A stretch of 64,000 nt of DNA from Cyanidioschyzon merolae (GCA_000091205.1 AP006484.2); one strand, 5' to 3'. Positions 1 through 64,000 are shown, numbered from the stretch's first letter. The notes: generated by a model from the letters alone, not told the origin. Made by a program: numbers and translations.

Positions 1-5
1 TGATT

Positions 6-1454
6 GTGAATTTTTGGCATCATGATCACCGAACGCTCTATACTCTGGATAATTTTTCACGAGAGCAAGATGATTCGAACTTATCTCGCATACGGGATGT
101 ATCCGACGCATGGATATCAACAGCTCTTGCAGCTCAGAACGAATACCAGGAAGTGATCCCAATTCGTCTCATGCAGCCTCCGTCGACACACAACTCCTTT
201 CTCTCTGTTGCTGAGGGCTACGGTCTCTGCAGCACACTTTCCTTCGCCCTCCAGAACTGGACACTGAGTGATCAGATTATGCACAGCATTCGTCAAGTGG
301 AACTTGATGTCTTTCGCATCGACTCCGAGCTCACAGTTTGCCATCCCTGCTATGATGAATGTACTTGGGCATCTTGGGCATGCAATCGTAGCCTCAACAC
401 GTACGCTACCCCAACTGTGCCGCTCTCTTCACCGTATTTTGGATGCGATCCGGAAATAAATCTTTCCTTCAAAACAGCTCTGGAGAAAATCTGGCGTTCG
501 TGTCGAACGTACGTTGACGAGCATCCGCAGAGAAGGGCTCGTGAGCTCCTCATCCTGCACTTGCAGCTGCACGTAGATAGTTCAATCACTGAACTGGAAG
601 AAACCCTCGATTCCAATCCTTGGATATCACAGCTAGTCACCGAGATTCGTGAGAGTATACCTGAAAAAGCGCTTCTTCCCGCTGCTTTCGATGAACCGTT
701 GGAGGTCCTGATTGAAAAAAGCGTTGCTGCGTTTCGTGAGCGGACGCCAGTTGTAGAATACCCTGCTCTATGGGTTCTACCAGTCATCGACCTACTGAAT
801 CCGAGCAATGGGAAACGAACGCCTGCAAACAGCCCTCTCTTCTCACGGTCTGCTTCACCCCTGAGAAAAGTTGGGGTACCAAACGTGAACCCGCTGGAAT
901 ACCCAGAGAATCGACTGAACCATTTACTCCAAGACGGAACCTGCCTCGTTCATGCGGGCGGAAGAGCTGCCTCGAGGATCAGCAAGAACTTCACCTATTT
1001 CGTCGGCTCTATCTTCAGCTCTCCTGCGCACATTACTGAAGCATACCGTTGTGGGTTCGCTGTTCGTGCTGCTATGCCATCGAGTTCACTTCGGAAAGAG
1101 GCTCTATGGGGAATGATCTGGTCCTGGAAAGCAAACTCTAGTATCGCAGCGTTGACGAGCGAAACGCCCGAAGGATTTCACCAACCCGTCTTCATGGATG
1201 CCACCGACTGCCGTTGGACGACGCAGAGCCCAGATCTAGAGTATGCTGCAGATATTTGGCTATGCACAACAGATCCATCGAGAACGATTGGCGAACGCAC
1301 TTCATGGAATTTGGTGGCAGACTTGAATAGCTCCTGCCTGGTGGATATTCCGCGCACAGGCTACGAGAACGCATTCGCCTGTGCTGTGCTTCGCGAAAGA
1401 AAACTTCGCGGTGCAAGGCTCGGTGTAGCGAAAACCGTTGGCAACGTTGCTTAA
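6..1454 (+). CDS. Hypothetical protein, probably 5'-truncated by the window edge (frame is open back to base 3). Weak resemblance to a PLC-like phosphodiesterase X-box (HNSFL motif).
   Basis: 482-codon uninterrupted ORF with coding-like GC. The track start at 6 is GTG and the first in-frame ATG is at 171, only 7 codons before the 'STHNSFLS' motif, which suggests the true N-terminus lies upstream of the window. The product assignment rests on a short motif only. Confidence 0.35.
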   Translation: MNFWHHDHRTLYTLDNFSREQDDSNLSRIRDVSDAWISTALAAQNEYQEVIPIRLMQPPSTHNSFLSVAEGYGLCSTLSFALQNWTLSDQIMHSIRQVELDVFRIDSELTVCHPCYDECTWASWACNRSLNTYATPTVPLSSPYFGCDPEINLSFKTALEKIWRSCRTYVDEHPQRRARELLILHLQLHVDSSITELEETLDSNPWISQLVTEIRESIPEKALLPAAFDEPLEVLIEKSVAAFRERTPVVEYPALWVLPVIDLLNPSNGKRTPANSPLFSRSASPLRKVGVPNVNPLEYPENRLNHLLQDGTCLVHAGGRAASRISKNFTYFVGSIFSSPAHITEAYRCGFAVRAAMPSSSLRKEALWGMIWSWKANSSIAALTSETPEGFHQPVFMDATDCRWTTQSPDLEYAADIWLCTTDPSRTIGERTSWNLVADLNSSCLVDIPRTGYENAFACAVLRERKLRGARLGVAKTVGNVA

Positions 1455-1689
1455 AGCAGTGGACATTGTGAGCTACGGCGGAGTGAAAGCCGCTTCGCCG
1501 ATTCTCAGGCCGGTTGCGTCGATGCATGGGCAACCATCCGAGGGTTCTACTGCACGAGGAAAGATCTTGCGTGCTGTTCACAGAAAATCGCTTCTTCCAG
1601 CTAGGACCTATCAGCAGCGCTTCCTTTACCACCATGGTCAAATCTATGGCTAACAGTGCATCATTGCACTTCGCTGGATTTTACTTCTC

Positions 1690-4347
1690 TTATTTTTTCG
1701 GCATAGCCTCTTCAAATAGATCGAAAAAGTGTTGATCTGCAGGTGTAACTTTGCGGCCGGTATTCTCCTGATCCCTCATGAAGCTTGTTTGTGCAGCGGA
1801 GCCTCCGCTACCAGAGCTTTGAGGCATTGAAGCCCCCGTGAAGAAGGGTGGAGGTAGCGCAGGATTCTGGAGTGGGCTGATCGCCATTGGATACTGCTGC
1901 ATGGGGGGCAGCTGCGGCCGGTAATAAGATGGTGGCCCATTCCCTAAATCTGACTGCGGCGTTGTACCGTGAGACTGTACATGAGGAACCGGTGGAGCGT
2001 AGAACTGCGGTGGATACCCGGGTGGACCAAAAGCCCCTGGGTGCACACCCGGAAAGGCCCCAGGCACTGGAGGCGGCGGATACATAGGGTAAGCGCCGTG
2101 TGATGCATACGGCGGCAGCATACCATAGCCACCGGCTTGATATGCAAACTGCTCAGTGCTTGGGGCAACCAGTTCTGTATCTGTTCGATGTCGGGGATCG
2201 ACGCCATCCGTGCTCCTCTTGCCCTTTGCAGATGCGGTAGCTGTACCTGCAGCTTTGCGTGGGGCAACGCCTCGCTTGCTCCGTTGATTTGCGCTCGTCG
2301 TCGAAGAGTCCGACTCGGATTCTATCTGATCATCTGAGTCGCTGCTACCCTCAAGCAGCGCAAGTAGATCAAACTCTTTTGGTTTCGCCGACTCCTTCTT
2401 TTCAATAACAGCTGGAGGAGCTGTGCTGACTTTCTTACGCGAAACTTGGCGCCCACGATCAGCCTGCTCGAGTTGGGGCCCGTCGCCTTCATCTTTGATT
2501 GACGCACCAGTCTGAACTCTGGTCACAGCAGTATTATCCTCCGTTTGGTTCAGCGCTCGCTGTGTAGCAGAGCCAATAACTCGAGATTCTCCGTGTTCAT
2601 TGCCTGTCTCCGTTTGCGTGGCTGCGACAACCTGAGTCGAGCTAGCGTCCATTGGATGCGCTTCAGTGCCTTCGACTGAAGCGATCTGTGCAGCGGCTTG
2701 TTCATTTTTTTGCATTCCGGGATCATTGCGTGAGGTCGAAACCAGTTGCGATGACTCGGCTGACGCGTCTTGTGGCTTTTCATTCACAATTTCTTGTTCA
2801 GTTGAGTCTAGTTCATCGCCACGGATTCGCGGGATATCTCCCATCTTAACGCGTTCTAAATGATCGAACATTTCATCAAGAACGCTCTGGGATGGGCGAG
2901 CCACATTTGGCATAGGTTGGCCCACACCCACAGATTGGCACTGCTTCAAGTATTGCGCAACCCCTATATCTTGATCGAGATATCTACGGTAGATCTCAAA
3001 TGCAGACTCTAGAATTTCCGGAGCATCGACACTGTAGAACTGTTCCACCAGATTCTGCACAGCTCTAGATAAAGCAGGTAAGAGCTCTGCCAAGTCTCTC
3101 AAACAAAGGCGCACCGCTCCGCGCGCTGGAAGGCAGCTCGCATTTCCAAACTCGAGCCTGACCGCCAACAGCAGGTCTAAATTATCTTGTAAGTACGGCA
3201 CTTCACTGATTAGCTGCAGAAAATCGCAGTCTTCAAAGCGTGACGGCCCCCGCAAACGTCCACTGCGCAAACTCGGCGCATCACGCATTTGCGATGCACC
3301 AGGGGGCATCGTCTGATAAGTATTCACACCCGAAGCCATGAAAGCCATCCCTGGAGCCGCGTAAGGATTCGTATCCTGAATTCTCTCCGGCCAGTCTATT
3401 TTCTGTTTCGTCAGGCACCAACGCTCAAGATACTGCGAATACGACAGGATGACGGGCATGTTCATAATAGCGTCTGAGGTCTGTTCGATGTAACCATGAA
3501 AGCGGAAAACATTGCTTGCGTTATTTGCCAAAAACGACGTGAATGCCGGGTTCCCATCCTGGAAAATCCGGTGAAACACAAGCATGGATTTCAGTACAAC
3601 AATCCAGTCTTTCCACTGAAGGCGTTTTCCAAGTTGATGTAGAATAGCACCAGTCGGTGTTAATTTGTCCATAATATTTCCACCCATATAGGTGCCGCGA
3701 AGAATGACCTGAACGTGTTTTTCCTTAGGTTCGGAAACCACGTGATTTGTCGCTTTCACAACAGCGACTTTCCAGACGTCGCTTTTAACCCGCGCTTTAA
3801 AAGCTTTCCAGGAATCCTGCGTGGACGCCAAAAATCCACCCTCAGTCCGTGGCTTCGCGTACGCAGCACTAACGTCAGGCATTGGCGCCGGCGGCAGGCC
3901 TGCAGCACTGGCACTTGGCGCACCTGTCGGGGCCGCCAGTGCGCCATACGGATCGAGACCCGCATAGTTAGAACCGAGGCGAGCCGACTGGGCACGAGCT
4001 TGGCCATACGCTTGAGATGAGTTCCGCTCAAAGTCGTAGCTCCGCGTGGAACCAGGTCTTGAACTTGACTGTTGCCCGGAGCCTGTGCTGGTGTTCAGCC
4101 CGGTCGCGCGCATCGATCCACTCTGATACCGTGAGCGCTCAGCCGGTACAGTGCCGTACACCGAACCCGCCGTTTGTCCAGGTGTCGGGGTGCCAACACG
4201 GAAGCTCGTGCCGCGTAAGCTGCTTGGTTCGCTAACGCTACCGTGTTTACCGCCTCCTGAGGCTGAAGATTGACTCACGTATACACCAGGTGATGATCGC
4301 CCTCCCGCGGTTCCACTGTTTACCCCAGAACCGGCGGTCGGATCCAT
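1690..4347 (-). CDS. ANTH-domain clathrin assembly protein (AP180/CALM-like)
   Basis: ATG start confirmed at 4345-4347 on the minus strand. The ANTH signature 'VKATNHVVSEPKEKHVQVIL...GGNIMDKL' starts about 170 residues in. The N-terminus is Ser/Gly-rich and low-complexity, and the C-terminus is Pro/Tyr-rich ('YPPQFYAPPVP'), as is typical of CALM/AP180 tails. Converges with the upstream gene, with 236 bp between stop codons. Confidence 0.8.
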   Translation of the reverse strand: MDPTAGSGVNSGTAGGRSSPGVYVSQSSASGGGKHGSVSEPSSLRGTSFRVGTPTPGQTAGSVYGTVPAERSRYQSGSMRATGLNTSTGSGQQSSSRPGSTRSYDFERNSSQAYGQARAQSARLGSNYAGLDPYGALAAPTGAPSASAAGLPPAPMPDVSAAYAKPRTEGGFLASTQDSWKAFKARVKSDVWKVAVVKATNHVVSEPKEKHVQVILRGTYMGGNIMDKLTPTGAILHQLGKRLQWKDWIVVLKSMLVFHRIFQDGNPAFTSFLANNASNVFRFHGYIEQTSDAIMNMPVILSYSQYLERWCLTKQKIDWPERIQDTNPYAAPGMAFMASGVNTYQTMPPGASQMRDAPSLRSGRLRGPSRFEDCDFLQLISEVPYLQDNLDLLLAVRLEFGNASCLPARGAVRLCLRDLAELLPALSRAVQNLVEQFYSVDAPEILESAFEIYRRYLDQDIGVAQYLKQCQSVGVGQPMPNVARPSQSVLDEMFDHLERVKMGDIPRIRGDELDSTEQEIVNEKPQDASAESSQLVSTSRNDPGMQKNEQAAAQIASVEGTEAHPMDASSTQVVAATQTETGNEHGESRVIGSATQRALNQTEDNTAVTRVQTGASIKDEGDGPQLEQADRGRQVSRKKVSTAPPAVIEKKESAKPKEFDLLALLEGSSDSDDQIESESDSSTTSANQRSKRGVAPRKAAGTATASAKGKRSTDGVDPRHRTDTELVAPSTEQFAYQAGGYGMLPPYASHGAYPMYPPPPVPGAFPGVHPGAFGPPGYPPQFYAPPVPHVQSHGTTPQSDLGNGPPSYYRPQLPPMQQYPMAISPLQNPALPPPFFTGASMPQSSGSGGSAAQTSFMRDQENTGRKVTPADQHFFDLFEEAMPKK

Positions 4348-4557
4348 GCCAAAACCAAAAAATTATCTATGCTCCAAAACACGAAAAGTACCTCGTCGCT
4401 CGACGAAACGAACTCGTACTACCTTGGAAACAGACACACAACAACTGTCTTGACGGCTCCGAAGCGGTTGTAGACACGTCGGCTGCGCGAATCCGAAAGA
4501 TGGACAATTCTGCACAGACCCTTGGAGATCCAGAGCGAGTCTATTCTGTACGCGGCC

Positions 4558-4602
4558 CTCCGCAGCCGCAGCCGCAGCCGCAGCCGCAGCCGCAGCCGCC
4601 GC
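4558..4602. repeat. (CGCAGC)n hexanucleotide microsatellite, about 6-7 units
   Basis: Direct read: cgcagccgcagccgcagccgcagccgcagccgcagccgcc. Lies about 210 bp upstream of the ANTH gene start codon, in the 5' leader or promoter region. Confidence 0.8.
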
Positions 4603-6385
4603 TGTGCAGTCCAACGTCTGACGCTGCGAATCGCTCATCGAGCTCACATTCGGCAAGCAGCAGTGCGGAAACTTGATCGCTGCAATTCGAACCTCGCATG
4701 TGTTTTTCCGACAATCTGTCGGGCTTCTCGCCAGCCAGGAAGGGTATTCTGAGGGCTCTTGGGGACAGAAACTATATCGGAGAAAAGGTGTATACGTTGG
4801 TTTGAAGAACATTTCCCTGGGGAGTCTCCTCGAGTACGTCTCTCAGTGGAAAGCGCGTGAGGTACCGATGGGGAGCGCTTGAAACCTCCACGCCCATATC
4901 AGAATAGATTTGAAAGGGCTACCTACCCAACTTGCGCGCGTACGCTAGAGGTGGGGTCTCTTTTCAATGAGATTAACTCCAGCCGATGTGGGCTTTATCT
5001 GTGATTGCTTCATCTAGATCTCCTTGAACTCCTACTTTAGGGACAGTGGTCCCTACGCTCGTTCCATCTCGGTCGGCAGCGTTAAAGTTCCGCTTTTGCT
5101 ACTTCCGGCTGTTGTCGACGCATTTTACCACAGTCGGAGTCAGCCATTTACGCTTCGTTCGTCAGTTAAATCTTCTTCGTATGCCATGCTGGGGCTGTCT
5201 TCTATGCGATGACAACTGGTTATGGACAGGTGTTCCCATTTGTCTACCACAACTCCCCATTCGAGCGGCGTCCTGTTGCATGTTAAGGGATGCCTCATGG
5301 CTCGGAACAGGCGCCTGGAGTGAACAAAAACTCATCTAGATGCCCGCCACCGTTTCTGCGCTCGAAGCCGTACCCCACGACGGCGTGCGTCTTCTCGGGG
5401 ATCCTTTCCGTTAAGTATGCTGTCCACTGCACGCGCAAGCACGCGCTTATCCATTCGACAGGGGATATGTGCAACGATATGGTATCCAGGATGAAACGAG
5501 CACTGGAAGGAAACTTCATGGTAGAGATAAAGTCGAGATATTCCGATCCGTCTGAGCTCGCCCCGCGCAAAGCGGTGAAGCAGTCTCCACTTGGTGCGAT
5601 CGCTGCGATAACTCAAGTCCTGATCCAAGACTCTTTCCATGTAAACAATAGGGGCCGACTCCTGTAGGAGCATACCTCCCGCTATCTACCTTGTTAATAC
5701 TGTCAGATGCAGTCTCTTCGATGGCCCCGTAGAGGAGCGGATTTGTCTTTCAAACGAAATGTATTGTTCGACGTGAAAAATTCTTTGAATCTTTGGCAAG
5801 CGCTTTTTGAAGAAGTCGCCAGGGCAGAGCGTCCAGTTTTCTCCTCGTCAATTCAACAGTGCGAGATGCAGCACGCAGGTGGTGTTTCGAAATATAAAAA
5901 GAAAAAAATGAAGAATGCGTGATTTGGACATGCAGCACACATAGATAGGAGAAGCGTGGAAGATCTTACGCATAAGCTCGAAAAATGCCACCTATATACA
6001 GACACCGTGTTCGCGGGCATCGCGAATCATCTTTTTTCCAGTGTCGTAACAAATCTCAAGCGCACAGAGTTTGAGCCAGTCGTGAAAGAGAACCGAGAAT
6101 CGTAAAACTTCATATGGAGTCTTAAGCCATTTTTGCTGTATTTTGAATGTCGAGACAGCACATCTAAAAGTTTGGAAAGAATACTGAAATATAGGTACAG
6201 AGCGAGCAGCTCAGTGCTCCGTTTTTGCAGACCCGGGCGCGCGTCTGGCCGGCATCAGATACTTGCTTGCAGACTATGCAAAATAACTGTTATTCGCTTT
6301 TTGCTCGCAAAAGCCTGCCTCGCGGTCACAGGCACACCCGTCCGACATTTTGTCTCTTTCACGTATATGCAATGTTCATACATGC

Positions 6386-8590
6386 TCAGACGCGCTTTTC
6401 TGAACGAATCCGAGTCGAGCGACAGGGCGCCGCGTCCAGTGCGTCAGCGCTGGGACTCGGGCGGAGTTGCTTCTCAAACCGCCTTGTCCGCTTCCGTTCG
6501 GCCTTTGTCGACTCGGGTGCGTGCTCGTGGGCCGTATCCAGTGCCTCCTCCAAAACGCTCAGCCAGCGCTGCACGTCCGCGAGCTGGACCCTCCTGGGGA
6601 GCCCGATGCGGTCCCGCAATAGCGTATGCAATTCGGTTGGGTTCGGAGACTCAGCGGGCGCGCTGGTCAAGGCGTTATGCAACTGATCTCGCAAGTGCTT
6701 CACCAGCCAGCGCAGGTGCTGGCGTTCGCTGTCCACAGCACTCGTCTGGAAAACCGCTCCGGGAGTGCGCGCCTCTCGCAGTGCAAGGGCATACTTTCGG
6801 AGCGCTAGCCAGTGAAGCTCTCGAAACAGCGGGAACTGGTACTTGGGTAAGACGCGTAGACGGTTCTCCATCTGGAACACGCGGTGCTGCATGACAACGC
6901 CGCCCAGGTGGAGAATGTTGCCTCCCAGCACAACGCTGTCCGCTGGGGTGTACACAGCATGCAGCCATCCCGCCGGAATGAACAACGTGTTTCCCGCGTC
7001 GAGGTCAATGACGGCAATAGGGCTCAGCTCCTCAACAAAGTCTAGCTCACGCAGCGCCTGTTGCGGATCCCGCTGCCACCGCTCGTAGAGCTGCAGATGG
7101 CGCTCTGTAGGCGGCGACACGTAGAAGCGCTTCTTCCCGCGCAGCACGTGATAGAACACCGTCGATCCGCCAAAGTCTATATGCCACGAGGTCCACGATC
7201 CAGCGCCGCTTAGAAGGTAGTACTTATCAACATGCGGGCGCGGCTCCGGATACAGCGACGCCCAGTCCGCTCGGCGAATCAGCGCCGGCACCACGAACGC
7301 TCGCCCTGTCGGTGTTCGTGATATCTCCAAGGAGATGAGGTTCAGCACCCGCTGACGTAACGCTGGCGCGGTTGCCAGGTAATCCAGGTACTGCCCCAGG
7401 CTCCAGCGGGGATGCAGCTCACTCTGGCTCGCGACATCCAGCACTTCGCAATGACGCTCAAGTCCGTACTCGCGCCCGACCTCCTCGGGATGGTAAGCAC
7501 GATGTGGAATGTGCATGTCGAGCCCGTCGGGATCGAGCACGACACAGGGCGCATCGGGCATGCGCTGCAATTCGCCACCGGTGCCGTAGACAAGTATCCC
7601 CAGATGCGCCGCTAGCCCGCCAGCGTCGCTGGTGGCGTCCTTCGCCCAGCTCTGAGCCCGGCGTTCAGCGGCCGCTCGTGCCGCCTCGCTCAGAGCGCCG
7701 GCGCAGGTGCCGCCCCGCAGGGCACCGCCTATATCGCCCTCATGGAGGCGGGCGTAATCGGTGACGGCCGGACGTCCATGCTGGCTCCGCGGGCGTTTCG
7801 GTCGCTGCACTGGAGTGAATAGGTCCGTCCCTGTCCCGGAGCAGAACCGACAAATAAAGGTCTTAGATGCCCGCACACGTGAAACGTCCAGAAATAGACA
7901 AGAGATGTGGAACCAGCCGTACGCGCAGGTCGGGTTGTCGCACGCTACCATGATGCCGTTGCGGCGCGCGTCGTACGGCTGGCGACATATGCAGAACCGC
8001 GTACTGGTGGTGCGCTGGTTTTCAGGTTTCGTGTCCTGATCTGTAGCCAAGCATCCGCAAGCGCTGTGCTCGCTGTGAGATGCGACATTGGTGGAAGCAC
8101 CAATGCTATTCGCAGCGCTCCGTGGATCGGGACCGGGATCGGGTGGATACGATGGCATCGAGTCGAGCGTCTCGGGCGCTGCTGGTGCCGCACTACTCGC
8201 TGGCATTCTACCCGCCGGGAGCATCTGTGAAGAGCGCTCACCGCAGGGGCTTGTAGCGCGCCCTCTTTTCGCGATAGCGGCGAGCCTTCGCGTCTCTGCG
8301 GCGCACGCTGACGCTGTCGCGCAGGATGTGCACGAACTTGGTACGCTTTCGGATATGGATGATGGTGTTGTACATATTTCAGCAGCTGTAAATGCGTCGT
8401 TCGCACCTATCGGCATTTCGGGAAGCTCAACACGAGCAGGGACACGTTGCATCGTATGCCGCAGCACGTGTCCGTGCTGTCTGCATGCGTGCGCTGACAC
8501 GTCACGAGCACGCATCTCGGAATCGGAGGTCACAAGCGGCCGCTGCGCATCCTCGATGGCGTCGATGATTGGTGAACGCTCCGCCATCAT
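6386..8590 (-). CDS. PHD-finger plus JmjC-domain histone demethylase (KDM7/PHF8/JHDM1-like architecture)
   Basis: ATG start confirmed ('MMAERSP'). A PHD-type Cys4-His-Cys3 finger ('CICRQPYDARRNGIMVACDNPTCAYGWFHISC...FICRFC') is followed by the JmjC core 'GSWTSWHIDFGGSTVFYHVLRGKKRFYVSPPTE...LFIPAGWLHAVYTPADSVVLGGN', which carries the H-x-D...H Fe(II) ligand pattern. Confidence 0.8.
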   Translation of the reverse strand: MMAERSPIIDAIEDAQRPLVTSDSEMRARDVSAHACRQHGHVLRHTMQRVPARVELPEMPIGANDAFTAAEICTTPSSISESVPSSCTSCATASACAAETRRLAAIAKRGRATSPCGERSSQMLPAGRMPASSAAPAAPETLDSMPSYPPDPGPDPRSAANSIGASTNVASHSEHSACGCLATDQDTKPENQRTTSTRFCICRQPYDARRNGIMVACDNPTCAYGWFHISCLFLDVSRVRASKTFICRFCSGTGTDLFTPVQRPKRPRSQHGRPAVTDYARLHEGDIGGALRGGTCAGALSEAARAAAERRAQSWAKDATSDAGGLAAHLGILVYGTGGELQRMPDAPCVVLDPDGLDMHIPHRAYHPEEVGREYGLERHCEVLDVASQSELHPRWSLGQYLDYLATAPALRQRVLNLISLEISRTPTGRAFVVPALIRRADWASLYPEPRPHVDKYYLLSGAGSWTSWHIDFGGSTVFYHVLRGKKRFYVSPPTERHLQLYERWQRDPQQALRELDFVEELSPIAVIDLDAGNTLFIPAGWLHAVYTPADSVVLGGNILHLGGVVMQHRVFQMENRLRVLPKYQFPLFRELHWLALRKYALALREARTPGAVFQTSAVDSERQHLRWLVKHLRDQLHNALTSAPAESPNPTELHTLLRDRIGLPRRVQLADVQRWLSVLEEALDTAHEHAPESTKAERKRTRRFEKQLRPSPSADALDAAPCRSTRIRSEKRV

Positions 8591-10427
8591 TGGGTGCGCC
8601 CGCAGCGCCCTGCCTACACGTGTCTGGTGTCAATGCGTACCTCTCTGATCGTCTGGATGCCCGCCTTGGTGCAGTGATGGGGTTTCACGAAATCTACGCT
8701 TGCCTAATCTCAATTCTTAACTGCTCGGAAGTCTCCCTTCCTCGCTTGCTATGTAGATGCGTGGGTACCTTAATCGTAGCTACTGGCCTGTGTTCACCGG
8801 GAGCTGACCCCTGCCGCCTCGGAAGCGCTGGAGTGGCGCAGCGCCTCTGATCCGTCAGGTTTGCAGTCTAGAGGCTGTGAGCGCGTGCAGTCCAGCGCAC
8901 TCCGTCCGCGATGCGTCCAGGTAAAGATGCTTCGTTCGCGACGGTTGACGTGCTCGTTCCTGCAAGCGGCTGCGAAGACGTGGGGAAAATGCAGTCTTGG
9001 CGCAGATAATTTTGCGTCTGGCGGCGTTCCGCGTAGTGGGCTCAGTTATGGGTCGATATGCAAACAAGTCACGTCTAGCGCGGCAGAAACAAACGAACAC
9101 AAGGATAACACCCTGTGCATGGGATCGCAGGCACACACTCGGGGGCGTTGCGTCGGCCCAGTACGCAAGTCGCAAACGCAGCTCCACACTGCGCTCTTCT
9201 GTACAGTCCAAAATGTAAGGGTACCAGCGCAGTACCCGCTTATTTCCTAGTGCGAGCTCTATACTTGCTGCGGAACTCTGGAGCCAAACAAACGACAAGA
9301 GCGAGCGCCCTGCCGTCAGTGTTCAGGAGATGTGATGCGGGGTCGCGTGGCCAGCAGCTCCGCAGTGTAATTCCCTCCGTGGAACCAGAACTACTCAATT
9401 GGTCGGGTCTCGTGCGACGTAGACGAGCAACGAGGACGCTGTGGGCCTGTCGCGACCTCGATTTGTTCTGAGAGGCGCTGGAGCCTCCGTTGCTACTGCG
9501 ACACTCGTCCGGAAACTCCACCTTATGTGTTATTCTGCGCCCAGCGTCCAATACTGAGGCGGAGTCCTCCGAGTTGAAGCAGCCAACGCTTGGCAGCAAG
9601 ACCGGCCTGTAGCTGCCCGGAAACGACCTCAGTTCGTCGCAGACAGGCCTGCACTCCTTCGCAAACTCCACACCCCCGACGTTCTCGTGGTGGACGCTGC
9701 TGTCGAGGGCGTTTCAGCGCACACACAACTGGGTACCACTCAGGGGTACCTTTGTTTGAAAACAAAGGCCGCGCTGGATTCGCACAGTATATAAGGCGCC
9801 GAGCGGCCCTGCTTCCTTCTCACAGATACGTAGGCCTGCCCTCAAACTCAGTCGGTTTGATCGAAGATTCGACTCACTAGACGACTGTCGCGTCCCTGGT
9901 GGACGTCTGTACAAGCCGAGGCGCTCACTTTCGCTAGGCTCTGCTCGACACGTGCTTGCGACTGTCACAGCCGTTGTCGTCGTCTGTATTACCAGCCTTA
10001 CCCCATGCAAGACTGCAGCAGCCGCTGCTACAGTCGTCTACGCTACCGACGCAGCTTCTGCTACGGCTAGGTCTCCCGCAGCAAGCGTTTTGAAACCTTA
10101 TAAAACTGATAATTCTAACCAGAACCCCCTGTGCGCACAATTCCTGCTTATAACCAGGCAAAAGACCACCGTTGCTCTCCAGATACCTCTATGTTCGGCT
10201 AGCCCAAACCTGGTCTCCTCACGAGATAGATAGCAAGCTGCAAACGACACAAAGAGTAGCGGGCATTGCCTCCCCAGTTCGTAGCTCGTCGAGGCGCTGC
10301 CCCGTGGACGGATCGCCCCGGAAAGCTCCGTATCGATCGATGGAATCCACAGTGCGCCTTTCTGAGGAGACGTGCTGGCAACGCTGTGCCCTTCGAAGCG
10401 GAGGCTGCAAGGATTGCGACACTTCTC

Positions 10428-12107
10428 ATGCTGAAAAACGCAACACCAGTGTATGTTGTGAACACCAAGTCGCAGCACAAGCGGGGTCGCGACACCCAGC
10501 TTGCGAACATTGCAGCGGCTAAAGCGGTAGCGGACGTGGTGCGGACGACGCTGGGGCCGCGAGCGATGCTCAAGCTCATCCTCGACGCTATCGGAGGTGT
10601 GGTCATCACTTCAGACGGGAACGCGATCCTGCGAGAGATCGACGTGGGGCACCCGGCGGCCAAGGCGATGCTGGAGCTGTCGCGCACTCAGGACGAGGAA
10701 GTCGGTGACGGAACGACCAGCGTCATTGTGCTGGCGGGGGCGCTTCTCCAGGCCGCGGAGCCGTGCCTAGAGGCGGGCGTCCATCCTACTGTCATCGTTG
10801 GAGCGTACATGCGGGCGCTCCAGGATGCGCTCTCAGAGCTGGAGCAGCGGTGTGCAATTGCAGTGGACTGGAACGATGAGGCGCAGCTGCAGCGCGTCTT
10901 GCGTGCCTGCCTCGGCACCAAGGTGGCTGCTGTCTACCGCGAGCGCGTTGCCGCCTGGTCGCTCGCAGCGGTGAAGCTCATTGCAGAAAGCAGCGCGCCT
11001 GCTATCACCGCAGGAGCCGGCACCCAGCGTCCGCTCGATATCAAGAACCTGGTCCGAGTCGAGAAGATCCCCGGTGGCGACCTCGATGATTCCGCGGTCA
11101 TCCGCGGTGTCGTCCTCAACAAGGACATTGTGCATCCGCAGATGCGGCGACGCATTGAGAATCCGCGCCTGCTTCTCCTGGACTGCCCGCTGGAGTACCG
11201 CAAGGGCGAGTCCCAGCTCACCGTTGAGGTGACACGCGAGGCCGACTGGGAGGCGCTCCTGCAGTCCGAGGAGGCCGTTGTACGCCAGCTGTGCGAGCGC
11301 ATCGCGGCACTGCGCCCCGACTTGGTTATCACCGAGAAGGGTATCAGCGACTTGGCCGCTTACCTGCTGATGCGGGCGGGCATTAGCGCCCTCAGACGTG
11401 TGCGAAAGACCGACAACGAGCGGCTCGTGCGAGCAACCGGTGCGCGTATCGTGTCGCGTATCGAGGAGGCCAGCCAACAGGATATCGGGACGGGAGCGGG
11501 CCTCTTCGAGGTTCGACGCCTCGGCGAGGAGTACTACAGTTTCATTGAGCAATGCACGGCACCAGGCGCGTGCACCGTTCTGCTGCGGGGCGGCAGTAAA
11601 GACACGCTGAATGAGCTCGAGCGCAACCTGCACGATGCACTGTGCGTCCTACGCAGCCTCTATGGTGACCGTCGCGTCGTTGCCGGTGGTGGTGCCACCG
11701 AGATGGCGCTCAGCCGGGCTCTGCTGCAGCGCTCTGCGCTCGTCGAAGGCGCTGCGCAGTGGCCTTATCGACAGGCAGCTGAGGCACTTGAGGTGATCCC
11801 TCGAACGCTTGCCGAGAACTGCGGCACCTCTGTGGTCCGGCTCCTTACGCGGCTTCGCGCAGAGCACGCAGAAGCCGGCCACTCGAACATTGGCGTAGAC
11901 GGTACAAGTGGCGAGCTCATCGACATGATTGAAGCGGGTATTGTGGACGCCTACGCTGTGAAAGCGCAAGCACTTAAGACCGCAGTGGAGTCTGCGTGCA
12001 TGCTTCTGCGTATTGACGACATTCTGAGCGCTGTTCGTAAGCGAGAGGGCAGCGGCACCGCCACAGGAGCAGCCGACGCTACCGAAGACGCCAACCCCAC
12101 GGACTAG
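10428..12107 (+). CDS. CCT3: T-complex protein 1 (CCT/TRiC chaperonin) gamma subunit
   Basis: Strong match to the CCT gamma N-terminus: 'VVNTKSQHKRGRDTQLANIAAAKAVADVVRTTLGPRAMLKLILDAIGGVVITSDGNAILREIDVGHPAAKAMLELSRTQDEEVGDGTTSVIVLAGALL'. The track ORF begins at 10266 with TTG. The first in-frame ATG at 10428 gives 'MLKNATPVYVV...', matching the canonical CCT3 start. Confidence 0.9.
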   Translation: MLKNATPVYVVNTKSQHKRGRDTQLANIAAAKAVADVVRTTLGPRAMLKLILDAIGGVVITSDGNAILREIDVGHPAAKAMLELSRTQDEEVGDGTTSVIVLAGALLQAAEPCLEAGVHPTVIVGAYMRALQDALSELEQRCAIAVDWNDEAQLQRVLRACLGTKVAAVYRERVAAWSLAAVKLIAESSAPAITAGAGTQRPLDIKNLVRVEKIPGGDLDDSAVIRGVVLNKDIVHPQMRRRIENPRLLLLDCPLEYRKGESQLTVEVTREADWEALLQSEEAVVRQLCERIAALRPDLVITEKGISDLAAYLLMRAGISALRRVRKTDNERLVRATGARIVSRIEEASQQDIGTGAGLFEVRRLGEEYYSFIEQCTAPGACTVLLRGGSKDTLNELERNLHDALCVLRSLYGDRRVVAGGGATEMALSRALLQRSALVEGAAQWPYRQAAEALEVIPRTLAENCGTSVVRLLTRLRAEHAEAGHSNIGVDGTSGELIDMIEAGIVDAYAVKAQALKTAVESACMLLRIDDILSAVRKREGSGTATGAADATEDANPTD

Positions 12108-13300
12108 CGAGCATCTGCGGGATGTTTGCAAGGGTGCAGCTGGTGTATCCACTAGACCGGTACAGTAGTCTGGGTCGTGCCGACTGCAATCGCGTTCGGG
12201 CATACGCTGAATTTCATGCGAGTTCGTATGCTTAGCATCTTCTTCACTCTGGCTGTATCGCTAGACTTTGTCATAGACTTGGTTGCTTCTTCTTTACTAC
12301 ATTTCTTCTCGTGGCAGTAGAAAAGACCTCTTATTCTCTATTCGGTGACTGGAGTTTTTGCTGACTGTGAGAGATGTTTGTATGTGCAAGCTGCCTACTC
12401 GGTTGCGTATCTGCTTGGAGACTTTCCCTGATAAAGATTCAATCAGCAGACAGTTTTTTTGCTCTTTCGTAGGAGGGAAAAGCTTTTGACAGAAAGATTT
12501 TTGTATTGAAGTTTCTGTGCGTTTGCAACTCGTCCGTGTGATCGAGCACCCAGTGAGACCATTCCAGATTATTGCAGTAGCGCTGTTCAACAGGATATGA
12601 ACCTTTTCATTGCCGTGCACAGTAACGAACTCGTGCCTTTCAGCAGAAACCACAACGTCTTGTAGAATCCAGTGTTCTGATTCGGTAGAAGAATGCTTGA
12701 CGGCACGGAGGTTCTCTGCTGGTTACGCGGCGATACCCATCCCTGGGAGCTTTATATATGGGGCATAAGTACGATCTGCTCTTCTCAACAGCAGCTCTTT
12801 GGGGCATGCGTCTCCACGTAACGCGTACATTTCCATTTGATCTGGACCGTTCGCGACCAGCGAGTGGACAGAGGCGGAGAACATATTCTCTGTGCATCGC
12901 TCGAAATATTGCTTTTCGGCGGAAAACGAGGTGCTAAACGACGCACCGCCCCGAGATGCTGTGGCGGCTGCCCTGCATAGCTGTTGACACTCGTGCCGCA
13001 ATGCGCTGATGAATGTTCGCCTTTGATTGTGCACATGAGCTGGGCATATCGAATTGTTGTTCTAGGGGCAGCTGCTCATTGTCAAAAACGAAAGTAGGAA
13101 ATTTTTAACGGAGAGGCAGGGGTCGTTGCAATCTGGTCGGGTTTGTGTCGCGGATGTATTCCACTAGCTGTTTCCAGTAGAGACGCCACAGTTTGCAAGA
13201 GGTATCCAGGATTGATCTTCGATTTATTTCATTTACGGTACTTTGACGGCATCATTTCAAAGCTGTACGCTTTGCGCATCTGTTTCATCGGTGCTGAGTG

Positions 13301-15328
13301 CTAGCTGCGAAATGAGAGACTCGAAAAATCGTTTTTCAATCTCTGGCTCGTCACATGCAGGAGCACTCTGACGCGGGTGGAGTGTTCGATACCGAGCACT
13401 TCACTTGCCCTGCGAATTGCGTCCAGAACGTCGCAGTCCAAACATGCAGCTAGAACGATAAGACGCTGGATTTCAGTATCATCAGGAAACCGTCGACTTA
13501 TGAGTACCCGGATGGCTTCCTCTTCGACAATTGGCTTGGCTGCACGTGAGAGCGATGATGATGCCCGTTCCTCGCCGAGCACAGCTACCAAGAAGCGGCG
13601 CATCTCACGTAAACGCTTTCGAGTGTGCGGCTCATGCAGAGGAAGCTGCTGAACATGGCTAGCGCGCCGCGTTCGATCTTCCGTCTCTGATTCGATGGAG
13701 AGCGCTTCGTCAATCGAGCATCGCCAAACTTCCGCGGCTACGGCCTCTTCGAGCTCCTTAATTTGCGACCAACCGAGGCCGAAGAGACTCCGAAGTGCAG
13801 CAAGATTTTTTGCTTCGTAAGCGATCATATGTGCGAAGATGGTGCTCTTGTACATCCGCGAAACATAACAGCGATATGCGTCGCTTAACGACTCCTGCTG
13901 CTCGCGCCGCTTCTGCGGTATCACTACTTTGCGCATAACATTCGTTACTTGCTCATTACCGGCAGCACATTCATCGATGCACGGGCAGAGCCAGTTCCGA
14001 TACCAGCGGAGGAGCGCATCGGTTTCGCGGAGTGCACGTCCGTAGTCTCGTTCTTTCATGAATGCATGGATATTGAAGAGAAATTTTTCAATGTGTTTTC
14101 GCGCTACTTCTCCGATGATTTGGGGGATTTGCCTCTTGTTCCGGTGATTGCATTGCTCGCACAGCTCGCCAAGGCGTCCATGTGAAAAGCCTTGCAAATG
14201 ATTCAAAAAAGCGGGAAATTCGGGTCGTCGCTCCGTTTCTCCCGGTGCTGATTCTGCTCTCGAAAGCGATGCACAGCGTATGGCTAAAACGCTGCCGTGG
14301 CAGTCCGCATAGAGCGCCTCGAAAAGCGGCGTTCCCGACGTTGCTTCCGAGCCTGGTGCCGCTCCATTCCTCGAAGCATCGATGCCTTCAGTTCCTGGAC
14401 AAGCAGCCTCGCGTCTCATGAAAAACCTCTGCAGCGCGCACCACCAGGATGCCTTAGAGGCTGCCACTGACGCGTGCTGCCCCGTTTCTGTCACCGTTTT
14501 AGGGGAAACCTGTGCGCCGTCCGCATCTGTTTTAACGTTGGATGATGCGCCCCTCGGTGGAGCCCATGAAGGTCCAGAGAGCCTATCAGAAGCAGCAATC
14601 CCCGACGATGATTCTAGCCGCGCATTGGCCACGGATGGCATAGAATGTTCAGGCTTCTGAACTTTCCGCGGCCTTCTCTGCGTCAGTCTAAGCGTGAACG
14701 ATATCATGGCAAACGGTACAGCGAATCCGAGAAGCACGAAACCTGCAATTGCTCCCGGAATTTGTCGCAAGATTGTCTGGGGCGACGACAGTGCTTCTAC
14801 AGAACTCTTTGCAAGCACACATGGGTTTTGCTTGGAGTCGGCGACGCGGTAGTAACCGGATGCTTGTTGCAGCCGCTGAGGTGCTACGCGCACAGATACC
14901 TTTTTCGTACTCTGCTCCGTTACGCCTTGCAGCGAGCCATGCGCGTGCGAGTAGCTATGTTTCAAATACTGTTGCACCTGGAGAGCAGCTTGATTCAAAA
15001 GAGTCTCCATCTTTACAGCGCGCGCATGCCCCGGTTCCAGCTGAGCGGTGACGTGGACTCCTTCGCAGCTTTTGAGTTGACCCTGAACGACACCACGAAT
15101 CAACCAGTATCTATGGAAACCTCGCCTCTCACACGCCGATCTAGGTCTCGCTGATGCAAAACGAAACTTCGCTGCTTGGCTCCGACAAGCAGGTACGAAA
15201 GCGAACGCCAGCCGAAAACTTCTTGGCATAAGTTTCGGGTAAGGAGAACGTTGCCTGTGGTCGTTTCTTTTCCCAAAACGCAAACCTGAAGCTTTTCCAC
15301 CGCCATTCCCAAAAAGCGAAGTTCTCAT
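13301..15328 (-). CDS. Hypothetical protein with one predicted transmembrane helix. Helical C-terminal half may be mTERF-like (very tentative).
   Basis: 675-codon ORF. The track start at 15334 is GTG, so it was moved to the ATG at 15326-15328. Contains a hydrophobic segment 'IPGAIAGFVLLGFAVPFAMISFTL'. The C-terminal half has repeated 'FLxxLxGFSxxxLGEL' and 'LRSLFGLGWSQIKEL'-type motifs reminiscent of mTERF repeats. No confident family assignment. Confidence 0.5.
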   Translation of the reverse strand: MRTSLFGNGGGKASGLRFGKRNDHRQRSPYPKLMPRSFRLAFAFVPACRSQAAKFRFASARPRSACERRGFHRYWLIRGVVQGQLKSCEGVHVTAQLEPGHARAVKMETLLNQAALQVQQYLKHSYSHAHGSLQGVTEQSTKKVSVRVAPQRLQQASGYYRVADSKQNPCVLAKSSVEALSSPQTILRQIPGAIAGFVLLGFAVPFAMISFTLRLTQRRPRKVQKPEHSMPSVANARLESSSGIAASDRLSGPSWAPPRGASSNVKTDADGAQVSPKTVTETGQHASVAASKASWWCALQRFFMRREAACPGTEGIDASRNGAAPGSEATSGTPLFEALYADCHGSVLAIRCASLSRAESAPGETERRPEFPAFLNHLQGFSHGRLGELCEQCNHRNKRQIPQIIGEVARKHIEKFLFNIHAFMKERDYGRALRETDALLRWYRNWLCPCIDECAAGNEQVTNVMRKVVIPQKRREQQESLSDAYRCYVSRMYKSTIFAHMIAYEAKNLAALRSLFGLGWSQIKELEEAVAAEVWRCSIDEALSIESETEDRTRRASHVQQLPLHEPHTRKRLREMRRFLVAVLGEERASSSLSRAAKPIVEEEAIRVLISRRFPDDTEIQRLIVLAACLDCDVLDAIRRASEVLGIEHSTRVRVLLHVTSQRLKNDFSSLSFRS

Positions 15329-18300
15329 GGACACGGGAGCCCGTGCGTTGCGTTTCCGTGCGTCGCCTTGCCTTGCTCAGCTTTTCGGAGGACCTTGGAA
15401 TACAGAACCCTTTCTTCCCAGTAGCGCGCACGGATGTGCAATGCTCGCGGGAAATCGTTATTTGGCGCGAAATCGCTAGTCGACAGCGGCGCTGCCGGCG
15501 GGGTCTCGCTGCTCAGCCATCGCCATGGGTCGTAACCTAAAGAATCCCAATTGTACATTTATAACCCTAATTGTACATAAATCGCTTCCTCGAAGGCCAT
15601 GGACCGTATCGCGAGGGAATTCGGCCCTTCATCGTCAGGGTCCTTGTACTCTTCCAGTTCAGTTGTGTTCCATCCCAGGTGCGTGTCAAAAAACGCTTTT
15701 TCGTGGTTTCTAACAGATATACTCGAAGTGCATTCATTAGAGGAAATAAAAAATGCAAGGGGAAGGTATGGACGCAGAAGTCAGGGATACTGGAGGACCG
15801 TCAATGCCGGATACAAAAAATGTAGGGATTCCTCTTCCGACCGAGTATCGACTGAAGTAGAGCAACTAAAAAAGAAGCAGAAGAAGGGACACAGACGAGA
15901 AAATGTGCTACTTCACGGGATGATGACCAGACTTTGATGGCACAGAGGGCACACGTTCGAGGAATCCCTGCCATGGAGAGTTGAACCAGAGGCAACCAAC
16001 GCATGGATTTCGTGAACCGAGACTTCAGCGCCGCCATCAATATCAGACGATTTGTGACGTTGAAGAAGAGACTCGAGGAGCTGACGTGGGCAAATTTTGT
16101 CCGGTAATCTCTCATGCTCGAAGTGTACAAGGAGAAGCTGAAGCCGACTTCAGGAGGCCGGTTGAAAAAGGCTGGAGTAGGCTGGGAGTGGATATTCTTT
16201 TAACCCTCGGTTTCGAAACTTTCTCGCTCCATTGCCCGAATACGATAAAACAGTTAGATGTTCGCTCTGCTCCTGCATGTAAATAGTTTATCCAGAATTT
16301 TCTGACGTGTACGGCCTCGACAATCGATGTGTAGCGATATGGTCTTGCGGATTGAATCGTGGTCGAAGGACCCGCGGTGGTATTTTCGGAATGACACGTT
16401 TGCAGCTTGGCCGGGGATATTCGATATGTCACCGGAAGCAAGATGATTCGTGACGTATTCGAATAAAGGTTCGTAAAATAACCGACATGGTCATCCAGTG
16501 GATATGTAGAAACCTCTACAATTCTGTTTTATGTACGCCCAGCATGGTAAAACCATGCATTGTCCTAGTTTTCGTGCTTGCAATCTCAAGCAAACTCGTG
16601 GGTGCAGCCATTCGAGCCGCAGATTGGATGGCGAGATGAGTCGACCTCTTCCCTCAACTACTAGTTTTCATGCTCGTGCCCATGGTCAATTGAACTCCTG
16701 CGCCAAATAATCGATTTCATTCGAAAAACAAATCCGCCAACGGTGACATCTACAGAATGGTTACCCGCTGCAGCATGAGACCCCCATGGGGTATGCTCCT
16801 CGAGGCTGCCGTCTCGTCTGATTCGCTCGAAAACGGTCATAGGCTCGGACTTTAGTTATCATAAAAACCGCTGCCATCGGAGAGAGCGTCACAGAATTGC
16901 AGGAAGCAAGCGTGAAGGGATCGAAAGTTCTCGACTTGTTCGCCAGCCTCGAGTTCCTTTTCTGTGTAGGTTTCGTCTTCGATAACACCGCGAACCACGA
17001 ATTCTCTATCAAATGGAACGACATCCGCTTCCATATACAGCTGATATACTACTCGGGGAGAAAATCGCCCAGAAAAAGTATGTGATTGCAGGGTACGGCA
17101 GCAAGCGTTGAAACAGATGAGGGCATCGAGGCGAGCCTTCTGTAACAGTCAAGTTCATGGATGGAGCAACGAATCAAGGCTCCATGCTCCGCAGGGCAGC
17201 GCTCGTAGGTGGAGACGATTTGGCGCCCATATAGGGATACTTGACTACAGCCAAGTGTGACCATTGCGTAGAAAACACCTAGCCTGTGCGCAAAGAAGAT
17301 GAAGATGGCAAGCGAGGCGTAGATCGAAGCATCCGCCTGCCCATGAACTGTGTTGACAACCACCGAAAGAGGAAAAATTGTATTCCAAGATCATCATCAA
17401 AATCTTTCAACTGTTAACAACGGAGTTGGAGAAAAAACAGACCGGCTTCATTAAATCCAGAGTTCCGAGAGAGAAGCTGAAGCAGTCGCAGAAAAAGAAG
17501 GCGAAGGCTATTCGGGATGGCAATTGGAACAGACCCAAATTTTCAGCGTGTACGCCTTACATAGCTAAATGGACTCATTCCAATGTACTCAAATATCGAT
17601 ACAGAACTTGCCGCATTCAGCGGAGCTGCGCCAGGTCGGGACCGCCTCCGTCAAAAAACGCTTCGCTACGTGCGAACCTCGAACCGCTGTCGAGTGGCGA
17701 TAAAAGGAGATGGTCTCTTTCTTTGGACAGTTTCTACCAGCTGTCCGCTAGATAGCGCTACGTTGCTTTTGATTCGCCGAGATTTCATTCGCTCACGGCG
17801 TAGTGCAGGTCTCAGATCCATGCTATGTTTAAATTGACTCTGGAAAGTTCTTGCGTTTGAACGCCATTGCGACAGGGCGAGCGCTCTGCTCGATGATGCT
17901 TCCGATAGGGGATGGATCCAACCAGCTACGAATGTATTGTAGTCCTCGGCCGGCGCAATAGTATCCTTTTATCATTTCGAATTGGAAAGAGCGCAGTGCA
18001 AAACTGCGTGCTATTCTCGTCGCAGCCTACTGGCCGAAAATCTGGAATGAGAATGATTGTTGGCGTTTGGACCCATATTAGAATAAAATAGCACGATTGG
18101 AAACGCTAAAGCTTCGGTTTCTTCCCTCTCTCATTAACGACAGCATTTGCGGGCTTTTTCTGCGAATGGTTCCTTGTTCTGTACCATATCCAAGGAAGAA
18201 ATCATACGGCCTTTCGTTTAGGTCCAGCTCCGTAATGAACAGTCGAGAGATATTGATGACGGCATTAAAGTTCCGATTTCTCCGCTTCTGGATCTTCTTC

Positions 18301-20202
18301 ACGCATTTAACGCACAGGCGGGAACTTCGATCATCGCCTCGCTTCAAAATTTCATCGTCTCAGCGTACACGCTCGGTGCGAACGTCGCAGCGGAGGCGCC
18401 TTACGATGGTCAGGTTTTCCCATACGTACAAGAGATCTCACGCGTTGAGGCAGGCCCTGTAGTAGGCGGAGGGTTTACTTCCTTGCCCGGTACATGCCAG
18501 TGCTGGTTACAGACGGCAACCATCTGTGTTCTACCCCGTTTCCATACACAGTGCTGCACCTGACAATCAGGGGCTTCATCTGTGCTCTCTCGTCGACGAG
18601 TGCTATGTCCGCTGCACACAGGCAAAAACGCACGCTGTCCCATTCGACAGAGGGTATGTGGAACGCAATACTGCCCCATCACGCAGAAAATAACGAAAGC
18701 AAAGACCACGTTAAAGATCAGGTTTTCAAATTTCTTACCGTGTACGCTTAAGTTTCCAAAAGCGATAATGCACGCTCCACTGGAAGCGATCGCTGGGGTG
18801 ACGGAAGTCCACTTTCTTGGCGCTGTTCCATGCCAGCACGACAGAAATAATGGGAGCGTCTAAGAGCATGTCCCGTGAGTGGTAGCATGCCTTTGCTGAA
18901 GCGCGATTCATTAATGGCTTCCAAGCAAGCGTAATGTGTCTTCAAACGGAACTAATTATTTAACATGACGAGTTCACTGAACTTCCGGCATGAGATTGTC
19001 ATTAGCCAGCACGGGACGACGTGTCATTGGTTCGTCCTCTATCCAATGGCGCTCGTCGCCGCGCTAGCGAGAAGCGTTGAAAGAGAAAGATCGAGTCTGT
19101 TATGGAGGTGTGATTTGAGCATGCGACTCGTAGGGAAAGCAGACGAAATGAGGCTTGCATGTATAAATTAGATCACGATATCGGTTACTTTACGACAGTT
19201 GTTCGAGCGCGTGCCGAGTCACCTTAATGATGGTCTCGGAACGAGTTCCAAAGGCGAATATTCGAGGCAACCACTCCAAAACAACGACCGAGGATCGTAA
19301 AACGTCGTCTGGATTCGTAGCCTCTTATTGCTGCACTTGGAATGTCGACGCTGCATATCTAAAAAGTTTCGGATTCGTTCTATAGTCAGGGACAGAGGGA
19401 GCAGGTCAATTTTCCATTGTGAACGGACCCGGCTTTCGATGCCGTGCAGGCTAGTTTACCGATTAAGAGCGCATCATACAGTGCAGAGCGGCGTGCTGCG
19501 CAAGAGCTCACGCCAAATCCATTTGCATGGTGAAAGCAAACTTTATCCACATCGAAAACGAATGCATGGCTTGGAAATATGGTCCGGAGCCTGTGCAGCA
19601 TTGCTTTAGTTGTCGACGCATGCGATATGCCGCTTCTACGCCGCTATTCAACGCAGAGATTCCGGGGAGGCATCGTCGCGAAACATAATGTCGCAGTCAA
19701 TTCGTGACGGATAAACGCAACGTACTAGTCAGCGAGACGATTGCGTAGCTAAGCGATGGCCATGACGGCAAGCAAAACTTGGGGCCGGCTGGGCACTCGA
19801 AAGAGGATTAGAATCCTGCAAGGCGCGGTGACGGATACAATCCTCACAGGCATCCATTGGGCCTCGCTTCGCACACGAGTTCTACTCCCGGTCCGAGGAA
19901 TCGACCACTGTGAAGAAAGGAAATTTCATGGTTTTTCGTTCCCAGTGGACAATGCTTGCATTCCATTTCGTCGCATTTATCCGATTTTAATAAATACTGC
20001 TTCTCGGCCAGTTTCATTTAGCGCCTTCCTGGACTAGTATCAACCGTCTTCAACAGCGAGAATTTTTTTTGCTGCCTAGTCCTGGCAAAAAATATACTGG
20101 ATAGCCGTAAGGCTGCTCTCTCTGCGCAGGACGCAAACATCTGCCAAAGACGTGGCTGCTCACCTCGGCACCCTCGAGCGTCGCGCACCCGCAGCACCGC
20201 GC

Positions 20203-20745
20203 TCACGATGAAGGCACGTCATTCAACGCTCGCAGAGCTCTGTTCAGCTCCTCCAACGGCCGTTCGCTTCTTCGTTTCAGCTCCTCTAGCCGAGTCCTCA
20301 GTGTGGTCACTTCATCGTCCAGCTGCCGTGAACGAAACTCCTCCTCGGCGAGCAGCTCACGCATCTCTTGAAGCGCGTGCTCCTTTTCGCGCAGCCGCAG
20401 CACCCGGAAAACGCGCAAAGGCGACAGCTTCGATGGTGCCAGGTGTCGGCGACCATCGACAAGCGGCGGTTGTTGCTCACATAAATAATCCAAATATTTG
20501 AGCTTCTCCCTCACACCAAACGCATCCAGCAGCAACGTTGCCTCACTTACGGCCGAGGGCGCCACGAGTTGCACAAACTGCTCGCGAAGCGCTTCCAAGC
20601 GCTCCGCTGTCAACGACCCTCCGTCCACGACACGCTGAAGTTCATGAAACGATTCCAGAAACGCACCCTCAGTCTCCGCAAACAGGTGCTCAACTGCGAG
20701 CTGGACAGCTTGTTGATAACACGCTAGACGAGCCTCGGTGCTCAT
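20203..20745 (-). CDS. Hypothetical coiled-coil protein (180 aa)
   Basis: ATG start confirmed. Heptad-rich, Glu/Arg/Leu-rich C-terminus ('LREKEHALQEMRELLAEEEFRSRQLDDEVTTLRTRLEELKRR'). Divergent from the LRR/WD40 gene, with about 460 bp between start codons. No family recognised. Confidence 0.4.
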   Translation of the reverse strand: MSTEARLACYQQAVQLAVEHLFAETEGAFLESFHELQRVVDGGSLTAERLEALREQFVQLVAPSAVSEATLLLDAFGVREKLKYLDYLCEQQPPLVDGRRHLAPSKLSPLRVFRVLRLREKEHALQEMRELLAEEEFRSRQLDDEVTTLRTRLEELKRRSERPLEELNRALRALNDVPSS

Positions 20746-21206
20746 ACGCGTTCTGGATCAGCTGCCAAGAATGGCATGCAGCAGCAAGCGTGCGTTGCCC
20801 GCCAACAGACGCACGCCACTGTCTCGAGTGCGATCGATGGACGCCGCCGGATCGCGCGCCCGAATTCGAATCGCACACGCAGGGGGCGTATGCGTCAACG
20901 CTCATCACGCATGATCGAGTGCGCGCTCGATGAACGGCGCGTGATCCGTGAGCGAGAACGCACGCAGTGATCGCTGCGCTCGATCATTGTTGTTTGATTC
21001 GATCGTTGTTGTTTGGCTCGTCGACGCACGCGATCGCCGCGGGCGCCGCATCAGCGTGCAGCTCGACTGGGTGATTTCGGCGGCAACGTGTCCCGCCGGC
21101 GGATCTGTTCTTGCTAGAAAGCGATGATGTGCGGTTAAGGCGACGCGACTTCCATAGAGTCGAATGCTACGATTATTGCGCGTATACTGTCGTTTAAGTG
21201 CATCGC

Positions 21207-24023
21207 ATGCGGTCTAGGGTCAATGACAGAACGGGTGGGATCGAAGGTGAGGTTCTTGTAAGGGATCACCAGCACGGGCACGACCTCGTTGGTGACGGCA
21301 GTAACCTGCAGGCGGCGGACAGCACGCTGTTGTGGACGGCGTTTTCTGACGCCGCGGAGCACCGCAGCGCGGCTTCGAAGACGGCGACGGCGCCGGCGAG
21401 TGTGTCGCAGGGCTTGTTCGCTTCCGGGCAGTTGCACTGTGGCAACGGAGGCGTCGTGGACAATGTCCGAGCTGGAGTTACTGCCGCGAAGCCGTTGAGT
21501 GCTTTGGAAAAGCTAGCTACTTCAGAAGTGAACGCTGGAGTTGCGCTGCGACGTGTGCTCCAGCGAGTTGCTACTGAGCTCTTTCCGAAGCACTGGAACC
21601 AGGCTGTTGCGCGATATGCTGCAGAGCTTAATCAAGTAAGCGCTGAGCACACCAGATCATTGACAGATCTTTGGGCTTTTCTTCTCTACAACGGCATACG
21701 CGCTCTCGAGCAGAGCGTACTCCTAGTCAGTGGAGCCCAAGGGCAGCAAGTATTTATCGATCTTTCAGTCCGTAATACATGTATTACGGGAGATATCATT
21801 TGGTTCTTTATTGCGGAGTGCCTCTACCTTGTAGGCAAGTATGCAGAGAGTCTCGTTCGCCTTGTGTCGGAGGTGGATATCTCTGGTCAACCGATTGGCA
21901 ATGAGGAGGCTTCGCGGCTTGTCCTGGCTTTGAGAAGCTGGCCGTGCAATGGGCATCGAACTGTTCGGTTTGTTGCCTGTAGTTTGACTGGGTTCTGGCT
22001 CTCGGATGAGACGAGCATGCAGTGCCTGCAGATGCTCAAAGCAGAGCACAAATTCGGGATTCGTGAGCTGGTTCTGAACCACTGCCCCGTCGCGCATCCA
22101 AGTGCAACGAACACCGCCGGCCTCCTCGATGGCGTTCAAATTCTTCATCTGGCATCGACTAGAATTCGCAGCATGTGGAGTCTCGCAGAGATCGTGCGTA
22201 CGCTCAGCACAACCGTGAGACACTTGTGGATCGATCAGCCACCGCTTATCGTACCGCGCTGGCACGTCATACCGTCACTCAAGGCTTGGAAGCGAACAAG
22301 ATCCGGTGTGCACGCATCTTCTGACTCTTCAGAGGCACAAGAGCCTCTGGAAACGCATACCCGCGCACATAAGCTCGCCGTTTGGACACCGCGTCTTCGC
22401 TCGTACTCTCGGGCAGTCTCTGGTGCGACATCGCCGGCCGCTGCAGGCGCGACGTCGTCGCCTGCAGGCGCCCAGACGATGGAAGGTGCAGTTGACGACG
22501 AGCTGCAGACGAGGCGACTGCGGGCAGCTCCGATCGCCCGGCAAATGGCGGCGTCTCCTAACCCGGTAGTCCATGGAGTATATCCAGAAACCACGGGTAA
22601 TCTGATGCTGTGGTCGGATCGCAGTGCACAAGCAGAAGTAGCGGAATCCAAGCTCGAGATTTTTCTTACGGTTCAGGTGCCAACGCTTGAATCCCTCAAT
22701 GGTACTCCGTTGAACAAGGAAACGCGGAGCAAATACGCTGAATACTTTGATACGGGTCTATCAGGCTTCGGGCATGAGCGTCAGAGCCATATTGTTTCCC
22801 GCGTCGAAGCACGAGAGAACGGAAGTGATCACGCGAAAGGCCCGAGACGCGGATTTGGTATGGGGATCCTTGAGCGGATCGCTCCTCTCCGTCTCCGCTA
22901 CGATAGACCGCGAGCGCGTCTCGTATTGCCGCCGTCATATCGACCGCGGCAGTTTGAGTACCACCCATCGGTACCGGGTCGCGTTGCAGTGGGCACACTC
23001 CAAGGGACCGTACTATTCATGAATACGAGCGCCTCCGGGGAGCCGCTGACGGAGATTTCTCTCACTGGATCCATCCCACAAGCTCGAGCGCTTTTTCCGA
23101 CGTCGAGTGATGTTTATCATTGGCGGGACGCAACTACCCACCGCGGCACTGTGCTGGGGCTTTGTTGGCTACGGCAGCATCCGGAGACGCTTCTTGCCGG
23201 TGCCGATAACGGAGCTGTGGGGCTGATTCGCTTTGCGGAGGATGAAGGCTCCTTGGCACACACACTGAGCAGATTCCCGGAGTTTGTGGGACTCACTTCA
23301 CTGCACGCAAACGCTTCCGATGAAATGTTCATCACCAGCGGCTACTCGATCGACGTTGCTTTGTACGATATTCGCAAGCAGCAGCAGATTCGACTGTTTC
23401 ATGCTTGCCATCGCAAGCATATTAACGTCGTGAAGTTTAGTCATCACGCGCCGACGATATTCGCTACCTGCTCATTTGACAAGGGCGTTGCGCTCTGGGA
23501 TACTCGCGAACAATCGCCTATCTATCGACGGCAGATGCGTCGTGGTAACGTGATGATTTGTTTCTCTCCCGACGACTCCCGGCTGCTCGTTTCCGGTGAA
23601 GATAACCAAGTTGTCCAGCTGGAAACCTATTCCGGACGGACGATGAATGTGCTGTCGATCGATACACGTGGCTGTACGGCGAATTACACTCGCTCCTATT
23701 ATATGCGCTGTTTTGAAACGGATTTTATCATTACGGGCTCTTGCGAGGAGAGCATCGTCCGAATTTTTCAGGCGGAAACGGGTAAGCAGCTTTGTGATGT
23801 GGAAATGGATTGCATCCGGGAGCAGCTCGCTGAGCCTTTGGCCACGTTTCCCGAGGAGTTAACACGCTCTCGAGCGTTGCCGGGTGCAACTTTGCCCGTG
23901 CACCATTCGTATGTGCAAAGTCTGCGCCCGGATCCGTTTCGGCCCTTTGCGTTCTCGACGCTACTCGCTTACTACCAGGTCAATGTGTGTAGCGACATCA
24001 TGGAAGTCAACCTTCTTGGGTGA
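21207..24023 (+). CDS. Leucine-rich-repeat plus WD40-repeat protein
   Basis: The track start at 21198 is GTG. The first ATG is at 21207. The central region is LRR-like ('IRELVLNHCPV...LLDGVQILHLASTRIRSMWSLAEI...VRHLWIDQ'). The C-terminus has WD40 blades ('AVGLIRF', 'HINVVKFSHHAPTIFATCSFDKGVALWDTRE', 'VMICFSPDDSRLLVSGEDNQVVQLETYSGR'). Confidence 0.65.
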   Translation: MRSRVNDRTGGIEGEVLVRDHQHGHDLVGDGSNLQAADSTLLWTAFSDAAEHRSAASKTATAPASVSQGLFASGQLHCGNGGVVDNVRAGVTAAKPLSALEKLATSEVNAGVALRRVLQRVATELFPKHWNQAVARYAAELNQVSAEHTRSLTDLWAFLLYNGIRALEQSVLLVSGAQGQQVFIDLSVRNTCITGDIIWFFIAECLYLVGKYAESLVRLVSEVDISGQPIGNEEASRLVLALRSWPCNGHRTVRFVACSLTGFWLSDETSMQCLQMLKAEHKFGIRELVLNHCPVAHPSATNTAGLLDGVQILHLASTRIRSMWSLAEIVRTLSTTVRHLWIDQPPLIVPRWHVIPSLKAWKRTRSGVHASSDSSEAQEPLETHTRAHKLAVWTPRLRSYSRAVSGATSPAAAGATSSPAGAQTMEGAVDDELQTRRLRAAPIARQMAASPNPVVHGVYPETTGNLMLWSDRSAQAEVAESKLEIFLTVQVPTLESLNGTPLNKETRSKYAEYFDTGLSGFGHERQSHIVSRVEARENGSDHAKGPRRGFGMGILERIAPLRLRYDRPRARLVLPPSYRPRQFEYHPSVPGRVAVGTLQGTVLFMNTSASGEPLTEISLTGSIPQARALFPTSSDVYHWRDATTHRGTVLGLCWLRQHPETLLAGADNGAVGLIRFAEDEGSLAHTLSRFPEFVGLTSLHANASDEMFITSGYSIDVALYDIRKQQQIRLFHACHRKHINVVKFSHHAPTIFATCSFDKGVALWDTREQSPIYRRQMRRGNVMICFSPDDSRLLVSGEDNQVVQLETYSGRTMNVLSIDTRGCTANYTRSYYMRCFETDFIITGSCEESIVRIFQAETGKQLCDVEMDCIREQLAEPLATFPEELTRSRALPGATLPVHHSYVQSLRPDPFRPFAFSTLLAYYQVNVCSDIMEVNLLG

Positions 24024-24464
24024 ACGTGTCGCGTCTACGTTGCCAGTTTCATCGACGACGAGAAAGGCGACGACAAGCAGCATTGACCTCAATGCTGTGT
24101 CGCGTTGCGATTTCTGTGCAGCGTCGATGCCGATCAGGGCCTGAAGGACCATGCCACTTATTTGAATGCATTTCAAGTGATTCGCAAGACACGCAGGCGG
24201 GTGTAGTACGCGTGGCGATTCCATGGCAAAAGCATCACCTAGCGCTTGTGTTGGTGCACCACGCTCCAGCCCAGACGCAACGACGCGCTGTGCACGGTCG
24301 GAAACCGCACGACAGGCGGATCCGGATCCATCTGGACCAGAAGACCATGCAATGAGGTCTGAGGATTTTCGCAGCATCCACCATGATCGCGTTGCCCCAT
24401 CAGACGCGATCCTGAATATGCTCGTGCTACTGGTGGGCATCCCCTCATCCTACGGGCCGGTCGT

Positions 24465-25088
24465 TCAGTCGGCCAGGGCTCGTTCGATCAGGGCCCTAGT
24501 TAAGTCCTTATTCAGTCCCATGACTGAGTCCACAGTACCGACGATATGGTGTACGAACTTTGTCAGTAGCGGATGTTCCACCATGAGACCTCCGGAACAC
24601 GCAAAAACGGCGCCCTCAGCGATGAGGCGCTCAACCACTGACTCTGGTATTGGATGGAAGTAAACCTCGGCCCGGTCGATCGCTTCATACCGCTTTCCGG
24701 TTGAGAGGTTGCTTACAACGATAGACCCAACCGTTATCGCTGGAGCGTTCGCGTAGGACGCGATGAATTGACGAGCTTCAGCCGGGTCCTGGGGCTTTTC
24801 TAGTATGCGACCCTGGTGGACCACCACCTGGTCACCGGTAAGGAGCAGCAGAGGCTCCGCTGTAGTCCGACTGCTCCCCTTTTCATTCTTGAGCATCTTC
24901 ACAAGCGCATCGGCTTTGGCGTTGCCAAGGAGTCGAACGAGTTGTTCTGCCTCGGGGTGACGGATCGCTTCTTCGTCGATCCCCGGCTTGAGGATGCTGA
25001 ACTCGTAGCCTAGCTCCTTCAGCAGCTGTTGTCTTGAACGAGAGGAAGAGCCGAGAATCAGTCTAAAAGGCCGTGGGTGCTGGTTCAT
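24465..25088 (-). CDS. Maf-family nucleoside-triphosphate pyrophosphatase (Maf/ASMTL-like)
   Basis: Maf signature at the N-terminus ('LILGSSSRSRQQLLKELGYEFSILKPGIDEE') and the conserved 'LLLLTGDQVVVHQGRILEKPQDPAEARQFIASYANAPAITVGSIVV' block. Stop confirmed at 24465-24467 on the minus strand. Converges with the LRR/WD gene. Confidence 0.8.
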   Translation of the reverse strand: MNQHPRPFRLILGSSSRSRQQLLKELGYEFSILKPGIDEEAIRHPEAEQLVRLLGNAKADALVKMLKNEKGSSRTTAEPLLLLTGDQVVVHQGRILEKPQDPAEARQFIASYANAPAITVGSIVVSNLSTGKRYEAIDRAEVYFHPIPESVVERLIAEGAVFACSGGLMVEHPLLTKFVHHIVGTVDSVMGLNKDLTRALIERALAD

Positions 25089-28000
25089 ATCGCTGTCTAG
25101 TCTCGTAGTAGCTGGTCGGCGGTAACACGCCTAACTATGAAACGATGTCGGCTGATATACGGCCAGGAGAAGCCGAACAACGTTTGCGGCACTTGGGCGC
25201 CTGCCGGGAGCGGTGAACCAGCTGGCCGCTTCTGGAGAAGCATCGAACGTTTAAACAGAATGAATCACTTTGCGCATTCGATAAAAAGTACTCCCGATAT
25301 CGCCAGTATTTCACTGTTCGGCGATTTTGCTGTTGGTCGCTTCGAGCCGGGCTCAGTGAGCGAATTTCAGAGGAATATTGCTCTAAGGCTGGCAAGTGCG
25401 TGTATCCGCGAAAGACAAGAGCTACGTTCCGCTAGATACCGATTCCATTCTTCCATTCAGCGATATCGGAAGTAGACGCATCGATCCTGAACGATACGGT
25501 AGACAGGCACGGCTCTTCCGCCTTGGATCGACTCCCGCGAGCTGATTTAAAGTTGCAATCAGCATCTGGTAGCCCTCGTGGAGTCGAGATGCGGTTTTTG
25601 GTACACTACTGAAGCTTGTTACCTCTTTCCGGCGTATTAAGAGCGTTCAAGCGCTGCGTGAGAGGCCAAAGCTTCCCTCTAATGAGCTGATGCGTACCTT
25701 GGACACATCATCGAAGACGTACTTGGCAGAAAGCGCGGCAATATGGATGCTAAATCGCTGTACGTGTATTCGAATCCATAAAAGCGCATCATAAAGGAAT
25801 AACGTATGTTCCTGATGCGTTAAAGCACAGGCAATACATCCTGCGCGAGAAACTCTCGTGCCATCCTTTACGGGGTCAAGATAATATTTCCGCTCATTCC
25901 GCTGGCATAGCGGGGAACTGGTACGCAAAGCTTCCATTGGCAGACAGGTGCTCTTGCTGCGAATTGTACAGCGAATATGTGGAACTCGATGCCCCTGATA
26001 TTCCCGAAGAGAATAAGCCAAATGGAATGCCAGTTTTGTAGTCAGCCGGGTGCAGCTTATACCGGCCATTGCGGAACCGGAAGCGTGGCAACGTGGCCAA
26101 CGCATATGCTGAAACGTTCCTGGAATATTGGATCCATCAAAAGTGGCATCTGCGATACCGCGAAAAGGTATGCTCACTGGAATGGGTTTTGAAATACCTA
26201 GAACGGCACGCATCGTTTGCCTTCTCTGATTCCCGTCGCCGGTATTCGACAAAAAGATTTCACCCCGTACATTCGAGAAAGGTCACGTAAGCACTACATG
26301 ATGTCAGTGCTTGCATGTGAAACACGAACTTACTTTCACATGCAAGTCATTCTACGAACGGCGGGTACAGGAACCACCCTTCTCGTAGTCCACATACTAC
26401 GTGGTGTGCATCCAAAATAGAACTTATCAAACTCGCTATCGACGACTGTTTCCTCGTCAATCCTTTCCGTGCGATACGTTCTTCACGAAACGCTACCAAA
26501 GAAGCAACAGTGCGGCAACTTTACGCAACGCTGATACGAACGGTGGAGAACAGACACGGATGGAAAAAGTAAGATGTATGCCTCTATGGGAGAGCGGTGC
26601 GCGTTGCTCACCGAACTATCAGAGTCGCACCCAAATACGAAAGCTTATTGCCGCAGCAACGAATGTTCGTCTCACTCGACGAGACTTCAGACGTAGTAGA
26701 TCTGCATGAGGGCACTCGAAGAGGGCCCCATTGTCGCCCGTGCAGAATAGACGAGCGAGCATTCCGGCAACGTCAGCCCTGGCGATGATTCCACTGCTTG
26801 GTCGCCTACGAATCGAGAAAAGCACAGGGTCGTTCGGCAACGCTTCTCGTCACCTAAGCAGTTCGTGGCTCCCCGTTACCGCCATCTTCCATCCTGCTCT
26901 TATACAGCGTTGCTTTTCGTCATCCAAAGGCGGTCCAGGAGCACGTACCCGAGACTGGCATTGAGCGACTATTTGTGCCTGCCGATTCTCCGAGATTCGA
27001 TCCTATGAAAGGCATCTTCTCTGCTGAGAAACGCCAATATACGCTCCCGGATCGATAGTCGAGTCGTTCGCATCTGTGGAACCGTCCGTCGACGAGTCCT
27101 TCCGTGCTGGTACTATCCCTGAACTGGGCTACTGACCCTCTGCTCGTGCCAGGAAGTGAGCGGAAGGGCTCGCTTCGGTCGCGCCGCCCGCCCAGTACCA
27201 GTGAGTCCCGAGGGAGAACATTCGGATGTAGCGTATAGGAGAAAAACCCACGGAGAGACGAGATCAACCTGCAACCATGGTCAAGGCACTCCTACGAAAA
27301 CACATCACCTGGTAGAATCTCGCCCAAAGTGAGACGCTGGACGTTGTTTAGCGAAAAATGCCTCCTACTCTGGGAAGATTCGTCTTCCTTCTCTCGCCTT
27401 AACATACATCCTCAAGCGACTGTTGGTAGGATTGTAGGAGACAGGACGGGCAGCTGTCCAGAGTCTGCCGGTACGTATTCAGTCCAACCCTGGTGCGACA
27501 ACTGATGCTCTCGATGGAAGACGGAATACATACCCGGCTTTTCTATGGCTGTATCTCATCGAGAGTCGGGCATGTTCGACGCTACGAGGCGCACCAGCAA
27601 GCGGAATGTCGGCGTCACGACCTGTCTTGACACACTGGGCTTCGCATCGAGCAGGGAATGATGCTCCAGACGCCTCTCATAGAGTATACATGATCGTCCG
27701 GATGGGTCATACGGGCGCACTTTGGCTAAAGCACATGCATCCGTGTTGAGGTCGCCAACGTTTCCGGTTATTCGGAGGGGAAAAACGTGCACTCGCAACT
27801 CTCTCGTTGCATTCGATGAGAAATTGGCAGACGTGTTGCGTCTGTTCTTTGGTTGTAGCCTACGGCGCTGGATATGCTGTTGGGCGCGAGGGTCGCACTC
27901 GTGCCGCATGTGGAGCACACAAAGAGTGCAGCAACCCATGCTGCACGATGCCCGTCTTTGCGTACAGGACGGCATACATATATTGCGAGCACAGGTGCGC

Positions 28001-29758
28001 ACTGAAACCTGCACGGGAGAAGAGCGTGAATCGACGCTGGATGCACGGGATGTCGCACAAAAAGCTGACCGAAGGTCAGGTTACGAGAACATTGACCGTG
28101 GGCGGCTTGGCTTGGTGTGATTCGACCAGGAACAACGCGCACAAGCACTTGCTGCAGCATGACTTGAAGGTTTCGATCAGCAGTCGGGACTATCCCACGC
28201 TTCCAAAGCGACCAGCGGCTTTATCTTCGGAGGAATTTGGAGGGAGTCCTTTCGCAGCTAGTGTGGGCATTGTGCTGGAACGCTGAAGGCTTGCGATGAA
28301 GAAAAGCAGTATCGGCCAGGAGAGAGGGTCGGGTTTCCATCCGAAGCAACGCACAAGGATGATGTCGTCAGCGACCCAGATATGCTAGAGCGCCGAATGC
28401 GTACACCGAGAATGATTTACCATGGCAATCGGTGAAAGACAAATATGGTCCATTATTCGAAATTCCCATATATCTAGTTTTCAGCGATCACCTCAACAGA
28501 AAGGACTGCATTCCCGGAAACATAGACATTCGTGCGTTCGCTCGTCCACAACAGATAATACCGCTCGTTTCGAGAATCAGTTCAACGGATGCCTGAATGT
28601 CACCCACCCGCGTTGCGAAATTATTGAACCGTGCTTTTTTCCATGAAATAACCTTTCGAGCCGGACTTACTCAAGCTCCTGCAGGCATGCGTAGAAGGTT
28701 GTTTTTCGGAAGGCCAGATTGATCGAGTAGTAGCCTCCGATCAAGCTCCAGCGTTTTCTACAAACATGGCAGATAGCTTTTACTGGTCGGCGGCTGCTGA
28801 ATAAAGCTCGTTTCGCATAGGCGCGGGCGTATCGCTGGGAACCAGGCGTGCGGCCTCCGTTCCTTTTGAAGAGGCCCTACGAAGGCTCGCAGCCAGCGTA
28901 GCAGAGATCCGAGTGCGGACCTTCCTTCACACTACATGTGTTCATGATGCAGCAATGAAAAAGTGTTGTGGTACTGTTGTCGGTGTGCTTTGGCGGGTTC
29001 TCGCACTAGGGTCCATTACTAGACCGGATGTCAGACAAAGGCGTCTCCGCGAGGCGACTTGCAGTCGAGTCGTCTTGCGATGGACGCGGAGTTTACAATC
29101 GGGAGCGTATGGCGTCTATGCCGGAGTTGGTGCATGATCAATGACGTACCAAGACTGATAAAAGTATGGACAACCAAAGACGATGTGCGACTCCGGACTG
29201 ATGCAGCGGAGGTGTCACGATCTATCGGGATACAAACACGGACACAAAAACAGAAGGTCCATGGCGTGCTTCGAGAGGCGCTCTTCAGTGCCGCAACCTA
29301 CGCGATGCAGATACCGCCCGACTGCTGCTCGGCTCGTTGCTCGTTGCAATGGAGCTCGAGAGAGGGTCCTGGTCTCCTCAGATTATCTTTCGCTCAAAAT
29401 CCATTATATTCAAGATACCTGTCTCTAGGGGAAGCCGGATGCATTCCCGCAAACGAAAGCTGACCTGCTCCGATGCATTCCGCACGGCATCATCGCTGAG
29501 ACAGCAGGTGCAGATAATCAGTCGTAGGATGCTCACACTGAGCTTGAACAACGAACCTCGATGGAGAGCGATGTACGTGTTCAAAGAACGCCCCCAAACG
29601 CCGGGGTAGTCCACCTGTCTAGCTATTCATCTCCGGGACACGACTCGCGAATCATCCAAACCGTGGTTTGTGATTCGTCTACTAGCGAACACAGTCCGAG
29701 TTACGAGAAGGGGCGTCCCGGTTCCGAGGCGCCACTCGAGGGCTCCCGCGCAGCCATC

Positions 29759-31198
29759 TCAAGAGCTATACATTAGAGAAGACTGCTTCCAAGCGGCCGT
29801 TCCTATTCGTTCTCGATACGCTCGAGCAGAGGCGCCTTCTAAGAAGCCGTTACAAGCACGTCCCTGTGCGGCGAGAAGTCGACACTCCAAAAAGCTTGCA
29901 AAAACACTCGCTGCTGCGATGCCAGCCGCATCTGCAACCGTTGAAACGGCCAGTGCCCATTCCCGTGCCTGCGGATGGGTCCCATGTCGAATACTCCAGA
30001 AGGTATTGGCGTAGGATGCACCACCGAGTAGACCCTCAAGAAAGACGATGCATCCAATGGCTCGACTCGAGAAGAAGCCCTTCGTGAAAAACCGCGATCC
30101 AGAAGCAGCTGCCGAGAGGAGCGTGAGATTCATGCCTTGTACAACAGGAAAAATCCACAACCGGCTGATTCGCACAACCGCTATACTGCTACGCGAGACG
30201 AAAACTGCCACCTGGTAGATAACTTGAAAACGCCGGTAGAGTCCATGGTCACCACTTGCTGGTGCATTATCCAAAGATCCGACTTCACGGAAATAGGGGC
30301 TCCCGTCAAAAGTCGGTAACACCCCTTGATTGATGCTGTACTCCGCAAAATAAACCAGGGCGAGGGGTAGGAGAAAACTGCGCCATAGCTGCAAAAGAAG
30401 GGCTCGGTGAGGCTCACCCGACACCCCCGCTTCGGTGGTTGCATACTGCACTTCTCCACGCGAGTATGACCCCATCTCTGCGTCTGAGACAGCTTTCATT
30501 GGCCTCCAGGTTCCAGACGTTCGCGATACCTGCCACGAATACTGGGGTGACGGCAAACATTGATATGCAGCTGCGATCATGAGCGGCGCGAATGCTAGCG
30601 CCAGCAGCGATGTCTTGGGACGCCAGCCTAATCCGCTTACAAGGAGTGCGTAACTCGCTGCGCCTGCAACTCCAGCAAAACCGGTTCCGGAGCTCCATCC
30701 TGTTAGAGTCTCGGAGCCGTACACAGCCGACAGCGCGAGAAACGTCGCCTCTCCGAGCGCACCTGCAATACTAATAAAGGAGATGGACACAAGCAGCAAT
30801 ACCCGCGCCAAGACGCTTATTCGTTCGGCGCACACAGCCGCTAATAAGAAGGCAAGCGTTCCCGTCACAGATACGAATGCAACGAGTCCGCCATAAGCAC
30901 TACCTCGAAACCAAAAACCAAGTGATACCTTGACGAGCAAGCCCGGAACCACGTCGGCGAATAGCACTGCACCAGCGTGCTTTTCTAACAAGTCTTCCGC
31001 TGCACTCAGAAACACGACATATGCAAAGTTATTTATAAGACCAAAGATGAAGAAAACAAGAGCAGTGCGCCAGTTCGGAGGTGTCAACGACTCCTCTGCG
31101 AGAGGGTTTCGTGAGGGCACCGCTGCTGCGTTGACCCGGTTGTCGAAGCCGTGGCTCGTGCTGGAGACGCTTTCGCCCGGAGCCTGGTTCTCGGTCAT
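29759..31198 (-). CDS. CLN3: CLN3/battenin (Btn1) family lysosomal/vacuolar membrane protein
   Basis: Hallmark CLN3 motif 'FGLINNFAYVVFLSAAEDLL', then multiple hydrophobic helices throughout ('LAFLLAAVCAE', 'LLVSISFISIAGALGEATFLALSAVYG', 'TGFAGVAGAASYALLVSGLG'). 479 aa is typical for the family. Confidence 0.85.
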   Translation of the reverse strand: MTENQAPGESVSSTSHGFDNRVNAAAVPSRNPLAEESLTPPNWRTALVFFIFGLINNFAYVVFLSAAEDLLEKHAGAVLFADVVPGLLVKVSLGFWFRGSAYGGLVAFVSVTGTLAFLLAAVCAERISVLARVLLLVSISFISIAGALGEATFLALSAVYGSETLTGWSSGTGFAGVAGAASYALLVSGLGWRPKTSLLALAFAPLMIAAAYQCLPSPQYSWQVSRTSGTWRPMKAVSDAEMGSYSRGEVQYATTEAGVSGEPHRALLLQLWRSFLLPLALVYFAEYSINQGVLPTFDGSPYFREVGSLDNAPASGDHGLYRRFQVIYQVAVFVSRSSIAVVRISRLWIFPVVQGMNLTLLSAAASGSRFFTKGFFSSRAIGCIVFLEGLLGGASYANTFWSIRHGTHPQAREWALAVSTVADAAGIAAASVFASFLECRLLAAQGRACNGFLEGASARAYRERIGTAAWKQSSLMYSS

Positions 31199-32619
31199 CC
31201 GCGATACTTCCAGAGACTTATGGGGCCTTTCACCGCCCTAGTTCGCCTAAGCGAACCTAGTGCCACGGGGCTTTGCGGATCCGTTTGACGGGGTCCAGTA
31301 CCCAAAAGCCTCAAAGCGCGCGATAGCCAGATTGCTGCGGGTACGTTCATGGAGATCGCTTTGAGATATGATCGTGAACCTGGAACTAGCTCCAGCTGAT
31401 TAAGGCGTAAAAGTGGCAAGATGATCTTTTCTGTACAGATTTTTTCGTTCATGCGTTCTTGTAAGGCAGCGTGGGGCATAGCATGGGTGCGTCGGATGGT
31501 TCCGCTTCGGTATCCGTAGCGACTCGACGACACTGCTGCTTGCGTACGGGGTTCGCGCGGAGGAGTGGCACTCATGGACGCTGTTGAGCAACCGGGGTTT
31601 TCCTTGATCAGAAACGAAGACACATCGCAAGGATGTTACGAAATGTTTATAAAAAGCAGTGAACCAAAGAAGCACTGGGACGTGCGCTGTGAACAGTGCT
31701 GAAAACGGTCACTTTGACGAAGTCTGGCGCACGCGTCTTTTTTGTCTTCGGTCTGCTGAACACCCTTCTGGGAGCCTTCAGAAATGAGCTTGATCGTATG
31801 GGCGCTGGTTGATAAGCTCGAACACGCGCTCATCTGAGAAGCATTCGTCAACTCGGATACTGTGGAACTCTACCGTGAAAGTCTGTGCGCCAGTGAACCG
31901 CAGCCCGAAAACTCAACGAGGCGTTTGCTGCTGATCGCTCGGATAGCTGGCGACGACCCCGTCACGAGACATTCTCCTTACCAGCAGGCTCCAGTAGCTG
32001 CATTGGCGAGTGCTCATCAGACCAAGCAGCATCATCAACACCGTCGCGGATGTGAGCGCAGCGACGCGTCTCTGATTCAGCCCTTAGCAGAGACAACAGA
32101 CCAGCGTTTTGGCGTCCGTAAAACTTATAAATGTTTACAGCGAAAGGAATCAGCTTATGACGATCCTCTAGCACTGCACATGCGAATAAGGAATGCACTC
32201 TGTTGTGCTTGGAGCGCAGCATAAGCGGACGGTGTCCCGCAGACCGTCTGCCTGAAGTACTGCCAGCACCTCGTCCAGCTCGTAAGCCCCGCCTCGTACC
32301 TTCTAACTCTACAGCGACACTGCTCATGGAAATAACTCGCAGTGATTGTATTGATGCTCGGATATCGTTCTCGAGCAGCAGGGTATTTATTGGCTTGCTG
32401 TCAAGCAGCACTTTGCCGGAAATCCGATCATCGTGTTTACAAAGCCGCGTGTCGCGATGTCTGCCACCGAAAGCTAACGAATAAGCAACCTTTTTCTTTG
32501 CGGAAATTCAACGGAACACGAACAGACGCGTCATCATTTTGGGCATGCACCATGTGTCGAGCTCGGTCACACCAGATGAGGCTCTCTGCTCACCAGTAAT
32601 ACGTTTCTCTGTGGCTAGA

Positions 32620-32735
32620 TACGTATGCCTGGGCGACTGCTTGTGCGTAAGCACGTCCATGTTCGTTTGCAAGTGCTTCGGAGTCTGCGTATGCATATGC
32701 TTTTGCGTATGCATATGCTTATGCGCGTGCGTCAG
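32620..32735. repeat. Imperfect tandem repeat, (TGCGTATGCATATGCTT)-like units
   Basis: Direct read: ...gtctgcgtatgcatatgcttttgcgtatgcatatgcttatgcgcgtgcg. Lies immediately 3' of the Hbs1-like gene stop, in the probable 3'UTR. Confidence 0.5.
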
Positions 32736-34561
32736 CACAAGGCAATGACTTCACCTATTGCCACCAGGTTCTGGCGAAAACGGAGCACAAAACAGCCCAG
32801 CTCACGGGAGCTACTAGCGAGCGCAAACGGTTGCAGCGCGATATCTTCCCCGAGCAATGCATCTCGTTCTCCGATCCCTGTACTGCCTTCCATTACACAA
32901 GTTATTTCTGCGATAGAGAAAGCGTTTTCCGGGAGCCGTCGCAGCTTTTTGCGCGAACTTCCAGTATCGTCACTGTGCAATGAACGAATACGAACGATAA
33001 TGCCCCATACGGCTGCCGTAAAAAGTTCCAGTCGCTGACCTGGTAGGACGGGCATCGTTGAGGCGAGTCCAAACAGTCGGGCTCGAATGCGACTCGCGAA
33101 ACGCACACGCTGCTCTTCCGGGGCGGTGATCATGAGCGCCCCGCTGCTGGCAAACTCTCCGGCATCGGACTTGGCTCGCTGCCGCCCTCGAGCGGATAGC
33201 CGCACCGTGCCGAAACAACGACTTGGGAGCGCATCGACGGCAAGGCGTTCCGGTAGTGTCTCGATGCTGTCGAGAACGCAGTCCAGGGTATCGCCGTTTG
33301 TCCGCCAGAGTGTTACCGCTTGGCCGTCATATAGGGTGCCGGTCAGAAGCGTCCCCATGAAGGTCGTGCTGTCCGCAGCGAGCACCGCAAAGATCCCAGG
33401 CTCCCTGAGACGCGTCACGCGTGATGCGGCACTAGAGCGCAAATACCTATCCATGGCTCCCAAAAGTGACAAAGGCTCATACTCAGGTGGTCGATACCAT
33501 TCACGGAGCTGAGCAGGCGCTGTACCGTCCACGGTGTTCTCGCCGTATCGACCGCTGCACGGCACGTAAACGATTTGCTGCCAGCCAAGTTCGCCGCACA
33601 GCATGTGGTCCAGTCTTCTCCGCAGAGCCACAAAGTGTGACTCGTCGTAATGGCAGCTATCCATTTTGTTTATCGCCACCACGAGCTGCTCAACGCCAAC
33701 ATGACGAAGAATCTGGGCATGTCGCCGGGTCTGACCACGCTCATCCTCGATGGCCCAGTCAGACGCACCTGGACGCGCGTCAATAACCAGAACCCCAAGA
33801 TCCGCCAAGAACGCTCCTCGAAGAAATGCAAGCACAAAGTCCTGATGCCCAGGGCAGTCCAGAAAGCTGATCGTGAAGGTTCCATCCGGAGGCGACGCTT
33901 GACGTATAGCCATGTCCACAGTGACCCCGTGCTGCCGCTCGCTCTGCTCGCTGTCCAACATCCAAGCAAGATTAGGAGCTTCTTGGGGCGTCTGGAAAGC
34001 TCTTTGGTCAGCATGGGATAATTCTGTCAAGGTCGCGCCTCCTAGTTGTATGAGCATTTGCGCAATGAGCGTTGACTTGCCAGCGTCTACATGACCAGCG
34101 AATACAACAGTAAGATGACGGCAGCTCTGTTCCTGGAGTGCTTCAGCTAGGCGTCCTCGGCTGGAGGCAGCGTCACGCTTGGGTTTGCTCTCTTGTGGGT
34201 GCGCGGTCGGCGTCATGCGCACCGTCGCAGGTTGAGGCTGCTGTGCTGGGAGCGTCGACGTCTCTACAATCTTCGCAGAGTGCAATACACGCTTCCCCGC
34301 AACAGGATCAGACCTGTTCGACGCCTTCATGGTTGCTTTGCTGTGCACACCGACTTCTGGTGCGGTCCGAGATGCCCTTTTCGTCTTCACTGCAGGGTCC
34401 TCCCGGCTCGTAGTCGACTGGAAACTTCGCGCCGGAGGAACATGGGCACGGAGCGAATCGCCTTCCAATGAAAGAGATTCTTCGTCATCATAGGTGCCGT
34501 CATCAAGCTCGTCACGATAGTCGTCCAAAGCTTCGGCAATCTCTTGCGTCCAGCGGGGCAT
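32732..34561 (-). CDS. EF-1alpha-superfamily translational GTPase, Hbs1-like (Hbs1/eRF3/Ski7 clade)
   Basis: ATG confirmed. G1 'GHVDAGKST', G3 'DCPGHQDFV' and G4 'NKMD' are present. The 'LAWMLDSEQSERQHGVTVD' block is closer to Hbs1 than to eRF3. It has an acidic, variable N-terminal extension of about 170 aa and C-terminal beta-barrel domains. Confidence 0.75.
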   Translation of the reverse strand: MPRWTQEIAEALDDYRDELDDGTYDDEESLSLEGDSLRAHVPPARSFQSTTSREDPAVKTKRASRTAPEVGVHSKATMKASNRSDPVAGKRVLHSAKIVETSTLPAQQPQPATVRMTPTAHPQESKPKRDAASSRGRLAEALQEQSCRHLTVVFAGHVDAGKSTLIAQMLIQLGGATLTELSHADQRAFQTPQEAPNLAWMLDSEQSERQHGVTVDMAIRQASPPDGTFTISFLDCPGHQDFVLAFLRGAFLADLGVLVIDARPGASDWAIEDERGQTRRHAQILRHVGVEQLVVAINKMDSCHYDESHFVALRRRLDHMLCGELGWQQIVYVPCSGRYGENTVDGTAPAQLREWYRPPEYEPLSLLGAMDRYLRSSAASRVTRLREPGIFAVLAADSTTFMGTLLTGTLYDGQAVTLWRTNGDTLDCVLDSIETLPERLAVDALPSRCFGTVRLSARGRQRAKSDAGEFASSGALMITAPEEQRVRFASRIRARLFGLASTMPVLPGQRLELFTAAVWGIIVRIRSLHSDDTGSSRKKLRRLPENAFSIAEITCVMEGSTGIGERDALLGEDIALQPFALASSSRELGCFVLRFRQNLVAIGEVIALC

Positions 34562-37382
34562 ATACCTTTCCTACCCGCACAAGCGCAACGTCGAAAACGG
34601 AATTGTTTTCGCAGTCTACATACGTGGCAGAAGACCATGGAACGCTGAAGTACTCGCTCTGTTCCTGCCTTTCGATATTTTCTTGGAAGTTTTGTATACG
34701 TCTAGCCTTGGCGTTCAGAGTGAAGCAATAAGAGCATATGGATTCGTACGTTGGTTTAGAATTCTGGGTCGTGGATTCGGGTTAGCTCCTTCGACATTTG
34801 CCACTGGAATCCGTTACGAACACGGGTAAAGAGATGATTTACGACATCACCGAATCAGGGGTGATAGCGCAACAGACATCGTTATCCAGTGTATACAGGC
34901 TGGAATCCAATGTCATCTTTTCCTTGCGTTTAACATGATGGGGTCACATATCCGTCAAGTTTTCCAGCTTTCGCTCTCAAGGCAACTCGTGAGCGCAGGT
35001 ATTCGCCGCACTGGTTCGACGAGGAAGAATACTCGACTTTGTCACTCTTTGACTTGTTCAAAAGCTCACGTGACGATACTGCTCTGGAATCGCCCCGTAT
35101 AATACTCGACTCTGTTCAAAACATGAATCATACCGTTTTTGTAGACACCGACGAATTCGTAATCACCAGCACCAGCATGATCCACCTAACAGTATACGCC
35201 CTTAGCGACTCCCGTTTCTTCTATTCTGTTCCATTGGAAATGCAAAAACTGGAATTGGACTTGAATCATCGTAGCGATCGACTCCAGTGGGGCATGCGTT
35301 ACCGCTTTGCACAAACCGAGCGATCGCTGATCAAAATTGCTCTACTTGCACCCCAACATGGATTTCCTTTCCCGTGCTTGGTTCATCGTTGACAACACCA
35401 TGTTCCGGGAAACCGCCATCGAGCATGACAGTGTGCGGTCGCGCATGTATCGGACAGAGTACGAAAAGCGAGAATCGACCAGAAGAAGGTTACGATCGTC
35501 GGGCATGGCTCTGGACGTGGAAACGGAGGGCATCGAGTCGAGCCCTCTGTCCACGTCGAGGTCGTATACCGAGCAATGAAGAAAGCCTTCAAGCTGAGGT
35601 GGCCACCAGGGTAGAGAATATGGGAGACACATGGGGAAATGTTAGCAAAATACAAGTGTCACCGTTGCGAAGGGCGCACCAAGGCTTACGACAAAGAGCG
35701 TAAACATAGCGAGAGAAACCTTCACCGGAATCGTCGTCTGTTCATGAAACGCATAGCCCACAGCCTGAACCAGATAAGTCACGACTCGAACGCTGTCATG
35801 AACATCCCTCCATTGCTGGAAGCGGATCTAGGAGTAAAAGAGTTTCCAACGTATTAGACGCAGTAGATAAGCGCGCGGAAAGGTAGCTGTCGCAGAAGAA
35901 ACCAGGATGGGCTGGTATTGATGACGCGAGGAATACGCCAAAGATTCGTGTGTGTACGCCTCAGTTAGACGACTCGTTCCATTCTACTCTGACGAGGGCG
36001 CAGCGAAACGACGCGAGCTCTCAGCCGCATCGTACAACCCTAGCGGGGTGCGGATGCTCCAGAGAACCCTGTCCACGTACAAGCTTTCCATGATTTTAGA
36101 TACCATTCGCTAGAGGTAAATATGGATTGACTAGGTAGCTCTAATTGCCGAGTTGCAGCTTTCAGAGGCATCTCAGGCGACGCGAGAACTTTTCAGTTGG
36201 ACACAGAACGCGCTGCGTCTTTCGGTTCCGAGTACGTTCAGTTCCAGATCCGAGACTGCGTCCTGCCATGATACTTGTCCCGTGCGCATTTAGGATAAGG
36301 GAGGGCTTTTCTGTGGTTTGTCCCCGTTAAGAAAGGACGTTCGGAAAGGTGGAACCTTCCTATACAACATATGCATATGGGTTAGTGGCGATACGTCGCC
36401 GCTGTGCATTCCGTGGAGGTTCGGTCCCAGTGCCGCCTCCACCGCAGTCGAATGGTGTCCGTGTGAGTCGATGCCTCACGGCCTTGCATTGCACACAAAC
36501 ATGGAACATGGAAACGTGATCTTGTTAGAAAAGCTCCTGGGCAACCAAGCTGAAGCCTTACTCTACTTCAACGACGGTAGGAGTGCACAGTCTCGCTTCA
36601 TATCGCCCGTAAATGTGGATATCATCGAGGACGCACCAATCGCAATGTGAACGGGCTCCAGCCCAGGAAACAATAGACTCGACATGAAAACACGGGAATG
36701 AAACAGCACATTTGATGTTGCCGCCTTCCTAATCCATTCGAAACAGCTCACGTGGCACAATTGCCTTGTTGAGTAGCGTCGCTCATTTTCAGACAGACCT
36801 GAACGGGTGTACAAATTTAGGGGTCAAGAGCAAGGTTCGCTCTGGAATGCGCGCCCGGAGGCTTGCTTTGGAAACAAACTTAAACAAGAAGCTCCTCTAT
36901 ACCGTCCAACTATGTGTCATGATGCGTTTTTTCATCATCAGAGCAAGATATGCTGGACAGAGCACCTTGTCCGGCGCATGAGCGGTACGCCCACCGAGTC
37001 CTCCGGAATACACGGGGGATACCTGCAGCGCTCGCTGCCATACTCCCGTGTTTGCAGGACATCGGAGTTCAGCTTCGCTGCAACAAGCACAAAACGCCTT
37101 GATTGTTTGTCTGTCCTGAACTTTTTATAGTGTCTTCGGAACGGTAGCAGAGGCATATTTAACTTACGGAGACTTTTCGGGAACGAGGACCCACAGACGC
37201 TTTTCTCGAGCGGAAACCCGGTGCAGACACCGTCTCTGGTATCCCTGAGTTGGGGTTCACGCGAATCGGCAACCAGTGTCTGGTGTCGCTTTGGAGGGCC
37301 CATTCAAGCGCCTTGCTCGGTACGCTTCACGTGAGCGCTGCTCGAAGAGCCGAGTTTGCCGGCGAATCCCCGAGGAAAGCGA

Positions 37383-39554
37383 ATGCAGCAGGTGATACCC
37401 GGAGCGGTTCCCGGGCGTCAGTGGTTGCTTGCGCTCCGCCGGCACTCGAGAGCGCTCTTCCGGTGTTGGAGCAGCCGTTGTGGTAGGGTGTACGATGTCA
37501 TCGTTATTGGTGGAGGCCATGCGGGCACTGAGGCAGCCGCCGCAGCCGCACGAAAGGGTGCAAGAACAGCGCTCTTGAGCCCGAGGCTGGACAGAATCGG
37601 GGTCATGTCGTGTAATCCTTCCATCGGAGGAGTCGGCAAAGGCCATATGGTGCGAGAAATGGATGCGCTTGGCGGCCTCATGGGCAGAGCTTCCGACGAA
37701 TCATGTATGCAAACTCGTGTACTTAACCAGAGCCGAGGTCCAGCGACCCGCGCCCCGAGACACCAATGTGATCGTCGACTCTACCGCTTGGCGATCCAGA
37801 GGGCGTTACAACAATTGACCGAAACGAATCTCACACTCATCGAGACAGCCGTACAGGACCTTGATATTGAGAGGCTGCAGCCGTCGTCCGCGCACGCTAC
37901 AGAACCCGCCTGGCGTTGTCGTGGAGTCATCTGCGCTGACGGCAGTATGATACGAGCTACGGCCGTTGTACTCACGACGGGCACATTCCTCAACGGTCTC
38001 ATGTATTTAGGTGCCGATAAGACAGTAGCGGGAGGTCGACTTGGCGAGGACTCGCGGAGCGATCAAATGTTCATGGGCTCTGGCGAGTTACACCAATCAA
38101 CGGGAGCGTCCACCTCTGAGGCAAGCCGTCGAGTGTCGGTGAATGATGCACGCGGGAGTCTTTCGCAGCTGGGCCATACGTTGGCGAATGTGCTCCAGTT
38201 GCGAATGGGACGCCTCAAAACCGGCACACCGCCGCGACTTGACGCCTCAACGGTGCGACTCGACGGACTCGAGCGGCAGGACAGCGATCCCGCCTTGCCG
38301 AGGTTCCAGTTTATGCCGCCGGAGCCCTGCCACTTGGAAGCACTCGTGGCTCGTCTGCAGCCGTGTTATCGAACCGCTACCCGACCAGAAACGCACGAGC
38401 TCGTTCGAGAAGCCACAGAGGCAGGGCTCTCACCGCAGTACCGAGGCGGAGGCCGTGGACCTCGCTACTGTCCATCGTTGGAGGCCAAGGTGCAGCGCTT
38501 CGCCCAGCGGGATGCGCATCCTGTTTGGCTAGAGCCAGAGTATACGCCCCAGAGTGCTGCACTGGAAAACTTGCCGCAAAATATAATCTATCCAAACGGT
38601 ATTTCGATGGCATTGCCTCCGGACGTCCAGCAGCGCATCCTTCGAACTATTCCGGGCCTGGAGCAGGCTCGCATCCTCCGTTATGGGTACGCTGTAGAGT
38701 ACGACTACGTGGATCCCCGTCAGTTGCGCGGACCCACTCTGGAACTGCGCTGCTGTGAGGGTCTCTATCTGGCGGGCCAGATTAACGGCACAACGGGGTA
38801 TGAAGAGGCTGCTGCTCAGGGTTTGGTTGCTGGTGCAAATGCCGCCGCCAAGGCAGGCTTCGGGAACGCTCTCCTCTTAAGCCGCGGTGATGCGTATATT
38901 GGGGTGCTCATCGATGATCTGCTGCGCACTGGAGTGACCGAGCCGTACCGCATGCTCACTGTTCGCTCTGAGTATCGCCTGCACTTGCGAGCGGATAACG
39001 CAGACCTCCGTCTGACCCCGATTGGCATCGAGTGCGGGCTTGTTGGACCTGCACAGACAAAATATTTTGAAAAAAAGCGTGAGCGACTCGAGGATGCGTT
39101 GCAGCAACTGAGTCGCATTCGCTATTCAGCGGCAGATTGGAAGAAACGCGTACCTGAAAGCCTTGCAGCAGTGCTGGGTGCTGACGGACGAGTATACTCC
39201 GCACTGGAGATGCTTGCGCACCCGGGGATCCAACTGGTGAACTTACGCCTGCCAGTAATGATTGATTCTGATCTGCACGACGTGATTGAGGCACAGTGCT
39301 TGTATCGACAGTATCTTGCTCGCCAGGAGTCACAGGCGATGCGGCTCAGACGCGACGAGGCATTATCATTGCGAGGTGTGGTGTTCGCGGATATGCCGAG
39401 CCTCTCCGCAGAGGCCAAAGAGAAACTACAGCAACGACAGCCGGCAACACTGGGTGAGGCTGCTCGAATCGAGGGTATCACACCGACTGCATTGCTTTTA
39501 TTGCAGGCACAGGCTTTACGAAATGCACGGGAGTCGTCGAGCACCAGTCCCTGA
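37383..39554 (+). CDS. MTO1: tRNA uridine-5-carboxymethylaminomethyl modification enzyme MnmG/GidA (MTO1 homologue), probably organelle-targeted
   Basis: FAD-binding N-terminus '[30 protein letters not shown]...[24 protein letters not shown]'. Length and overall layout match MnmG, including the C-terminal helical domain '[12 protein letters not shown]'. The track start at 37356 is TTG and the first ATG is at 37383. A presequence of about 35 aa is Arg-rich ('[29 protein letters not shown]'). Confidence 0.9.
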
Positions 39555-40337
39555 TGGACCGATGTGCCGAGACGCTGCGGCTGGTACGGTCTCGGAGTGA
39601 ATTGTGGCTGCGTTAACTGCACGTCATGCACGATTCCAGGCGTTGCTCGTTTTTAGAGACTTGTTTGCTAAGATCATGTTTTTGTAGTACCGCGTGGGCT
39701 ATGGCAGACACTGGGAATTTTAGTGGATAGGAAGCTGCCCAGAAGAACCACTTTCGGTTGCGCATGGACGGTAACAGAGTTTTGCGGTGTCATTGAACAA
39801 ATGGTGCACGCTCTGGGGATGTACAAGTGCACGCGTTGCCGAAGACGCTGCGTCAATGCCTCTCTGTGTACGCAGCGTGCATCGACCTTGCAAGCGGGGC
39901 CAGCTGCGGTGACGCAGTGCCCGCCCGAGCACGACACTGTAAATGTATAGCTACGCTGATGACCGGCGATTTTCGGGTGCATGTGCTGGTACCACAGTTC
40001 TCTGGTGCCGGCCAGTCTCGGGAAGAGACTAGCTGATCGCATGGCGTCCAAGAACACCCGACGCATGCCTCGTGCTCGTTGTCACCGCTTTGAGAGAACA
40101 TTGATCGCCACGAACTCGGGCGGTAGAGATGAGTATCTGGAACCTCTCGCGCTGCAGCTTTCGTGCATGGACCAACACGCTTTAGTCATTTTTCAGCGAG
40201 CGATCACGCCACTGCTGCTCCCGTCACACAACATCGTTCACCCCGAACTGTTGCGTGCCATGAACGCTTCGCAATGCACGTGACCGACTACTAGGCGAAC
40301 CCCTTTCTTCCCCAGAGTGCCTCGAAAACAATCCCAT

Positions 40338-43300
40338 TTACAAGACACCTTCCAACTGAGCATCAATGTCCTCGTAAAGTGCCCGAAGTTTGGCGAGTCG
40401 TTCCTCATCCGGATGTCGCCAGATGCCGCGCCCGGCTGCCTCCAGCAAACGGCCGACGATGTTGCGAAATGCCTCTGGGTTACTCTGACGTAGCCGCTGA
40501 GCTATCTCCTCATTCAGGGCATACTGATCGGCGGCTTGTTCGTAAACAAAGTCGTCGCCAAAGTCGGCGACACCACCCCAGCCCAACAGCGCCGTCATTC
40601 GTTGTGAAACCTCGTAGGCACCGCCACTGCCCTGCGTAACCATTTTCTCTGCCCAACGCGGATTCAGCAGCTTCGACCGGTACTCTAAGCGCAACAGCTC
40701 TTCCAGATCTCGAGGTCGGCGAGTCGACGCATTTCCAAACGACTCCACGAACGACGCTGTGACTTTTGCGTTGGCATCGCCGGAAACTCTCCGCTTTCGC
40801 ATTTGGGCTGCTCGCGCTAGCGCACCGGTGTTTGCATAGTACTCCTGGATATCGGTCAGGCCGTACTCCACGGAGTCTATCTGTTGGACCACGCGATCCA
40901 CGGTGCCCAGCAGACGCTCGAAGAGCTCTGGTCGCTGTTTCCCCCGCTCACCGCGACCGTAACTGAATGCGTTCCGGGAGACGAAGGTATCGGCGAGCTC
41001 ATCGCCCGACTGCCATGTAGAGGTCTCGACGCGGTCTGCAACCAAAGAACCAAACTCTGACGGAGGATTCGACCAGAGACGTCGTGGGCGTCCGGCTTCG
41101 CGCTCATTATCGTAGTGCTTTTTGATGTAGTTCTGTTCTGGGGTCTCATCGGGCACCGTGGCCGCCCGTGCGAAAAGATCATCCAGCAGACAGACGACGT
41201 GCTCGAAAGCATCGCGGAAGATACCACTCAGGCTACAGAGCACGTCAATGCGCGGGTGCGAGAGCATCGACAGCGGCACCAGTTCGAAGCGCACGATGCG
41301 GCCGGTAGCTTCACGAACAGGCTCTGCCCCGACCAATTCCAGGACTGTACCGATGGACTCACCGCGCGTCTTGATGGAGTCGAGTCCCCAGAGCATTACC
41401 GCCACCGTCTCTGGGAAAGTTCCCGGATGTTTCTCTTGGTGCTGGGCGATGATGGCGCGGGCAATCTCTGCTCCCCGCTGAAAGGCAATCCACGTCGGTA
41501 CTCGATACGGATCCAGCGCGTGAATATTGCGTCCAGTGGGCAAGACGGCGGGTCCATCACGAATCAGGTCACCTCCGGGAGCCGGTGGAATATACTGACC
41601 CTGCAGCGCTCTGATAATGTTCTGGATTTCATCCGTCCGCTGCTGGAGCAGACGCTGCAGCTCCTGCGGCTGCCACGAACGCTGTTCCGCCGGCTGCTGC
41701 TCCGCTAGCGCCGCGACATACTTCTCCATATCTGCAGCACTGGGCGGCATGCCGAGGATATGCAATCCTTCTGCAAAGAGACGGTTCTCCAGTTCAGCAA
41801 GATAGGTTTTCAACTTGGCTGCGTCGGCCGCCAGTTGGTCGAGATCGTTTGCCTCAAGTCCCTGGAGCGGGAGATCGCAGTCGAGACCCGCCTGCTCGAT
41901 GGATGCTCGCAGGCTCTCAACAACGAGGGCGTCCAATGCCTGCTTCCCGGACGCGGAAGCCGCCTGGAGTTCCTCTTCGAGCTCCCGTAGCTGATCACGC
42001 ACGTTCAGAAGTTGACCGTAGAGGCCAGCACGCCCATACGGAGGCACACCGTGCGAGATGAGCGTCGCGTAGGCCCTGCGCTTCGCCAGTGTACTTTCAC
42101 TCGGATTATTCTGGGCGTAGACGTAGATGTGGGGCAAGTCTCGAAACAGCAAATCGGGAAACGACGTATCATCATTGCCGAGGGGTAAGCCAGGTAGCCA
42201 CTCTGCGGTGCCGTGCATGCCCAGATGGATCACTGCATCAAAGTTGCGACGAATCCACAGATAAAACGCTAGATACTGGGGATGTGGTGTGGCGTCGCGT
42301 TCAAACAGCAGTCGCATTGGATCGCCTTGGATGCCCACTGGAGGCTGAACTCCCAGCCAGATATTTCCGAGCGAGACACCTCCGAGGCAAAGGTACGCAC
42401 CTAGACGTTTGATATCGGAACGCGTCAGGGACCCGCCCCAGTTCTTGGCTACCCGCGTGGCAATCTCCCTGGGCAGCCAGGACTGTAGCTCATCGGCGTG
42501 CACGGTGGTGATCTTGTCCACCGGCACGCCGCTACCCTCCACGACTTGGTCTGCAGCGCGAATGGCCTCAAGAAGCCGCTCACCGGACTCGTCTTCCAAG
42601 AAAGATTGGTATACTTCGGGGGCTCCCAAGTTGAATCCGGCCTCGTGAAGCGCACGCAGCAGACGAACCAGCGAGCGTGGTACATTCAGCAATGCCGCCG
42701 TGCCCGTTGCACCGGCGCCCGGTGGAAAGCCGTACACTACAACAGCGATGCGTTTCTCCTGGTTCGGTTTGCATGCCAGACTCGTCCAACGACGAATACG
42801 CTCCGCTAGGACGCGCACACGATCCGGGAGAAGCACGATTCGATCACCAACGAGTCCACCGAGCACAATCGTATCGATCGCTCCATCCAGTTCAGGCAGG
42901 GCATACAGCACAATCGACTGGAGTCCAACGACTCCGTTCTGTTGCCATGACTCGAGGTCCTGAATGAGCAGCGGCGCCGCCACCATATACGGTACACCCT
43001 TGGCGCTGAGGAGGCGTCGAGCTACTTCTGTCTGTCGACCTGCTTCCATGGTGCCTGCTGGTCCGCCAACGAGCGGAAACCCGATCGTACTGACAATAAC
43101 ATCAACGCGTGCTGCATCGGGTTCACGGAGGGAGGTCTCACGAATGCCACGACGTCGTTGCGCTAGTTCATAACTGGTCGTGAAGAGATCGCGCACAACC
43201 ATATGTGCCTCTACGCCATTGATGAACACAGGCACAGGGAGGATACCTGCCTCCTCGAGAGCCAAGATAAGTTCCCGAATATACGACTGTTCAGAGATGA

Positions 43301-44561
43301 CATGCTTGCGATAGAGCAACAGGCCGGCTCGCGGATACGCTGCTCGCTCAGGCCAAGTGCGCAGATACCACTCCAGATACGCTGCCGGTGTCCGAAAGTA
43401 CGGTGTCGATGATGGGGCCCGTGGATGGGTCACCCCAATGGCTGGAACTTCGACGACTTCGGGCACTGGGGTCACCAGGGGGATCTCCAGGACCTCTCGT
43501 GCGATGTAGAGTATCATCGAGACAATATTGGCGCGGCCTCCGGCGTTCCAGCGGGCGTAGACCTCGAGCCAACGTCGCAGGTCCTGTGCCTTCCCCAAGG
43601 GAATGTATTTGAGCAGCTTCGGTCCAGTCTTCAGGAACGAGAGGTACCCCGCCATTTTGTCTTCCTCACGACCAGCGAGGCCGAGTTTGCGGAGGACCAT
43701 GCGCAGCGCCGCAGGCAGCGAACTCGACTTGGCGTCACCGCGTTTCGCATCGCCCATGGTAAAAGCGCCCACCTGCGTACAGGACATCAATTCAAGCGAG
43801 CATTCGTAGACAAAGCGAAGCGGAATCGATCGGATGTGGTCACGGAGCCACTCGACGGCATCGTAGTCAAATAGGAGCGAACAAAGCACCGCGTCGGTCT
43901 CTCGTAAGACCTGGGCAAGATATTGCCGCCCGGTTTCATCCTGCAGGTCACGGTCTGTGAATACCAGTACCTCCAGCGTTGGAACCTGCCGATGTGCCTC
44001 CTCCGCTGCCGCCTTATAGAGCGCAATGTTGAACTTCTCGAAACCGGTAATCAACACCAAACGACGCAGCGTTTGTACGACAGGGCTCGGGGTGGTCGTA
44101 GCTCCGACCAGCTCCCGTTCTGAGGCCACTTTCGCGAGATTGGCGCTCTGTTGTTGGCTTGCATCCGTCTGCTGCACCGCCACGAGTAGACGGCGCTGCC
44201 GGCTGCGGCTGCGCGGTTGCACCCAGAAGCTGGCACGCGACCGTCGCTGTGCTCGCCACTGATAGCGGTAAGCGTGAACCGAAGCGTGCACTCGCCTGGG
44301 AGCACCCCACTGGAACAGCAAGCGAGCGTGTCGGCACGTGCACGCTGACGTCAGCGGCTGCTCGGTAACAGCGGACACGCGCTGCCCGGCGCAGTGCTCG
44401 ACATAAGAACAAGAAACGAGAAGTTTTTGACGACTGATGTGCCCTGCAGGCCAGGGGTTTGCTCCGAAAACGCTTTGCGCAGTGTTCTTTTCCAAGTTTG
44501 TACGGAAGCAGAGATCAATGTCTTTTGTTGCAGCTGCTCCAAGCGACTGCCCGCCCTTCAT
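40338..44561 (-). CDS. CHLH: Magnesium-protoporphyrin IX chelatase large subunit H (ChlH, CobN/ChlH family)
   Basis: Blocks match ChlH along the whole length: 'LKTGPKLLKYIPLGKAQDLRRWLEVYARWNAGG' (compare cyanobacterial '[32 protein letters not shown]'), 'GVQPPVGIQGDPMRLLFERDATPHPQYLAFYLWIRRNFDAVIHLGMHGTAEWLPG', 'VLPTGRNIHALDP', and a C-terminus 'RLAKLRALYEDIDAQLEGVL' of ChlH type rather than CobN type. The track start at 44570 is GTG and the first ATG is at 44559-44561. An N-terminal extension of about 160 aa is Arg/Ser-rich. Confidence 0.85.
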   Translation of the reverse strand: MKGGQSLGAAATKDIDLCFRTNLEKNTAQSVFGANPWPAGHISRQKLLVSCSYVEHCAGQRVSAVTEQPLTSACTCRHARLLFQWGAPRRVHASVHAYRYQWRAQRRSRASFWVQPRSRSRQRRLLVAVQQTDASQQQSANLAKVASERELVGATTTPSPVVQTLRRLVLITGFEKFNIALYKAAAEEAHRQVPTLEVLVFTDRDLQDETGRQYLAQVLRETDAVLCSLLFDYDAVEWLRDHIRSIPLRFVYECSLELMSCTQVGAFTMGDAKRGDAKSSSLPAALRMVLRKLGLAGREEDKMAGYLSFLKTGPKLLKYIPLGKAQDLRRWLEVYARWNAGGRANIVSMILYIAREVLEIPLVTPVPEVVEVPAIGVTHPRAPSSTPYFRTPAAYLEWYLRTWPERAAYPRAGLLLYRKHVISEQSYIRELILALEEAGILPVPVFINGVEAHMVVRDLFTTSYELAQRRRGIRETSLREPDAARVDVIVSTIGFPLVGGPAGTMEAGRQTEVARRLLSAKGVPYMVAAPLLIQDLESWQQNGVVGLQSIVLYALPELDGAIDTIVLGGLVGDRIVLLPDRVRVLAERIRRWTSLACKPNQEKRIAVVVYGFPPGAGATGTAALLNVPRSLVRLLRALHEAGFNLGAPEVYQSFLEDESGERLLEAIRAADQVVEGSGVPVDKITTVHADELQSWLPREIATRVAKNWGGSLTRSDIKRLGAYLCLGGVSLGNIWLGVQPPVGIQGDPMRLLFERDATPHPQYLAFYLWIRRNFDAVIHLGMHGTAEWLPGLPLGNDDTSFPDLLFRDLPHIYVYAQNNPSESTLAKRRAYATLISHGVPPYGRAGLYGQLLNVRDQLRELEEELQAASASGKQALDALVVESLRASIEQAGLDCDLPLQGLEANDLDQLAADAAKLKTYLAELENRLFAEGLHILGMPPSAADMEKYVAALAEQQPAEQRSWQPQELQRLLQQRTDEIQNIIRALQGQYIPPAPGGDLIRDGPAVLPTGRNIHALDPYRVPTWIAFQRGAEIARAIIAQHQEKHPGTFPETVAVMLWGLDSIKTRGESIGTVLELVGAEPVREATGRIVRFELVPLSMLSHPRIDVLCSLSGIFRDAFEHVVCLLDDLFARAATVPDETPEQNYIKKHYDNEREAGRPRRLWSNPPSEFGSLVADRVETSTWQSGDELADTFVSRNAFSYGRGERGKQRPELFERLLGTVDRVVQQIDSVEYGLTDIQEYYANTGALARAAQMRKRRVSGDANAKVTASFVESFGNASTRRPRDLEELLRLEYRSKLLNPRWAEKMVTQGSGGAYEVSQRMTALLGWGGVADFGDDFVYEQAADQYALNEEIAQRLRQSNPEAFRNIVGRLLEAAGRGIWRHPDEERLAKLRALYEDIDAQLEGVL

Positions 44562-47261
44562 ACGGTACACGACAATACTATGCTAACGGTAACGCAAACG
44601 CTCAGTTACAGCACACAAGTTGCCTGAAGAACCAGCAAACACCAACTCCCGGATGATCTGCTTGCAACCGTGCTTGCTATCCAGATACAATTCGATGATA
44701 CAGAAAAACGTTTACTGGAAAGTGTAACGGAATCGAGACGTTGATCTCGTGGCTGTCGCCAGCGCTGGAGATCGCACCCAATCGCCCGTGCGGATCTTTA
44801 TCGAAGCGGTGGAGGTCGCGATTCGTACCCTTCCAGGCTGGCATGTGTGTCGTTGCAGTGCGACTTTTTGTTTTCATGACCCGGGATGGATTGCGTCCGA
44901 CGCTGGATGCGACGTATCTACTCATGAGCGTGTTCGATGCGAATAGGATATGGAACTGCTCGTTCGGTTCCTTTCCGTCGATCCTTTTCCGAACTTGGTT
45001 TCGATGTACCGTTTCGAGATTGGACGTGCAGCGATCAGTGCTTTCGGATTCATACGTAATTTTAGGATTTTCGGTCGTTGATTCGGAGTGGCGTCTTTGA
45101 CGCTTTGCTGTTGGAATTCATAACGTGATCGCAATCAAGATGATTCGAGACGCGATCGAACGAGGATTCACCAAAGAACCAATATCAGGATCCAATGCGT
45201 CCACAGATATGATTCTCTAATCTTCTTGTCGTTTCTGTCAGACCAGCATGTTCAAATCACGCGTGCTTCAAGTTTTCAACCGTTCTGACTCAAGGCCTCT
45301 GGTGGGCGCAGTGATTCTCACCCTTTGAGTAACGAGGAATCAAACTCGAGGTTATCTCACACCGAATTCCTCACAGGATCATGCCGAACGTTTACAAGGC
45401 TTCTCCTGCAAGTTCATCGATTCCGTTCGAAACACGAATTCGGCTATCTTTTGTGGCCATGGACGAAGCGGTACTCCACAGGAAGATGAAGCTCCGCATG
45501 AGATCAGCGCCCACAGGCCCCCGTCCTTTGTGTTCCCATTGAAACCGGTGTTGAACTTTCTCATCGGAGCGATAAGGTCAGATGGAGACTGCGTCACCGC
45601 GCTGCACGGAGGCGGCGTAGAGGGATGGAAATCTTTCGATTTTCTGTCCAGCCTGGATTTTACTGCCTGTACTTGTTTCTTCATGGACTACATCGATTTC
45701 CGCAAATCTCTTTTCATCGAAATACAGAAAAGAATCAATATTGGGCTATCAGAGAAACTCAAGCTGATTCTCCGTGGTTCGACCAGACTGAACGCCCCCA
45801 AGGCCGTCACGAACAGGCTTAGGGAAACAAACGCGTATATCGATCACACAGCTTGTCCTCAGCACGAATTTGTGCTCGATGCTTTCGGCATCATTCACGA
45901 GGCAATCCGGGCTCGTCGGAACCTGTTTTCCACGGGCCTTTGGCTTCCGCGAACTGCGAATGTCCGATGAGGCATACTGAAAAGAGATGAACCAGGCCTG
46001 AAGAGCAAATGCATCATGCATGCGTATCAAGGGAGACACGCGGTCCACACACGACAGGTATGCCAGCGAAACAACTCTATGAACGAAACAAAGAAATCCT
46101 GGTGCTTTTCGAAACGAGGTGCGATTAAACGCCGGAGAACGTCTCCATTTAAAAACGATACACGTTCCTGAATGAAGCTCGTGTTTTGGGTGTCCTCATA
46201 GAAGCGACGCTGCGCACATCGTCATTCGAAGATGCTATGGTCTGAACAGGATACCGCAGGACGTACTTGCTTTTGCTGAAACACACAGAGCGCGTGCAGA
46301 AAAAATGCGTTCTTTTTTCGCCGCGAGCTCCTGCAACACGCTTGTGTCACGCCCAAGATCGCGTATTTTGGATGCGTCGAGGATCTTGTCGACCTGGAGA
46401 ATGTTGTAGAGGTACATTCCAGACTGAAGACAATTCTTGTTCTTGATCGTTTCGAGAAGGTGCTGGGTACACCTTATTCGCTCCGTGCTCTCTTGGACGC
46501 TGCGCGCACATCAGCTCCCCAACTGAACGACATGGCGGATGACGCGGACCTCATTCGCTCGGTGTCTCAATGCGAACTGTATAGCATAGAGAAGTGTGTT
46601 GTAAGATGCTCGGGCAGCGACCCTGAACCGTGTCAGGGTCCATGTCCAGCGGTGCATCAACGATTCGATGAAATGAATGCGAGCGGCCGACTACTCGCTT
46701 ACGGTGCTTGGCGGCACGACGGGGCGCTTCATGACCGGGGCTTCGTCGACGGCGACCAGCTCGGAAGATAGATGCACCGTAATGAACCTCCGTGGAATAT
46801 TCTGCGAGGGCGAACGCGCAGATGAGCAGATAGAACTGGCGCCTGTCAGCATTCTGCCGACGAAGCAAAGGCGCTTTTGCAGGCCGACGACTGCCCCGAT
46901 GCGCATGAAGAGAAGAGATTCTCGCCTTTTCCGAGCGCATCTCTCTGTCAGTTGTACCAGCGCAGGGATGGAAGCTTCTTTCGTCTACTTTTGTAGACGG
47001 GCATCCGCGCCGAGCTGCCGCAGCTGCGTCCGATTGAGAATAAGGTCATCGAAGACGAAGAGGAGCTGACTCCATCGAACTCTATGGAGCAGCCTTTCAG
47101 GCACGAAATGTGCCGGAGGCAACTGAATCCGATAGCAGGCAGCCGGTCAAATACCGGGAGGCGTCTATGAGTGGTTTTAGTTTACGCTCCATGATCATGA
47201 AGCTTTTTTTCCTGTTTCAATGATGACGTATCGCCATACCTGCAGGGCACGTTGAACGTGT

Positions 47262-47325
47262 GGTGCGCGTTGCTCGCACGCACGCATGCCCCGATGCGTG
47301 CACGCACGCATGCACGCACGCATGT
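47262..47325. repeat. (GCACGCAT)-like imperfect microsatellite
   Basis: Direct read: gcacgcacgcatgccccgatgcgtgcacgcacgcatgcacgcacgcatg. Lies about 200 bp upstream of the rhomboid gene ATG. Confidence 0.5.
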
Positions 47326-47516
47326 CGATACGCAGCCAGCGCTGCCGTGCGTTTATCATCGAAAATCGCTTCTGAACTGGATACGAACAACGTATCGCGA
47401 TTCAGGCATTCCGTGGAGGTATCACGGGAAAGGCGGTCTCTTTCAAGCAGGTATTATACCAGCGTTTTTGTTGAAACGCTTGAACAAGCTGCTAGTAGCC
47501 TGCAGAAGTCTCCCTC

Positions 47517-48611
47517 ATGCAACAGAAACCCGAAAATATAGCGTTTGTGTCGGCAGCTTGGACCCGGCTTCGAAGTCAACGGCCGATTCTTGGCGGTACG
47601 ACCCGGGGGCTCACGCTGCCGAAACGAGCGCAGTGGCTGCCCTCTGGGGTATCCCTAGTCGTTAGACGACGGTGGCATCATTTGAATCCGTTTCGTGTGT
47701 GTGCCGCTGCGGATAGCGATGAGCGTGATCAGAGCCCGGTCGGCGGTGGCGAGGAGCCACCCACGGGACCCGGTAACAAGCCGGACAAACCTGTGGGCTC
47801 GCGTCCGTATATCGCAGTGATACCCGCACCGAGGCCGGTGTTGACAACAGGAATTATAGGCATCAACATCCTGACATACTTGGCGGAGCTCTACTTTGAG
47901 GTTGAGGGAAAACTCAGCGGGGCGAACTCTAACATCCTATTGGCTCTAGGCGCAAAGATCAACAGTGCGATCGCTGCAGGCCAGCTGTGGCGATTATTCA
48001 CGCCGATATTCCTGCACGGCGGCCTGCTGCATCTCCTAAGCAACACCTATGCATTGTACGCAATCAGCTATGAATGTGAAATGGCATATGGACCGCTTGC
48101 GTTTGCCGTGATCTACCTCGCGAGTGGCGCTTGGGGGAACCTGCTTTCCTACTGGTTCACGCCCTACTTGTCCGTAGGCGCCTCATCATCCATATTTGGT
48201 CTCTTTTCCGCTTATATTGTGTATCTGGTGAACAACTATGCAATTCTCGGTAGACAGGCGCGTCGCCAGATCACTGTGCTTGTTGCGCTCGTGGTTTTCA
48301 ACTTTGCATTTGGAAGCACACCAGGAGACGCTATCGACAACAGCGCACATCTGGGTGGTGCAATTGCCGGGGCGCTTCTGAGCGAGATCGTTGTCCCCGA
48401 ACTGATCCTTCGTGATGCGAACGGCCAGCTGCTGGAAAATTTGAAAGCGGAAGAGGTTGAGATGCAGTTACGAAAAGGAGGGAAGATTGAGGTGAAGCGC
48501 AAACCTGCTGCAACAGTTGTAAGCGCTGGTCTGTGGTTCTCTCTCTTGGCCTGCGGTGCAGCGATCTTGCGCTCGAGCCCGGCGGAGAATTTTGGTGGTG
48601 GCATGCTCTGA
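47517..48611 (+). CDS. Rhomboid-family intramembrane serine protease, with an N-terminal presequence
   Basis: ATG confirmed at 47517. Catalytic 'GASSSIFGLF' (GxSG-type serine motif) and 'SAHLGGAIAG' (His motif) sit in predicted transmembrane helices, on a six-to-seven TM core. An N-terminal region of about 110 aa is Arg-rich ('TRLRSQRPILGGTTRGLTLPKRAQW...VVRRRWHHLNPFRV'), suggesting organellar targeting. Confidence 0.8.
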   Translation: MQQKPENIAFVSAAWTRLRSQRPILGGTTRGLTLPKRAQWLPSGVSLVVRRRWHHLNPFRVCAAADSDERDQSPVGGGEEPPTGPGNKPDKPVGSRPYIAVIPAPRPVLTTGIIGINILTYLAELYFEVEGKLSGANSNILLALGAKINSAIAAGQLWRLFTPIFLHGGLLHLLSNTYALYAISYECEMAYGPLAFAVIYLASGAWGNLLSYWFTPYLSVGASSSIFGLFSAYIVYLVNNYAILGRQARRQITVLVALVVFNFAFGSTPGDAIDNSAHLGGAIAGALLSEIVVPELILRDANGQLLENLKAEEVEMQLRKGGKIEVKRKPAATVVSAGLWFSLLACGAAILRSSPAENFGGGML

Positions 48612-50393
48612 ATGTAAACCGCAGAACAACTTGTATCGATAGATGGCGGGAACAGGCGCCGTTCGAATCCCACCAAGAACAGGGTTTGCAGGGAGTAGAT
48701 CACTAACTTGAGTTAAAGCATGACTGCCACGAAACAAGTTCCTTTGGGAAGCATCATACGCGCTCACAGCTGAAGCAGCTATCGCCCAATGCAATCAAAA
48801 GACTCGATTTTTTTGGCATCCAGAATCAAGTTCACTATCGTCGATCCCGGAGTGCAAAGCTCATGAGCGCTAGCACACCAGAGAATAGGCGGTCATCGCA
48901 TCCAGGGATAGCGTCGAGCGTTGGCGTGCGGTGGCTGTGCGGTGTGCGCACCTGCGCTCTGTCGTCGAGAAAAGGGCACTCGAGCAGATCCATCCGAGTG
49001 GTGACGCTCTGAGGCCCCCATCCGAAGCACGGCAGACACAACAGTATCGAGGATGCAGTTTCGGGGGGCATCGATGCGCCAGCACGCATATGCGCCAGCT
49101 CAGAGCCAAAGTTTTCCCCATTGATTTGTCTCTTGTCTTTTAAAAAGCTCAGTTCTGTTTATAGCAGTGAATTCTGGAATATCAGCACCATCATGCTTTT
49201 ATATTGTCCTTTCCTATTCTTGCAGGGATGCAGTAAAAGGCCTGTCTCTGATAGATTGACGAAAGTTCGTGAACAGAGTTGGTGTCGTCATTGCTCGCTT
49301 GCGACAAAGCAGTATTCGTTGTGAAAGTCATTCATACGACGGTCAGCAGGCGAACGAATCATGCATCTGGAGGTTCGTATGGTGAACGTCGAGCACGAAA
49401 GACATATCGTACTAAGCGCCATCGATGCTGCAGAGCTCTCGTCATTCCATTCTTCTGCGCCTGCTCTCTAAGAAATGCGAACAAAGAAGCCACCATGTGT
49501 GAAGTTTCTGCACAGTTCATATGACCGGCGATGCAGGGATGGGGATAGAAGACAGCGCGATTCTTTGGGCGACCGTCGCGCCTAGAACAAAACATGATCG
49601 ATTCCGTACTGCAACGCAAACGCTCATGAAAAGATGGACGGTGATCGTTTACCTCGATACAACATCACTCGGGAGATATGGTACACCTTTACATGGGTAT
49701 TCAACGAGCAGCAACCCGCTGTTCCTTAGTCAGAGACAAGCGAGTATCATCACATGATCAGCCCTGGTGGCGATGCTGTCGAGTCCTCGCCGACAACTCG
49801 CCAGAACGACATGATCGCTCAACGCCTCATGCGTCCTCGATACACTTTTGGTGGCTTCTTCTCCAGATATTCAACTGTTGGGGTATTAGACAACGTCGCT
49901 TTCCGTCGCTAATACATTGGTCTAAGAGGCCCCCTGCTGCGATTCCTATGGAACTGCTCTTCGTGAAATGCAAAGCGCTGCATCAGGAGCCAAGTTCGTC
50001 ATCTGGACTTGAATTTGCGGATACCAGCTAGCTCGTTGCGAGTCAGGATATGCGTCCATAGAGTTTCTGCAACAATAGTCGATTCAGGGACCTGTTCGAT
50101 GCGGCGCTAGCGAAAAACGTGCCGTCAAAGCTCGCAATGTATCTGGGCTCACTTCAACTGAGATCAATGCTGAAGGTTGGTCCTTCCCGCATTGTCGAGA
50201 AAGCGACGTTCCAGAGACATCGCCCCTGACGAGAGAACTTGTTGTCTGCATAAAATGCACCGCGACAAAAAAAAAACTGCTGCCATACCCAGGTTGCGCA
50301 AGTCGCTCCCGGAAGCGTCCGAGCGTGGTAGAGCGCTACGCTGGCTACCTGACGGATCAATAGATGGGGGTAAAGTTCGAGACCAAGTTTCAT

Positions 50394-51830
50394 CAGTTCA
50401 TTTTACACCCACGTCACTGTAAAATACAATCGATTTATCACCAACGCCGCATAACCGAAAGCTCGGATCGCTTCAACCTCTCATAAGCACCAAACCGTTT
50501 GCGAGCAATGCTAGGCTTGCCATCCGTTGCCGTGCTCATCTCCGGCATTCAATACACCGGTATCGCTATTCCACCAGGCCTCGTCCGTAGTCGTCGTTCA
50601 GCGGCGCTGGTGGCAGCGCTCAACATTCACGATGACCCAGTTTCCAGCTCGTATCGATGTATTCCACACAACAACGAAAGTCCTCATCCATACAATGCCT
50701 GGCAGGTTCAGCTTCTGGGTACACAGCCGCGGTGCGCCCTTCGCAGCCGCTAACACTCGGTTGTCGTCAGGGATGCAAATGTTTCCGCCACACCGCCGCC
50801 TCATGCTCCCCTGAGCGCCGCTCTGAGGCACATCAAGACTTGGCCCAGCGCTCGCTTCTCGGCATTGACGGACGCCCACAGAGCGCTATTCGAGACGCCC
50901 TCACCCGCTGTCGATCCTGGTGCGGTTTCCCGGGATGTCGTCCCGCTTCTGGTTGATACCTTGCGCCGGTGCTCTGTCCGCTGTGCATACGATGGGGGCG
51001 CCATGCTCCCAGCCGCATCCGCATGTGGGATATTCGGTCATGTACAGGATGCAATACGTGCGGGACGGGAAATCCATACTGCACAACTGGATCCTACGCG
51101 TCGATCCGCCTATGCTTCGTCCATGAACAACGGTGACGCAGGCTCCACTGGAGTGCGGGTGCTGTGATGGCTCCAGCCCGAGTCCAAGGCGCTTTCGCGA
51201 GGAAACAGAAGAGACGGAGACGTCTCGCGGACGCATCCCACGAGATGTGATGTGCAGCCGTGGACTCGCGTCTCGTCGGTGTTCGCAACGAGACAGAGAG
51301 CGAGCGCGTGGACAGCGGAGATTGTTTCTCGAACGGAGTCGATGATTCGACGCACGAAGCTCAGTGAGCGTCTGGCACGATGCTGTGACATACTCGTCAA
51401 GCGGCAAGGTAGAGTGCTTTCCCTCGTCAGTCCGGACGCGGCACCTGCTGCGCGTACGTGTTGCCTCGAAACCGAACGATCGCATACTTGAGGCGTGTGT
51501 GGATTCGGCACGCTTTACGTAAGGAGAAGCGAAGAACAGACGCTTGCCCGTCTGCACTGCATCGTGATACCGTCCAGCTTACGAACACTGGGTCGAGGGG
51601 GTCGCGACTCCTCTTGGACTCGGTCAGGAGTACGGATAGCAGCGGCGAGGCGTCCGTGAAGTCACTTGGAAAAACTTCCGAGCCTCTCTGAATGACGCAC
51701 GAGTCCGTGAGCCGTCGTCGCTGGACTTGGAATACCGAAGCTGTCCATGTAAAGCATAGCTCGGAAAAATAGATACAGACAAATAGAACGAGCAGGTCAG
51801 TGTTTCCTTTTACCTGAAACGTGTATCGTG
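50394..51830. repeat. Direct repeat copy A (about 1.43 kb), upstream of the GH31 gene
   Basis: About 99% identical to 56364-57792. Identical ORF-track translations appear in both copies, for example 'MRAMLGLPSVAVLISGIQYTGIAIPPGLV...' at 50499 and 56462, differing at only about 15 positions. Begins at '...ttacacccacgtcactgtaaaatacaatcg' and ends at '...gtcagtgtttccttttacctgaaacgtgtat'. Confidence 0.9.
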
Positions 51831-52198
51831 AAAAACGCGACAACTTGGACTACTGGAGAGTTGCGCCCCGCCATGAAAGACGTCAAACAGCATCGTAGAA
51901 GCTTAGCTTTCTGGTTTCGGTAACCACTGAATTGTCACACTCACACAGTTTACGTAAAGTACCTTCCTCATCAATAAAAATGAGAGAGCAATCAAGTCCT
52001 CGGGACGCTCACGTCTCCTGAGCCTTGGCCAATACCATATGGCGAGTAGCAACCTCCAGCGTTTCACTTGTCCGTTGTGGTTGCTTCTGGTCGAACGATA
52101 GACGCTGGAAAGACACGCTGGCCTCTCATTCGTTTCAGCTGCAGTAACCGCGTATTTATGTTCACTGGTTTTGTGTTTTGCGCGGATTACTACAGGGC

Positions 52199-55171
52199 AT
52201 GAGGGCGTACCAGAGCACGTGGCCCTGCGGGTTCGTCACGGTGCTTCCGGCAGACCCAGAAGCGCGAGCACTATGCCCGAGTGAGCACTGGCTTCCATGG
52301 AAACACGCCGAAGACGCCCGCTACCAGCAATTGATCGTCGATCTCATTTCGAAAGATGAGAGCGTTGTTGTGCTCATCCTCATAGAGCGAACACCAGAGC
52401 AAACCGCCGAACCAAGCACAAACGCTCCGCTCGAACCGCTCCTGGGTATCGCCTTGTCGTTGCCGTTACGCCAACCCACTCAAAGCGTGACCCCAAGTCT
52501 AACGAGCCTGAAAACAGAACACGAATCTCGACGAGCAGTGAACGAGCACCTCTCGCGGCTGACGCCACTGGAAACTGGTGCGCTGGACCCAGCACCTGGC
52601 TCCTCACCGCAGAATGTGCTGCATGTGCAAGGCACTGCACATGAAGGCCTCTTAGAGTGCCACGTTTGCTACAGCCAGACTAAGGCATATGCGCGCCTCC
52701 AGCGTGATGTACTGGTATGGCGAGTCACTGACTCCCCTGACAACGAAAGGTTTCCCGAAGTTCGGATTCACTTGCGAGCGGCAGGACGATGGTACGGCAC
52801 TGGCCACCTGATGCAACAGCACTGGCCCAGCTGCGCGGCTTGCCTTGAACTAGGGCCTTTCTATCCTTTCGATAATGGAGTGTGCGGGCTAGGGACCCTC
52901 GCTATTCCCGGCTGGTGTACCACCGGGGGATTTGCAATTCTGGTTGACGAGCGTAGGACACCCTATCTTCATGTAGGTATGAATGCACCACGTGAAACAG
53001 ATGCTGCAGCCTCACGTCGTGCCTGGACGGTAGGCCATGAGAACGCGCTGCGACAGGTACTTCCACTGCGAGACAGACGTTTTCCGCCTCGAGCCTTGGC
53101 TGGATCACACCAGAGCCCGTTACCTCTAGGTGACGACCTGCTCCGCATCCAGTCACGCTACGGTTACGACTACGAACGTGTCTGGCATCCATTATTGGGT
53201 ACTCGACTCGGATACGAAGACGAACTTGTGGTCTATGTGCATCTAGTGGTTACTCCTCGGCCAAACGTGCGCGCAGCGCGTGAGGCGCTCCTCGAACGCA
53301 TGGGTGCAGCGGCGACGGGGAGACGACTTTTGTCCCCACCTCGAAGCCTGCTCCAGCATCCTATTTGGACGACCTGGGCCCGCTTCAAGCAGAACGTAAC
53401 ACAGGAGGATGTTCTGAGTTTTGCGCAAGAGATTGCAGCGCGGAACCTGCCGCGCAGTGTGATGGAAATCGATGATCGTTGGTCCGAAGCCTATGGTGAT
53501 TTTCGCTTCGATAGGGTCAAGTTTCCGCAACCAGCACAGATGGTGCAGGCGCTGCATGCTCTGGGCTTCAAAGTAACGCTTTGGTGCACTGCTTTTATTG
53601 AGGAAAAGAGTCAAGCGTATCTAGAGGGGCGTTCGAAAGGGTATCTGGTTGCCGATGGGGCCCTCTTTCCCTGGTGGCAACCGCAGCCGGTCGCTGCGCT
53701 CGATGTGGCCAATCCAGAGGCCTGTCGCTGGTTCTTAGAGCGGGCACGAATCCTACGTGCTGAGACCGGGGTTGACGGGTTCAAGTTTGATTCAGGAGAG
53801 CCGTGTTGGTTACCCCGGCAGCTCGAGGCGTACACCCAGCTCGCATATCCCGGTCAGTATACGGACTGGTGGCTGCAGCGTGTTGTTCTGCCACTCATTC
53901 TTGGAACAGAGGCGCCGCAGGTCACTGGTACAGATCACAGGATAGGCATGGAGGCGAGTGCATCGCTTCCTGTGACCAGGATGGATGCTGGAAGCGTAGC
54001 AGCATCCGATGCATTTCGCGCGACTCGAGAAACCCCTTACCTCATTCGGAAAGCAGCAACTCGCGAAGCACAGCCCGAGACAGAGAGCCCGCGCTTCTCG
54101 GTAGAAGCCGAAGCGCGAACAAACTCAGGAGTTGCCGCCCATGCCGTACTGTCTGCGACAACCTTGGACGACGCAGAGCAGGTGCCTGTTGCTCCCGCCG
54201 AGGCTCGCGCAGCGACAGCCACTGGACTCGCGGCGGGTGCCCAGCCAGCCCAGTGGATCCCTTGTCTGTACCGCATGTTCGATCGTTTCTCCCATGACGG
54301 GATCGACAACGGGCTAGCGTCGGTGATCCCCACCATGCTTACCAGTGGTGTGTTGGGATTTTGCTTCGTTCTCCCAGATATGGTCGGTGGTAACGAGTAC
54401 GATCAAGTGCAGGCTGGCGCTGATCTCATGATGCGTTGGCTCTACGCGAATGCGCTGATGCCCTCCATCCAGTTATCACTGCCGCCCTGGAAATATGGAG
54501 CAAGCGTTGAGGCAGCGCTTGTTGAGGCTCTTGCTGTTCGGAAGCATATCCTCGAGGATAGCGGCCTTTTGGAGGCGCTCGTGCGTTCGGCTTGTGAAGA
54601 GGGAGCCCCCCTTGCACGGCCAATGTGGTGGCTCTGTCCTCAGCTCGCTATCTCGTGGGATATCGATGATCAGTTTATGCTGGGCGATGACGTGTTGGTA
54701 GCGCCAATGCTGACACCGCTGAGTGCGGTATACACCAGTGCAGCGATCGATGCTCTGAATGCAGACCAAGATACCCACGTACCCGGGGTGACGCATCCAC
54801 TCGGGCCGACGCCGTCGACTACCGCTACGCACACACTTGAGCGCGTGCCGCAACAAGTGCCTCCGAGCAAGTCGCCGCGTTCCTCATCCTGTACGCCAAA
54901 TATGACAGATTCACGTTCCCTGCAGCCTCGGCAACGTCAGGTCTGGTTGCCCCCTGGTAACTGGTGTGCCTATCACCCCAGCAGCAGTATCGGCGCAGTG
55001 CGGCTTGCTACGCCTGCTCCAGCACCGCTGACGGGTCCCTGCACGATCACAACGACAAGCGTTCTCCCGGTTTACGTGCGAGTCGGATCCGCCGTAGCGC
55101 GTTTCGTTTTCGCTGATGCTGAAGAAGCGGCGGCTCACCTGGTCGAAAGTCATGGTATCAACGACGCCTGA
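52199..55171 (+). CDS. Glycoside hydrolase family 31 (clan GH-D) protein, YicI/MYORG-like
   Basis: The 'VMEIDDRWSEAYGDFRFD' block matches the GH31 'IDDxW' region. 'ETGVDGFKFDSGEPCWLP' matches the GH31 catalytic-nucleophile region (compare YicI 'GVDCFKTDFGE'). The track start at 52178 is TTG and the first ATG is at 52199. The C-terminal ~200 aa are low-complexity and Pro/Ser/Thr-rich. Confidence 0.75.
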   Translation: MRAYQSTWPCGFVTVLPADPEARALCPSEHWLPWKHAEDARYQQLIVDLISKDESVVVLILIERTPEQTAEPSTNAPLEPLLGIALSLPLRQPTQSVTPSLTSLKTEHESRRAVNEHLSRLTPLETGALDPAPGSSPQNVLHVQGTAHEGLLECHVCYSQTKAYARLQRDVLVWRVTDSPDNERFPEVRIHLRAAGRWYGTGHLMQQHWPSCAACLELGPFYPFDNGVCGLGTLAIPGWCTTGGFAILVDERRTPYLHVGMNAPRETDAAASRRAWTVGHENALRQVLPLRDRRFPPRALAGSHQSPLPLGDDLLRIQSRYGYDYERVWHPLLGTRLGYEDELVVYVHLVVTPRPNVRAAREALLERMGAAATGRRLLSPPRSLLQHPIWTTWARFKQNVTQEDVLSFAQEIAARNLPRSVMEIDDRWSEAYGDFRFDRVKFPQPAQMVQALHALGFKVTLWCTAFIEEKSQAYLEGRSKGYLVADGALFPWWQPQPVAALDVANPEACRWFLERARILRAETGVDGFKFDSGEPCWLPRQLEAYTQLAYPGQYTDWWLQRVVLPLILGTEAPQVTGTDHRIGMEASASLPVTRMDAGSVAASDAFRATRETPYLIRKAATREAQPETESPRFSVEAEARTNSGVAAHAVLSATTLDDAEQVPVAPAEARAATATGLAAGAQPAQWIPCLYRMFDRFSHDGIDNGLASVIPTMLTSGVLGFCFVLPDMVGGNEYDQVQAGADLMMRWLYANALMPSIQLSLPPWKYGASVEAALVEALAVRKHILEDSGLLEALVRSACEEGAPLARPMWWLCPQLAISWDIDDQFMLGDDVLVAPMLTPLSAVYTSAAIDALNADQDTHVPGVTHPLGPTPSTTATHTLERVPQQVPPSKSPRSSSCTPNMTDSRSLQPRQRQVWLPPGNWCAYHPSSSIGAVRLATPAPAPLTGPCTITTTSVLPVYVRVGSAVARFVFADAEEAAAHLVESHGINDA

Positions 55172-56363
55172 CAATGGGCTATTGCGGGCCCTGAAAAATT
55201 GAAGCGTCAACCGTTCGCAGCGCTGGAGGATCATGCAGATCCGCAGCGATATCGTGGTTTGGTGGTGTCGGGCTTTACCACTTTAGAGCACATGAAGATC
55301 GTTGATATCTGGAGCATCACGATGCTTTGCTGCTGGTGCCAGTGCTGGTGCTGCTCCAGGAACCACTGGAAATGACTTTGTACAGGCGTCATCACCCGCA
55401 TCTATGCTGTGACCTTGGCCGAGGAGTCTTCGTGGGGGAGCTTCCTGCTGCCCGCTGGGCCCCGAATAGTGGAACCCTTGTCATACTCATTTCAAAATGG
55501 TCTGAGATACAAGCTGAGCGAACGCATTGCTCGCCAGAGCGGTATCATTTGCGCACCAAGGACAAACAACAACCACACGAGGTTCAGTCCGCCGGGCTCA
55601 GAAACGTCAGGAAGGCGTCATCGTCTTAAGATGCACAAGTCTGTCAGTTTGTACAAAAGAGCGATCGGGCTGAACTGAGTCCGCCCGTTCGTAGGTAAAA
55701 GTGACGAGGTTCACCCTGGCTGGTGTCTTGGGTCGAATGCGGGTCCACACGGAGCACTGGTGCAAAGTTACGTGAGACGCTGGGAGGTTTTTCTTTGCCG
55801 TACCACCTGCTCCAGGAACAGCGAGCTTAGCACAACCAAGAGAAGTTGCTTCATGAGGGGAGGCGCTATGATGGCCGTCTATTCTCGAAACTGTCGACAA
55901 GTACAGAGGAGATGTGGCGCGAAAAGCACACGTGAGGTTAAGTGGTGCACGCCTTGCTGCAGTGCACGCGAAGACGCAGAGAAGTACAGCTGCTGCACGG
56001 GTGCAGCCTTGTCAACGAGGATGCCGTGTGTGAACGGTACGAGCAGTGCATCGTCGCTTCCGAGACGCTGCGCTACGCAATAGGGCATAGTTTGATACAT
56101 GGAAGCTTCTCTTGGCCCGATACGGAGGCGACTGACCGTGATCGACGGTTCGGGTATCCGTCTCTCTGAAACGACACTGCACCGTAGTCAAGCGAGTCAA
56201 GTGCAGTTCGCTATGCATCCAATATACGGGCGAGGTCAGCGCCGAAAATCAGTACCAGGTCTTGCTGGTGTATCGTGGAAGAAGCAGCTGCATAGGAACG
56301 TATTGGAACTGTGTAAGACAAGCTGCGAATTTGATCACTGATCTATAGTTTAGAACCGGAATT

Positions 56364-57792
56364 CTTTACACCCACGTCACTGTAAAATACAATCGATTTA
56401 TCACCAACGCCGCATAACCGAAAGCTCGGATCGCTTCAACCTCTCATAAGCACCAAACCGTTTGCGAGCAATGCTAGGCTTGCCATCCGTTGCCGTGCTC
56501 ATCTCCGGCATTCAATACACCGGTATCGCTATTCCACCAGGCCTCGTCCGTCGTCGTCGTTCAGCGGCGCTGGTGGCAGCGCTCAGCATTCACGATGACC
56601 CAGTTTCCAGCTCGTATCGATGTATTCCACACAACAACGAAAGTCCTCATCCATACAATGCTTGGCAGGTTCAGCTTCTGGGTACACAGCCGCGGTGCGC
56701 CCTTCGCAGCCGCTAACACTCGGTTGTCGTCAGGGATGCAAATGTTGCCGCCACACCGCCGCCTCATGCTCCCCTGAGCGCCGCTCTGAGGCACATCAAG
56801 ACTTGGACCAGCGCTCGCTTCTCGGCATTGACGGACGCCCACAGAGCGCTATTCGAGACGCCCTCACCCGCTGTCGATCCTGGTGCGGTTTCCCGGGATG
56901 TCGTCCCGCTTCTGGTTGATACCTTGCGCCGGTGCTCTGTCCGCGGTGCATACGATGGGGGCGCCATGCTCCCAGCCGCATCCGCATGTGGGATATTCGG
57001 TCATGTACAGGATGCAATACGTGCGGGACGGGAAATCCTTACTGCACAACTGGATCCTACGCGTCGATCCGCCTATGCTTCGTCCATGAACAACGGTGAC
57101 GCAGGCTCCACTGGAGTGCGGGTGCTGTGATGGCTCCAGCCCGAGTCCAAGGCGCTTTCGCGAGGAAACAGAAGAGACGGAGACGTCTCGCGGACGCATC
57201 CCACGAGATGTGATGTGCAGCCGTGGACTCGCGTCTCGTCGGTGTTCGCAACGAGACAGAAAGCGAGCGCGTGGACAGCGGAGATCGTCTCTCGAACGGA
57301 GTCGATGATTCGACGCACGAAGCTCAGTGAGCGTCTGGCACGATGCTGTGACATACTTGTCAAGCGGCAAGGTAGAGTGCTTTCCCTCGTCAGTCCGGAC
57401 GCGGCACCTGCTGCGCGTACGTGTTGCCTCGAAACCGAACGATCGCATACTTGAGGCGTGTGTGGATTCGGCACGCTTTACGTAAGGAGAAGCGAAGAAC
57501 AGACGCTTGCCCGTCTGCACTGCATCGTGATACCGTCCAGCTTACGAACACTGGGTCGAGGGCGTCGCGACTCCTCTTGGACTCGGTCGAGAGTACGGAT
57601 AGCAGCGGCGAGGCGTCCGTGAAGTCACTTGGAAAAACTTCCGAGCCTCTCTGAATGACGCACGAGTTCGTGAGCCGTCACCGCTGGACTTGGAATACCG
57701 AAGCTGTCCATGTAAAGCATAGCTCGGAAAAATAGATACAGACAAATAGAACGAGCAGGTCAGTGTTTCATTTTACCTGAAACGTGTATAGA
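56364..57792. repeat. Direct repeat copy B (about 1.43 kb), downstream of the GH31 gene
   Basis: Second copy of the 50394-51830 element in the same orientation, about 5.97 kb downstream. Flanks differ on both sides, so this is a two-copy repeat around a single-copy gene. Confidence 0.9.
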
Positions 57793-58149
57793 TCTCGTGG
57801 TGCGAAAAAACAAGATACTCGTGCGCTTGTTCGGCGAAACCTGAGAGCGTTCGCAGGATCTGTCTATATTCTGGAGCAGTGGACGCCCGCAGGTTCCAGG
57901 CCCCGGTCAAGACCCGTTCTTTTTCACGCAACGAGCTGCCGGAGACGCCCCTGCAAAAGCACATGTGCGCTGGCGTTTTTCCCATGGACGTCACGAATGC
58001 TACGTTTCGAACAACCGCCCAAGTCCAGAGCTCTTGAACGACTCCAGCAACTATCGTCACAGCATGCCTGTGCCGTTCAGATACAAAGCACGTTCTCTTG
58101 GAGACGCATTGCCCGTCCTTCCTGGACATCACGACGACACCTGCACCGT

Positions 58150-60273
58150 TCACACATTGGACACGTTTTTCTGGATACGCATCGCCCATCTTTCCAGGAG
58201 ACGAGATTTTCGAGCGAGCGGGTCCGCAGCTAACGCCCGAATAGCATCCCGCAGCTGAATTGTCGAGTATGCGCTCATCCCACGTGGCAACGTCGAAGAC
58301 GCAGCCGACGCTTCTGGTGCTGTGCTTGCGTGCTGCCGCGCAGCCAGCCGTGGTTTGGTACGACGCTCCGACTCCCAGTCTGGCTCCGCTGTGGTGCCAT
58401 CGTTGGCGTCTGCTCGTTCGTAATCGGTTGTAGAGGGACGCGTACGCGTTGGAACAGGACGCTTTCGGCGAGCTGCAGTCAGTGCAGCGAGCATTCCACT
58501 CAGCGCCACATTGGTCTCCTGGACTTTTTCCCGTTGACGAGCTTGCTCCAACGCAAGCCGACGGTGATGGAGCTGGACTCCAGTATCGGCGTTCTCACCC
58601 TCGTCTGGCAGGTTCAGCGCATATCGCTTTCGAGCTCGCTCTTCCAAGAGTTTCTTGCGCTGCTGTGCCAGCACACGTCGTACAGATGATTCGGGTACAA
58701 CCAGAGTCAGCGCGTATCGGGGATATGCCTGGCGCCTAGCTGCTGTCCACTGGAGCGTGCGCTCGAGCACTTGCCGCAGTCGCGTCTCTGCGGCCTGACT
58801 GAGCAGGGCAAGGCATGACTTGGCTGCCCGCAGGTTCCCGTGTCTCTGGAGCGCCTCCAGGAAACGCGCTGTTAACGCTTGCTGATCGAGGAGAAACGAT
58901 TCCGGTGCGGCGTCTACGACCGCAGTGACAACATTCTCCTGTTCCAGAAGAGCTCGTTCTCGTTCCAAGTCTACCTTGACGAGACGCTCTACATCGTCGT
59001 CATCGTCGTTGCCAGTATCTTCAGGCCCAGGGCTTGCAGCACTTCCGTCTGGTTCATTGGCGGCATTATCTTCATCGTCATCATCATGCTCCCTTGTCTG
59101 AGTACCTGCTGCTGCTGCCGACGATACAGCGCTTTCGATTGCAATCATAGGGCCAGCGCCGGCTGCTGCATGGCGTTGCGAAGCGAGGGATGCTCCACCA
59201 ACAACTCCGCCCGCCTCGCGAGCACTCTGCAACGACTGCGCGTAGGGTAGTGAGTTCGCACTCGGCACCGGCCTGGAGCCTGGCATGGATCGTCGCTCAG
59301 CGCTGGCTCCTCCGGGGCGCGTGCCCGAGGGAGTAGGGTGCGTTTTGGGAAGCGCAGTGACCTCGCTCCCGACGACAGCTGCCGGCATGCCCGTTCGGCT
59401 CGTTACTGGATCAGCGCTTGGTGGCTCCGTTCGTGATGCAGGTGCGGGAGCGTCTCCAGTTGCCGACCCAGCCGTCCCTGAAGTCGATGCTGCAGGTGCC
59501 TGCCGCGGTGCAGTGCAGAAGCGCACAAAGTCGCCCCAGAGATCCGGCACAGCACCATCCGTCGCTCGGTGAAAGAGTTCCCGCAGTGCTCTCCGAAATG
59601 AATGATAGTCTGTACGATCCTCGGCGAGTTCGCAGAGCTTATCACGAATCGCCCGTCGATACGAATTGAAGACATTCAACTGCGATGCATCCAGGCTATT
59701 CAAAGAAGCCTGACGTCCACGCATATGCTCTAAGAGTCGTCCCATGAAGTAACGCGCAAAGCGTTGGGCGAGGAAGAGCTCCGACTGGCGCTGCTGCGGC
59801 GTTCGACTCGAGTTCGGGTTCGCTGCTGGTGTTGCCCCCGAAGGCGCCGTTATCGTTGCTGTTGTTAGCGGCGGTGGCGGCAGTGGTGGTGACGTACCTG
59901 CACCAGTCGATGCTGCTCGTTCGCCTGCACCGGCTCGGGCTGCTGTCCCGATGCTTGCCGCACTCGCCACCGCGACTGGCGTCTGTGCTGCACCCTGGCG
60001 ACCGGCGAGGGCGCTCGCACTGGATGACGTGCTCAGTGGCACGGAAAGCAACGATGCTCCCACTCCGTTCCCATTGCCACCCTGTCGGTAACTGCTTGAC
60101 TGGATCAGCGACGCTAGGGTATCGATTTCCCGCTGTAGCGCCCCGTCGCCATCTGGAGCGCGTGCTCCCCGTAAACTAGAAACGTACTCGTCTAGGGCTG
60201 CACCGGGTGCAGCCGCTTCCGACTGATCCCTCGTTGGTCCGGCAGATCGTGCCCTAGGCGATGCCCTTCTCAT
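58150..60273 (-). CDS. Putative TFIID subunit TAF4-like protein. Divergent, with a long low-complexity N-terminus.
   Basis: The C-terminal region 'FLLDQQALTARFLEALQRHGNLRAAKSCLALLSQAAETRLRQVLERTLQWTAARRQAY...' aligns in pattern with the conserved TAF4 C-terminal domain (compare human 'FLLQAPLQRRILEIGKKHGITELHPDVVSYVSHATQQRLQNLVEKISETAQQ'). Downstream is a basic coiled region ending '...LAALTAARRKRP'. The track start at 60339 is GTG and the first ATG is at 60271-60273. The rest is Ala/Pro/Ser/Thr-rich. Confidence 0.5.
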   Translation of the reverse strand: MRRASPRARSAGPTRDQSEAAAPGAALDEYVSSLRGARAPDGDGALQREIDTLASLIQSSSYRQGGNGNGVGASLLSVPLSTSSSASALAGRQGAAQTPVAVASAASIGTAARAGAGERAASTGAGTSPPLPPPPLTTATITAPSGATPAANPNSSRTPQQRQSELFLAQRFARYFMGRLLEHMRGRQASLNSLDASQLNVFNSYRRAIRDKLCELAEDRTDYHSFRRALRELFHRATDGAVPDLWGDFVRFCTAPRQAPAASTSGTAGSATGDAPAPASRTEPPSADPVTSRTGMPAAVVGSEVTALPKTHPTPSGTRPGGASAERRSMPGSRPVPSANSLPYAQSLQSAREAGGVVGGASLASQRHAAAGAGPMIAIESAVSSAAAAGTQTREHDDDDEDNAANEPDGSAASPGPEDTGNDDDDDVERLVKVDLERERALLEQENVVTAVVDAAPESFLLDQQALTARFLEALQRHGNLRAAKSCLALLSQAAETRLRQVLERTLQWTAARRQAYPRYALTLVVPESSVRRVLAQQRKKLLEERARKRYALNLPDEGENADTGVQLHHRRLALEQARQREKVQETNVALSGMLAALTAARRKRPVPTRTRPSTTDYERADANDGTTAEPDWESERRTKPRLAARQHASTAPEASAASSTLPRGMSAYSTIQLRDAIRALAADPLARKSRLLERWAMRIQKNVSNV

Positions 60274-61995
60274 GGAACGCGGTTGACAGGGGGTTTCCTT
60301 GCTGGAGTACGTCGCACCCGCGGACGCCTGTGCTTGCACTCGCAGGAAGCGTACGCGTTTTACGGCTGCTCGACGGCACCCCCGGCGACCGCGGAGAAGC
60401 TCACTCGAGTCTACGCAGTTGTAGACGCTGGTCCTAGGGCTCTGAAACTCCTGCTGGAAGCGCGTTTAGTAGGAAAGCGACTCGCTAGAAGAACGCCCCC
60501 GTAAAAGCGGTCGGTATATATAGACGCTGTTGGTTGAAGTGTTCAGCGCCGGAGCATGAGGCGCAGGATAGCGGCGTTCGCGTGCCCTGGAACTGTTCTC
60601 CCTGCAGTGCTCCGGGAAAAGTGTTTGCAACAGCCGTTTGTTTACACTGTGTGCTTCAAGTGAGGGGTTCACGAGGAAGGTTCCTGAGGACGAGAACTGG
60701 AGTGTGCCTGAAGGGTTCGCGCTCGCGCCTCTAGAAGTGGCTTTTGGGCGCGAACGACGCTGCTGTTGTGGGTGTACGCTTCGGCACCAGCTGACAGGTC
60801 ACTGGTAACGTGGAGAACCCCTGTGAGCAGTTGGAAGTATTTGGTTCGTCTAGGTCGGCACAGGTGTTGCATCCTGGTTCGCTTTTCGCGTTCTTGGCTT
60901 TGTTGAGAGCAAGTTGGAGCACGGGCGGTAACGAGGCCGGACGAGCGCCTATAAGAACCGAACTTCAACTGCTTGTCCAGTGCTGTGGCCGTGCTTCCTT
61001 ATAGCGTTCACTGTAGGAGGACCGATCAAAGTCTCTGGTGGCGTTACAGGCTTGGGCGGCGACTCGCTCGCGCAGCTTTACGTCATGGTCTACGAGTGCA
61101 CGGTAGCGGGCGGGTTGCGAGCACGCGTTGGGGAGAACGCGCTCGAGAACCAGGCTCTCTGTCGAAGTGCTCGGCAGAACGACTGGTGGTTTCACCTCGA
61201 GTCGCTGCCGTCCCCGCACTGCGTCCTGGAGAACCCAAACGGGGCCTGGAGAGAGCCCCCTCGCGAAGCAGTTTTGGCTTGTGCTCAGCTCGTGAAAGAG
61301 CGTTCAAAATGGCGTCAGGTGCATCGCGTCACGGTTATCTATCTACCGGCCAAATATGTCAGCAGGAGACATCTTCAATCGGACGAAAAACCTGGCAGTG
61401 TCGTGTTGCTGAAAGAGCCCCGTCGAGTCGTCATTTAGGGACCCATAGGGATATCAGGAGAAAGAACGCGAGCGCACATCGGCACACTGATAATCATATG
61501 CAGCGCCACTGAAACGTACTTACTCATTCATGCGTACCGTCATCGACATGTGACGGAGTGCTTCGTCATGCTTGCACATAACGACGATCCGCGGGCAATT
61601 CGGTAAAGATACGCATTACCTTGCACCGCCAGCGTGGATTTGTATCCCCGCGCATCAAGTTGGTACGTGTGAGAACCGTACATCATTCGACATGGAGAAG
61701 CGCTCGGCACCTGCGTCACGAGATGCACAGTGCGATCCATGAGCTGTTTTCTACAGGCGTTGGAGAAGGTCGCTTTGTGCACACGTGCAGCCAACTGACG
61801 TATTCTTAACTGGTTTCTGAAACCGTCTATCCGAGAAACATTCTATAAGCACAGGATGGTCCTCTCGACAGAGGTAACCATCAGCCGGCGTATACGTGTT
61901 CGTGAAGCGAAGCACCGAGAAGCTGTATCTTATGGGTTCGTGCTCCGGAGCCGAGCGCTGCCTGCGGTAACAAGGTGAAAGCCGTTGACGATCTA

Positions 61996-62026
61996 AGGAC
62001 GGCCTGCCTGTCTCTCTCTCTCTCTT
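61996..62026. repeat. (TC)n dinucleotide microsatellite
   Basis: Direct read: tctctctctctctctttctg (about 9 TC units). Confidence 0.7.
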
Positions 62027-63002
62027 TCTGAGAATGCTCATTCCCGCCATTGGGACCGTGTCGCATACGTACCTTCACAAGATTGATGGCGATGCAAACG
62101 GAACGGTTTCCTCTTGCTTCGAATAGAGACGCAGGATGCATACGCGGAGGCCCCTAACAGCGTCAAGGCGCATGCGACACCATTCCGAGCGACCTTCACT
62201 AGCATAGGAAGCACTCGCTATCCCGTTCGGATACTTGATCCAGGGTGCCTCGACGTCTGCTTCCGCGTAAAAACTGTTGTTCTGACATGCTACAGTCTAC
62301 TTCGGTTCCAGCTTCGAAGACGTGAGCATAGCCCGTAATTTGCCTGCAGTCCACACAGCAATTCCGCTCCAGATCTGTATTTTACGCAATGTTCATGCAG
62401 CGCGCGTCTCGAGGTACGCACGCGCCTTTCGAAACAAGTGGTACAGCCCGGTCGCGCACACGAAAACGTTCACCGTTGCCAGACTGTAGTTCTTGGGTAC
62501 TATCTGGAACGACCACCGTGCCCAGATCGCCCCAGTTGCTGCAAGCGCTACGTTCTGTGCCGTGGACACTCGATCAACAGGGCGATTTAGATCCCGGATA
62601 CCAGCGATGACTAGCGCCCACTTCATAGCCGGCGCCCAGAAGAACACCGTGCGTGGCCCCGCCGGGCTATTGATGAACTGGCGAAGCCGCGACGCAGACG
62701 CCGTGGAGGCAGTTCCAGTGCCAGACTGACCCGGAGGCTTCATTTCACCCATAGTCAGCAGATAACGAATAAATCGTATACACGTAAGTTGCCAGCGCTA
62801 GCCCTCGTCTGATACCGTCCAGACAACGGCCAAGCAGCGTGCGCAAGCGATCGAGGGTAGGGCGTTAGAGCGTCGTGCGCTGCAACTGAAGCGCCAACGA
62901 TCAAAAGCATCGAGATCGCAAAAGAAGTATGACACTAATGTATAGAACTATACAAAAGGTGAATGCGCCTCTGACGCTGCTGCATGCTGGTGTGTGATGT
63001 CC

Positions 63003-63160
63003 ACGCACAGCACGGCACGGCACGGCACGGCACGGCACGGCACAGCACGGCACGGCACGGCACGGCACGGCACGGCACGGCACGGCACGGCACAGCACGG
63101 CACGGCACGGCACGGCACGGCACGGCACGGCACGGCACAGCACGGCACAGCACGGCAGCG
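63003..63160. repeat. (CACGG)n pentanucleotide tandem array, about 30 units, with occasional CACAG variants
   Basis: Direct read: cacagcacggcacggcacggcacgg... running continuously for about 155 bp. It generates the spurious 'HGTARHGTAR' and 'CRAVPCRAVP' ORFs in all frames on both strands. Confidence 0.9.
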
Positions 63161-64000
63161 GCGCGCGAAACGTCGAGCAGACCTCTGGTCGGTCATGCAC
63201 GCACGCAGCATCCTCGTGCATCGAAGCTTTTCATGGCGGCAAGCACGTTGGAAATGAAGCAGGAACGATCATCCAGACGTGTACGTACTGTGTTCCATGC
63301 AGAACAGTGAATGCTGGAACAGCAGTGCCAACGCGTTCTTTCTGTTTCTATTTGATCCCCTCGCGGGTGTACATCAATGGGAATGCACCTTGGGATTGAG
63401 TCAAGGTCGAGCAACAAGGCTTCAGGCTACTACTGCTCGCTTTGGACGGAATGGCACCACTTGCACGAGTCTGATATGCTACGGTTAGCAGGTTGATGGA
63501 CCATCATTCATGTAGTTCGTACCCTGAACGTACTGCACCACACACAGAACTTTTCAAGTCTGTCCATGGGACTGCATCCTCTTCAATCGGTAGCAATCCA
63601 TAAGGTCTTTGATTAGTACCATCAAAGGAGCCATAAAATGTCGAGTTTGCTACTCGGTCTATATGAGTGGCGGGTCATAGACGGGGCTAGGAAGAGACAG
63701 CGCTCTTCTAGACATGCTCAAAAAACAGAATATTGTCCAACGATCATCGAAAGTCTAGAAGTATCGAATGACAGGCGCTTTCGAGCCTTTTCTGACCCGC
63801 TCCCTGCCATCAGCTCCAGTTCCTCCTTGTGCACTTCGACCCCGAGTAGCTGCCCCACAAATTTAGATCGCCTTAGCTCCACTGGTCGTGTCTCCAGCAC
63901 CGCATATCGTCTGATGTTGACAGCGGCTTTAGAGTGTCAGTTCACAAACCCCGTGCATTTCTTGCCGCTCGTTGAACGCACCTCTACTCCACCTCCTCCT

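Follow-up and report, generated by a model that had tools for sequence, protein, structure and literature searches.

Apparent relics of a mariner-Fanzor1 transposon flank a GH31 gene of Cyanidioschyzon merolae and may be kept alike by gene conversion

Composite 'Mariner + Fanzor1' elements were described by Bao and Jurka in 2013, namely PUl-1 and PUl-2 from Pythium ultimum and PGv-1 (PMC3627910). These composites are approx. 3.6 kb long, end in terminal inverted repeats (TIRs) of 24-33 bp, and are flanked by TA duplications (PMC3627910, supplement). Fanzor1-type sequence is also found in Cyanidioschyzon merolae, where CMe-1A/TE-N2_CMe is interspersed in the spacers; CMe-1A can very probably be equated with the '253-copy WSV486-like element' reported by Nozaki et al. 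(2007), because both are interspersed elements of approx. 3.2 kb and white spot syndrome virus carries Fanzor1 too. CMe-1A is unclassified and lacks TIRs; its copies are approx. 80% identical to their consensus, and some of them are coding. GC-biased gene conversion keeps linked duplicates alike in the primate alpha-globin units and in the arms of Y-chromosome palindromes, although we know of no demonstration of this process in C. merolae. Direct repeats are also engaged in the amplification and deletion of genes, as in Leishmania and in the CUP1 and HXT6-7 circles of yeast.

The locus described here lies on chromosome 2 of C. merolae 10D, within an analysed stretch of 64,000 nucleotides (hereafter, the window). 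A GH31 glycoside hydrolase gene of 990 amino acids (52199..55171, plus strand) is recognised by Pfam PF01055 (E=4.7e-28) and PF21365 (E=1.6e-12), and its product shows 100% identity with the 10D protein XP_005535193.1 ('similar to alpha-glucosidase'). The gene is bracketed by two direct repeats, R1 (50402..51826) and R2 (56365..57789), whose starts are 5963 bp apart and which both lie on the minus strand, as judged from their ancestral reading frames. Self-BLASTN of the window returns this pair as its one long repeat and reveals neither a second nor a partial GH31 copy, which bears out the initial annotation with respect to both the repeats and the single-copy gene; however, the bounds that it assigned to the repeats (50394-51830 and 56364-57792) were 1-8 nt too wide. 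Aligned base by base without gaps over 1425 bp, R1 and R2 are 98.74% identical; of the 18 mismatches, which are scattered along the unit, 11 are transitions and 7 transversions. The edges are sharp: outside the unit, identity is random at both sides, and local alignments of 100-600 nt detect no homology between the R1 and R2 flanks (z<2 vs shuffles). Both copies end in TTTACAC...GTGTAT; in particular, R1 read as 5'-CAC...GTG-3' occupies 50406-51823, with TA at either side.

A rhomboid-domain gene (47517..48611, plus strand, PF01694) is the left syntenic neighbour of this region, and a TAF4-domain gene (58150..60339, minus strand, PF05236) is the right one. The order rhomboid-GH31-TAF4 is kept, with short spacers, in two outgroup cyanidiophytes, and both outgroup loci (L003 and L020) are devoid of the repeats and of R-like sequence. 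Moreover, the GH31 reading frame is intact in 7 environmental contigs, and its coding sequence diverges between strains by 0.3-0.5%, compared with 1-2% in spacers. GH31 is thus an ancestral, intact host gene at this position, and its placement between R1 and R2 is therefore incidental. Upstream of the GH31 start codon, a spacer of 372 bp (51827..52198, plus strand) leads to the transposase-side end of R1. This spacer is unusually conserved, with 0-1 differences from three environmental contigs where other spacers differ by 1-2%, and is probably the GH31 promoter or 5'UTR. On the downstream side of GH31, 1193 bp separate its stop codon from R2, and R2 in turn is 360 bp away from the stop codon of TAF4. 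The 1193-bp spacer (55172..56364, plus strand) is unique, shows no homology to the other flanks, and diverges between strains by 0.9-1.5%. Scans for tRNAs and for Rfam families at gathering thresholds detected no RNA genes in the window.

Since near-identical repeats carry a usual risk of misassembly, R1 and R2 might represent duplicated or collapsed contig ends, an outcome that the initial annotation had named as one that would overturn its reading; beyond that general risk, nothing speaks for it. The 10D source sequence is finished from telomere to telomere, and the two copies differ at 18 sites, as noted above. Moreover, independent assemblies of several environmental samples cross each copy into unique flanks: R1 is spanned with both flanks by contigs L005 and L006 (from JGI/ENA/Logan data on approx. 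99%-identical strains) and R2 by contigs L009 and L013, and the resulting four junctions are the only junction types in independent contigs. An assembly artefact is thus next to impossible. A closed loop of repeat plus GH31, lacking the branch expected from the left flank, is seen in four contigs: three from JGI, each exactly 6086 nt long (5963 nt with 123 nt of overlap), and one of 5962 nt from Logan. Short-read assemblers yield such loops and 'recombinant' contigs at any repeat of this kind, and the loops and the recombinant ends of contigs L004 (8 nt) and L018 (19 nt), considered as evidence of deletion or circle alleles, were set aside as path ambiguity of short-read graphs.

The repeat unit belongs to a dispersed family. 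When R1 alone was used as an nhmmer query, 5 further copies were found in the window (E=7e-51 to 6e-37), and a family profile recovered 7 copies in the 64-kb window but none at the two outgroup loci. Another 2 copies lie in L021, an unrelated contig of C. merolae-like sequence; the census covers this window and the contigs, and closer relatives of R might reside elsewhere in 10D. In addition to R1 and R2, the window contains the full-length copies cA (4887..6239, minus strand, nhmmer score 1100), cB (16227..17604, plus strand), cC (18067..19438, minus strand), and cD (34616..36003, plus strand), as well as cE (44924..45716, plus strand), which is truncated to model positions 591-1381. Older copies are 50-57% identical in pairwise comparisons, and family copies are approx. 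67-73% identical to the consensus; R1 itself is 66.6% identical (33% diverged), with broken reading frames, and its positions 50402-51825 correspond to positions 2-1379 of the 1386-position family model. Column conservation is approx. 0.70 over R offsets 0-1415 and falls to a background of 0.45-0.5 at both R edges, and the ends of the family element match the R1/R2 breakpoints within 1-4 nt. Homology ends at the element edges in the dispersed copies too, and the unit is not a private duplication. Family copies reside in 6 of the 7 window spacers of at least 2 kb and make up 14% of the 64-kb sequence and approx. 28% of its non-ORF space, yet they are too diverged for BLAST. A metagenome scan with the R ORF pointed to at least 3 loci among the matches listed. 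The possibility raised at the outset, that a dispersed element would make the flanking position coincidental, is thus largely borne out by the 7 copies in the window, with the qualification that R1 and R2 are uniquely alike (98.7% vs 50-57%) and need an explanation of their own.

The dispersed family also bears on two origins that do not invoke a DNA transposon. Co-oriented, near-identical units around a single gene, together with the 5963-bp loop of one repeat and GH31 that assemblers close in several samples, would fit a simple duplication of the segment or what remains of a [repeat-GH31]n array, as the initial annotation proposed. However, the block ends within 1-4 nt of a family element seen at five other sites, a coincidence not expected of random breakpoints; no homology remains outside the unit, no further GH31 copy (full or partial) exists, and the two outgroups have rhomboid, GH31, and TAF4 in the same order without repeats. 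These findings make a duplication or array highly improbable. Decayed homology past the repeat edges, as would be left by an older and larger duplication, was also sought, and none was found. Long direct repeats approx. 4.5 kb apart might likewise be regarded as the LTRs of an LTR retrotransposon or a LARD-like element. Against this, TG...CA ends, gag/pol, and a target duplication around the whole unit are absent, what lies between the repeats is a host gene in its ancestral, syntenic position, the family consists of solitary 1.4-kb units with remnants of a DDE transposase and Fanzor, and the genome paper reports no LTR elements in C. merolae (PMC1955436). The LTR reading is thus vanishingly improbable, in agreement with the early judgement against a retroelement. 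Helitron and SINE readings were rejected as well, as neither TC..CTRR, nor poly(A), nor a target duplication was found.

The ancestry of the family was read from its consensus, and all domain and TIR calls hold at this level, for a consensus built from only 8 decayed copies. The frame-corrected consensus matches Pfam DDE_3 (PF13358) with 29.6 bits (cut-off 28.6; E=7e-7) and aligns collinearly with residues 20-238 of 299 of the IS630 transposase model NF033545 of NCBIfam (E=1.2e-9, below the 100-bit cut-off). The transposase motifs VAIDETAF and FIMDNIAFRKS line up with their counterparts in the PUl-1 transposase; the first and second catalytic aspartates are recognisable, a YSP motif follows approx. 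23 residues past the second, and the position of the third catalytic residue is the presumed deletion junction. In the HTH region, which the IS630 alignment spans, HTH_Tnp_Tc3_2 (E=0.003-0.006) and HTH_32 (E=0.02-0.04) both score below their cut-offs. Pfam PF07282 (Cas12f1-like TNB) reaches 28.8 bits (cut-off 26.3), and the consensus displays the zinc ribbon and RuvC-III motif of a Fanzor1 C-terminus, reading ...EYLTTTKCHRCEE...LCMKCVDN...NRDLNAVTNI. The C-terminal part matches the Fanzor1 C-termini of PUl-1, Chlamydomonas, and CMe-1 with empirical p values of 1.7e-7, 2.0e-7, and 1.8e-4, respectively, while swapped controls were null. A frame change in the consensus coincides with the switch from transposase to Fanzor. 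The Fanzor1 part comprises approx. 155 C-terminal residues only; WED/REC and RuvC-I/II, which would make a full-length Fanzor1, are absent, and transposase homology lies upstream. It is thus a gene fragment rather than a Fanzor gene. RNAalifold predicted 0 pairs in the 3' 300-340 nt of seven copies, where a guide (omega) RNA structure was sought. A pseudo-protein profile found nothing in PDB and reached only E=0.16 against one mariner transposase, and the consensus protein has no relative in PDB or in an index of 5.8 billion proteins.

The consensus also regains a symmetric TIR with 20/23 matches, located 7-8 nt from either end (score 31 vs 12+-2 and a maximum of 21 in shuffles). The TIR is undetectable in R1 (p=0.47) and in most single copies; the statement in the initial annotation that inverted ends are lacking is thus right for R alone but not for the family. 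R1 and R2 are flanked as TA-CAC...GTG-TA, and in older copies, whose ends are fuzzy, TG occupies the 5' position in 4/5. Taken as sequence features, these remnants suggest that the 1.4-kb unit arose by deletion from a mariner+Fanzor1 transposon and is non-autonomous. Such a derivative can never have been autonomous, because the transposase C-terminus and approx. three quarters of Fanzor1 are missing.

The family shares with PUl-1, PUl-2, and PGv-1 the order and orientation of two modules, a DDE transposase of Tc1/mariner type (HTH+DDE in those elements, with a candidate HTH in the family) and a downstream Fanzor1; its TIR is of similar length (at least 23 bp, compared with 24-33 bp in the PUl-1 group), and its C-terminal part aligns with the Fanzor1 C-terminus of PUl-1 (p about 2e-7). 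In contrast to that group, whose members are 3.4-4.4 kb long, it lacks the transposase C-terminus and approx. three quarters of Fanzor1, all of its copies are heavily decayed, and its TA duplication is ambiguous; a full-length parent was not found in available sequence. With CMe-1A/TE-N2_CMe, the family shares the host genome, an interspersed location in spacers, and Fanzor1-type sequence. CMe-1A relics occur elsewhere in the window. The identity of R with CMe-1A was considered and rejected, as the family HMM does not match the 3169-bp CMe-1A consensus and tblastx yields nothing below E=0.1. Unlike CMe-1A, the 1.4-kb family has a TIR and a DDE-transposase remnant, and its copies are approx. 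67-73% rather than 80% identical to their consensus.

R is non-coding today. Between strains, it diverges by 0.8-1.3%, which is the spacer rate and not the coding rate of 0.3-0.5%; its ORFs are broken, it has no 3-periodicity or codon periodicity, and none of its 12 ORFs matches Pfam. Individual copies projected onto the consensus frames, R1 included, matched no Pfam model either. A 218-aa ORF was considered as a protein gene and rejected, since it matches only its own cluster and two weak relatives, which are other decayed family copies.

The near-identity of R1 and R2 was initially ascribed to either recent duplication or ongoing gene conversion. Of these, GC-biased conversion of an old pair is cautiously favoured, at slightly better than even confidence, on the basis of an AT-to-GC excess and the lack of intermediates. 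The G+C content of R1 is 57.1%, compared with 47.5-51.2% in all other copies and 49-56% in its own flanks. AT-to-GC changes per AT site amount to 0.279 in the R lineage vs 0.149-0.193 (odds ratio 1.87, p=3.7e-6), whereas GC-to-AT changes are unchanged (p=0.63). It could be, instead, that the GC excess marks a GC-richer source subfamily. No copies intermediate in similarity to R were found among 5.8e9 protein clusters, 1.84e9 representatives, and 16 R-bearing contigs. The duplication is older than the split between 10D and the environmental strains, because both carry the same paralogue-specific states at offsets 580 and 674 and, among contigs anchored in unique flanks, in part also at 297, 993, and 1005. 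Quartet site patterns among strains are mutually incongruent (orthology 3-4, concerted 3-5, crossed 2-5), which could also arise if metagenome assemblers mixed the two near-identical repeats into mosaics. The inverted neighbours cB and cC, with no more than 460 bp between them, have not become alike (55.9% identity), an observation that stands against conversion. The pair R1/R2 resembles the alpha-globin units and Y palindromes in that linked copies are near-identical while other relatives diverge, identity ends with homology, and changes are skewed from AT to GC; it differs in that R1 and R2 are dead transposon copies rather than genes and that conversion is read from composition and missing intermediates.

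Alternatively, one unit might have been duplicated shortly before the 10D/environmental split, which would make long-term conversion unnecessary; this is rather unlikely. The R1-R2 divergence of 1.26% is close to the inter-strain divergence of R and spacers (0.8-1.3%) and would be explained by a simple duplication just before that split, and few paralogue-specific differences are common to strains. Moreover, the sharp edges coincide with the element ends, and TA lies beside CAC...GTG in both copies. A relic could have been trans-mobilised by a still-active related transposase in a local hop, or copied by another element-specific route; cut-and-paste transposons such as Tc1/mariner and Ac/Ds often reinsert nearby. 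However, R is 33% diverged from the consensus with broken frames, and its two ends are decayed and no longer alike; it is difficult to see how a transposase would still recognise them. Other young or intermediate R copies were found in no context, and the R-specific AT-to-GC excess would be left unexplained unless the source subfamily was GC-rich. In addition, the 10D genome paper lists only eight weak transposase-like elements (PMC1955436).

Taken as a whole, ancient dispersed transposon relics with R1 and R2 kept alike by conversion are a fairly probable explanation of the locus. The parent would have been a composite transposon with a gene for a DDE transposase of the IS630/Tc1-mariner type and, after it, a gene for Fanzor1, a TnpB-like protein of eukaryotes. 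An internal deletion may have generated a derivative with both inverted-repeat ends, approx. 260 transposase codons, and approx. 155 Fanzor1 C-terminal codons, copies of which would have spread long ago among intergenic spacers and then decayed to 50-57% pairwise identity. Two copies presumably inserted in the same orientation on either side of GH31, 4.5 kb apart, probably through a short-range hop in the active period of the family. Since then, repeated interlocus gene conversion (concerted evolution) may have held the pair at 98.7% identity, and its GC bias would have raised the G+C content of R1 and R2. Identity would stop at the element ends because conversion acts within the element only.

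As co-oriented repeats, R1 and R2 formally remain the substrate for unequal crossing-over that they were first proposed to be, and deletion or amplification of GH31 by R1-R2 recombination is possible. The setting resembles Leishmania and CUP1 in that a single gene is enclosed by co-oriented repeats longer than 1 kb and homologous recombination is efficient; in contrast to those systems, the contigs at GH31 that might suggest deletion or amplification are of the loop-shaped or 'recombinant' type that short-read assemblers yield. It is improbable that wild populations excise or amplify the 5,963-bp unit of repeat plus GH31 as a circle or tandem array, such that dead transposons would serve as a copy-number switch for the glycosidase. 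Two reports describe gene targeting in C. merolae via homologous recombination (PMC12874030, PMC8642924). When the GH31 region is engineered by this route, pop-out or mis-targeting could arise from the two 1.4-kb direct repeats.

The arrangement of R1 and R2 is thus largely ordinary, and its wider meaning lies in the family. C. merolae is cited as the simplest and most transposon-poor free-living eukaryotic genome, with 0.7% transposons and one interspersed element of 5%. If the window is typical, much of its 'unexplained' intergenic DNA would consist of the remains of ancient transposons, and published figures would understate its repeat content. With R1 and R2, a red alga would offer a small natural system in which interlocus gene conversion and its GC bias can be examined. 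Moreover, the 1.4-kb family would represent a second, older Fanzor1 lineage in C. merolae that is physically linked to a mariner/IS630 transposase, and this linkage may offer a clue to how the still-unclassified Fanzor elements of this alga move.

The GH31 gene of Cyanidioschyzon merolae 10D (52199-55171; 990 codons; Pfam PF01055 and PF21365) encodes a protein 100% identical to XP_005535193.1/BAM78907.1 and lies between two copies of a repeat unit, R. The block formed by the gene and its repeats is neighboured by a rhomboid gene (47517-48611, + strand) and a TAF4 gene (58150-60339, - strand). Self-comparison of the window detects one long repeat, whose copies R1 (50402-51826) and R2 (56365-57789) align over 1425 bp at 98.74% identity and without gaps; the 18 mismatches comprise 11 transitions and 7 transversions, and the two copies start 5963 bp apart. 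Their edges are sharp, and alignments of 100-600 nt of flank on each side score in the range of shuffles (z<2). Self-comparison and independent contigs establish that the pair reported around GH31 in the initial annotation is real and reproducible, although the extents assigned to it were 1-8 nt wider than self-comparison gives and otherwise correct. R2 is bordered by GAATTC on the left (56359-56364) and AGATCT on the right (57790-57795), which are natural and coincidental, since wild environmental contigs carry both as well. No Rfam families or tRNAs were found in the window; it also contains a (GCACG)n microsatellite of approx. 31 units (63005-63162) and a short 12-mer array, GCACGCACGCAT x4 (47276-47324).

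Chromosome 2 of 10D measures 457,013 bp in the finished telomere-to-telomere sequence (PMC1955436). Contigs covering the locus were taken from JGI, ENA, and Logan assemblies and represent strains approx. 99.1-99.3% identical to the window. R1 together with unique sequence on both sides is bridged by contigs L005 and L006, R2 likewise by L009 and L013, and both inner junctions are present in L001, L002, and L010-L012. The 16 R-bearing contigs contain only four junction sequences, each identical to that of the window, and no third genomic context of R. The possibility of an assembly artefact is thus dismissed by independent contigs that run through each copy into unique flanks, and the repeat pair is not private to one strain. 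The environmental contigs fit the report that a 'C. merolae 10D-like' alga dominates Yellowstone springs of such kind (PMC11662350). Some R1/R2 differences, most clearly those at offsets 580 and 674, are common to 10D and the environmental strains, and the pair is therefore older than the split between them. In two outgroups, Cyanidiococcus yangmingshanensis and a further distant cyanidiophyte, the genes likewise run GidA - Mg-chelatase - rhomboid - GH31 - TAF4 - NFACT-R - MPC, no flanking repeat or R-like sequence was found at the GH31 locus, and the spacers around GH31 are approx. 950-1150 bp long, compared with 3588 and 2979 bp in the window. From this gene order without repeats it follows that GH31 is ancestral at the site and that the repeats were added in the C. 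merolae lineage.

The ORFs of R match no protein family, and the longest retrieved only its own cluster from 5.8 billion proteins. An index-free HMMER search with the R ORF yielded two extra weak matches, one of which led, via cluster member P0105, to a separate C. merolae-like contig (L021/L022). Compared by tblastx, R and this contig match in several frames and on both strands; as this pattern suggested that the homology lay in the DNA and not in a common protein, a sensitive DNA search was run. With R1 as query and both R1 and R2 masked, nhmmer found five further copies in the window (E=7e-51 to 6e-37), all missed by BLASTN at E<=1e-5. The family profile brings the window total to seven, of which six are full length (1.35-1.42 kb), and detects two more in L021; apart from R1 and R2, the window copies lie at 4887-6239, 16227-17604, 18067-19438, 34616-36003, and 44924-45716. 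Identity between copies is 50-57% over approx. 1350 nearly gap-free columns, while column conservation is approx. 0.70 across R and drops to background exactly at both of its edges; on R1 the profile aligns to 50402-51825. Conservation confined to R, with the ends shared by every copy, shows R to be a discrete element rather than an arbitrary duplicated block. The AGAT to the right of R2 agrees with the terminal nucleotides of the family consensus, a match lacking in the R1 flank, so R2 may retain a slightly fuller end of the element. Two of the window copies, cB and cC (16227-19438), lie 460 bp apart in inverted orientation, jointly spanning 3.2 kb, and are only 55.9% identical, unlike the homogenised direct pair R1/R2.

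Present-day copies have no codon periodicity and no common ORF, and single copies have no Pfam match; the domain evidence for the family lies only at the level of its consensus, which regains long antisense reading frames. The N-terminal part of the consensus matches Pfam DDE_3 at 29.6 bits (curated cut-off 28.6) and follows the NCBIfam model for IS630 transposases collinearly (E=1.2e-9, positions 20-238 of 299), with weak Tc3-type HTH matches upstream. Past a frame change, the C-terminal part matches a Cas12f1-like TNB domain (28.8 against a cut-off of 26.3). It also matches three Fanzor1 proteins given in the PMC3627910 supplement, in each case at their C-terminus (p=1.7e-7, 2.0e-7, and 1.8e-4 by shuffling), swapped controls being null. 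The ends of the consensus form a symmetric 23-bp inverted repeat with 20/23 matches (score 31 vs 12±2); TA duplication at the element ends is ambiguous. A profile of projected pseudo-proteins matched nothing in PDB and one mariner transposase only at E=0.16, the family consensus had no relative in the 5.8 billion-protein index, and no conserved RNA structure was found at the Fanzor end. Composite 'Mariner + Fanzor1' transposons of approx. 3.4-4.4 kb, with 24-33 bp terminal inverted repeats (TIRs) and TA duplications, are described from oomycetes and a virus (PMC3627910), whereas the R family measures 1.4 kb. On the simplest reading, it would be an internal-deletion derivative of such a composite, and the frame change in the consensus would mark the deletion junction.

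The genome paper lists 0 LTR elements, 26 non-LTR elements, and 8 weak transposase-like elements, as well as a ~3.2-kb interspersed element of 253 copies whose truncated ORF resembles WSSV WSV486 (PMC1955436). The joint span of cB and cC happens to match the 'average size' given there for the 253-copy element. Bao and Jurka described CMe-1A as an unclassified Fanzor1 element of 3169 bp with approx. 150 copies and no TIRs, and noted that WSSV carries Fanzor1 too (PMC3627910). CMe-1A was rejected as the identity of R because neither R nor the family profile shows detectable homology to its consensus. The R family is thus separate from CMe-1A and more diverged (67-73% identity to its own consensus, against about 80% for CMe-1A). 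No description of a mariner/IS630 family in C. merolae was found in the paper library searched, and the relic family of R is apparently undescribed. CMe-1A relics themselves occur in the window at 27539-28254 (+), 47063-47172 (+), 63752-63981 (-), and 15645-15897 plus 15936-16175 (+), the last being an internal-deletion form in which CMe-1A 786-1027 is joined to 2831-3073. This form (15645-16175) lies approx. 55 bp from cB, and in L021 a closely similar one (282-475 + 539-759) adjoins a family copy at 985-2390. Divergence between 10D and the environmental strains peaks (2.04%, with indels) in the spacer at 44571-47516, where a CMe-1A fragment and a truncated family copy (cE) lie.

Both breakpoints of R are those of an old element, which a random segmental duplication would not reproduce; with this origin set aside, two readings of the likeness of R1 and R2 remain. 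We lean, with moderate confidence, towards an old pair made uniform by gene conversion. R differs by 33% from the family consensus, carries disrupted frames, and has lost the pairing between its ends, so that recent transposase-driven movement is hard to picture; moreover, protein-cluster, HMMER, and contig searches found no copies of intermediate similarity. The GC content of R1 is 57.1%, compared with 47.5-51.2% in all relatives and 49-56% in its own flanks, specifically because of extra AT-to-GC changes (0.279 per site vs 0.149-0.193; odds ratio 1.87, p=3.7e-6), GC-to-AT changes being unchanged in the R lineage. Such an excess is the footprint expected from GC-biased conversion, although a GC-rich source subfamily would mimic it. 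The strains show site patterns that conflict with one another, which also favours conversion, but mosaic assembly could give the same result. Against conversion, the inverted neighbours cB and cC have not been homogenised. A recent copy would explain why R1-R2 divergence (1.26%) is close to that of spacers between strains (R 0.8-1.3%; left flank 1.2%); however, the decay of R, its unpaired ends, the lack of intermediates, and the AT-to-GC excess make this origin less likely, and other causes retain a small remaining share. Of the two origins first proposed, recent duplication or ongoing gene conversion, the latter is therefore favoured, given the GC excess, the decay, and the missing intermediates.

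Family copies occupy 6/7 window spacers of at least 2 kb, and one copy on either side of a gene is thus unremarkable. The idea that the locus is a special GH31 cassette or the remnant of a repeat-gene array finds no support, as the repeats belong to a dispersed old family, the outgroups lack them, and their flanks share no homology. All seven environmental contigs inspected carry an intact GH31 (codon differences: 4-11 non-synonymous, 5-8 synonymous), and divergence of its coding sequence is 2-4 times slower than that of the spacers. The 372-bp stretch from R1 to the ATG (51827-52198) differs at 0-1 positions from three environmental strains, against 1-2% in neighbouring spacers, and probably represents a constrained promoter/5'UTR; differences are also few (0-3) in the 360 bp that separate R2 from the TAF4 stop (57790-58149). 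The GH31 catalytic match is interrupted: Pfam residues 406-544 (model 18-161 of 328) are separated from a C-terminal domain starting at 809 by a long, Ala/Thr/Pro-rich, partly low-complexity insert (residues ~545-800). Matches beyond cyanidiophytes span only approx. 38-44% of the protein, the nearest non-algal relatives being Chloroflexota GH31 proteins.

Efficient homologous recombination is reported for C. merolae (PMC12874030, PMC8642924). In principle, two 1.4-kb direct repeats could delete or amplify GH31; the suggestion that they are a substrate for crossing-over stands to that extent. Three JGI contigs from three samples (L001, L010, and L011; 6086 nt each) and one Logan contig from one run (L012; 5962 nt) describe a closed path, R-tail - GH31 - R-head, mapping to 51538-57769. 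The JGI contigs consist of 5963 bp plus a 123-nt end overlap; MEGAHIT, with 123 as its largest k, is presumably the assembler of the JGI metatranscriptome pipeline. Rotation differs each time, the breaks fall exactly at variable R sites (offsets 1303, 1259, and 1405), and the left-flank entry branch is missing from the graphs. These loops could represent circular or tandem amplification of the 5963-bp unit; they could equally be assembler artefacts, e.g., from metatranscriptome samples in which the left flank is untranscribed. In L004 (positions 2-9) and L018 (7705-7723), the flank on the TAF4 side is linked through one R to that on the rhomboid side, as in a GH31 deletion allele. This reading is discounted because the joins cover no more than 8 and 19 nt at the ends of the contigs, and path ambiguity in short-read graphs is the most likely cause.

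Taken together, R1 and R2 are two members of an old, dispersed relic family that appears to derive from mariner/IS630 and Fanzor1, and the likeness of the pair is probably upheld by gene conversion. Their main interest lies in the hidden transposon debris of a genome famed for having nearly none.
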